In this document: positions 1 to 32,000 of the stretch, piece by piece | How the letters are laid out: every line of letters begins with the position of its first letter | Position numbering within the stretch: position 1 is the first letter of the stretch | Origin: Desulfotalea psychrophila LSv54 | GTDB taxonomy: Bacteria > Desulfobacterota > Desulfobulbia > Desulfobulbales > Desulfocapsaceae | DNA: 32,000 nucleotides | Direction: 5' to 3' | Assembly (NCBI RefSeq): GCF_000025945.1 | Contig: NC_006138.1 | Location: forward strand, 2,100,001-2,132,000 | Notes under the pieces: generated by a model | Databases searched by the model: none | What the model was told of the DNA's origin: nothing | Seen by the model: the letters and a program-made list of their open reading frames with translations, nothing else | Program-made: the position numbers and the translations under genes

Positions 1-108
1 GGTGAGGCTATCTTCTCGATTTATGGGGAAGATGCTGCCCTTGTGCTCTGGATGCGGAACTTTTTACGAGGGTGAATGACTATATTTCCGCGGAGTAGGA
101 GGAACATT

Positions 109-546
109 ATGTCGCTTGTGAAATGGAATCCTTGGCGAGAGATTGAAGATGTTTTTGACCGCAATATTAAGAGAGTGCCGTCCAGGCTAAGTGATCTGGG
201 ATTTGCTACAAGCGAAGACTGGACTCCCAAGGTGGACATCAGTGAGACCGATAAAGAGTTTATTATCAAGGCAGAGCTTCCTGAGGTAAAACGGGAAGAT
301 GTTAAGGTGACGGTAGATAAGGGTGTTCTTACAATTTGTGGAGAGAGAAAGCAGGAAAGAGAAGAAGAGGGCAAGACGTTCCATCGAGTTGAGAGATATT
401 ACGGTAGTTTTACCCGGAGCTTCACCCTGCCTGAAAATGTCGATGAGTCTAAGGTTGATGCCAGCTATAAGGACGGGATGCTCAATTTGAAAATTGAAAA
501 AACTGAAGAGGCAAAACCGACAAGTATTGAGGTGGAGATTAAGTAG
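109..546 (+). CDS. Hsp20/alpha-crystallin family small heat-shock protein
   Basis: ORF 76..546. An AGGAGG at 97-102 sits 6 nt upstream of ATG 109 (MSLVKWNPW...), so 109 is preferred over 76. The alpha-crystallin core is readable (DISETDKEFIIKAELPEVKREDVKVTVDKGVLTICGERK...YGSFTRSFTLPENVD...ASYKDGMLNLKIEK). Confidence 0.9.
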   Translation: MSLVKWNPWREIEDVFDRNIKRVPSRLSDLGFATSEDWTPKVDISETDKEFIIKAELPEVKREDVKVTVDKGVLTICGERKQEREEEGKTFHRVERYYGSFTRSFTLPENVDESKVDASYKDGMLNLKIEKTEEAKPTSIEVEIK

Positions 547-730
547 CTTCTCTTTTCTTTTCAGCTTTGGCTTCAAACCATGGGGCGGGGCAGAGCAGCC
601 CCTCCTCGTGGGGCCGAGGCTTGACTATCATTTGTCAACAGTATCTTGCAATGATAAACCCACCACTGCCACTCTCATTACGGGGCGAGATTTATTGCTT
701 CAATTCACCGTAATTCTAAGCGCATATCGT

Positions 731-1606
731 TTATTCTGCTCTCTTTGTTTTGGAATAGTCGCTGGGGCTGTTGCCAAAATAGCGTTTAAATTCTCGACTG
801 AACTGGGTGCTACTCTCATAGCCCACCTCAGCTGCCGCTTCACTGACTCGCATTCTCTGCCCGATGAGGAGGGAGTGCGCTCTGCTTAAGCGGATTTTTT
901 TGATATATTGGATGGGGGTTGAGGCGGTTATCTCCTTAAAAACACGGTGGAAGACAGAGGGACTCATGTTGACTAGCTGGGAGAGTTGTTCTACGGCAAT
1001 GCCCTGCTGATAGTGTGTATCTATGAACTTTAAGGCCCTGTCGATTTGGGAGAGCCTGCTATTGTTGCTGGCAAGGGCATAGAGAGAGGCGGCGCCCTCG
1101 GCACAGATAAGACGAAACATTAACTCCTGGATAAGTGCTTCGCCAAGGATGTGGCTTTCCAGTGGTGTTTGCAGTGCTTGCAGTAATCTTCTTAGGGTCT
1201 CGTTTATAGTAGAACTTCTCCTGCCAAGAAAAAGGCCCTGTTGCTCTTTAGCATAGGAGGGAGGGGGGCGCTGGTCGCCGAGCTGAATGATGATGTGGTT
1301 GAGCTGTTGGACATCAATGTCTACCATCATCAGGAGCACTGGCTTTTGTGTCGTCGCGCAGGTCTCGCACTCTGCAGGGATGGGCACCGTTAGTACCAGG
1401 TAATTTTCGGGATTGTACTCATATATTTTGTCATCGAGGTATACCCTCTTTGAGCCCTGACCGACAAAGAGAACTCCTTGTTTGTAGCAGAGCGGGCCCC
1501 GGGGTGAATAGGCACTTGCCTTAAATATTTTAATTCTGGAGAGGGAGGTTTCGTTGAGCCCCTCCTCCGTCGCCAGATTGTTCATCAGTTCGCCTATGGT
1601 TTGCAT
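731..1606 (-). CDS. AraC-family transcriptional regulator with AraC_N-type N-terminal domain (YqhC-like)
   Basis: ORF 731..1642 (-). The C-terminal AraC HTH is readable (LSQLVNMSPSVFHRVFKEITASTPIQYIKKIRLSRAHSLL...VGYESSTQFSREFKRYFGNSPSDY). The internal ATG at 1606 (MQTIGEL) has a GGGGA-type RBS, whereas the 1642 start has none. It is divergent from a YqhD-like dehydrogenase, as in E. coli yqhC-yqhD. Confidence 0.85.
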   Translation of the reverse strand: MQTIGELMNNLATEEGLNETSLSRIKIFKASAYSPRGPLCYKQGVLFVGQGSKRVYLDDKIYEYNPENYLVLTVPIPAECETCATTQKPVLLMMVDIDVQQLNHIIIQLGDQRPPPSYAKEQQGLFLGRRSSTINETLRRLLQALQTPLESHILGEALIQELMFRLICAEGAASLYALASNNSRLSQIDRALKFIDTHYQQGIAVEQLSQLVNMSPSVFHRVFKEITASTPIQYIKKIRLSRAHSLLIGQRMRVSEAAAEVGYESSTQFSREFKRYFGNSPSDYSKTKRAE

Positions 1607-1960
1607 GCTATCCCCTTTTATAAGATGTGATTCTTTCACCATAACAGGTCGGCCCGGTAATGCGATTATTTATAGGGGCAGTAGGATTAGGCATGAAAAT
1701 GATGGCTTTGTGTCTTCTCTTTTTTTCAAATTTATTTAAATATTAGCTGATGTAACAAAACATGTAGATTGCGGCTAAGCAGCTCTCTATTTATGGGAAC
1801 CATGAAAAATAGTCTTTTCTTCAAATTGCTGCGTTATTCGAAAAATTCTATCCTCGAAATATTGCCTATATGTCTGTGGTAAAATTTTACGAATGCCTTG
1901 ATCTTTATTGAAAAATCCTAATTTTTCAAGCCACCCTTATAACAAAAAAAGGATATCACT

Positions 1961-3133
1961 ATGTTGAATTTTAGTTTTTATAACCCGACAAATATTGTTT
2001 TTGGTGAAGGACAGCTTCAGGAGCTTGATAATCTTGTCCCTAAGGATGCCAGGGTGCTCATTACCTACGGTGGCGGTAGCGCTCAGCGCACAGGTGCTCT
2101 CGACAGGGTTAAGGCTGAGCTGGGCAAATCGGAGCGAAGCCTCTTTGAATTTGCTGGCATCCCTGCAAATCCTGCCCTGACCGTACTTCTTCAGGCAATT
2201 GAGTATGTGCGTGAAAACAGGATTGATTTTCTTCTTGCCGTGGGTGGCGGTTCGGTGATGGATGGAACAAAGTTCATTGCCCTTGCCTCCTATGCCAAAG
2301 AGTTTCAAGGGAGAGAGCGGGAGCTGATGAACTTCGGTTTTAATCCGGTACCCGTTGCCAGTGCCATTCCCTTTGGTACAGTGGTGACTCTGCCTGCCAC
2401 CGGTTCTGAGATGAACAACGGGGCGGTAATCAGTGACGGCGAAGACAAACTTCCGGTCTTTAGTCCTTATACCTTTCCCAGGTTTTCTATTTTAGATCCA
2501 ACCCTTACCTATACCCTGCCTGCAACTCAGGTGGCAAACGGTATTGTGGACACCTTTATTCATACCGTGGAACAGTATATTACCTATCCCGCCGAAGGAC
2601 GATTTCAAGACCGTACTGCTGAGGGTATTCTCCAGACCCTGGTAGAGGTTGGAAAAAAAACCATCGATGATCCCAGTGATTATGATGCCAGGGCAAACCT
2701 GGTCTGGTGTTCCACTATGGCCCTCAATGGTCTCATTGGTGCCGGTGTTCCTCAGGACTGGAACACCCATATGATAGGTCATGAGATCACTGCCCTTACC
2801 GGTATTGATCATGCCAAGACCCTGGCCACTATTCAGCCTGCCATTTGGCGGGTGCGCCGGCAAGAAAAGCGGGAGAAGCTACTCCAGTACGCTGAGCGCG
2901 TTTGGTCTATCACCGAAGGTGGAGAGGAGGAGCGCATTGATCAGGCCATAGCCAGGACCGAAGAATTTTTTCAAAGCCTGGGCATCCCCACCAGACTCTC
3001 GGCCTATGATCTCGGCGAAGATTTTATCGGTAGGGTACTGACCTCTCTTGAGAGACATGGGATGACGGCACTTTCGGAACGGGGCGACGTAACCCTTGAG
3101 GTTTCAAAGAGGATACTGCAAGCGGCCCTGTAG
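1961..3133 (+). CDS. yqhD: Iron-containing (group III) alcohol dehydrogenase / NADPH aldehyde reductase, YqhD-like
   Basis: 390-aa ORF with an AAGGA RBS before ATG 1961. It shows Fe-ADH hallmarks (GGGS..D in 'AVGGGSVMDGTKF', 'TLPATGSEMN', 'HMIGHEITALTGIDHAKT'). The gene symbol rests on family and context only. Confidence 0.85.
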   Translation: MLNFSFYNPTNIVFGEGQLQELDNLVPKDARVLITYGGGSAQRTGALDRVKAELGKSERSLFEFAGIPANPALTVLLQAIEYVRENRIDFLLAVGGGSVMDGTKFIALASYAKEFQGRERELMNFGFNPVPVASAIPFGTVVTLPATGSEMNNGAVISDGEDKLPVFSPYTFPRFSILDPTLTYTLPATQVANGIVDTFIHTVEQYITYPAEGRFQDRTAEGILQTLVEVGKKTIDDPSDYDARANLVWCSTMALNGLIGAGVPQDWNTHMIGHEITALTGIDHAKTLATIQPAIWRVRRQEKREKLLQYAERVWSITEGGEEERIDQAIARTEEFFQSLGIPTRLSAYDLGEDFIGRVLTSLERHGMTALSERGDVTLEVSKRILQAAL

Positions 3134-3158
3134 CAGAGCCTCTTAATGTCTTAGGTAA

Positions 3159-3191
3159 GGGGGACAGGCATAGGCCTGTCCCCCATTTTTT
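3159..3191 (+). terminator. Rho-independent terminator after the dehydrogenase gene
   Basis: Perfect 11-bp stem GGGGGACAGGC (3159-3169) / GCCTGTCCCCC (3174-3184) with a 4-nt loop, followed by a TTTTTT tract (3186-3191). It lies between convergent genes. Confidence 0.8.
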
Positions 3192-3195
3192 AGCC

Positions 3196-4137
3196 CTACG
3201 CTTTTTGAATTGGGGCTGGTTTTTTGACATGCCCCAGAACAGACATGGCCGTTGCCACCACCGATGACATCTCTCCCATATTAGAGGGGATGATCATGGT
3301 ATTATTCTTCTTGGCCAGTTTGCCAAATTCAACAACGTATTTTTCTGCCACGCGTAGATTTGCCGCTGTCTCCCCGCCTTCCAAGCTTAGGGCATTGGCA
3401 ACTTTTTTTAGTCCTTCAGCTGTGGCCTGTGCGACCACTTCAATCTCTTTTGCCTGGCCCTCTGCCTCATTTATACGTTTTTGCTTTTCACCCTCGGAGA
3501 CGGCAATGGCCTCTCTTTTCAGACCTTCGGCGCGGTTTATTCGGGCCTGTCTATCGCCTTCTGAGAGGGCAATGGTGGCTCGTTTTTCCCGTACTGCCCG
3601 CATCTGTTTCTCCATTGCCTCCATTACACTATGGGGTGGGGTGATATCTTTTATCTCGTAGCGCAGAACCTTGACACCCCAGTTTTGTGAGGCCTCATCT
3701 ATGGCGGCAACGACCTGCTGGTTGAGGGTGTCACGCTCTTCAAAGGTTTTATCCAGTTCAATTCTGCCGATGACTGACCTCAGAGAGGTTTGGGCAAGTT
3801 GGCTTGCCGCATATTTATAGTCCTCAACACCATAGGCAGAGAGTTTGCTATCTATGACCTGAATATAGAGGATGCCATCAACGGCTATGGTGATGTTGTC
3901 GTTGGTAATACAGTCCTGAGAGGGGATGTTCATCACCTCTTCTTTCAGGGAGCGCTTGTAGGCAACCTTGTCCAGGAAGGGGATGAGGATGTGGAAACCG
4001 GCACTAAGTGATTGGCGATATTTGCCAAGACGCTCAACAACAAACTCTGAGCGCTGTGGAACTACAGTGGCTGTCTTCAATAGTAATATTATTGCTATGG
4101 CAGCAAGCACAGCAACGACAATGATGGATTCATTCAT
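3196..4137 (-). CDS. SPFH/band-7 (stomatin/prohibitin-like) membrane protein
   Basis: 313-aa ORF with an N-terminal TM helix (IIVVAVLAAIAIILLL) and an SPFH core (VPQRSEFVVERLGKY...GFHILIPFLDKV...VLRYEIKDITPP), followed by a coiled-coil tail. It lies immediately downstream of an NfeD gene, which is the classic pairing. Confidence 0.9.
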   Translation of the reverse strand: MNESIIVVAVLAAIAIILLLKTATVVPQRSEFVVERLGKYRQSLSAGFHILIPFLDKVAYKRSLKEEVMNIPSQDCITNDNITIAVDGILYIQVIDSKLSAYGVEDYKYAASQLAQTSLRSVIGRIELDKTFEERDTLNQQVVAAIDEASQNWGVKVLRYEIKDITPPHSVMEAMEKQMRAVREKRATIALSEGDRQARINRAEGLKREAIAVSEGEKQKRINEAEGQAKEIEVVAQATAEGLKKVANALSLEGGETAANLRVAEKYVVEFGKLAKKNNTMIIPSNMGEMSSVVATAMSVLGHVKKPAPIQKA

Positions 4138-4147
4138 ATCCTACTCC

Positions 4148-4597
4148 TTATAATTTTTTGACTCTGAAGGTAAGTCCGTCTTCTGATTCCTGGCTTGTAA
4201 CTAAAACAGATTGTCCCTCTTCGATGCTTTCATCGGCAACAGCTCTCCAGAAACTCCCCATTACCTTGATTTCGCCAGGCGTATTTGCTGATATTTCCTT
4301 GGTTACCAGTGCCGTCTTGCCAATTTTTGAGTTAATATATGGGTCTTCGTGATCATCACGAGTGCTCCCTTTGAAGGTTTTTAGACAATACCTGCGCAGG
4401 GAAAAGAGAAAAAGCAGGGAGGAGATGATGAAGATTAATATCTGGGTGGGTAAGCCGATGTCTGTTAACCAGGCTGTTAAACCGGCAATCCAGCATCCAG
4501 CTGTGAAAAAAATCAGAATGAAGCCTGGCAGGAGCAACTCCACGATTAAAAAGAGAACACCCACAAGAAACCATATTAGCGAATAGGAAAGAGTCAT
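4148..4597 (-). CDS. NfeD-family membrane protein (partner of the SPFH protein)
   Basis: ORF 4148..4609 (the track start at 4609 is TTG; the first ATG is at 4597). It has three hydrophobic helices followed by a C-terminal OB-like NfeD domain (GKTALVTKEISANTPGEIKVMGSFWRAVADE...GQSVLV). There is a 10-nt gap to the SPFH gene. Confidence 0.8.
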   Translation of the reverse strand: MTLSYSLIWFLVGVLFLIVELLLPGFILIFFTAGCWIAGLTAWLTDIGLPTQILIFIISSLLFLFSLRRYCLKTFKGSTRDDHEDPYINSKIGKTALVTKEISANTPGEIKVMGSFWRAVADESIEEGQSVLVTSQESEDGLTFRVKKL

Positions 4598-5055
4598 GTT
4601 TTTAACCAATTTACCTGTTGAGATGAGAGGTGGCTACCGATTGCTCCATACTATATAGAGACGATCTGTACTCTCTTAGTTTATCTGTTGCCCTGCCGTG
4701 GTTCAATTCTTTTCTAGGGAGGACAACTATAAAGTTGTATCGAGGCAAAGACTAAGAGGCTTTTTTTATGTTCGTCCTCAGGGTGGAGGTTCTTCTCTTG
4801 ATAAGGAGTGCAAGCTCATCCTCAGGAAAGAGAGCAGGTAGTTAGCTGTAGGAGGTGGGTTGTGTATCGTTCTCTTGTTTATTGGGAGAACAGCTCTGTA
4901 GAGTCCTGTCGCTATAGGGGAAAACTATTTCTTTCTTTTCAAGATAATCCTATGTTATAACAGATTGTTGGCGTGGGGCGAGACTCTGCTTTTGTGAGTG
5001 TTGCAGTTACAGGTAAGTGCTTCTGCGTCTTATGAAGGAGGAAGGACATTGATAT

Positions 5056-5937
5056 ATGATATTAATGTCTTTTGCGAATATTTATGTCGTCGATGTGACG
5101 TGTCTTTTTATTGGGAGGGTGCAGGTGATAGAATTACCAACAGTTGTTATTCGTGGTGCAGGAGATCTGGCAACGGGTGTTGCTCTACGGCTTTATCGTG
5201 CTGGCTTTAAGCGTATTCTGATGCTTGAGCAGGAAAAGCCTCTTGCCGTAAGGCGAACGGTCTCTTTTTCTGAGATTGTTTATGCGAAGGGGCATAGGGT
5301 TGAGGAGGTTGGTGCCATTCTTGCTACCTCTCAGGCGGATGTGCTCTCTGCCTGGAAGGGCGGGGATATTCCTGTTCTTGTGGATCCGGAACTCTCCTGT
5401 CTTGCTGAGATGGATGTAGATATTCTTGTTGATGCTATTTTGGCAAAGAAAAATTTAGGCACCAGACGGGATCATGCCCCATTGGTGATTGGATTAGGGC
5501 CGGGATTTTCTGCAGGAGATGATGTAGATCGGGTGGTCGAAACTAAGCGGGGACATTTTCTTGGTAGGCTTATTACCGACGGCCCCGCTACTGCAAATAG
5601 CGGTAAGCCAGGCGCTGTTATGGGCTATACGACAGAACGTGTTATTTGGGCTGAGCAGGCAGGATTTTATACCAGTCCTCTGCAGATAGGGGCCTTGGTA
5701 GAGGCGGGTGACGTTATTGGTTCTGTCGATGGTGTTCCGTTTTGTACTGAAATTTCAGGGGTTTTACGTGGCCTTCTTCCAACTGACATTCAGGTGGGAA
5801 AGCGGTGTAAGCTTGCCGATATTGACCCTCGTGGCCTGGTGAATTATTGCGATTCTGTTTCCGAAAAGGCCCTTGCCATTGGCGGCGGGGTGTTGGAAGC
5901 TGTGTGTAGCTATACTCTTAATAGGATGTTGTCCTAA
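5056..5937 (+). CDS. yqeB: Selenium-dependent molybdenum hydroxylase system protein, YqeB family
   Basis: The N-terminal dinucleotide-fold-like 'VVIRGAGDLATGVALRLYRAGF' and the overall ~270-aa layout match my recollection of the YqeB/TIGR03309 family. The true start may be GTG 5125, which is preceded by GGGAGGG at 5113-5119. The hydrophobic 23-aa extension from ATG 5056 looks non-native. Confidence 0.7.
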   Translation: MILMSFANIYVVDVTCLFIGRVQVIELPTVVIRGAGDLATGVALRLYRAGFKRILMLEQEKPLAVRRTVSFSEIVYAKGHRVEEVGAILATSQADVLSAWKGGDIPVLVDPELSCLAEMDVDILVDAILAKKNLGTRRDHAPLVIGLGPGFSAGDDVDRVVETKRGHFLGRLITDGPATANSGKPGAVMGYTTERVIWAEQAGFYTSPLQIGALVEAGDVIGSVDGVPFCTEISGVLRGLLPTDIQVGKRCKLADIDPRGLVNYCDSVSEKALAIGGGVLEAVCSYTLNRMLS

Positions 5938-6081
5938 GGGATACTTGAAAAATATTCTTCTCTTTGTTGGCAGATTCCCCCGGGCCTTAGCTTTTGTTGT
6001 AGGCTGGCGGTTGCAGTATTCTCCTTTCTTGGCTAGAACCTGGGGAAATGAACAAAAAGAAGGATAAGGATGCTTTTATTG

Positions 6082-6110
6082 TTGACAGCGATAAAACATT
6101 CATGTATAGT
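6082..6110 (+). promoter_or_regulatory. Sigma70-type promoter of the tRNA-fMet gene
   Basis: TTGACA (6082-6087), an exactly 17-nt spacer, then TATAGT (6105-6110). The tRNA 5' end at 6124 lies 14 nt downstream of the -10 element. Confidence 0.75.
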
Positions 6111-6123
6111 GACGTTCACGTAA

Positions 6124-6200
<77 letters not shown>

Positions 6201-6211
6201 ATTTCAAAAAA

Positions 6212-6248
6212 GGGCTTACAGGCTTTTTGGCTGTAAGCCCTTTTTTTT
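6212..6248 (+). terminator. Rho-independent terminator after tRNA-fMet
   Basis: 10-bp stem GGGCTTACAG (6212-6221) / CTGTAAGCCC (6231-6240) followed by T8 (6241-6248). Confidence 0.85.
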
Positions 6249-6552
6249 GAGTTTTTGTTTCTACTTCGTCTCTCTTGGATAAGATCCAGATGAAACTCTT
6301 TGAGTTTTAAGAGCGGCCTGTGGAATCAGGAAACAGACAGCAGGGAAGTTTTTTCTCTGATCTGTTACACAACCTATAGATGCACAGAGTGTGCTTATAT
6401 AGGAAATTAAATAGTGGTGAGTGATAAAAGCTTACCCTGTTTCAGTACTTTAGGTAAAAGAAAAATTGTCAGATTTTATATATGTTGCATGTATTCAGCA
6501 TGACAAGTACTACCTCAGGTTTGGGACATTAAACTTTGTTTAGGAGATTGTC

Positions 6553-6753
6553 ATGGCTGAAGGAATTGTAAAGTGGTTTAACGATGCGAAGGGTTTTGGT
6601 TTTATCGAGCAAGAGGGTGGAGATGACCTTTTCGTACATCACACCAGCATTAATGCTTCCGGTTTCAAAACTCTCGAAGAAGGTGCACGCGTATCTTTCG
6701 AGATCGAAGACGGCGCTAAAGGACCAGCGGCAGCAAACGTTACCGCCCTTTAA
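6553..6753 (+). CDS. Cold-shock protein, CspA family
   Basis: 66-aa ORF with RNP1/RNP2 motifs (KGFGFI, DLFVHH) and a GGAGA RBS before the ATG. There is about 300 nt of upstream non-coding sequence, consistent with the long csp leaders known in other bacteria. Confidence 0.95.
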
Positions 6754-6814
6754 GTTGTAAATACATAAGGTTAGAATAATCTCTTTGAGGTTTTTTTGAC
6801 CAAGGTATTAAGAA

Positions 6815-6851
6815 GCCCCTTAGGATTAATTTCCTAAGGGGCTTTTTTTTT
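6815..6851 (+). terminator. Rho-independent terminator after csp
   Basis: 10-bp stem GCCCCTTAGG (6815-6824) / CCTAAGGGGC (6833-6842) followed by a T9 tract (6843-6851). Confidence 0.85.
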
Positions 6852-6966
6852 ATAAAAAATGAGAAAGCTGACGTTAAATTGTATTTTTTAGCTTGATTCC
6901 TCTTGCATAAAGACATTCTAGTATTATTTTATTGGGAATGATTATTAAATATTTATAGAGGCTAGT

Positions 6967-7497
6967 ATGGAAAATAGACAGGTAGATGCGGATCAGGCGC
7001 AGCAGTGGGTTCATTCTGGTGAGGCTGTACTGATAGATATAAGAACTATGCCGGAGGTTATGGCCCTTGAAATTGCCCATTCCCTCTATATGCCTTTGAG
7101 TTTGGTATCGGCTAAGAGAATTGAGCAACTACAGCTGACAGAGGATAAAAAGATAGTCTTTTTCTGTCGATCAGGAAATCGCTCAGCTAGCCTACTTGAG
7201 GCTCAGCCGAATTTACATGGTGGGAATATCTGGAGCTTGCAGGGTGGCTTGCTCTCTTGGCAGAGGCGGGGACTTCCGGTTGCCACAAAGGGGCAACAGG
7301 CCATTTCTCTTGAACGGCAGACCCATATTACTGTTGGATCTTTGATTCTATTGACGGCCTTTTTGGGGGCCACTATAAATCCCTCATTTTTTGGAGCAAC
7401 GGCGTTTTTTGGTGCCGGTCTTCTCTTTGCAGGATTGAGTGGTACCTGTATGATGGCGAAGATGCTTATGAAACTTCCCTGGAACAGAGCTGCTTAA
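6967..7497 (+). CDS. Rhodanese-domain sulfurtransferase with C-terminal DUF2892-type membrane anchor (YgaP-like)
   Basis: It has the rhodanese active-site loop 'FFCRSGNRSAS' and a C-terminal two-helix hydrophobic region (ITVGSLILLTAFLG...FFGAGLLFAGLSGTCMM) typical of YgaP/DUF2892. An AGAGG RBS is present. Confidence 0.8.
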   Translation: MENRQVDADQAQQWVHSGEAVLIDIRTMPEVMALEIAHSLYMPLSLVSAKRIEQLQLTEDKKIVFFCRSGNRSASLLEAQPNLHGGNIWSLQGGLLSWQRRGLPVATKGQQAISLERQTHITVGSLILLTAFLGATINPSFFGATAFFGAGLLFAGLSGTCMMAKMLMKLPWNRAA

Positions 7498-7590
7498 TCT
7501 AGGGATCGTTTTTGTCTCTTTAACCTGTTATCATTGCTCTTGGTAGGACGTTTCCTTGAGCTCATGAGTGAATAGAGAGGTAGAGAATCA

Positions 7591-8238
7591 ATGACATATA
7601 AGGCAGCAATACCCGCCTATGGACGGGTTGAAGAGAGATTAAATGTTCTCTCCCACGGTCTTGGTGCTTTGGGGGCGGTGGTGGGGTTCTGTTATTTGCT
7701 TCATCAGGCCTTTATTATGAGCAGTTGGCCCTATTGGCTCAGCGCTACGGTCTTTGGTGGTGGCATGGTCTTGATGCTTACCAGCTCTACACTGTATCAT
7801 TTGGCGAAAAAACCTGTTCTACGCAAGTGGTTACGACGTTGTGACCATGGCATGATCTTTATATTTATTGCAGCGACCTATACACCTTTTACCCTTCTGG
7901 CTTTGCAGGGTGATCAATCTATCTTTTGGACTGCTATTATTTGGTCTATTGCCCTGCTTGGTATCATTGTTGCCTTTATTCCCTTTAAGCATAAGGTTTG
8001 GGTGGAGATTCCTCTCTGTTTGGGCTTGGGGTGGCTTGCCATATTTCTCTATGGCTCTTTTTCTGGGGAATTAGGTCTTGGCGGGCATTGGTTGTTCGCG
8101 GGGGGAGTTGTTTATAGCGTGGGGGCCCTGCTATATTTGGTAAAAAAAATGCCCTTTAATCATGCTATCTGGCACTGTTTTGTCCTGGCTGGCTTGAGTT
8201 GTCACTATGTGGCGATCTCTGCTTATCTTATGACTTAG
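7591..8238 (+). CDS. Hemolysin III / PAQR family channel-like membrane protein
   Basis: 215-aa protein with 7 TM helices and family motifs (EERLNVLSHGLG, 'STLYH', 'RRCDHGMIFIFIAATYTPF', 'HAIWHCFVLAG'). Confidence 0.88.
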   Translation: MTYKAAIPAYGRVEERLNVLSHGLGALGAVVGFCYLLHQAFIMSSWPYWLSATVFGGGMVLMLTSSTLYHLAKKPVLRKWLRRCDHGMIFIFIAATYTPFTLLALQGDQSIFWTAIIWSIALLGIIVAFIPFKHKVWVEIPLCLGLGWLAIFLYGSFSGELGLGGHWLFAGGVVYSVGALLYLVKKMPFNHAIWHCFVLAGLSCHYVAISAYLMT

Positions 8239-8256
8239 GTCGTTTTCCATTGATAC

Positions 8257-8296
8257 AAAAAAGGCTGATATCCATTGTGGATATCAGCCTTTTTTT
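8257..8296. terminator. Bidirectional terminator between the hemolysin-III gene and glyA
   Basis: A A6 tract, then an 11-bp stem GGCTGATATCC (8263-8273) / GGATATCAGCC (8279-8289), then a T7 tract (8290-8296). The A/T tracts are symmetric, so it could work on both strands. Confidence 0.8.
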
Positions 8297-8319
8297 ATTC
8301 ATCTTTTTAGGAAAGACGA

Positions 8320-9570
8320 TTATTTTGCAATGTGTTCGAGTCCTGGGGCAGGAAATTTATCACAGAGAGCTTGTACTTCCTGGGCAATTTCGGCAAGAAC
8401 TGCGCTGTCTTCGAAATTATTGACAACTCTGTCCATCATGTTACCGAGTATTACCATCTCAGCCTTGGCAAAACCCCTTGAGGTGATTGCGCAGGTGCCG
8501 AGGCGGATACCGCTAGGATCAAAAGGTTTGCGCTTATCAAAGGGCACAGAGTTGCAGTTGAGAACAATGCCTGCAGCATCAAGGGCCTTTGCCGCCTGCT
8601 TGCCGGTAATGTTTTTGTTGGAAAGGTCAATGAGCATAAGGTGGTTTTCTGTGCCACCTGTTACCAGATTAAAACCTTTCTCAATAAGTACATCGGCAAG
8701 GCTTGCTGCATTTTCGACTACCTGAGCGGTATATTTTTTGAAGCTATCTGTGCTAGCCTCTTTCAGGGCAACGGCAATGGCTGCGGTGGTGCTGTCGTGT
8801 GGACCGCCCTGCATTCCCGGGAATACAGCCTTGTCGATTGCCTTGGCATATTCAGCCTTACACATGATCATTGCCCCACGTGGGCCGCGGAGGGATTTGT
8901 GGGTGGTGGTGGTAACTACATCGGCATATGGAAATGGAGAGGGATGAACGCCACCGGCAACAAGTCCTGCAAAGTGGGCCATATCAACCATCAGCAAAGC
9001 CCCAACCTCATCGGCGATTTCGCGGAACTTGGCGAAGTCGAGTATCCTTGGATATGCAGAGTGACCGGCAATCAAAATTTTTGGTTTGCATTCAAGGGCC
9101 TTGTTACGAATTTCTTCGTAATCCAGTATGCCCTCTTCGTTGAGTGCATAGGAGACGGCATTAAAATATTTACCAGAAATACTTACCTTGGAACCGTGGG
9201 TAAGGTGTCCACCGTGGGGAAGTGCCATTCCCAGGATGGTGTCGCCAGGTTTTAGGAAGGCGAGATAGACGGCCATATTAGCAGGAGATCCTGAGTATGG
9301 CTGTACGTTAACATGTTCTGCGCCAAAAACAGCCTTTGCCCGGTCAATGGCAATGCTCTCTATTTGGTCAATAAGCTGTTGCCCCTCATAGTAGCGCTTG
9401 CCGGGATATCCTTCTGAATATTTATTGGTAAGAATAGAACCTGTTGCCTCAAGCACAGCCGAGGATACATAGTTCTCTGAGGCAATGAGACGAATCTTAT
9501 TGTGCTGACGTACCTCTTCTTGTTGGATTAAAGAAAAAATTTCTGGATCTTGCTGTTGTAAAGCTGTCAT
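8320..9570 (-). CDS. glyA: Serine hydroxymethyltransferase
   Basis: The SHMT sequence is unmistakable, including the PLP-lysine motif 'VVTTTTHKSLRGPRG'. ATG at 9570 (MTALQQQDPEIF...) has a GGAGA RBS. The 9597 start would add 9 non-conserved residues. Confidence 0.95.
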   Translation of the reverse strand: MTALQQQDPEIFSLIQQEEVRQHNKIRLIASENYVSSAVLEATGSILTNKYSEGYPGKRYYEGQQLIDQIESIAIDRAKAVFGAEHVNVQPYSGSPANMAVYLAFLKPGDTILGMALPHGGHLTHGSKVSISGKYFNAVSYALNEEGILDYEEIRNKALECKPKILIAGHSAYPRILDFAKFREIADEVGALLMVDMAHFAGLVAGGVHPSPFPYADVVTTTTHKSLRGPRGAMIMCKAEYAKAIDKAVFPGMQGGPHDSTTAAIAVALKEASTDSFKKYTAQVVENAASLADVLIEKGFNLVTGGTENHLMLIDLSNKNITGKQAAKALDAAGIVLNCNSVPFDKRKPFDPSGIRLGTCAITSRGFAKAEMVILGNMMDRVVNNFEDSAVLAEIAQEVQALCDKFPAPGLEHIAK

Positions 9571-10302
9571 TGCATCTCCTCGTTCGGTCTTGTGCACCCA
9601 GAGTTTTAATTATTACTGTGGTACCGCACGTGCTAAAAAATGGTATATTCCTTGTTAGGAACAGGTTGATCTCTCCTGCTGCCTATGTGGCTGGAGAAAA
9701 AATGAGCATGGGCTTTGGCCTATAGGTGACATTTCAGGTGGCAATGTGTTGGTGAAAGCCAATCTGGCTATTTTAGCCTCCCATAGAAAACCAATATGGG
9801 CAGGACAATATACTAAAAAATTGCTGTTTGCACGGAGAAACTGTGAATTACAGATAAAAATAGGTGCTTTGATGATCAGTTTGTCAATTTCCAGTTAAAA
9901 AATTGCCCAAATGAGCAATTGTGCCGTTTTTTAATAAAAAATAAATATTAAGAAATATTGTGATAGAATTTAGAATGATAAGTAATCATGTAAATATAGC
10001 AACCTAAAAACAAATTAAGCTGAGCAGACTCTGGCCTTGGCTGATATTGCAACGGATAATGGTGAGGATGGTCTCTTTGCTGTTCTTGTACGAGGCATTT
10101 GCCTGAATGTGGGAGGATGTGGAGGAGGAGCGTTTCGTTCGGGGAGAAAGGAAATATCTCGTCTTTTTTTAGGTTAGTCTTCTTATATTGTTGCTTACAG
10201 GATCTTTGTTTGCTGGTAGGTCTTACTTGAAATCAAACCCATAGAGGGGTAAAAGAAGGTAGGTTATGAATTGTACCTACTTCTATAAAGGCTAATGACA
10301 AG

Positions 10303-12006
10303 ATGAAATTGATGAACTTGACCTTATATAAAAATAAACCGCTACAGCTATGGGGACAGTGCTTTTTTCTGTTTTTTCTATTTGTTGTGGCCCTTCCTCA
10401 GCAGGTTTTTGCTGCTGAGAAATATAATATTGTCTATCTGCTCACCGATGATATTGATCTTGCCCTTGACTATAAGGATGATATTGAGCCTGTTCTGGGG
10501 ACAACAATTAGTGATAAATTGAGGATTGTCAGTAAGGGCAAAAAATATGCTGTTATCTATAATGGCGGTGATTCGTCACAATCTGTAGCCAGTACTCTGG
10601 TGAAACATGTAGATTTGCTTGAGAAGGCAGGTTTTGATCAGCCCTATGCATCAATGGAGCAGGGCTTTTCCCGCCTCTATAATGTCAGTTATGGGATGGG
10701 GCCAAATATTGATGCTCTGAAAAGGACTTATAATAAGGTCTATGCAACCCTAGGTGAGGATGTTGGCCGTAATCTCTTTATCGAAAAAACAGCAAAGGGC
10801 AATTATACCCTGATCTATCGTAGGCGAGGTACGAAGAAGTCAACCAGTGTGGTGGCCAGGCGTCATGGCAGAATACTCCGCTTGAAGAAGATAAGGCCCT
10901 CTATTACGCAAGAAAATAATAATGAGGTTGTTTTTGGCGAGTCGAGTCTGCTGGATGAGGATGAAGAGAAGGTAGTTGTCGTTAAGGGCGAGCGCACTGT
11001 GATGGATGTTTTATCGGCACCACAGGTTGGCGATGAAATAGTGATTGTGCAGGAAAAAAATATTCTGCCGTTATCGCCGGCTTTGCCTGGCTTACCCTCC
11101 ATTGTCTTTCCTGCCGAGAAAATTAAGTTGCAGGCGGTTAAGAAAGTATATATTGCCAAGGTGACGGGACGTGGCAAGAGGGTGCATAAAACGGTTTCCA
11201 GCACCCTACGGGTAAAAAGGTCATCTTCACGGAAAGTTGAAAAATCTATTGAAGCCTATATTGCCAAGCTTCGTCAGAAGGGAAAAATTTCCAGAGATGA
11301 AGCCACGGGCTGGATGGTTTTTGATCTTGCCACCGGTGAGTCAATTGTTGATATTAACGCTAATCGGAAATTTCAAACAGCAAGCATGATCAAACCATTT
11401 GTGGCCCTTGCCTTCTTCCATAAGGTGCAGGCTGGTCAACTGACCTATGGCCCAAGGAGCAGGCGTAATATGACGGCCATGATTCAGAGATCCAGTAATT
11501 CATCAACTAACTGGGTCATGCGTCAGGTTGGTGGGCCTCGGGCCTGCGAGGCTATTTTGACCAAGTACTATCCGCAAATTTTTAAGGGGATTGAGCTTAA
11601 GGAGTATATTCCAGCCGGAGGACGTACATATAAAAACCGTGCATACCCATCTGATTATGTTCGTTTTTTGCGAGAACTTTGGGACAGGAAGTTGCCTCAC
11701 TCAAAAGAGATGAGGCGTCTTATGGCCCTGCCTGGTCGGGATCGGCTCTACTTTGGTACTCCCATTCCCCGTGGAACTTTGGTCTATAACAAGACAGGTT
11801 CAACAGCACATCTCTGTGGCGATATGGGTATTTTAGTGCCTAAAACCAGAAGTGGTTCTCGTTACCCATATGTTATTGTGGGTATTATTGAGAAAAAATC
11901 TCGATCGGCAAATTACGGTGCCTGGGTTGCCTCACGAAGTAAGGTGATTCGTCAGGTGTCAACTCTTGTCTATCGGGAGATGAAGAAAGAACATAGGTTG
12001 AGATAG
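10303..12006 (+). CDS. Secreted serine hydrolase with C-terminal class-A beta-lactamase/penicillin-binding fold and a novel-looking N-terminal half
   Basis: It has a signal peptide (…LPQQVFA/AEK). The C-terminal ~230 aa carry S-x-x-K (SMIK, S at 11383-11385), S-x-N (SSN) and K-T-G (NKTGST) in the canonical order. The N-terminal ~300 aa carry an internal duplication and a Lys/Arg/Ser-rich linker. Confidence 0.75.
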   Translation: MKLMNLTLYKNKPLQLWGQCFFLFFLFVVALPQQVFAAEKYNIVYLLTDDIDLALDYKDDIEPVLGTTISDKLRIVSKGKKYAVIYNGGDSSQSVASTLVKHVDLLEKAGFDQPYASMEQGFSRLYNVSYGMGPNIDALKRTYNKVYATLGEDVGRNLFIEKTAKGNYTLIYRRRGTKKSTSVVARRHGRILRLKKIRPSITQENNNEVVFGESSLLDEDEEKVVVVKGERTVMDVLSAPQVGDEIVIVQEKNILPLSPALPGLPSIVFPAEKIKLQAVKKVYIAKVTGRGKRVHKTVSSTLRVKRSSSRKVEKSIEAYIAKLRQKGKISRDEATGWMVFDLATGESIVDINANRKFQTASMIKPFVALAFFHKVQAGQLTYGPRSRRNMTAMIQRSSNSSTNWVMRQVGGPRACEAILTKYYPQIFKGIELKEYIPAGGRTYKNRAYPSDYVRFLRELWDRKLPHSKEMRRLMALPGRDRLYFGTPIPRGTLVYNKTGSTAHLCGDMGILVPKTRSGSRYPYVIVGIIEKKSRSANYGAWVASRSKVIRQVSTLVYREMKKEHRLR

Positions 12007-12030
12007 GTGTTTTTCTTCGATTCTCTGCCT

Positions 12031-12843
12031 CTACTTGTCTCCTTCTAACTGGCGATAGTGGCGCTCTCGGTCGGCGGTATCCTGCTGATAGTAGGAGGAG
12101 AGTACCTGGTAGAGTCGTTGGTATTCATCTTGCATTTTCAGGGGACGATCAAAGAAGAGCTCTGTTGCCACGGCAAAAAACTCTGCTTCATTGAGGCTCC
12201 CATAGGAATCAAGCAGGGTAGACTGTCCCCGTTCAGTCTCTTGGCGCAGGCGTAAAAATTCTTCGGTAAAAGTCTTCACCCACTGCATATAGAGCTCTCT
12301 GCTATGCAGTTCCGGGGTACCATCTGCCCGGCCATCACGCATATCAAGAATATGGGCAAATTCATGATATACCACATTATGGCCTCTTTCCGGATGCCTT
12401 GCCCCGGAGAGAACGGCATCCCAGACCAGAACTACGGCCCCCTGTTGCCAGGCTAGGCCGAGAACCTGTTGCTGATCGGGGATAATCGATCCACCCATGG
12501 AAAAAACTGATTGTCTGGCAGGCGGAATGGTCACGGTAGTTGGATAGACTAGAACAGAGTCAATATTACTGTACTGAAATAAGGGGAGGCCAAGTACTAA
12601 AAGACTGGCCTGGGCTGCGATGATCACTCTTATGGTATCATTGAGTTCAAGTCCGCCACAGCCCTCAAAGTTTTTCTCTGCTATAAATACTTGAGAGAGA
12701 TCTTCCACTGTCTTTTTTTCATCTTCGCTAAGATATTTATAGTGAACCAAATTCTCCTGTAAAATATCTCGCCAGTGGCAGGGAAAGGGCTCCTGCAAAA
12801 TTTTTCCTCGCCGACGTTCTTTCAACCAGTTCAGCATAGCCAT
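12031..12843 (-). CDS. mtfA: Zinc metallopeptidase, M90 / MtfA (Mlc titration factor A) family
   Basis: It has the HExxH motif in 'VVYHEFAHILD' and a downstream 'NEAEFFAVATELFF', both typical of MtfA/DUF980. The start could be ATG 12837, which has better spacing to the GGGGGA RBS. Confidence 0.8.
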   Translation of the reverse strand: MAMLNWLKERRRGKILQEPFPCHWRDILQENLVHYKYLSEDEKKTVEDLSQVFIAEKNFEGCGGLELNDTIRVIIAAQASLLVLGLPLFQYSNIDSVLVYPTTVTIPPARQSVFSMGGSIIPDQQQVLGLAWQQGAVVLVWDAVLSGARHPERGHNVVYHEFAHILDMRDGRADGTPELHSRELYMQWVKTFTEEFLRLRQETERGQSTLLDSYGSLNEAEFFAVATELFFDRPLKMQDEYQRLYQVLSSYYQQDTADRERHYRQLEGDK

Positions 12844-12876
12844 TTCCCCCTTAAAATATTTCAGATGTGAGCGTTT

Positions 12877-13266
12877 TTAGACAAGGGCAATAAGGTCAAT
12901 TTCAACCCGGGCATTCTTGGGCAGGTGGGCAACCTCAACACAGGCTCTGGCAGGTGCCTCTTCGCCAAAAAACTCTGCGTAAACTGCATTGATCTTGGCG
13001 AAATCAGTGAGGTTTGCAACAAAGACAGTGGCTTTTACCACTAACTCAAAGTTGCTTCCCGCAGCCGAGAGTATTGCCCCGAGGTTGGTCATTACCTGGC
13101 GTGTTTCTGTCTGGACATCACCTGCTACAATCTCTCCCGTTACCGGATCAAGGCCCAGCTGCCCCGAAACAAAAACCATGGAATCGGTTTTCACTGCCTG
13201 CGAATATGGACCGAGGGCATTGGGTGCATCTTTAGTACTGATAACTTTACGTTGTTGAACAGCCAT
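12877..13266 (-). CDS. ridA: RidA/YjgF-family reactive enamine/imine deaminase
   Basis: 129-aa ORF that matches the RidA pattern throughout (APNALGPYSQAV...VFVSGQLGLDP...VKATVFVANLTDFAKINAVYAEFF...PARACVEVAHLPKNARVEID). It has an AGGAGA RBS and lies 33 nt upstream of mtfA on the same strand. Confidence 0.92.
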   Translation of the reverse strand: MAVQQRKVISTKDAPNALGPYSQAVKTDSMVFVSGQLGLDPVTGEIVAGDVQTETRQVMTNLGAILSAAGSNFELVVKATVFVANLTDFAKINAVYAEFFGEEAPARACVEVAHLPKNARVEIDLIALV

Positions 13267-13491
13267 CTCATTCTCCTCTGATAGATTAATAAAAAATTAT
13301 TATACACAAAGCAGAGGGGAAATTCCTCCTTTCTCTCTGTTCTCGGGTAGCCCTGTTTGTCAGGTTGCTCTGCGCCATTTTTTTCAAGGAAAAGAGGATT
13401 ATTTTATCCTGTAGTGAAGAGGTGTTTTTTTACAGGCAGGAATGAGATGCTAGCTGCTTTTTTTTATGGCACCTAGGCAGAAAAAAGTGAT

Positions 13492-13513
13492 TGCAGGGCA
13501 ATGTTGCCCTGCA
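13492..13513. promoter_or_regulatory. Perfect 10-2-10 inverted repeat in the ridA/arsC divergent region (candidate operator)
   Basis: TGCAGGGCAA-tg-TTGCCCTGCA, 145 nt upstream of the arsC ATG. No T-tract follows, so it is not an obvious terminator. Confidence 0.3.
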
Positions 13514-13658
13514 GGTGCCGAAAGGTTAAGATGGGCCGATATCTCTCTTAATCGATATCTCAGGGCAAATGCTACCCTCGTCTGAGGCGGGATTATAGAT
13601 TTTGCCTTAAATCCTTTTTATGTCAGTTGGGAGCTCTTCTGACTGCTTTTCCGGAATA

Positions 13659-14093
13659 ATGAAAATACTTTTTCTTTGCACAGGAAACTCCTGTAGAAGC
13701 CAGATGGCCGAGGGCTGGACCCGTTATCTTCATCCTGAAATATTCACCGTCTATTCGGCAGGAGTTGAAATTCATGGCATGAACCCCCACGCCGTTCAGG
13801 TAATGGGGGAGGCAGGTATTGATATCAGTGGTCAGAGGTCTCAGCACCTCGATGATTTTTCTGCTCTGGAAATTGATTATGTCATCACCGTCTGTAGTAA
13901 CGCTCAGGAGAGTTGCCCTATCTTTCCCCGAGCTACCAAGACCCTGCATGTGGGCTTTGATGATCCTCCCGCCATGGCTCGTGAACTGGCAGCAGCCGGT
14001 GCCGGTGCGGAGGTACAGCTGGACTGTTACCGCCGGGTCCGGGATCAGATAGGCGAGTTTGTCCGCACCCTGCCAGAGAGGCTCTCCGCATAG
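13659..14093 (+). CDS. arsC: Arsenate reductase, LMW-PTPase/thioredoxin-coupled type
   Basis: It has the CX5R P-loop 'LCTGNSCRSQMAEGW' plus a second Cys pair 'VCSNAQESCP', corresponding to the Cys82/Cys89 relay of pI258-type ArsC. The start is taken at ATG 13659 (MKILFLCTGN); ORF 13620 adds 13 residues. Confidence 0.85.
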   Translation: MKILFLCTGNSCRSQMAEGWTRYLHPEIFTVYSAGVEIHGMNPHAVQVMGEAGIDISGQRSQHLDDFSALEIDYVITVCSNAQESCPIFPRATKTLHVGFDDPPAMARELAAAGAGAEVQLDCYRRVRDQIGEFVRTLPERLSA

Positions 14094-14155
14094 AAAGCTC
14101 GTCGGACAGTTCCAACCAGCTCCACTCTATCTGTGAATTTTCACCGCTGTCCGCA

Positions 14156-14986
14156 TTAACCGAATCTGCCGGTAATGTAATCCTCTGTCAGTTGATGACC
14201 TGGATTGGTAAAGATCTTCTCCGTTGCTCCTACCTCCACCAGAGAACCCATATGAAAGTATGCAGTTCTTTGTGAGACCCGGGAGGCCTGTTGCATGGCA
14301 TGGGTCACAATAACAATAGAGTACTGAGTGCTTAGCTCGGCAATCAGCTCCTCTACTTTGGCTGTGGCGATGGGATCCAGAGCTGAACAGGGCTCATCCA
14401 TTAGGATAACTTCGGGGCTGACAGCAATGGCCCGGGCAATACAGAGGCGTTGTTGCTGGCCACCCGACAGACTTGTACCCGATTCATGAAGTCGATCCTT
14501 CACCTCATCCCAAAGGCCTGCCTTAATTAGAGAACTCTCCACTATTTCAGAGAGGTCAGCCTTGCCGGTGGCAAGGCCATGAATCCGGGGTCCGTAGGAA
14601 ACATTGTCAAAGATAGATTTTGGGAAGGGATTGGGCTTTTGAAAGACCATGCCCACCTGGGCCCGCAGAGGAACCACATCCACTGTGGGAGCATAAATAT
14701 TCACCCCATCAAGAGTGATATCGCCGCTCACCCGACAACTGGCAAGGCTGTCGTTCATTCGGTTTAAGCAGCGAAGAAAGGTAGATTTGCCGCAGCCTGA
14801 GGGGCCAATCATGGCCAGCACCTCGTTGCGACCAACGTCTATGGAAATGTTTTTGATAGCACATTTTTCGCCATAATGAACGTCGACCTTACGACATGTC
14901 ATCCGGGCATTTTCAACAAAGGGGACGCCCACGGTCTGCTGGGAGGTTTCGGAGAGTTCTCCGTTTGTATCTAATCTGAGTTGCAT
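14156..14986 (-). CDS. pstB: Phosphate ABC transporter ATP-binding protein
   Basis: It shows Walker A 'GPSGCGKST', the signature '[14 protein letters not shown]', Walker B '[11 protein letters not shown]' and the PstB-typical 'YGPRIHG'. The start is placed at ATG 14986, downstream of the inter-cistronic hairpin. The ORF extends to 15037, and ATG 14902 is also possible. Confidence 0.9.
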
Positions 14987-15009
14987 TGTTATCGCTCTCA
15001 ATTGGTTCG

Positions 15010-15031
15010 GCAGGGCTGTAATCAGCCCTGC
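15010..15031 (-). other. Inter-cistronic stem-loop between pstS and pstB
   Basis: 9-bp GC-rich stem GCAGGGCTG / CAGCCCTGC with a 4-nt loop and no U-tract. It sits right after the pstS stop, so it could be a transcript-stabilising or partial-attenuation hairpin giving excess pstS mRNA. Confidence 0.45.
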
Positions 15032-15042
15032 TGGCAAAATAT

Positions 15043-16083
15043 TTATTTTTTCAGGGTTTTCAGTTCTTTCACAGCTTGGGCATACTCTGCCCTCTCAGCC
15101 TCGGGCATGGGAATCATGCCCTTATCGGCCAGATAACCCTCATCGCCCCATGCCTTTTCACTGGTAAACTCAGCAAGAAAGCCCTTCATGCCCGGAATAA
15201 CATCCACATGGGCCTTTTTTACATAGAAAAAGAGTGGCCGAGAGACGGGGTAGCTCCCGTCGGCAATGGCCTCGAAGGTCGGTTCCATCCCTTCGATGAA
15301 AGACCCCTGAACCAGATCGGCATTTTGCTCAAGGAAGGAAAATCCGAAAATACCAACGGCCGCCGGATTTGCCTGGAGTTTCTGGACAATGAGATTGTCA
15401 TTTTCACCTGCCTCAATATAGGCACCATCTTCACGGATGGTGTGGCAGATCTTTTTGTAGGCCTTTTTGTCTGCCTTCTTCAGGGCTTTGATGGAGTCAA
15501 ACTGCTTGGCGCCACTCTCCATGGCCAGCTCTACAAAGGCATCGCGGGTACCCGAGGTTGGGGGAGGACCCAATACTTCAATTTGGGTGGCAGGGAGCTG
15601 GGGGTTCACATCCCGCCAGGTCTTATAGGGGTTAGCGATCATTTTAGTAGGGTCCTGAGGATCCGGTACCTGCATGGCCAGGGCCATGAAAATTTCCTTT
15701 CTGCTCAGCTTGAGTGGAGCTCTCTCCTTAGAGTTGGCCAGAACGATTCCATCATAACCTATCTTTACCTCGACAATGTCTCCTACCCCGTTGGCCTGGC
15801 ACTGATTAAATTCAGAAGATTTGATCGCCCGGGAGGCGTTGGTGATATCAGGATAGTTAACCCCGAGACCGCTGCAGAAGAGTTTAAAACCACCACCCGA
15901 TCCTGTGGACTCAATTTTGGGAGTGGCAAAATTCGTCGTTTTACCAAACTGCTCTGCAACCACCGTCGCAAAAGGGTAGACCGTTGAAGAGCCGACAACG
16001 GAAATATAATCACGGGCCGCAAGGGCTGTTCCCGCAGCCAGTAAGGATATGGTACAGCCTAATAAAACAGTTTTTACCTTCAT
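15043..16083 (-). CDS. pstS: Phosphate ABC transporter substrate-binding protein (PstS/PBP-like-2 family)
   Basis: It has a signal peptide (…[10 protein letters not shown]) and the PstS-family motifs '[12 protein letters not shown]' and '[12 protein letters not shown]'. An AGGAGA RBS is present. It is embedded between pstA and pstB. Confidence 0.88.
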
Positions 16084-16125
16084 CTTCTTCTCCTGGTAGT
16101 TTTTTTACCGTAGGGTTTATTGGTG

Positions 16126-17388
16126 TTACCACTTTGTTTCGAATTTCTTACGCAGGAATACCGCCGCGGCATTCATGGAGATTAAAAACAGCAGCAGGAT
16201 CATGATGGCCGCTGAGGTTTTTTCGGAAAAGGCCCGTTCCGGGCTGTCTGCCCAAAGATATATCTGTACGGGCAGGACCGTGGAGGGGTCAGTGATTCCA
16301 CCTGGAATGTCGACAATAAAGGCAATCATGCCAATCATCAGCAGGGGTGCCGTTTCACCAAGGGCCTGGGCCATACCAATGATTGTCCCTGTCAGCATGC
16401 CGGGCATGGCCAGGGGGAGGACATGGTGGGTTATGGTCTGCATCTTGGAGGCACCAACGCCAAGGGCTGCTTCACGGATGGAGGGGGGCACTGATTTGAG
16501 GGAGGCCCGGCTGGCAATGATGATTGTTGGCAGGGTCATCAGGGAGAGTACCAGCCCACCCACCAGCGGAGTAGAGCGGGGTATTCCCCAGATGTTGATG
16601 AAGACTGCAAGACCGAGCAGGCCAAAAATAATTGAAGGCACAGCGGCAAGGTTGTTGATGTTTACCTCAATCAGATCTGTCCACCTGTTGCTCGGGGCAA
16701 ACTCTTCGAGATAAATTGCCGTGGCCACCCCAATGGGAAAGGAGAGGCAGAGGGTGATGAGGAGAGTATAGAAAGAACCACAGGCTGCTCCCAAAATTCC
16801 TGCCAACTCCGGTTCACGCGAATCTCCCGCCGTGAAAAAGGTGGTGTTGAAAACCATCTCTATTTTATTATTTGCCACCAGGCTGTCAATCCAAGCCAGC
16901 TGTTGATCGTTCACCCGGCGATTGGCCTGAGGCAGAGAACGATCAATTTCTCCCTTCATCAGCATATCCACATCATCGTTTGCAGGAACCCAAAATTTCA
17001 GTCGACTGCCTATTATGGCCGGATCTGCAAGTACCTTATCCTGAATTTCAAAGGAGGCACCGGGACTGATCAGGCGATAGAGACTCTTTTTATCCTGTCG
17101 ATCTGTTACCTCGGGAAACAGGGCATAAAGAGATCTCTTCACCATGGCCGGATAATTTGCCAGGCGAAGGTTTTCGCCTACGAAATCTGCTGGTCGTAAC
17201 TCCACCTCAAGCTCTATTTTTGTCTGCTCAAAGGCCTTATAGCCATGGGTAAAAATATCAGAGAAGAGAAAGGCAATAAAACAGAGAGCTACAGCTATGG
17301 CAGAGACACCGGCAAGACGGAAACAACGGTCCTTGCGATATCGACTCTGTAGTTTTGCACTATTTTGTATGCTGGCGAGTGTATTCAT
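16126..17388 (-). CDS. pstA: Phosphate ABC transporter permease PstA (long form with large N-terminal periplasmic loop)
   Basis: 420-aa ORF. After the first TM helix there is a ~170-aa soluble loop, then the PstA permease core with the EAA-type loop ('SLKSVPPSIREAALGVGASKMQT'). Confidence 0.88.
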   Translation of the reverse strand: MNTLASIQNSAKLQSRYRKDRCFRLAGVSAIAVALCFIAFLFSDIFTHGYKAFEQTKIELEVELRPADFVGENLRLANYPAMVKRSLYALFPEVTDRQDKKSLYRLISPGASFEIQDKVLADPAIIGSRLKFWVPANDDVDMLMKGEIDRSLPQANRRVNDQQLAWIDSLVANNKIEMVFNTTFFTAGDSREPELAGILGAACGSFYTLLITLCLSFPIGVATAIYLEEFAPSNRWTDLIEVNINNLAAVPSIIFGLLGLAVFINIWGIPRSTPLVGGLVLSLMTLPTIIIASRASLKSVPPSIREAALGVGASKMQTITHHVLPLAMPGMLTGTIIGMAQALGETAPLLMIGMIAFIVDIPGGITDPSTVLPVQIYLWADSPERAFSEKTSAAIMILLLFLISMNAAAVFLRKKFETKW

Positions 17389-17490
17389 TTTTTTTTTACT
17401 TATGGGTGATTTGAAAAATTAAGATTTTCAATAAATATCAGCGAGGCCCCGACTCCGAGGCGAATTAAAAAATTTCTGGCAGGGCAGAGA

Positions 17491-18876
17491 TTATTCATAT
17501 TGCTCCCGGTATCTGCGCACAACATAGAGGGCAATGATGTTAAGAAACAGGGTGAAGATAAAGAGAAAGAGACCCAGGGCAAAGGCGGCCAGGGTCTTGG
17601 CACTGTCAAATTCCTGATCTCCCGTGAGCAGAGTGACGATCTGTACGGTTACGGTGGTCACCGCCTTCAGGGGATTATAGGTAAGATTGGCCGAGAGTCC
17701 CGCCGCCATAACTACGATCATTGTCTCGCCAATGGCTCTGGAGACGGCGAGTAACACACTGCCGACGATCCCCGGCAGGGCCGCAGGGATAACAACGTTT
17801 TTTATTGTTTCATAGGAGGTTGCCCCCAATGCCAGGGAACCATCACGTAGGGATTGGGGAACCGCATGGATAACATCATCTGAGAGTGAGGAGACAAAGG
17901 GGATAATCATAATTCCCATGACAAGACCCGCTGCCAGAGCACTTTCAGAGGAGACCGCAAAACCGAGATTCGAGCCAACATCCCGAATCATGGGAGCTAC
18001 GGTAAGGGCTGCAAAAAAGCCATAGACAACGGTTGGAATCCCGGCCAAAATCTCCAGAAGAGGTTTGACCCAGGTGCGCACCTGTTCCGATGCATATTCG
18101 GAGAGAAAAATTGCCGAGAGCAGACCTATGGGAATGGCAATAGCCATCGCTATGAGGGCAATCAAAATGGTACCGGCAAAAACCGGTACAGCACCGAAGG
18201 CCCCGGATGATCCTGCCTGGTCGACTCGCATGGCCGTCTGTGGACTCCACTTGAGTCCGAGAAGGAAATCTAAAACGGGGACCTCTCTGAAGAAGGCAAT
18301 TGATTCAATCAGCACCGACATGATGATACCAAGAGTGGTAAAGATGGCTACAGCAGAGCAGAGCATTAAAAAGATGGTAGAGAGTCGTTCCACGATATTT
18401 CTGGCACGTAACTCCAGGCTGATATTGCGGTAACTCAGGTAAAAGCCCAGGATGGTGAGGCCGAGTGAGAGATAGGCCATAAGGCTTTGCCAGCCTTGCT
18501 GAGTGGCGAGATAGAGTCGTGCACTTCCTGTGGCGGTGGCATTGTTGAGAGAGGTGACAATATCTCCCCGAATGGCATTTTTAACGTCATTCATTACCAG
18601 GGAGAATTCGTTGCCTGAGAGGCTCTGTAGCTCTTGGGGCAAACCCCTCTTTACAGCAAGGGTTAAGAGATGTCCCTCGGCCATCTGCCAGAGGCTCCAG
18701 ATAGCGAGTGCCGGTACGGCCGTCCAAAAAGCCACGAAGAGGCCGTGATATAGTGGCAGGGAGTGCAGAGAGCGCAGACCATCCTGTCTCCACAGTTCCT
18801 TGGCTCTGCCGGATCCTTTCAGGTAAGCTGCCAGGGCAAGAACAAGAATTATTGGCAGTAAATAGTTGTAAAGCAT
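17491..18876 (-). CDS. pstC: Phosphate ABC transporter permease PstC (long form)
   Basis: 461-aa ORF. It has the PstC core with the EAA loop ('AVPQSLRDGSLALGATSYETI') and an extended N-terminal region of about 150 aa. Confidence 0.88.
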   Translation of the reverse strand: MLYNYLLPIILVLALAAYLKGSGRAKELWRQDGLRSLHSLPLYHGLFVAFWTAVPALAIWSLWQMAEGHLLTLAVKRGLPQELQSLSGNEFSLVMNDVKNAIRGDIVTSLNNATATGSARLYLATQQGWQSLMAYLSLGLTILGFYLSYRNISLELRARNIVERLSTIFLMLCSAVAIFTTLGIIMSVLIESIAFFREVPVLDFLLGLKWSPQTAMRVDQAGSSGAFGAVPVFAGTILIALIAMAIAIPIGLLSAIFLSEYASEQVRTWVKPLLEILAGIPTVVYGFFAALTVAPMIRDVGSNLGFAVSSESALAAGLVMGIMIIPFVSSLSDDVIHAVPQSLRDGSLALGATSYETIKNVVIPAALPGIVGSVLLAVSRAIGETMIVVMAAGLSANLTYNPLKAVTTVTVQIVTLLTGDQEFDSAKTLAAFALGLFLFIFTLFLNIIALYVVRRYREQYE

Positions 18877-18912
18877 CGTCTATCTCGTCTGGGAAAAATT
18901 TGATCTAAAAAT

Positions 18913-19572
18913 TCAGGATATTCTGACAATGTCGCCTTCCACCAGATAGACGACCTCTTCGGCAATATTGGTTGCCCGGTCAGCAATTCTCTCCAGGTAG
19001 CCTGCCACTAAAAAGACATCTATCAGGGCCGACGAGCAGTCGTGGCCTTGATAAAATTCTGCCTTGATATTCTTGTATGCGCTGTCCCGCAGGGCATCAA
19101 CATCGTCGTCTAAAAAGAAGACCTGTCGTGCCTTGGCCGAATCTCGCTTGACCAGGGCGTCAATACTCATCTTCAACATTTCAATGACAATCCTGGACAT
19201 GGTCGAATAATCAATGGTCTGGCCGACCTCGATCTGTTGCTCGGAAATTTTTCTCACACAGCGCCCTATATTTACAGCTGTGTCGGCTATCCTTTCCATT
19301 TCGTTGTTTATTTTAATAACAGCTACAATGAATCGAAGGTCGCTGGCCACGGGTTGATACAGTGCTAACAGCTTGAGACAATCCTCTTCGATCTCTACCT
19401 CCAGCTCATCTATCTCATAATCAGAGCGAATCAGAGAGTTGACAGCCTCTTCATTGTGGCTCTCGATAACCTCTGTTGCCCTTTGTACCCGGTTTTCTAC
19501 CAGGCTACTCATGTGCATCATCTTGCAGTTAAGGGCGATTAATTCATTTTGAAAGCTATCCTGTAGAACCAT
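18913..19572 (-). CDS. phoU: Phosphate signalling complex protein PhoU
   Basis: It has two PhoU repeats with the E/DxxxD metal motifs ('NNEMERIADTAVNI', 'AGYLERIADRATNIAEE'). ATG 19572 (MVLQDSF...) has an AGGAGAGG RBS. The basic 30-aa extension from 19662 is rejected. Confidence 0.9.
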   Translation of the reverse strand: MVLQDSFQNELIALNCKMMHMSSLVENRVQRATEVIESHNEEAVNSLIRSDYEIDELEVEIEEDCLKLLALYQPVASDLRFIVAVIKINNEMERIADTAVNIGRCVRKISEQQIEVGQTIDYSTMSRIVIEMLKMSIDALVKRDSAKARQVFFLDDDVDALRDSAYKNIKAEFYQGHDCSSALIDVFLVAGYLERIADRATNIAEEVVYLVEGDIVRIS

Positions 19573-19661
19573 TATATTTTTCCTCTCCTTGCCGCTGCCG
19601 GCCTGTTTTTTTCTTTGCCGCTTTACTGATGTACATATTAGAGGCCTGATGTTCGTTTGCA

Positions 19662-19728
19662 ATTAGGTCTTTATTAGGATTAGGTTAGGAGGGGTAAAAC
19701 TTGTTGCAGTGAGGAGGTAAAACCTGCA
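19662..19728. promoter_or_regulatory. Direct-repeat cluster in the phoU/phoB divergent region (candidate PhoB boxes)
   Basis: ATTAGG occurs at 19662, 19673 and 19679 (plus TTAGG at 19685). GGTAAAAC occurs at 19693-19700 and 19716-19723 (23 nt apart), each followed by TGCA. This does not match the E. coli CTGTCAT Pho box. Confidence 0.3.
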
Positions 19729-19778
19729 ATACTCCTGCATGATTAACCTCCACCGGCAAAAAAATCCTGGGAAATAAA

Positions 19779-20507
19779 ATGGCAAAACTCCATATTCTTA
19801 TTGTAGAAGACGAGGCGGATATCCAGCAACTTGTGAGCTATAACCTCGTAAGAGCAGGTTTTAATGTGACGTGTGCAGATTCGGGAGAGGAGGCTCTGGG
19901 CTGTCTGGCCCGGGAGGCCTTTGACTGTATACTCCTTGATATCATGCTTCCCGGGATCAGCGGTCTTGAGGTCTGTCAGAGCATACGGCAGAACGAGGGC
20001 AAGTTGGACGCAGGGAGCCCCATCATCATGATGACCGCCAAGGGAGAGGAGGAGGATATTATTGACGGCCTGGAAAAGGGTGCCGATGATTACATCACTA
20101 AGCCATTCAGCCCCAAGGTGCTTGTGGCCCGGGTAAAGGCGGTGGTTAGACGAGGCCAAAAGGCAGAGGCTCACTCGGACAGCGGTCATATTAGCATTGC
20201 CAATCTCGTTATTGATCAGGGACGATATGAGGTTACGGCACAGGGAAAGGCAATCCAGCTCACTCTTACAGAATTTGGTATTCTGGTCCTCCTTGCTGAA
20301 AAGCCTGGTTGGGTCTTTACCAGACAGCAGATCATTGATGCGGTACGGGGATATGATTTTTTGGTTACCCCTAGGGCCATTGATGTACAAATTTTCGGTT
20401 TAAGAAAAAAACTGGGTGCTGCCGGTCAGTCTATCGAAACTGTGCGCGGCATAGGCTATAAGTTTAAAGATCCCCAGGAAGAGGACCTGGAACGGGGGCA
20501 GCGATGA
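19779..20507 (+). CDS. phoB: OmpR/PhoB-family response regulator
   Basis: It has a receiver domain (ILIVEDE...LLDIMLPGISG...MMTAKGEE) and a winged-helix output domain (LTLTEFGILVLLAEKPGWVFTRQQI...RAIDVQIFGLRKKL...IETVRGIGYKF). It overlaps the kinase gene through ATGA and lies divergent from phoU-pst. Confidence 0.88.
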   Translation: MAKLHILIVEDEADIQQLVSYNLVRAGFNVTCADSGEEALGCLAREAFDCILLDIMLPGISGLEVCQSIRQNEGKLDAGSPIIMMTAKGEEEDIIDGLEKGADDYITKPFSPKVLVARVKAVVRRGQKAEAHSDSGHISIANLVIDQGRYEVTAQGKAIQLTLTEFGILVLLAEKPGWVFTRQQIIDAVRGYDFLVTPRAIDVQIFGLRKKLGAAGQSIETVRGIGYKFKDPQEEDLERGQR

Positions 20508-22312
20508 AAGCTAAGAAAATAATCTGGCAAATTTTCCCGGCAAACCTGCTCATCCTCCTTGTCGCTCTGACAGCAGCAACATGGTATAGCACTGCAAGTA
20601 TTCAAGCATTCTTTCTGGCTGAAACTGAAAACAGCCTTGAGTCAAGGTGTCGTTTGGTGGGTGCCCGGGTAGTTGAACTTGTCGAAGAAGATAATATAGC
20701 TGAACTCAGGGATTTTATCGTTCAGGGTGGAAGGGAATCGGGCGTACGCCTTACTGTTATAGCTGCTTCGGGTAGGGTGCTTGCCGACTCCAACGAAGAT
20801 CCGGATATCATGAACAATCATCGGAATCGCCCCGAAGTTGCTACGGCATTGTCAGGGACAACAGGCAGCTCCCTTCGCTTTAGCACGACCCTGAGTGATG
20901 CCCTTCTCTATGTGGCCATCCCCCTTCGTTTGCAGGCATCTCCCGTCACAACGAATCTGATCCTGCGAGCCTCTCTATCGATTTCTTCTCTTTATCAGAC
21001 AATAGCCAGAATTAAACGACGAGTAGCCCTGGGGGCACTGGCCATTGTTATTTTGGCTATCCTCACCACCCTCTTTATATCGCGAAATATCAGCCGTCCC
21101 CTTGAGGAGCTGAAAATATGGGCGGAACGATTTGCTCATGGTGATTTTTCTAAGAGAAAAGAGCTACTTCAGAGCAGGAATGCATCGAGGGAGGTCGTCG
21201 CCCTGGCAAAAACCATGGAGAGGATGGCTGAAAATCTGCATGAAAAAATAGATATGATCAGCAATCAACGAAATCAGCTTGAAACTCTTTTTTCAAGTAT
21301 GCGGGAGGGGATTATTGCCATCGACTTCGAGGAACGAATTGTCCTGATAAACGATGCCGCTACCAGACTATTTGATCCCGGTGGCTCGCCGTCTGCAGGG
21401 AAGCTGGTGCAGGAATTTACCCGCAGCCTTGACCTCCTTCAGCAGATTCAGTATGTGCGGGAAACGGGTGAATCGCTGAAGGCTGAGCTTACCCTGCATG
21501 GAAGCCAGACAACCTCTTACCTGCAGACAAGTGCTGTTCCTTTCCATATGGCAAACGATGACAGCAGTGGAGTGCTCATTGTCTTAAATGATGTTACCCA
21601 TCTGCGACGACTTGAAAGCGTTAGGCGGGACTTTGTTGCCAATGTCTCCCACGAACTGCGCACCCCCATTACTGCAATACGTGGTTATGTGGAAACCCTC
21701 CTTGACGGAGCCCTGGATCAGAAAGAGGATGCCAGGCGATTTCTCGCCATCGTCCTCCGGCAATCGTCACGGCTCAGTGATATCATCAATGATCTACTTG
21801 CCCTGTCACGGATCGAACTTGATTCCAGTACCGATAATATTGAACTCGAAGAGCAACATATCTGTAGTGTTGTTCGTGCTGCTCTGCAAACCTGTCAGAT
21901 AGATGCCGAGCAAAAGGGGATTATTCTTCAGTTGCACTGTCCGGAGGATATAAGGGTCCCGCTTAATCCTCATCTCATTGAGCAGGCTTTGGTGAATCTT
22001 ATTGTTAATGCTGTGCGCTATAGTCCGGAAAAAAGTGAGATTAGGGTGGAAGTTCTTGCCTGCGAGGAAGGGCAGGAGGTATCTATCAGCGTTGCAGATG
22101 ATGGTTGTGGTATAGGGGCAGAGCATCTACCAAGGGTTTTTGAAAGATTCTATCGTAGTGATAAGGCACGGAGCAGGGAGTTGGGTGGAACGGGACTCGG
22201 ACTTGCCATTGTTAAACATATTGTTCAGGCCCATAATGGTAGGGTCGCAGTTAATAGTGAGGAAGGGGTTGGGACAGAGTTCTCTTTTTTCCTGCCAATA
22301 AAGGGAGAGTAG
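20504..22312 (+). CDS. phoR: Sensor histidine kinase PhoR-like (2 TM, ~140-aa extracytoplasmic domain, HAMP, PAS, HisKA, HATPase)
   Basis: It has the H-box 'FVANVSHELRTPITAIRGY', N-box 'LVNLIVNAVRYSP', G1 'DDGCGIG' and G2 'GGTGLGLAIVKHIV'. Predicted TM helices are at about aa 10-30 and 174-192. Confidence 0.85.
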   Translation: MKAKKIIWQIFPANLLILLVALTAATWYSTASIQAFFLAETENSLESRCRLVGARVVELVEEDNIAELRDFIVQGGRESGVRLTVIAASGRVLADSNEDPDIMNNHRNRPEVATALSGTTGSSLRFSTTLSDALLYVAIPLRLQASPVTTNLILRASLSISSLYQTIARIKRRVALGALAIVILAILTTLFISRNISRPLEELKIWAERFAHGDFSKRKELLQSRNASREVVALAKTMERMAENLHEKIDMISNQRNQLETLFSSMREGIIAIDFEERIVLINDAATRLFDPGGSPSAGKLVQEFTRSLDLLQQIQYVRETGESLKAELTLHGSQTTSYLQTSAVPFHMANDDSSGVLIVLNDVTHLRRLESVRRDFVANVSHELRTPITAIRGYVETLLDGALDQKEDARRFLAIVLRQSSRLSDIINDLLALSRIELDSSTDNIELEEQHICSVVRAALQTCQIDAEQKGIILQLHCPEDIRVPLNPHLIEQALVNLIVNAVRYSPEKSEIRVEVLACEEGQEVSISVADDGCGIGAEHLPRVFERFYRSDKARSRELGGTGLGLAIVKHIVQAHNGRVAVNSEEGVGTEFSFFLPIKGE

Positions 22313-22333
22313 GGGAGCTGTTTTTGCGTAACG

Positions 22334-22369
22334 AGTTATAACAGCCTGCTTATGTAGGCTGTTATAACT
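22334..22369. terminator. Perfect 14-bp hairpin between convergent phoR and phnA
   Basis: AGTTATAACAGCCT (22334-22347) / AGGCTGTTATAACT (22356-22369) with an 8-nt loop. There is no clear U-tract on either side, so terminator function is inferred from position only. Confidence 0.5.
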
Positions 22370-22385
22370 GTTGTGCGGGGAAAAC

Positions 22386-22961
22386 TTAAGCTGCTTTTTT
22401 TACAAACTGAGTAAGGAGAACAAGACGCTGTCCTTCTACCCGGCCTTCAATGTGTGCGGCATTGTCGGCAACCAGGCTGATATTGCGGACAGTGGTTCCG
22501 CGTTTTGCCGTGAATCCACCACCCTTAACATTGAGATCTTTGATAAGAGTTACAGAATCGCCATCGGCAAGTGGGGTTCCATTGCTATCAACGTGGACTA
22601 CGGAACTCTCCTCGGCCTCTTCTTCTTGTCCTAATTGGGCCCAGGCCAGGGTTTCTTCTTCAAGATAGAGCATATCAAGAAGATCCTGCGGCCAACCTTC
22701 GGCCTTTATTTTATTCAAGATACGCCAAACCATCACCTGAACTGCTGGTATCTGGCTCCACATGGTATCATTGAGACAACGCCAATGGTGTACATCGTCT
22801 AATTTTTCGATTTGTTCTGCACAATGGGAGCAGATTAAAACAGATTTGTCTGCATTTGCTGCAGATTCTGGTGGAACAGCAAAAACCACAAGATTTTCAA
22901 TTGCATTACATAACTCACATTTACTCTCACTACGTGCATACAACTCTTCCTGAACACTCAT
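22386..22961 (-). CDS. phnA: PhnA/YjdM-family zinc-ribbon protein (long ~190-aa form)
   Basis: It has the C-terminal PhnA domain (DSNGTPLADGDSVTLIKDLNVKGGGFTAKRGTTVRNISLV...HIEGRVEGQRLVLLTQFVKK) and an N-terminal Cys pair set (CELC...CSHC). The start is taken at ATG 22961, which has a GGAGA RBS. ORF 23054 would add a spurious hydrophobic leader. Confidence 0.8.
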   Translation of the reverse strand: MSVQEELYARSESKCELCNAIENLVVFAVPPESAANADKSVLICSHCAEQIEKLDDVHHWRCLNDTMWSQIPAVQVMVWRILNKIKAEGWPQDLLDMLYLEEETLAWAQLGQEEEAEESSVVHVDSNGTPLADGDSVTLIKDLNVKGGGFTAKRGTTVRNISLVADNAAHIEGRVEGQRLVLLTQFVKKAA

Positions 22962-23066
22962 TGACAAAAATTCTCCATTTTTTTTAATAAAAACAACCTG
23001 CGATAATGGGGCGCATGATAACATAAGTGCCAACAGAAAGATATTTTTGCTCAAGAGAGAAGCTTA

Positions 23067-23474
23067 CTATTTCTTTGTCGGGGACGAAAGAAAGCAACTC
23101 TTTAGCCAAGAAGAGAATCGTTGCCACCAGTTACCTCTGAGCTCCAGGATGATATCCTCTCGACGGCGGGTGGCTATTTGCAGTTCCTCTTCGCTGAAAT
23201 TTTCTCGGCCAAGATTTTCGGCCAGTTCAATATCCAGAAGTAGATGTTTATTGTCTGCACAGTTTATAACAGCTACCTCAATCTCTTCAAGCTTTAACTC
23301 CTGACAGGCTGTATAACGCCTGAAACCTGAGATAAGACGGTGGTTTTCATCAACAACAATGGGGTGGAGAAGACCTACCTTGGCAATAGAATTTTTCAGC
23401 GGAGCCAGATCGCCGGTACCTTGCCTGATTCTTGCTGCAGGATCCACAATTATCTCTTCAATTTTTAGCTTCAT
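23067..23474 (-). CDS. ParB/Srx N-terminal-domain-only protein (135 aa)
   Basis: ParB box I-like 'LKNSIAKVGLLHPIVV', the GxRRxxA arginine patch 'SGFRRYTAC' (23307-23327) and box III-like 'AENLGRENFSEEEL' are all present. There is no HTH or dimerisation domain, and the C-terminus is Trp-rich. A GGAGG RBS is present. Confidence 0.7.
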   Translation of the reverse strand: MKLKIEEIIVDPAARIRQGTGDLAPLKNSIAKVGLLHPIVVDENHRLISGFRRYTACQELKLEEIEVAVINCADNKHLLLDIELAENLGRENFSEEELQIATRRREDIILELRGNWWQRFSSWLKSCFLSSPTKK

Positions 23475-23663
23475 CTTTCCTCCTTAAAAGAAATATTCTC
23501 TATTAAAAAACCTATATTAATCTCAAGTATACACACTAAGTTCTTTGTAGACCCCATACCTTTTTCAAAAATAGTTCCTTTCGCCAGTTAACTAAGCACA
23601 GAGGGATAGGGCGGTTGGATAAAATATTTCTTGAACTGTTTTGCCTGTCGCTCAGTTTTTCTT

Positions 23664-23691
23664 TGCCAGTTGTCTGTAGAGTAATATAGAA
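23664..23691 (+). promoter_or_regulatory. Candidate sigma70 promoter of the partner-switching/ABC operon
   Basis: TTGCCA (23664-23669), a 16-nt spacer, then TATAGA (23686-23691), about 37 nt upstream of ATG 23728. This is a sequence match only. Confidence 0.3.
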
Positions 23692-23727
23692 TTATCGTAT
23701 ATCTTTATAGCAATAATAAAATACAAA

Positions 23728-25542
23728 ATGATGCTTCAAGGCTTTTTCTCAACTATGCTAAAAAAAATCAAACCGACGAGTCTTGGACAACGTACAGTCC
23801 TCTATGTGCTTGCGCCCACCCTTGTCATTCTTCTTTTTTCCGGTTTTCTTACATTTCAAACAGCCCGAGATATCCTCCTGCAGGAATGGATAGAGCAGGC
23901 CAATACAAGCCTAAAAAATGGGGCAAATATAATAGATGGCCGTCTCGAAGATCCCAAAAGACTCCTGCAACTTATTCAAAAGGCTCCGGTGGGTCCTGCT
24001 GGTTATGCAACGCATGAATATCTTATCGATCGTCTGAAGGGGATAAAAGGTGTGCTGGCAGCGGAAGTGGATTGGCCGAAATTTTCAGATGGCCCTCTTC
24101 CGCTACCTCTTACCGGTGCTGCTGTCATCACCACTATGCACAGTGGGGCGGCCACAGGTGTGCACACAACAAGGCCTAGTTATACCGAGACTTTTGCTCA
24201 AAAAAAGATCTCTCTTGTTTCAGAGTATAGGGATCAGAACAATGAATCTATTGGGAAAATTCAGGTATTTATATCTCTTGCAGATCTACTGAGTGATGTA
24301 ACAAATTCTCTTTGGTGGCGGGAGCAGTCGTCTTTTATTATTGATAAAGAGGGACATACCCTTGCTCACCTTTCTCAGAGCGAATTAAATAGAGCAAAAA
24401 AGATATTTGAGAAAAAAAAATGGAATAGGATAAATAAAGAGAAGTTTGGGACAATCTTTAGTGAGGGAAAACCCCCTAAGGAAGTCTGTGTCTTTTATCA
24501 TCTGGAGCAGGCCCCCTGGACTTTGGTTGTTATTGTCTCTGGCGAGAAGGTACTCAAGCCGCTACTGAATTTTCGTAATGCATATTTTTTTATCACCATC
24601 ATCACTGGACTTACCATCCTTCTCACTATCCATCTGGTAACCTCGAAGGTTAACCGTAAAATTAATCAGGTTTCAGCAGCGGCCAGTCGACTTGCTGCTG
24701 GTTATTTTAGTGAACCTCTCTCCATAGAAACCGATGATGAAATAGGTGCCCTCTGTCAGAACTTTAATGAGATGACCAGCCAACTTAAGAATGGGTTAGA
24801 TCTGCAGAAATCCATAGAGCTTGCTCGGGAGGTACAGCAGAATTTACTGCCTGGCAAGGATTTAAAAACAGCAGAGGTAGAAATTTCCGGCACCTGTATA
24901 TACTGTGATGCCACGGGTGGTGATTATTTTGATATTATCCCCTGTCCCCTATCAGATAGTATTGGTGTTGCTGTCGGTGATGTCGTGGGCCATGGCATTA
25001 GTGCCGCCCTGCTTATGACTACCACCCGGGCTTTAGTTCGCTGTAGACTTAACAGTTCGGGCACTCTGGCCGATGTTGCCACCGAGGTGAATGCTCTTCT
25101 TTATAAGGACACGGCCCAGGCTAGTAATTTTGTGACCCTTTTTCTGATGAAACTTAGCCCGGAACAACGAAAAATTTCCTGGGTGCGGGCAGGACATGAA
25201 CCTGCCATAGCCTATAATGCACGAACGCGGGTCTTTACCAACATACAGGGTAATGGTGTCGCTTTGGGGGTTAATCAGGCGTATCGCTACCAGGATCAGG
25301 AAATCACTCTGAGTAAGGATGTTCAGATACTGCTCATTGGTACAGACGGTATTTGGGACGCAGAAAATCCAGAAGGGGAACAATTTGGCAAAGAACGGGT
25401 GCAGAGCCTGCTGGCTGCAAATGCTCATCTTCAACCAAGAGAAATAATTTGCAATATATCAGAATCAATAAAAGTTTTTCAGAAAGATGCACCTCAATCA
25501 GACGATATTACCTTCGTCATTATAAAATTCCCTGCCATATAA
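23728..25542 (+). CDS. Transmembrane sensor PP2C phosphatase (extracytoplasmic domain - HAMP - SpoIIE/RsbU-type)
   Basis: Predicted TM helices are at about aa 23-44 and 285-305, flanking a ~240-aa outside domain. The HAMP domain reads (KINQVSAAASRLAAGYFSEPLSIETDDEIGALCQNFNEMTSQL). The PP2C/SpoIIE motifs are 'AREVQQNLLP', 'GGDYFD', 'GDVVGHGISAALLM', 'LIGTDGIWD' and 'QSDDITFVIIKF'. Confidence 0.88.
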   Translation: MMLQGFFSTMLKKIKPTSLGQRTVLYVLAPTLVILLFSGFLTFQTARDILLQEWIEQANTSLKNGANIIDGRLEDPKRLLQLIQKAPVGPAGYATHEYLIDRLKGIKGVLAAEVDWPKFSDGPLPLPLTGAAVITTMHSGAATGVHTTRPSYTETFAQKKISLVSEYRDQNNESIGKIQVFISLADLLSDVTNSLWWREQSSFIIDKEGHTLAHLSQSELNRAKKIFEKKKWNRINKEKFGTIFSEGKPPKEVCVFYHLEQAPWTLVVIVSGEKVLKPLLNFRNAYFFITIITGLTILLTIHLVTSKVNRKINQVSAAASRLAAGYFSEPLSIETDDEIGALCQNFNEMTSQLKNGLDLQKSIELAREVQQNLLPGKDLKTAEVEISGTCIYCDATGGDYFDIIPCPLSDSIGVAVGDVVGHGISAALLMTTTRALVRCRLNSSGTLADVATEVNALLYKDTAQASNFVTLFLMKLSPEQRKISWVRAGHEPAIAYNARTRVFTNIQGNGVALGVNQAYRYQDQEITLSKDVQILLIGTDGIWDAENPEGEQFGKERVQSLLAANAHLQPREIICNISESIKVFQKDAPQSDDITFVIIKFPAI

Positions 25543-25543
25543 T

Positions 25544-28045
25544 ATGAAGAAAACATCTCAAAAACCAGTTTGTAAAACGTCTCTGTTCTTTTGGGCCTTC
25601 CATGGCAATCTTAAACTGCAGATATGCTTGTTTTTTATAGTTGTTTTGATTGTCGGGGCTCGGGTCCTGCCCCTAGAGATGCAAAAAAGGGTAATTAATG
25701 ACGCTATTGCCCTGCAAAATGTCGAAAAATTATTTCTTTACTGTGGGATATACCTGCTTTCGATTACCCTGGCAGGAGCATTGAAAATAGCAATTAATTA
25801 TATCCAGTCGATTATCGGCGAGCGGGTAATGTTTGCTATGCGCCAACAACTTTATGAGCATATTCTCACCCTGCCACTGAGCTTTTTTCGCAAAACCCAA
25901 CCGGGAATGGTTGTTTCTGCCCTGATGTCTGAACTCAGTGCTGCAGGCACCTTTGCCGGCATGGCCTTTGCCTCTCCCCTGACTAATATATTGTCACTTC
26001 TCGCCTTTGCCATTTATCTGATGTGGCTCCATACCTCCCTTGCCCTCCTTACCCTTGTTATTTATCCTGCAGTGTCTTTTATTCTTCCCTTTCTTCAGAG
26101 AAAGGCTAATAGGGCGAATAAGTCTCGGGTTGATATTACTCGAAGCGCATCAAACCAAATAGCAGAATCAGTTTCAGGAATTGCAGAAATACAGGTCCAT
26201 GCTGCCTATCAGCAAGAGGATAAGAAATTTCGTTACTATAATGAAAAGCTGAAAAAAGTCCGAATTCGTTGGTCATTGTTAAAGTTTGGCATCAAGACAA
26301 CCAATAACTATTTTGTTAGTCTTGGCCCATTTTTAGTCCTTCTTTACGGTGGTTATCTTATTATGCATGGCCAGTTAGGACTTGGTGCCATGGTAGCCTT
26401 TCTCTCAGCTCAGGAAAAGCTCTATGATCCCTGGAAGGAGCTTATTGATTTTTATCAGGTCTATCAGGATGCCTCGATACGCTACAAACGTACCATGGAG
26501 TATTTTGATCATCAGCCCGAGTTTCTTCTTGAGGCCCCACCCGTAGAATCGATTGACGACAGGGCCTCTGTTGAGGTTACAGGCCTCTCCTTTCAAACCG
26601 AAGAGGGGAAATATCTTCTAAGAGATGTATCTTTTAGGTTAAAGCCGGGTGAGCATATGGCCTTGGTCGGTTTTTCTGGTAGTGGGAAGAGTACATTAAT
26701 TCAGTGTATTGCCAAAATGTATCAGTACAGTAAGGGCACCATAATGCTTGGTGGCAAAAATCTTGCCGATATTTCCAAGAATAGCCTGGTGGAGAAGATG
26801 GGCTATATTTCCCAGCGTCCTTTTATCTTTACCGGTTCTGTTAAAGATAATCTCCTCTATGCTGATCTTGCGGTGAGAGAAGTTGCCGGTGATGAGCAAT
26901 TGGCTGAGCCTGAGCTTGACCGGATGATTCTTGCCCTTCAGCAAGCAGGCCTCTATGCCGATGTTATGCGTTTTGGCCTTGATACCATCGTTGGCTCTGA
27001 TCAGATTGATATTATCAATGCAGTTATTAATATTCGGCCAAATTTTCGTAAAACATTTGCCGTTCAATTGGAACCTTATGTCGAATTTTATAAGAGCACA
27101 GATTATCTCTATCACTCCTCCCTTATTGGAAACATTATTTTTGGGGTGGCAGTGCCTAATGGTCTGGGAGTTGAACAGCTAAGTAAGCATAAGGACTTTA
27201 CCACCTTTCTTAAACAGACAGGTCTTCTTGAGCCACTTGAATCTCTTGGTGAAAGAATAATTAGTGAAACCCTTGCCCTTATTGGAGATCTGGAGGATCC
27301 CGATCTTCTTGCTGAAAAAAGCCCTATTCCCACAGAGTCTCTTGAGCGGACAAGAAAAATTCTTGCCCGTAGTAAGGACAAGAAAATTACTGAAACGGAT
27401 AAAAACTTTTTGTTAACAATCGCTCTGGAGTTTACCCCTGCTATTCATACCATGGTAGGTCTGCCTATGGCGCTCCGGGAGAGTATTCTGGAGGGGCGGA
27501 AAAAATTCCCTGCCTGGGCGGAGGAATTTTTCCCGGGAGAATTTAAATTTTATAATAAGGATAGTTATATTCATAACCAGTCCTTACTTAATAATATTTT
27601 TATGGGCAAGGCTAAGCAGGGTATGCCCCATGCTCAGGAGAAGATAAATAAGGCGATTATTCAACTCCTTATTGAAGAGGATGTCCTGGAATATGTGGTA
27701 TACTTGGGGATGCAATTCCAGGTAGGTAGCGTCGGAGACAGACTTTCTGGAGGACAAAAACAAAAACTGGCCATAGCCCGGGTACTTCTGAAGAACTCAT
27801 CTCTTGTTATTATGGATGAGGCTACATCGGCGCTGGATAATGCTTCACAGGCGCGCATTCAACGTCTTATCGATACTAGGTGGCGTGATAAACGAACCGT
27901 TATTGCAGTTATGCATCGTCTGGATGGTATTGATTCATTTGATAAAATTGGGGTAATGAAGGCTGGACGGTTATTAGAAGTGGGAAGTTACCAAGAACTT
28001 ATTGATAAAAAAGGTGTATTTCATGAACTCTTATTCGGAAGATAA
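25544..28045 (+). CDS. ABC exporter (type-I TMD + NBD half-transporter) with a ~250-aa insertion inside the ATPase domain
   Basis: It has a 6-TM ABC_membrane region, Walker A 'GFSGSGKST' (26669-26695), Q-loop Gln (26813-26815), signature 'LSGGQ' (27743-27757), Walker B 'LVIMDE' (27803-27820) and H-loop 'VMHR'. The ATG lies 1 nt after the phosphatase stop. Confidence 0.85.
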   Translation: MKKTSQKPVCKTSLFFWAFHGNLKLQICLFFIVVLIVGARVLPLEMQKRVINDAIALQNVEKLFLYCGIYLLSITLAGALKIAINYIQSIIGERVMFAMRQQLYEHILTLPLSFFRKTQPGMVVSALMSELSAAGTFAGMAFASPLTNILSLLAFAIYLMWLHTSLALLTLVIYPAVSFILPFLQRKANRANKSRVDITRSASNQIAESVSGIAEIQVHAAYQQEDKKFRYYNEKLKKVRIRWSLLKFGIKTTNNYFVSLGPFLVLLYGGYLIMHGQLGLGAMVAFLSAQEKLYDPWKELIDFYQVYQDASIRYKRTMEYFDHQPEFLLEAPPVESIDDRASVEVTGLSFQTEEGKYLLRDVSFRLKPGEHMALVGFSGSGKSTLIQCIAKMYQYSKGTIMLGGKNLADISKNSLVEKMGYISQRPFIFTGSVKDNLLYADLAVREVAGDEQLAEPELDRMILALQQAGLYADVMRFGLDTIVGSDQIDIINAVINIRPNFRKTFAVQLEPYVEFYKSTDYLYHSSLIGNIIFGVAVPNGLGVEQLSKHKDFTTFLKQTGLLEPLESLGERIISETLALIGDLEDPDLLAEKSPIPTESLERTRKILARSKDKKITETDKNFLLTIALEFTPAIHTMVGLPMALRESILEGRKKFPAWAEEFFPGEFKFYNKDSYIHNQSLLNNIFMGKAKQGMPHAQEKINKAIIQLLIEEDVLEYVVYLGMQFQVGSVGDRLSGGQKQKLAIARVLLKNSSLVIMDEATSALDNASQARIQRLIDTRWRDKRTVIAVMHRLDGIDSFDKIGVMKAGRLLEVGSYQELIDKKGVFHELLFGR

Positions 28046-28532
28046 TTATCAATCTTGCCAGATGAAGAAAAATTTGGCTGTTTTGCAAGAGGTTGATTTT
28101 TTTTCGCAGGTGCCCCCGCAGGCCCTGAAAATTATCGCCTTTCTTTGCAGGAGAATGTTTCTTGACGTAGGAGAGATTGTCTTTGCCAAGGGGGATGATC
28201 CGGCCAGGTGCTTCTACATTGTTTCTGGAGAGTTCGAGCTTATCTGTACAGCTGACTCAGGAGGAGAATCACATATTGCCAAGCAGGGAGATCTGGTGGG
28301 TTCTCTTTCACTTCTTGCCCGGCATTCATCTCCTTTTACTATGACTGCCAGCAAGGAGAGTGATGTCTTGGTAATAGACAGAGCTACCTTTGAGAAGGTG
28401 GTGGTGCAATTCCCTGAACTATATAAAATAACGGCAGAAAATATTGCAAAACGGATTTATCGTTGGGATGCCCTACAGTGTGAAAAAAGATGTTCTGACA
28501 AATCTCCTCGGGGCGGGGTGAGTTTCCTCTAA
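28023..28532 (+). CDS. Stand-alone cyclic-nucleotide-binding-like (CAP effector-domain) protein
   Basis: The cNMP-domain beta-barrel pattern is present (LQEVDFFSQVPPQALKIIAFLCRRMFLDVGEIVFAKGDDPARCFYIVSGEFEL...GDLVGSLSLL...ASKESDVLVIDRATFEKVV). There is no HTH. ATG 28023 has an AAGGTG RBS and overlaps the ABC stop by 23 nt. TTG 28002 and ATG 28062 are alternative starts. Confidence 0.75.
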   Translation: MNSYSEDNYQSCQMKKNLAVLQEVDFFSQVPPQALKIIAFLCRRMFLDVGEIVFAKGDDPARCFYIVSGEFELICTADSGGESHIAKQGDLVGSLSLLARHSSPFTMTASKESDVLVIDRATFEKVVVQFPELYKITAENIAKRIYRWDALQCEKRCSDKSPRGGVSFL

Positions 28533-28544
28533 GAGGCTATAGCA

Positions 28545-28949
28545 ATGGAATTTATTTGGGCACGTCAAAATACGCAGGAAAATTTACAGGATCTGCGCGA
28601 AGATATTGAGAGTCTGGGCAAGAGGTGGCAGTTAGATAAAAAAACCATGTTTAATCTGCAACTTATAGTGGATGAATTTGTCACTAATCTTGTCAGCCAT
28701 TGCAACTGTGGTATTGGTATTCATCTCACTATAACCAAGGAGGAAGAGAATCTCCTCATCACCATAAAAGATAACTGTAGTCCTTTTAACCCTCTTGCTG
28801 TTGCTCTGCCTAATCTATGTGCGCCTCTCTGTGATAGAGAAGCAGGGGGGCTAGGTATTTTCCTAATTCGTAAAAAGAGTAGATACATTAATTATAGAAG
28901 AACAGATTCAGAAAATATTACTACGATAACCTTGGCGATAGAGAAATAG
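28545..28949 (+). CDS. RsbW/SpoIIAB-like anti-sigma-type serine kinase (HATPase_c_2)
   Basis: 134-aa ORF with the N-box 'IVDEFVTNLVSH', a G1-like 'IKDNCSPFNPL' and a G2 'EAGGLGIFLIRK'. An AAGAGG RBS is present. Confidence 0.8.
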   Translation: MEFIWARQNTQENLQDLREDIESLGKRWQLDKKTMFNLQLIVDEFVTNLVSHCNCGIGIHLTITKEEENLLITIKDNCSPFNPLAVALPNLCAPLCDREAGGLGIFLIRKKSRYINYRRTDSENITTITLAIEK

Positions 28950-28979
28950 TAGTTTAGCAAAAAAACAAATGGGTTCTGT

Positions 28980-29315
28980 ATGGAAATTACAATTAGTAAA
29001 GATAATAATATACTGGTCACTAACCTGTCCGGTAAACTCAACTCAACAACGGTGACCAAACTCGAGGAGTCCCTGCGACAGCATACTTCGCCGCCATTGA
29101 GTCACCTTGTCCTTAACTGTCAGGACCTTGAGTATATATCAAGTGCTGGTCTCCGCATTGTTCTGTCTCTTACTAAAACATTTGCAAAAACTGACTGGCA
29201 TTTTACCATCTGCTGTTTGCAGGAGCATGTCCTTGAAGTTTTTGAAATGTCAGGATTTGATAGTCTGGTAACGATAAAGACGAGCCAGGAGGAGGCTAAG
29301 GAAAAGCTCAGTTAA
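28980..29315 (+). CDS. STAS-domain anti-sigma-factor antagonist (RsbV/SpoIIAA-like)
   Basis: 111-aa ORF. It has the 'LSGKLNSTTVTKLEESL' N-terminus and a conserved phospho-acceptor context 'DLEYISSAGLRIVLSL' (Ser54 at 29139-29141), plus 'VFEMSGFDSLVTI'. Confidence 0.85.
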   Translation: MEITISKDNNILVTNLSGKLNSTTVTKLEESLRQHTSPPLSHLVLNCQDLEYISSAGLRIVLSLTKTFAKTDWHFTICCLQEHVLEVFEMSGFDSLVTIKTSQEEAKEKLS

Positions 29316-29556
29316 GGATGGTACTTCTTGACAGAGCAGTCCAGAATATTGAGTGCTTTTTTCAGGTATCCAAGCGTGATAGTGTAGTTATTCGTCAATC
29401 GGCTTATTATAATGTGGAATAACTGGTATCCTGAAGCTTTTCACAAAAAATGAAAAACGCATAAAGCTTAAGTTTCCAAGGTCGCACAGGATCCGATTAA
29501 GTTGAGTGATGTGAAGGAACTTGAGAGAATTCATCAGAGATGAATTTAAAACTGCT

Positions 29557-29796
29557 ATGCTAATTGTTAAATGTGCTGCCTGTAAGAAGAAGTTATGGTC
29601 TTATGAAAAAATAGGGCAGGGCGAGGTGTTGCGTTGCCATAAAGAGCGGATACAGAAGTTCTTTTACCAAGCTGAGCCGGGGAAGGCAGAGCATAAAATT
29701 TACTGCTCCTGTGGAAAAGAGATCGGGATAGATAGGGGTAAGTTTTTTAAAATGATAGCAAAGGCCTTTACTTATTCTGGAACCAAAAGAAATTAA
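29557..29796 (+). CDS. Small Cys-rich (zinc-ribbon-like) hypothetical protein
   Basis: ORF 29521..29796 (TTG start; first ATG at 29557, MLIVKCAACKKK...). It has CxxC near the N-terminus and CxC ('YCSCG') about 40 aa later. There is no convincing RBS, so coding status is uncertain. Confidence 0.4.
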   Translation: MLIVKCAACKKKLWSYEKIGQGEVLRCHKERIQKFFYQAEPGKAEHKIYCSCGKEIGIDRGKFFKMIAKAFTYSGTKRN

Positions 29797-29825
29797 ATCG
29801 ATTTTTGAAAAATGCTGAGTTTAAG

Positions 29826-29870
29826 CAATAAGTGCAACATTCTTTAAATTTCAGTATGTTGCACTTATTG
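29826..29870. terminator. Perfect 15-bp hairpin between the small ORF and the convergent MCP gene
   Basis: CAATAAGTGCAACAT (29826-29840) / ATGTTGCACTTATTG (29856-29870) with a 15-nt loop. No U-tract is present, so function is inferred from position. Confidence 0.45.
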
Positions 29871-29930
29871 TCTCAATATAGCCTTGTTCAGGCAGCCTGC
29901 CAGCAGACTGATCTATCTAAACAGTATCGT

Positions 29931-31979
29931 TTAAACTTTAAATTGTCCCACTGCTGCTTTGAGGGATTCTGCTATTTCGAAGAGTTCGCCTGCCCGGGTC
30001 TTAACCTGGGTGCTGGCATTGCTCATATCGTTTGCACTGCTGTTTACTCCTGCAATCTCTGCCGAGATACTCTCGGTTACGGTAGAATTGCTTGCCACGT
30101 TTTCACTCACCTCGGTGATGCCGCTTGAGGCCTGGCTGACATTGATGGCAATTTCTTTGGTGGTGACGTTCTGCTCTTCCACTGCGGTGGCAATGGTCGC
30201 AACGATTTGATCGACATCGGCAATAACCTGACGAATTTCATCAATTTCCTTTACGGTTACTCCCGTTGCCTGTTGAATGCCATCGATCTTCTTTTTAATA
30301 TCAAGGGTTGCATTGGCTGTCTGTTTGGCCAGATCCTTAATCTCGTTTGCCACTACGGCAAAGCCCTTACCTGCCTCACCGGCCCGAGCCGCTTCGATGG
30401 TGGCATTAAGGGCCAGCAGGTTTGTCTGCTCGGAAATTTCGGTGATGACCTCCGTCACCCGGGTGATCTCTGCCGCGGCTGTGCCAAGTTCGTTGACACG
30501 TTGCGATGCCTGTTGAGAACGATCAACGGCCTGTTGGCTAATACCCTTTGCCTTACCTGAATTTTCTGCAATTTCGCCTATGGTTGCGTTCATCTCTTCA
30601 GCAGCTGTAGCCACCATGGAAATATTGACCGAGGCCTGTTCCATCGCCGCTGCCACGGAATTTTGGTTGGCGCTCATCTCTTCAGCTGACTGAGCCACCT
30701 GGGTTGATCTGCTGGCGGTATCTAAAACTCCTTTTGCCATATCATCGGAGATGGCGACAAGCTCAGTAGAAGAGTCGTCTAGGACGTTCACCCGTTGATT
30801 AATGTCCCCTATGACTCCCCGTAGGCTGGTTGACATCTCGTTAAGCGAAACTGCCAGCAGGCCAATTTCATCCTTTTGATCCACATCCATCCGCTGGGTC
30901 ATATCACCCTCTGCCATCTTTCTTGCCAACTCAACACCTTTAAAAAGAGGGCGGGTGATCAAGAGGGTCAGGATAAGACCCAGTCCCAAGGCCAGGACAA
31001 CGCCCACGACAATGCCAATAATGATGAGTATCTTGCCCTTTTGGGCAATTGCTTCGGCCTCTGTAGCAGCTATCTGGGCACTCGTATCTGCCTTGGCAAC
31101 AATGGTATCAACGGTTGCATAAACACGATTCTGATAGGTCATAGCATCTTCTAACAGAAGGGTGCTCATCTTGTGAAAATTTTTATAGGCTGTGTCAATG
31201 GGTTTGGTCATCTCTGTCAGTACGGCAAAGACTTTTTCGCTCTCTGGATAGACCTTAGTTCCCATGATCTCTTTCGCTTCGGCGGGACGACCTGCCCTGA
31301 TGGCCGCCTTTACCTGAGCCACGCTTCCATGAAACTGGTTATGAATTCTCTTTGCCTTTTCAGCTATGGCAAGAATGTCTGGATTTTGAGTATCCATATT
31401 ATTAAGAAATTTGCCGATATTACAGGCATGAGGATCTCCGCCTCCGACAAAGGATCTTCCGGTTGAAATGAGCCTGGCTAGATCTATCAGGAGGACCTCA
31501 TGCTCTTTTACAGATTTTTCCATGAGTTTTTGCCGTAACATGGGATTGACAATATCAGCTCTGACAAGTTGCTGAGACAGTTCTACCGCCTGATTACTGA
31601 TTTCGCCCCATTTTTTAAGGTTTGTTTTAAAATCCCGCCATTCCGGTTTTACCTCTTCGGCAAATGGCAGCTTTTTAAACTCATTAATAGTTATTCCGTA
31701 ATTAGCCCTTGCCTGGGCAAGATCTGTTATGACTTTTTGCCGTTGCTCAATAGAGGCATATGGGGTGAGCAGAGAACGCAATACTCCACTAATAATAGCC
31801 GCTTCGGCCTTGATTTTCAGAATTTTTTCCATTGCTGGCATGCTGTTATTAGCCAGCTCCTGCTCCTGAACATGCAGGGCCTTCAGCTGCAAGACACCAA
31901 CCATGCCGACAAAAACTACAATCAGGGCAGTGAGGGCAAAGCCTCCACCCAGCTTTACCCCTAGCTTCAAATTTTTCAT
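29931..31979 (-). CDS. Methyl-accepting chemotaxis protein (TM1 - four-helix-bundle-like + CZB-motif sensor region - TM2 - HAMP - MCP signalling domain)
   Basis: It has an AAGGAGAGG RBS. TM helices are at about aa 11-32 and 317-341. The HAMP domain reads ([44 protein letters not shown]). The highly conserved hairpin tip reads '[35 protein letters not shown]'. Confidence 0.92.
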
Positions 31980-32000
31980 TTCCTCTCCTTGCGTGTAACG

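Follow-up and report, generated by a model that had tools for sequence, protein, structure and literature searches.

A conserved ABC exporter cassette in Desulfotalea psychrophila with a cNMP-fold partner and partner-switching proteins as candidate post-translational regulators

The RsbU/RsbV/RsbW-SigB and SpoIIE/SpoIIAA/SpoIIAB-SigF systems of Bacillus subtilis combine a PP2C phosphatase, a HATPase_c_2 protein and a STAS protein with a conserved Ser. Partner switches with outputs other than a sigma factor are also known, acting for example on diguanylate cyclases, glycosyltransferases and type III secretion. In the HenR/All4160 system of Anabaena PCC 7120, PP2C and kinases set STAS phosphorylation and the output is an envelope-biogenesis enzyme. 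SiaA of Pseudomonas aeruginosa carries HAMP and PP2C domains and acts as a sensor in the membrane. SiaABCD is a partner switch that lacks a sigma factor and shares an operon with the enzyme on which it acts, a diguanylate cyclase; this enzyme is bound and activated by SiaC when SiaC is unphosphorylated (PMC8457831, PMC7647112). An ABC transporter can also be bound by a STAS protein: in MlaFB of E. coli, MlaB binds the MlaF helical subdomain via the STAS helical face, and the middle of the interface is occupied by Thr52, the phospho-site equivalent, whose phosphomimetic replacement T52E weakens binding (PMC7367683). Whether phosphorylation could switch such STAS control of an ABC ATPase was a question raised by the authors of that structure, who had no kinase with which to test it (PMC7367683). 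Finally, the cNMP domain of HetC in Nostoc binds ppGpp, not a cyclic nucleotide, and is needed for function (PMC10986499).

Here, we analysed a window of 32,000 nucleotides from D. psychrophila LSv54 (NC_006138.1, positions 2,100,001 to 2,132,000), in which one ABC exporter gene is surrounded by genes for a sensor phosphatase, a kinase-like protein and a STAS protein whose phospho-acceptor is invariant. Five ORFs on the + strand are arranged in the order PP2C, ABC, cNMP, RsbW-like and STAS. All five lie at 23728-29315, where the original prediction, made from the sequence alone, had placed them, and the junction spacings that it gave agree when read base by base: the PP2C stop codon (TAA, 25540-25542) is followed after 1 base by the ABC ATG (25544), the cNMP ATG (28023) overlaps the ABC stop codon (28043-28045) by 23 nt, and gaps of 12 nt and 30 nt precede the ATGs of the RsbW-like (28545) and STAS (28980) genes. 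The features of the window are as follows.

731-1642, -, AraC regulator
19779-20507, +, PhoB/OmpR-type response regulator
23067-23474, -, ParB_N protein, divergent from the operon
23663-23692, +, candidate sigma-70-like promoter TTGCCA-18-TAGAAT in the 253-nt intergenic region between the divergent ParB_N and PP2C genes
23728-25542, +, membrane-bound PP2C (SpoIIE/RsbU-type) Ser/Thr phosphatase, 604 aa (Pfam SpoIIE 1.1e-41, HAMP 2.1e-9)
24637-24789, +, HAMP domain of the PP2C gene, aa 304-354 (Pfam)
24955-25530, +, PP2C domain, aa 410-601 (Pfam)
25544-28045, +, ABC half-transporter (TMD-NBD, type IV exporter fold), 833 aa (Pfam, NCBIfam)
25631-26410, +, ABC_membrane, aa 30-289 (Pfam 1.5e-27)
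26669-26695, +, ABC Walker A, aa 376-384 (motif)
26813-26815, +, ABC Q-loop Q424 (motif)
27002-27559, +, all-alpha NBD insertion core, aa 487-672 (AF2, hhalign)
27743-27757, +, ABC LSGGQ, aa 734-738 (motif)
27806-27820, +, ABC Walker B/E759 (motif)
27914-27916, +, ABC H791 (motif)
28023-28532, +, stand-alone cNMP-binding-fold protein, 169 aa (Pfam cNMP_binding 9.7e-15)
28164-28403, +, cNMP domain, aa 48-127 (PF00027, 54.8 bits vs cut-off 27.5)
28545-28949, +, RsbW/SpoIIAB-like HATPase_c_2 protein, putative STAS kinase, 134 aa (Pfam 3e-15)
28980-29315, +, SpoIIAA/RsbV-type single-domain STAS protein, 111 aa (Pfam STAS 1.2e-18)
29142-29144, +, predicted STAS phospho-acceptor Ser55 (motif Y-I-S-S-A-G-L-R; alignment with SpoIIAA phospho-Ser58)

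Pfam and NCBIfam assigned HAMP and SpoIIE/PP2C domains to the phosphatase, ABC_membrane and a split ABC_tran to the transporter, and cNMP_binding, HATPase_c_2 and STAS to the remaining three proteins. The region before the PP2C gene contains 20 promoter matches vs 15.4 ± 3.9 in shuffled sequences, i.e. no excess, and the candidate promoter is weak; the terminator and promoter scans are uninformative either way on gene adjacency.

We regard the exporter as the central element of the system. It combines a six-helix TMD with the full NBD motif set, as in type IV exporters, has an ABC_tran match at 5e-28, and presumably works as a homodimer. An aberrant ATPase domain had been predicted, and this did not hold as to catalysis: Walker A, Q424, LSGGQ, Walker B/E759 and H791 are all preserved and do not vary across 12 orthologues, and what is odd about the domain is an insertion. 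Judged by these motifs, the NBD is likely to be catalytically competent. In an AF2 model of residues 330-833 (pLDDT 90.6), the canonical NBD matched the TAP1 NBD with a TMt of 0.86-0.88 (Foldseek). An identity as MsbA was rejected (TIGR02203, 297 bits vs cut-off 602), as were other named exporter equivalogs, the ABC protein being below the cut-off in all 25 listed NCBIfam models. A defence system was likewise rejected, the PADLOC matches being to generic ABC and cNMP domains only.

The insertion sits between a signature-less copy of the start of the helical subdomain (aa 424-486) and the LSGGQ-bearing copy (aa 669-745), and 310 residues separate Q424 from LSGGQ. The motif F-Y-x4-Y-x3-S-x3-N-I-x-F-G is repeated internally, and hhalign aligned segment 2 (aa 510-600) with segment 3 (aa 668-745) at a probability of 88% (E 4e-7) and segment 1 with segment 2 at E 4e-5. 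The insert alone was modelled by AF2 with a pLDDT of 93.5 and a pTM of 0.86; Foldseek with the AF2 model found no structural relative in the PDB (best E 1.6, TM ≤ 0.24), phmmer found no sequence relative in the PDB, and when the NBD and insert were modelled together only the canonical half was matched. The insert is present in ~203 clusters at 50% identity. Insert-bearing ABC proteins without RsbW/STAS exist in clade 2 and among more distant members; the insert is therefore no exclusive feature of exporters with a switch. We also did not adopt the insert as a switch-specific docking site: residues conserved in the switch clade alone, as compared with clade 2, are not enriched in it.

Canonical cyclic-nucleotide (CAP/PKA-type) domains have a phosphate-binding cassette of the form G-E ... 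R-[ST]-A. The stand-alone protein encoded behind the exporter has the fold of these domains but not the cassette Glu and Arg (G-S-L-S-L-L ... P-F-T-M-T-A), and this non-canonical form is family-wide (orthologue consensus GSLSLL...FT.xA); fused distant homologues keep GE...RSA. The ligand is probably not canonically bound cAMP or cGMP. The overlap of the ABC stop with the cNMP start is kept in 56/56 loci (-5 to -56 nt), and a C-terminal cNMP_binding domain is fused to the insert-bearing ABC protein in P0189, P0196, P0248, P0255 and P0265. Attachment of a cNMP-fold regulatory module to an ABC exporter, or its encoding together with one, is also a property of HetC and of the bacteriocin-type transport-associated cNMP proteins of TIGR03896, and ppGpp binding by HetC parallels the non-canonical cassette seen here. 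However, the HetC domain is N-terminal and accompanied by a C39 peptidase, HetC lacks the NBD insertion, and neither HetC nor TIGR03896 includes a partner switch; the cNMP-fold protein of the window falls outside TIGR03896 (22.2 bits vs cut-off 161).

For the phosphatase, all four Asp-containing metal motifs are in place (GGDYFD397, DVVGHG418, GTDG538, SDDIT591), and hydropathy indicates TM1 at residues 19-37, a ~250-aa outside loop and TM2 at residues 287-305. The prediction of a membrane-bound enzyme with an outside sensor domain and a HAMP domain was correct as to the membrane location and HAMP; the sensor domain comes down to sub-threshold matches of the loop to Cache (E 0.03-0.05). The membrane location and HAMP domain distinguish the enzyme from the phosphatases of the Bacillus systems and make it resemble SiaA, which is also its best NCBIfam match (NF038263, E 8e-21). 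Nevertheless, with 74 bits vs a cut-off of 700 it is not a SiaA orthologue, and the locus is not a SiaABCD system: although both are sigma-less partner switches, SiaABCD has a diguanylate cyclase and not a transporter as its output and contains no cNMP-fold subunit. Pfam scans detected no GGDEF domain in the five proteins of the operon. HenR/All4160 differs similarly in that its target is a glycosyltransferase for the heterocyst polysaccharide layer and not an ABC exporter, and it belongs to an unrelated lineage.

The N box (E44-H52) and G2 box (G101-G104) of the RsbW-like protein are intact, as had been predicted. The G1 box reads D76-N77-C78 in the window, D-D-A in the closest relative (L001) and D-x-G in most orthologues. 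Because the G1-box Gly is missing in D. psychrophila and its closest relative, kinase activity is uncertain; the claim of a complete RsbU/RsbW/RsbV set was borne out for the three domain families, the conserved Ser and the metal motifs, but not for this residue. The RsbW-like protein is below every NCBIfam anti-sigma cut-off, far below the RsbW and SpoIIAB equivalogs, and no sequence in the PDB matched it at E ≤ 0.01. The STAS protein passes TIGR00377 (77 bits vs cut-off 53), and among solved structures it is closest to SpoIIAA (1auz, E 1.3e-10), with Ser55 aligned with Ser58. A phosphorylatable Ser had been predicted at residue 54 (29139-29141); the conserved Ser exists, but it is Ser55, which is invariant in 58/58 orthologues, while position 54 is S in 52, T in 4 and A in 2 of them.

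To examine the conservation of this arrangement, we used a neighbourhood survey seeded with the ABC insert, covering ~20 kb per genome, in which 60 clade-1 loci from different species-level genomes had enough downstream DNA to be informative. ABC, cNMP, RsbW and STAS genes occur in the same order and on the same strand as in the window in 50/60 loci; RsbW together with STAS is present in 54/60, the cNMP gene in 54/60, and STAS is ≤2.5 kb from the ABC gene in 56/60. On either side of the loci, unrelated genes are found that change from one genome to the next (redox complex, SelD, importers, PanE and others). The synteny that the original prediction required therefore holds for the last four genes, but not for the five as one unit: PP2C directly adjoins ABC upstream in only 11/53 loci and not in the other 42/53, and in L001 the two are kept apart by a gene of 809 aa that is read from the other strand. 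The window lacks the accessory genes of clade 2 (a multi-TM c13 protein, DUF6785/6784, FtsX/MacB, PqqD-like and others). Because L042, L056, L064 and L065 have PP2C-ABC-RsbW-STAS without room for a cNMP gene, the switch follows ABC and not the cNMP gene. Moreover, STAS occurs without an adjacent kinase gene in L053 and L063 (ABC-cNMP-STAS) and in L061 (ABC-STAS), and RsbW without STAS was found in no surveyed locus. On the evidence of gene content, STAS is the component nearest ABC, and linkage of a STAS gene to ABC genes is also what characterizes MlaB-type systems. Among 120 close homologues and ten long representatives, the ABC protein was fused to neither STAS nor kinase, only to cNMP domains.

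The original prediction also stated that the window encodes neither a sigma factor nor a DNA-binding protein. No sigma-70-family ORF was detected in the window, in line with the former part; three DNA-binding proteins (AraC, PhoB/OmpR-type and ParB_N) contradict the latter. Likewise, no sigma-like ORF was found within ~10 kb of the clade-1 loci (65 loci, ~20 kb each), and the same search found sigma genes in two clade-2 loci. Thus, of the components of a partner-switching module, the SpoIIE-family phosphatase with metal-binding Asp motifs and the STAS protein with a conserved phosphorylatable Ser are present, but, in contrast to the Bacillus systems, no cognate sigma gene lies within the operon, elsewhere in the window or close to the clade-1 loci. 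Because synteny is conserved, order and strand match, flanks differ and no sigma-like ORF is nearby, coupling of the switch to the exporter is well supported, and because the kinase/STAS and cNMP genes are encoded behind ABC with no sigma gene nearby, the pump itself is the most likely target of the switch.

Our best model, drawn from synteny and analogy and to which we assign a probability of about 0.5, is that the exporter is gated by unphosphorylated STAS as MlaF is by MlaB. Specifically, the cluster would encode an ABC exporter together with dedicated post-translational control in two layers, the helical subdomain of the exporter NBD being enlarged by the big all-alpha insertion. In the first layer, which would be the older and more widespread of the two, the cNMP-fold protein would be a stand-alone exporter subunit, translationally coupled to ABC and fused to its C-terminus in distant homologues, that reports a small ligand to the exporter. 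The second layer, the partner switch, would have been gained in one Desulfobulbales-centred clade. Here, the RsbW-like kinase would phosphorylate STAS on Ser55, HAMP-PP2C would remove the phosphate upon an extracytoplasmic cue, and unphosphorylated STAS would bind the NBD as MlaB binds the MlaF helical subdomain; alternatively, it may pull an inhibitory RsbW off the NBD. Either route would alter ATPase and transport activity. The window resembles MlaFEDB in that a single-domain STAS protein is encoded with an ABC transporter and in that the enlarged element, the helical subdomain, is the docking element of MlaB. It differs in several respects: Mla functions in lipid trafficking with separate MlaE and MlaF and an MCE protein, whereas here TMD and NBD are fused in an MsbA/TAP-like fold; MlaB has no known kinase or phosphatase, whereas the window encodes both alongside; and the STAS protein is SpoIIAA-like (MlaB model NF033618 mlaB_1, 18.4 bits vs cut-off 90). 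It is important to note that the genes, domains, motifs, synteny, fusion and lack of nearby sigma genes are observed, whereas protein-protein contacts, direction of regulation, ligand and substrate are inferred. More tentatively, and as a possibility that we do not favour outright, this may be an undescribed two-input exporter control in which an extracytoplasmic signal, via PP2C/kinase-dependent STAS phosphorylation, and a cytoplasmic ligand, via a trans-acting cNMP subunit, converge on an all-alpha domain derived from internal repetition of the helical subdomain and gate ATP hydrolysis and export.

We also considered that the switch might act on a target elsewhere (sigma-28, the anti-sigma factor FlgM, a diguanylate cyclase or another enzyme), with ABC and cNMP as co-transcribed cargo or co-regulated genes. 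Many Gram-negative partner switches do act on unlinked targets, e.g. HsbA-FlgM and Chlamydia Rsb; the STAS protein passes an anti-sigma-antagonist superfamily model, the kinase is of the HATPase_c_2 type, and a survey of ~20 kb per genome leaves room for a distant target. A wider, word-indexed search with the RsbW-like protein gave only 32 matches, and because these nearest outside homologues are also sigma-less in the contexts looked at, missing sigma adjacency seems common for this kinase type. Yet ABC is the sole constant neighbour of RsbW-STAS in 54 loci with changing flanks, STAS stays with ABC in the three loci where no kinase gene is adjacent, and mere co-transcription leaves strict linkage over several Desulfobacterota families unexplained, so that we consider a remote target unlikely. 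Somewhat more doubtful is the converse arrangement, in which ABC/cNMP would be the input of the switch, with transport or ligand occupancy being sensed, as in BceAB-type flux sensing, and setting the kinase/STAS state toward a downstream target. In distant cNMP-fused members, Walker A, Walker B and the signature motif are degenerate, and these members adjoin nucleotide cyclases and a CRP regulator; because of this, parts of the ABC family look like signalling proteins and not pumps; the non-adjacency of PP2C in most loci would also leave room for another input. Against this, the ATPase motifs are all invariant in the clade of the window, its PP2C with outside loop and HAMP is already a dedicated sensor input, no conserved candidate output was found nearby, and to our knowledge no ABC exporter has been described that provides the input of a partner switch. 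Fortuitous packing of two or three independent functions in D. psychrophila would fit the non-conserved PP2C-ABC junction, but it is highly improbable given the four-gene core in 50/60 loci with differing flanks, the ABC/cNMP overlap in every locus and the cNMP fusions; from the comparison of loci, chance adjacency of ABC-cNMP-RsbW-STAS is effectively excluded.

Were the two-input reading to hold, it would provide the first example in nature of MlaB-type STAS-to-ABC regulation with a demonstrable phosphorylation switch. Gating of the exporter would add a transporter to the non-sigma outputs of partner switches. Because the cassette is conserved in >50 species, phospho-switching of STAS-ABC control could be addressed in vitro. 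A full-text literature search with incomplete coverage returned no description of the cassette or the insertion. The exporter family, of ~200 clusters at 50% identity, has an NBD insertion domain that is predicted to fold with confidence and has no solved relative, together with a recurrent cNMP-fold partner, separate or fused, and in sulfate-reducing Desulfobulbales, including cold-adapted and sediment species, the cassette may point to export or an envelope function that is under regulation. As to the start codons, the ABC protein is conserved from ~residue 9, and therefore we prefer the ATG at 25544 over the start of the 805-aa database entry; the PP2C protein may in fact start at Met10 (23755), where the L001 orthologue starts.

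The cluster consists of five plus-strand ORFs, which an ORF check of the window located where the original prediction had placed them, and the domain assignments of all five proteins were upheld by Pfam and NCBIfam:

23728 to stop TAA 25540-25542 (+), phosphatase with HAMP and SpoIIE/PP2C domains
ATG 25544 to stop 28043-28045 (+), ABC half-transporter with ABC_membrane and a split ABC_tran
from ATG 28023 (+), cNMP-fold protein with cNMP_binding
from ATG 28545 (+), RsbW-like kinase-like protein with HATPase_c_2
ATG 28980 to 29315 (+), STAS protein, exceeding the TIGR00377 cut-off

Read in the sequence, the junctions are also as predicted: a single base separates the phosphatase stop from the ABC ATG, the cNMP ATG lies within the ABC frame and creates a 23-nt overlap, and gaps of 12 nt and 30 nt precede the RsbW-like and STAS genes, respectively. 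The Desulfotalea psychrophila database entry for the ABC protein (P0001) matches it at 100% identity and has 805 aa, 28 residues fewer than the ORF from ATG 25544. The annotated start looks too late, since conservation among orthologues extends ahead of it: residues 9-30 are kept in the orthologue alignment and W17, L25, and Q26 are invariant, favouring the start at 25544. The true start of the phosphatase may be Met10, as in the closest Desulfotalea relative (locus L001).

The exporter had been predicted to carry an aberrant ATPase domain. No degeneration of the ATPase is seen: its Walker A, Q424, LSGGQ, Walker B/E759, and H791 do not vary from one orthologue to another, and the canonical part of the NBD in the AF2 model superposes on the TAP1 NBD with a TMt of 0.86-0.88. 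However, LSGGQ follows Q424 at a distance of 310 residues. The helical subdomain begins normally (aa 424-486, ending G-L-D-T-I-V-G), yet no signature motif follows aa 486; an extra domain (core aa 487-672) comes next in the chain, and then a second copy of the subdomain that ends in LSGGQ. In profile-profile comparisons, aa 510-600, which start V-E-F-Y-x4-Y-x3-S-x3-N-I-x-F-G, are homologous to aa 668-745 before the signature (probability 88%, E 4e-7) and show a weaker kinship with the Q-loop segment (E 4e-5). From this internal homology we infer that repetition of the helical subdomain within the protein gave rise to at least part of the insertion. The AF2 model of the insertion is highly confident (pLDDT 90.6 in the context of the NBD; pLDDT 93.5 and pTM 0.86 for the insertion by itself) and all-alpha with short strands, and comparison with solved structures revealed no relative by sequence and none by fold (best Foldseek E 1.6). 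As modeled, the insertion domain is structurally new. It is present in ~203 clusters at 50% identity, including relatives without the RsbW-like/STAS switch (clade 2 and distant members). Assignment of the ABC protein to MsbA or another named exporter was rejected on NCBIfam scores.

To survey conservation, the insertion alignment was scanned against one genome per species, giving 141 relatives; 80 loci were kept, almost all labeled as Desulfobacterota lineages and chiefly Desulfobulbales, and the window's proteins were searched against all their ORFs. The window's clade (clade 1) comprises 65 loci, 60 of which extend at least 1.5 kb downstream. Among these 60, the cNMP gene is present in 54, RsbW and STAS are both present in 54, and all three are present in 50 with the order and strand of the window. 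The overlap between ABC stop and cNMP start is kept in 56/56 cases (-5 to -56 nt). Because the flanking genes are unrelated between loci (an NrfD/FeS/cytochrome c complex, SelD, importers, PanE, PurF, MerR), conservation of the cassette is not inherited general synteny. PP2C lies immediately upstream of ABC in only 11 of 53 clade-1 loci, and in L001 the two are split by an oppositely oriented gene (809 aa; 5762-8191, -) with receiver-like, DUF4388, PBP_like_2, and OmpA domains. Thus, the anticipated conservation of a five-gene neighbourhood holds for the ABC/cNMP/RsbW/STAS core but not for PP2C. Variant loci have PP2C-ABC-RsbW-STAS with no space for a cNMP gene (L042, L056, L064, L065), STAS without an adjacent kinase as ABC-cNMP-STAS or ABC-STAS (L053, L063, L061), or RsbW-STAS upstream of ABC (L060); RsbW without STAS was found at none of the loci. 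In four Desulfovibrio-type loci, a signal-peptide protein is encoded between the cNMP and RsbW genes (214 aa in L058, 11747-12391, +; likewise L043, L051, L059), which by eye resembles the ~200-aa secreted protein of clade 2.

Clade 2 has ABC and cNMP genes without RsbW/STAS, further distant members have ABC and cNMP without the switch or ABC alone, and in insert-bearing distant homologues of 990-1066 aa a cNMP_binding domain sits at the C-terminus, a Rosetta-stone fusion that keeps the order of the two genes. Because ABC and cNMP occur together without the switch outside clade 1, these sequence comparisons indicate that this pair is the wider association, which RsbW-STAS joined in one clade. 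In its phosphate-binding cassette, the cNMP domain of the window, like those of its orthologues, lacks the canonical Glu and Arg. The fused homologues retain these residues but have degenerate NBD motifs; in the database proteins P0189, P0196, and P0255, a canonical cNMP domain is fused and Walker A, Walker B, and signature are all degenerate, and one fused homologue (L081, 487-3579) is encoded beside two Guanylate_cyc proteins and a CRP-type regulator. These fused proteins resemble components of cyclic-nucleotide signalling more than working pumps. The clade-2 ABC and cNMP genes (L067-L080, e.g. L074 and L080; also L039, L055, L069) sit in a recurrent set with a 652-aa multi-TM protein lacking a Pfam match, a DUF6785/DUF6784 membrane protein, a large FtsX/MacB-type permease, a ~200-aa secreted protein, a 304-aa uncharacterised protein, and a PqqD-like protein; the window has no such accessory genes.

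In the phosphatase, two hydrophobic segments (aa 19-37 and aa 287-305) flank a ~250-residue loop, and the PP2C metal motifs are complete. The kinase-like protein retains the N and G2 boxes, as originally proposed; its G1 box reads D-N-C, ending in Cys78, compared with D-D-A in the closest relative and D-x-G in most orthologues, for instance that of L036 (Desulfosediminicola). Kinase and phosphatase score far under every characterised equivalog cut-off in NCBIfam. The phospho-acceptor of the STAS protein had been assigned to Ser54, which proved wrong: HMMER pairs Ser55 (29142-29144) with Ser58, the phosphorylated site of SpoIIAA, and Ser55 is invariant in 58/58 orthologues while position 54 varies (S 52, T 4, A 2).

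A sigma partner, which defines partner switches, was looked for locally and not found. Using phmmer with RpoE, SigF, and SigB queries, we detected no sigma-family ORF in the window or in the 65 clade-1 loci (~20 kb per genome), and such ORFs in two clade-2 loci only. One of these, an ECF-type sigma-like ORF (L072, 7241-7873, +), ends ~0.8 kb upstream of an insert-bearing ABC gene and is the sole sigma gene so near any insert-family member among the 80 loci. The claim that the window has neither sigma factors nor DNA-binding proteins therefore stands for the former but not for the latter, of which there are three:

731-1642, AraC regulator
19779-20507 (+), PhoB-type response regulator, beside PhoR and pstSCAB-phoU
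23067-23474 (-), 135-aa protein with only a ParB_N domain, divergent from the PP2C gene

The ParB_N gene also adjoins PP2C in L001 (3378-3803) and not in other loci.

By analogy with known switches, our working model, to which we assign a probability of roughly 0.5, is that the exporter is a hub on which both accessory modules act, with STAS gating the NBD. Specifically, STAS Ser55 would be phosphorylated by the RsbW-like protein and the phosphate taken off by the HAMP-PP2C protein on an outside cue; unphosphorylated STAS would bind the NBD and alter its activity, and the cNMP-fold protein would be a ligand-sensing subunit of the exporter. We place STAS next to ABC because it persists in the kinase-less variants, because a STAS-type protein is the effector in known sigma-less switches, namely SiaC (PMC8457831, PMC7647112) and All4160, and because the STAS protein of the MlaFB structure contacts the ABC ATPase on its helical subdomain, the phospho-site lying at the middle of the interface (PMC7367683). 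The model is weakened by the insertion not being switch-specific, the variable PP2C linkage, and the non-canonical G1 box of the window's kinase.

Our view of ~20 kb per genome leaves room for a switch target encoded elsewhere, which we regard as unlikely. Somewhat less probable still, the ABC/cNMP pair could be what feeds the switch as its input. The degenerate distant homologues with their cyclase association give a hint in that direction, but the ATPase motifs of the window's ABC protein are intact and PP2C is already a dedicated sensor. Adjacency of the cluster genes by chance is excluded by the synteny and deserves hardly any weight. Under the favoured model of a gated exporter, the cluster combines known kinds, namely partner switches lacking a sigma factor and ABC transporters under the control of accessory proteins. 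Its signalling parts belong to the domain families of partner switches. By NCBIfam score, its STAS protein falls outside the MlaB family. Full-text searches turned up no account of either the cassette or the insertion. The cluster matters chiefly as a conserved, naturally occurring setting in which to test whether a phospho-switched STAS protein controls an ABC ATPase.

PADLOC gave only generic matches, and a defence system was rejected. The nearest RsbW-like homologues outside the family are HATPase_c_2-STAS pairs (L083-L086, e.g. L085 4849-5571). The conserved cluster around them has no sigma gene and encodes an ABC2-type transporter, AIM24, HAD, prephenate dehydratase, and a heavy-metal P-type ATPase. 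Here, too, a partner switch may act on something other than a sigma factor. The surroundings of the cluster in the window are as follows:

29521-29796 (+), Cys-rich (zinc-ribbon-like) 91-aa ORF downstream of STAS, no Pfam family; conserved in L001 only (12920-13159, 130 bits)
29931-31979 (-), methyl-accepting chemotaxis protein with 4HB_MCP sensor, HAMP, and MCPsignal, CZB (zinc-binding) being sub-threshold; converges on the cluster end and is not beside the cassette in other loci
14156-22312, complete phosphate-uptake and regulation cluster, its minus strand encoding pstB, pstS, two pst permeases, and phoU
20504-22312 (+), PAS-HAMP histidine kinase, after the PhoB-type regulator
22386-23054 (-), PhnA/YjdM gene, after the phosphate cluster

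Follow-up and report, generated by a model that had tools for sequence, protein, structure and literature searches.

The window, a 32,000-nt stretch of the Desulfotalea psychrophila LSv54 genome (contig NC_006138.1), contains a gene for an ABC half-transporter, surrounded by genes for a membrane phosphatase, a cyclic nucleotide monophosphate (cNMP)-binding-like protein, an RsbW-like kinase and a STAS protein (Table 1). The ABC reading frame is uninterrupted, and its 833-aa product is 100% identical to the annotated 805-aa D. psychrophila protein. A single nucleotide separates the phosphatase stop codon from the first base of the ABC gene, and the annotated start of the cNMP-like gene (28023) overlaps the 3′ end of the ABC gene. 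We treat the genes as an operon because they are tightly spaced, the sole evidence used for this assignment. A promoter-like site lies at 23663-23692, from a scan in which promoter and terminator counts were near the shuffle expectation.

Table 1. Genes of the locus and predicted segments of the ABC protein, in window coordinates (residue numbers refer to the 833-aa product).
Feature	Position	Strand	Evidence and description
Membrane sensor phosphatase, HAMP + SpoIIE/PP2C, RsbU/SiaA-like	23728..25542	+	Pfam SpoIIE (PF07228) 1.1e-41, HAMP 2.1e-9
ABC half-transporter gene, 833 aa	25544..28045	+	Type IV exporter TMD and NBD with triplicated helical lobe; ORF, Pfam, AF2
Transmembrane domain (TMD), residues ~30-320, six long helices	25631..26503	+	Pfam PF00664 E=1.5e-27; AF2 helices
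RecA-like core, N-terminal part	26561..26812	+	Includes Walker A GFSGSGKS(T), codons 376-383 (nt 26669-26692)
Q-loop Gln424 and lobe A, residues 424-486	26813..27001	+	Contiguous with catalytic Q-loop (Gln codon at nt 26813); motif SVKDNLLYA; X-loop-like end GLDTIVGS; no signature
Helix h1, residues 487-511	27002..27076	+	Invariant Arg498; AF2 helix 488-509; aligns with h2
Lobe B, residues 512-582	27077..27289	+	Strand VEFY, Q-loop-like turn without Gln, SLIGNIIFG, three helices, no signature
Connector M, residues 583-639	27290..27460	+	Helical, charged stretch, unrelated to lobes; AF2 helices 586-590, 597-611, 617-628, pLDDT 68-89
Helix h2, residues 640-665	27461..27538	+	Invariant Arg652; AF2 helix 642-662; aligns with h1
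Lobe C, residues 666-733	27539..27742	+	Strand FKFY, SLLNNIFMG, two helices, X-loop QVGSVGDR
Signature, Walker B, D-loop, H-loop and C-terminal part of RecA-like core	27743..28042	+	LSGGQ from codon 734 (nt 27743-27757); Walker B VIMDEA from codon 755 (nt 27803-27820), catalytic Glu759; D-loop SALD; H-loop VMHRL from codon 789, His791 at nt 27914-27916
cNMP-binding-like protein, degenerate phosphate-binding cassette	28002..28532	+	Pfam PF00027 1.1e-14; annotated 169 aa, start 28023
RsbW/SpoIIAB-like serine kinase, HATPase_c_2	28545..28949	+	PF13581 E=3e-15
STAS anti-sigma-antagonist-like protein	28980..29315	+	Pfam STAS 1.2e-18; conserved phospho-acceptor Ser

We class the ABC gene product, from its sequence, as a type IV ABC exporter of the homodimer type (half-transporter). 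The Pfam ABC_membrane family (PF00664) spans residues 30-289, and the AF2 model was closest to PCAT1, TmrAB and TM287/288 in Foldseek (E ~1e-23). None of the named exporter equivalogs in NCBIfam (MsbA, HlyB/T1SS, bacteriocin PCAT, CydDC, HepA) scored above its curated cut-off, the top model being MsbA (296.7 bits vs. a cut-off of 602). Pfam detected no C39 peptidase domain, and we therefore rejected the JGI label ‘bacteriocin exporter with double-glycine peptidase domain’ that is attached to homologues. The scanned ORFs of the window included no gene for a membrane-fusion protein (MFP) or TolC. The set of ATPase motifs is complete (Walker A, Q-loop, LSGGQ, Walker B Glu, D-loop and H-loop), and the NBD is predicted from these motifs to be catalytically competent. 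The protein thus shares the ABC_membrane fold and the full catalytic motif set with MsbA, Sav1866, PCAT1, TmrAB, TM287/288 and the ABCB family. Unlike these canonical type IV exporters, which have one helical subdomain, it has three such lobes, with 310 residues between the Q-loop Gln (Gln424) and the signature (LSGGQ734).

Three related lobes between the Q-loop and the signature

In MsbA, the Q-loop and the signature are ~57 residues apart. A first-pass annotation of the window had placed Walker A at codon 376, the Q-loop Gln at 424 and LSGGQ at 734, all of which are exact, and had proposed that the NBD contains ~250 extra residues. When we aligned the NBD with the Pfam ABC_tran profile, the match was broken into two stretches (residues 359-456 correspond to profile positions 1-80 of 137) rather than describing a domain of normal length. 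In the alignment with the solved structure of ABCB4, the gap between the two matched stretches is 13 residues in ABCB4 but ~269 in the query; with Ste6, the stretches overlap in the target, and the query separates them by ~239 residues. The NBD therefore carries ~240-255 extra residues, in good agreement with the earlier estimate.

The first-pass annotation had further read the extra sequence as a triplicated helical subdomain. Self-BLAST and Smith-Waterman comparisons of the single sequence gave weak or no repeat signal (B-C z=5.9, 0/1000 shuffles; A-B z=3.1; A-C z=1.8), and profiles were needed. We therefore built profiles from 74 homologues and compared them with hhalign, defining unit 0 (canonical) as residues 396-486, unit 1 as 487-582 and unit 2 as 640-740. 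Units 1 and 2 matched each other with a probability of 99.1% (E=5.7e-19, 84 columns), and unit 0 matched both unit 1 (95.8%, E=7e-9) and unit 2 (95.7%, E=9e-9), while the linker (583-639) matched no unit with a probability of even 1%. Canonical ABC profiles also indicated a repeat: positions ~430-480 of the NCBIfam models were matched twice, by lobe A and again by lobe C. Lobe A aligns with the post-Q-loop segments of ABCB proteins and Ste6 up to the X-loop, and with the NCBIfam profiles to position ~480-490; the canonical profiles then resume in lobe C at position ~417-430. The best PDB match of the unit-1 profile was to residues 411-468, the Q-loop region, of the ABC flippase PglK (E=0.005).

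From these comparisons, the helical subdomain has evidently been expanded by an ancient tandem triplication, and the earlier reading can be sharpened. The repeats that it had recognized in the segment after the Q-loop are real, but the repeated unit is larger, taking in the pre-Q-loop strand and a Q-loop-like turn as well as the helical subdomain. Each additional lobe is preceded by a long helix with an invariant Arg (R498 or R652), followed by a β-strand equivalent to the Q-loop strand. As had also been proposed, only the third copy ends in a signature motif: lobes A and B lack one, and lobe C leads into LSGGQ. The ‘charged linker’ between the second and third copies is an unrelated connector, but is predicted to be mostly structured helix (pLDDT ~80-90).

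An artefact, whether a duplication made in assembly, a fusion through a frameshift or wrongly assigned motifs in a normal-length NBD, would have to be reconciled with a reading frame that is uninterrupted, copies that are only ~13-28% identical to one another, and a gene in which no DNA-level repeat was found. Moreover, more than 120 full-length homologues (~840 aa) from independent genomes and metagenomes have the same length and architecture. We thus ruled out an assembly artefact, and regard an artefact of any of these kinds as refuted, with a negligible residual probability.

In AF2 models, residues 484-733 were predicted with good confidence (pLDDT 86.9, pTM 0.83), and h1, lobe B, connector M, h2 and lobe C are predicted to form a compact module of ~250 residues. 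The isolated insert resembled nothing in the PDB by Foldseek (best E=0.98, TM <0.2). In Pfam and NCBIfam, neither the insert nor its three parts corresponded to an annotated domain family, beyond a chance Arylesterase match (E=0.01-0.05), and connector M had no Pfam match. Every lobe retains a [ST]-x-x-x-N-[IL]-x-[FY]-G motif, which we take to be the counterpart of the ‘TIKENIIF508G’ segment of CFTR that contacts the coupling helices. That a coupling-helix-contact motif persists in all three lobes would fit an intrinsic structural or allosteric element, in which the lobes serve as intracellular-loop contacts, as a brace for the NBD dimer or as a cytoplasmic surface for substrate recruitment, and the regulators act on the NBD core, the TMD or an unrelated target. 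However, a module predicted to fold alone points to an appended domain more than to a brace, and together with the partner-gene evidence below, we consider an intrinsic element rather unlikely.

Conservation of the insert and loss of ATPase motifs

The triple-lobe architecture recurs at ~258 places in species-representative genomes, almost all of them from Desulfobacterota. In the divergent part of the family, the residues of the insert are kept almost without exception (R498, R652 and N684 in 32/32 members each, N530 in 31/32), whereas the Walker A Lys, the Q-loop Gln, the catalytic Glu and the H-loop His survive in just 17-20 of the 32. The insert is thus the most constrained feature of the family. 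Half of the divergent members lack the Walker A Lys, Q-loop Gln, LSGGQ, catalytic Glu and H-loop His. These motif-less relatives still possess the TMD, three N-[IL]-x-F-G motifs, both invariant Arg-helices and a cNMP partner, and the conserved function may therefore need no ATP hydrolysis.

This pattern would be expected of a sensor, or ‘transceptor’, whose ABC cycle exposes or hides the lobes and thereby captures or releases the RsbW-like, STAS or cNMP proteins, signalling the status of substrate or ATP to a distal output, with transport secondary or absent. In its favour, a partner-switch module usually has an output protein as its last member, and the cassette encodes none besides the ABC protein. 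Such a sensor nevertheless seems improbable to us, since no distal target could be identified. In the D. psychrophila clade, all catalytic motifs are intact and the region from the signature to the C-terminus is strongly conserved (mean column identity 0.84), which argues for a working ATPase.

The divergent relatives also bear on when the partners were acquired. They have a canonical cNMP-binding domain, either paired with the ABC protein or fused to its C-terminus (P0203 and P0224). RsbW and STAS are missing from this divergent branch, which also bears the insert, and the insert therefore did not originate as a docking site for RsbW or STAS. In two loci (L085 and L086), the insert is kept even without an adjoining cNMP gene. 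Persistence of the insert where these partners are missing is what an intrinsic element would predict.

A conserved partner-switch and cNMP-like cassette

Only four families are conserved around the ABC gene in 80 loci: the ABC protein itself, the cNMP-like protein, the RsbW-like kinase and the STAS protein, and their order (ABC, cNMP-like, RsbW-like, STAS) is nearly invariant in the Desulfobacterota loci. Among the 71 loci with enough flanking sequence, the cNMP-like gene lay downstream of the ABC gene in 68, the STAS gene was present in 60 and the RsbW-like gene in 56 (the latter by ORF clustering; tblastn gives more). The ABC gene stands alone in one locus with long flanks (L025), which weighs against the docking reading below. 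The cNMP-type partner is an ancient, family-wide companion of the ABC protein, and RsbW and STAS are a Desulfobacterota-specific addition. The PP2C gene adjoins the ABC gene in ~25 of the 80 related loci; the top NCBIfam model for the D. psychrophila phosphatase was SiaA, under its cut-off.

In the D. psychrophila cNMP-like protein, the phosphate-binding cassette reads G-S...P-F-T in place of G-E...R-[ST]-A. Across 75 cNMP-like proteins of the cassette, none has Glu at the position of CRP E72, and 71 have Leu at that of S83, while the cNMP domains of the divergent relatives retain GE..PR[ST]A. Judged by these residues, the cNMP-like protein of the D. psychrophila clade seems to have lost the capacity for cyclic-nucleotide binding, although it keeps the fold (PF00027). 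Its match to the NCBIfam model TIGR03896 is weak. A single-sequence search with this protein returned only itself; a profile search returned 969 clusters, of which the best 120 were all close family members.

The partner-switch proteins retain the residues typical of their families. The RsbW-like protein is a predicted kinase with an invariant N-box (E..N) and GGLG box. The STAS protein scored above the cut-off of TIGR00377 (77.3 vs. 53.45 bits) and under that of the mlaB model (E=0.002). Its YISSAGL motif is invariant (63/63), with the second Ser aligned to Ser58 of SpoIIAA. No sigma-factor domain was found among the scanned ORFs of the window or among the conserved neighbours in the 80 loci, though such a target could be encoded elsewhere. 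We also considered an anti-phage defence system, which we rejected since the cassette had no specific match to the PADLOC models: generic P-loop or cNMP matches (mad3, mad8, Pycsar effectors) were the only ones, and nothing was returned for the PP2C phosphatase, the kinase or the STAS protein.

We asked how the partners covary with segments of the ABC protein in an exploratory mirror-tree analysis of 46 loci (rank partial Mantel correlations with every other ABC segment as a control). The RsbW-like kinase covaried with lobe B (0.53) and not with the TMD, the RecA core or lobe A (~0), and the STAS protein also covaried with lobe B (0.34), although clade-specific rate shifts can also yield covariation of this kind. 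The specificity of lobe B for the kinase and STAS, which the TMD and RecA core do not share, and the extremely tight linkage of the four genes both speak against a purely intrinsic role of the lobes. In contrast, the best correlation of the cNMP-like protein was with the RecA core (0.37) rather than with the insert, as would be expected if the insert were intrinsic to the exporter.

Proposed docking of regulators on the additional lobes

The first-pass annotation had suggested a docking platform for the co-encoded STAS, kinase and cNMP-like proteins. The reading that we favour, to which we give about an even chance, is likewise that the additional lobes are a docking interface, by which the partner switch and the cNMP-like subunit regulate the exporter. 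Docking gains indirect support from the near-invariant synteny, the fusion of ABC and cNMP proteins, and the way in which lobe B covaries with the kinase and STAS; we infer the physical contact, the direction of regulation and the substrate alike. The additional lobes would act as surrogate coupling surfaces, on which docked regulators set the coupling between the ATPase and the TMD. The cNMP-like protein may be a near-constitutive subunit of the NBD, as its fusion to the ABC protein in relatives would suggest. The RsbW-like kinase and STAS would form a partner switch that targets the insert of the transporter and not a sigma factor. Either the kinase might occupy lobe B and be drawn off it by unphosphorylated STAS, or unphosphorylated STAS might itself bind a lobe, much as MlaB binds MlaF and SiaC binds SiaD. 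In either case, the HAMP-PP2C membrane phosphatase could reset STAS upon an envelope signal.

MlaB is a STAS protein that regulates an ABC transporter through its binding to the helical subdomain of MlaF, the ATPase, with a conserved Ser/Thr at the interface, and a phosphomimetic change at the conserved Thr of MlaB weakens this binding (PMC7367683). The D. psychrophila cassette likewise places a single-domain STAS protein alongside an ABC transporter, in this case known from genes and covariation. MlaF, however, is a separate, importer-like ATPase; its helical subdomain is normal, and it carries a ‘handshake’ at the C-terminus. We know of no kinase or phosphatase for MlaB, whereas the D. psychrophila cassette co-encodes both, next to a triplicated helical subdomain.

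The SiaABCD partner switch controls an enzyme from the same operon rather than a sigma factor (PMC7278518). With SiaABCD, RsbU/V/W and SpoIIE/AA/AB, our cassette has in common a HAMP-PP2C phosphatase, a kinase of the RsbW type and a STAS protein bearing a Ser/Thr phospho-acceptor. It differs from these systems in that its candidate output, an ABC exporter, carries a dedicated insert, the cNMP-like protein is an extra obligatory component, and PP2C adjoins in only about a third of the D. psychrophila-type loci. In HetC-type PCATs, a domain with the cNMP-binding fold is needed for function, and its ligand is ppGpp, not a cyclic nucleotide (PMC10986499). The HetC type and TIGR03896 (‘bacteriocin-type transport-associated protein’) resemble our case in linking a cNMP-fold domain to an ABC exporter, either on one polypeptide or as a co-encoded protein. 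HetC has that domain at its N-terminus, beside the C39 peptidase, and its NBD is normal; in our case, the domain sits at the C-terminus or on a separate protein, a peptidase is absent, and the NBD lobe is triplicated.

Large inserts in the same general position are found in SMC/Rad50 (coiled coils), UvrA (insertion domains), ABCF (the ‘arm’) and CFTR (the regulatory insertion), but these are unrelated folds, mostly in soluble ATPases, whereas the D. psychrophila insert consists of repeated helical-subdomain copies in a membrane exporter. The shared position of SMC-type insertions accounts for a sub-threshold Pfam match of the ABC protein to SMC_N (186-792). Within the incomplete coverage of our literature search, we found no description of an ABC NBD with a duplicated helical subdomain, or of an ABC and partner-switch cassette.

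A bolder extension of the docking model is possible, but we hold it to be doubtful. The module of lobe B, connector M and lobe C might be a new kind of regulatory receiver, made by repurposing copies of the coupling-helix docking surface, into which soluble regulators plug as pseudo-coupling helices. The RsbW-like protein of Desulfobacterota would then act directly on this module, as an ‘anti-transporter factor’ in the first partner switch with a membrane-transport output. The ATPase-dead branch, with a true cNMP receptor, could then be a cyclic-nucleotide-controlled, non-hydrolysing device (for instance, a channel, a receptor or a scaffold).

The post-translational switching of bacterial ABC exporters is poorly understood. 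Among the very few structural examples is MlaB-MlaF, which marks the helical subdomain as a regulatory site. The triple-lobe family has multiplied that very subdomain, has kept it more strictly than the ATPase chemistry, and has tied it genetically to a kinase, a phosphatase, a STAS switch and a cNMP-type sensor. If docking is true, the family would offer a natural and widespread system, present in hundreds of sulfate-reducer genomes, for studying allostery through the helical subdomain; it would extend partner switching to transport and show that a regulatory platform can arise by duplication within a domain. With the ATPase-dead sister branch, bacteria would also provide a case of an ABC scaffold that is used beyond ATP-driven transport.

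An exporter NBD with a triplicated helical lobe

The first-pass annotation had placed Walker A of the type IV ABC half-transporter at codon 376, the Q-loop Gln at codon 424 and LSGGQ at codon 734; these coordinates proved exact, and Walker B (codon 755) and the H-loop (codon 789) complete the nucleotide-binding domain (NBD) motifs. Pfam assigns residues 30-289 to ABC_membrane and breaks ABC_tran into two stretches, the first of which (residues 359-456) stops at profile position 80 of 137. When aligned with solved exporters, the matched NBD halves adjoin or overlap in the exporters and lie ~239-269 residues apart in the query. Together, the split profile and gapped alignments point to ~240-255 surplus residues between Q-loop and signature, bearing out the insertion of ~250 residues proposed earlier. 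The database version of the protein is 805 aa long, with a start 28 codons downstream (window 25544-25630, plus strand). In the longer ORF, homologues conserve residues 10-28 (T10, L14, W17, N22 and L25 nearly invariantly), which makes the ATG at 25544 the likelier start; it lies 1 nt past the stop codon of the PP2C phosphatase gene, a spacing that suggests translational coupling of the two.

The surplus had been read by eye as a tripled helical subdomain, of which the last copy alone carries the signature. As single sequences, only lobes B (512-582) and C (666-733) stand out when compared (z=5.9), and lobe A (424-486) is marginal against either. Using profiles built from 74 homologues, however, unit 1 (487-582, containing lobe B) matched unit 2 (640-740, lobe C) over 84 columns (99.1% probability, E=5.7e-19), and the canonical unit 0 (396-486, lobe A) matched either one at ~96% probability (E ~1e-8). 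In the same comparison, connector M (583-639) matched no unit (<1% probability). Three independent lines concur. Curated ABC profiles match their canonical positions ~430-480 twice, by residues to ~488 and again from 672. Among 177,635 PDB sequences, the top match of the unit 1 profile was residues 411-468 of the flippase PglK (E=0.005), which comprise precisely the Q-loop strand and the stretch after the Q-loop. Finally, each unit bears one [ST]-x-x-x-N-[IL]-x-[FY]-G motif (SVKDNLLYA, SLIGNIIFG and SLLNNIFMG), whose Asn (N436, N530, N684) is nearly invariant. This motif corresponds to the TIKENIIF508G segment of CFTR, and the CFTR F508 peptide 1ckx aligned on it, weakly (E=1.4; unit 1 profile against the PDB).

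The profile matches thus uphold the tripled subdomain, with a larger repeat unit than had been noted: ahead of each extra lobe come a long helix, whose Arg (R498, R652) is invariant, and a counterpart of the Q-loop strand. The real Q-loop Gln precedes lobe A only, and LSGGQ follows lobe C only. Since no nucleotide-level repeat was found, the triplication is ancient, and an assembly artefact as the source of the repeats is refuted, its probability being vanishingly small.

The full-length AF2 model (mean pLDDT 77.5; ~80-90 over residues 470-720) resembles the type IV exporters PCAT1, TmrAB and TM287/288 (E ~1e-23), none of which has a comparable insert. Modelled alone, residues 484-733 (pLDDT 86.9, pTM 0.83) are predicted to form a compact, self-contained module, with no significant PDB neighbor (best E=0.98) and no Pfam or NCBIfam model found to cover it. 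The 'charged linker' described earlier between lobes B and C is modelled as part of the connector M helices and not as a disordered tether. The protein therefore has a motif-competent type IV exporter NBD in which an ancient helical-lobe triplication forms a compact module.

Conserved partners of the module

Desulfobulbaceae and relatives contain more than 120 full-length homologues (~840 aa, 54-66% identity). An exhaustive search with the insert alone (487-672), as had been proposed, found 128 cluster representatives among 1.84 billion and matched no ordinary ABC proteins; in full-length matches, the insert lies at ~490-670 of 820-1030 aa proteins. Relatives are encoded at 258 places in species-representative genomes, and the best 80 are nearly all from Desulfobacterota.

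In these best 80 of 258 loci, tblastn and unbiased ORF clustering found only four conserved families: ABC (80), cNMP-like (74), STAS (63) and RsbW-like kinase (61). Where at least 1.5 kb lay downstream, the counts were 68/71 for cNMP-like, 60/71 for STAS and 56/71 for the kinase, and the order was fixed, with ABC first, then cNMP-like, kinase and STAS. Loci seemingly without partners are mostly technical (L024 has a masked stretch), and L025 is the sole true local absence. At the gene level, the module is thus firmly tied to a cNMP-type protein, joined in Desulfobacterota by a kinase-STAS pair. In L065 (Maridesulfovibrio-labelled MAG, locus positions 4361-8559), the genes for the RsbW-like and STAS proteins have moved to the upstream side of ABC, in divergent orientation, and the cNMP-like gene is still downstream. 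That the association survives this rearrangement argues for functional linkage beyond mere operon inheritance. The STAS motif YISSAGL, which aligns to SpoIIAA Ser58, is invariant (63/63), as are the kinase N-box and GGLG box; on these motifs, the partner-switch proteins look functional. The HAMP-PP2C phosphatase gene, immediately upstream in the window, adjoins ABC in only ~25/80 loci.

Flanking genes in the window are pstSCAB-phoU and those for a PhoR-like kinase, PhnA, a ParB-N protein and an MCP. The phosphate-uptake locus is complete, on the minus strand, and spans window 14156-22312 with the regulators that follow it. Neither its position beside the cassette nor that of the MCP is conserved in related loci, and the ParB-N gene is common only to the closest relative (L001). 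The small ORF, whose Cys pairs (CAAC...C..., CSCG) suggest a zinc ribbon, had no Pfam or PADLOC match and a tblastn match only in L001. No sigma factor, membrane-fusion protein or TolC gene was found among the window ORFs scanned.

Coordinates of the ABC gene, its cNMP-like partner and flanking genes in the window
Feature	Position	Strand	Remarks
PstB	14156-15037	-	
PstS-like	15043-16083	-	
Two phosphate permeases	16126-18876	-	
PhoU	18913-19662	-	
Candidate response regulator ORF (probable)	19779-20507	+	
HAMP-PAS histidine kinase	20504-22312	+	
PhnA/YjdM-like gene	22386-23054	-	between histidine kinase and cassette
ParB N-terminal-domain gene	23067-23474	-	between histidine kinase and cassette
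ABC gene	25544..28045	+	833 aa ORF
cNMP-binding-like gene	28002-28532	+	annotated start 28023, overlaps ABC 3' end by 23 nt
Small ORF	29521-29796	+	91 aa; just downstream of STAS
MCP	29931-31979	-	4HB_MCP sensor, chemoreceptor zinc-binding (CZB) domain, HAMP; converges on cassette

Possible roles of the extra lobes

In an exploratory rank-based partial Mantel analysis (46 loci with all four proteins, every other ABC segment controlled), the RsbW-like kinase covaried uniquely with lobe B (0.53), more weakly with helix h1, M and lobe C (~0.27-0.28), and not appreciably (~0) with the transmembrane domain (TMD), RecA core or lobe A. STAS covariation was highest with lobe B (0.34), and that of the cNMP-like protein with the RecA core (0.37). 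Because clade-specific rate shifts could contribute, we treat these values as a pointer to, not proof of, a partner link.

Two precedents make it plausible that the co-encoded regulators dock on the extra lobes. MlaB, a STAS protein, binds the ABC ATPase MlaF at its helical subdomain, and a phosphomimetic change at a conserved MlaB Thr weakens binding (PMC7367683); in SiaABCD, a switch of PP2C, kinase and STAS-like proteins, the output is an enzyme of the same operon rather than a sigma factor (PMC7278518). Most likely, the RsbW-like protein or unphosphorylated STAS would sit on lobe B or C and alter NBD-TMD coupling; the kinase would phosphorylate STAS, the membrane HAMP-PP2C would reverse this on an envelope signal, and the cNMP-like protein would be a standing NBD subunit. 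That the lobes instead act within the transporter itself, structurally or allosterically, with no partner docked on them, seems to us rather unlikely. As to cargo, the best similarities, all sub-threshold, are to MsbA-like flippases (NCBIfam profiles), and neither a peptidase domain in the protein nor an accessory export gene was found among the window ORFs scanned. ABC exporters and partner-switch modules are both already-known kinds; in our incomplete coverage of the literature, we found neither a paper nor a curated family for NBDs whose helical subdomain is triplicated in tandem, nor for cassettes that combine an ABC exporter with cNMP-like, RsbW and STAS genes.

An ATPase-dead branch and the cNMP-type companion

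A second, divergent group (18-30% identity; loci L081-L086, proteins P0185, P0203, P0224, P0231, P0240, P0243 and P0248) has lost the Walker A Lys, Q-loop Gln, LSGGQ, catalytic Glu and H-loop His, and has kept the TMD, both Arg-helices and all three N-[IL]-x-F-G motifs. In an alignment of 32 family sequences, R498, R652 and N684 are each present in 32/32 and N530 in 31/32, compared with 20/32 for the Walker A Lys and 18/32 for the catalytic Glu. The module is thus constrained more strongly than catalysis across the family, whose most conserved property appears to be the insert, not ATP hydrolysis. This branch favors a different reading, that the ABC protein is a sensor or 'transceptor' that signals to the switch; the intact catalytic motifs of the window protein speak against it, and we think it improbable. 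Docking of the regulators on the extra lobes is the reading we retain.

No RsbW or STAS neighbors were found at the divergent loci. Their cNMP-binding domain is fused C-terminally (P0203, P0224) or encoded just downstream (L082, L083, L084), and an MBL-fold hydrolase (Lactamase_B_2) and adenylate/guanylate cyclases are often nearby; this sister branch may be a cyclic-nucleotide-controlled ABC scaffold without ATP hydrolysis. The phosphate-binding cassette of its cNMP domains is still the canonical GE..PR[ST]A. In the window protein this cassette reads G-S...P-F-T, versus the canonical G-E...R-[ST]-A, and it is degenerate in all 75 Desulfobacterota cassette proteins (Glu at the CRP E72 position in 0/75, Leu at the S83 position in 71/75), which makes canonical cAMP or cGMP binding by the window protein improbable. 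Thus, the cNMP-type partner is the ancient companion of the triplicated NBD; in the window's clade this partner has apparently turned into a subunit blind to ligand, and a phosphorylation switch was added.
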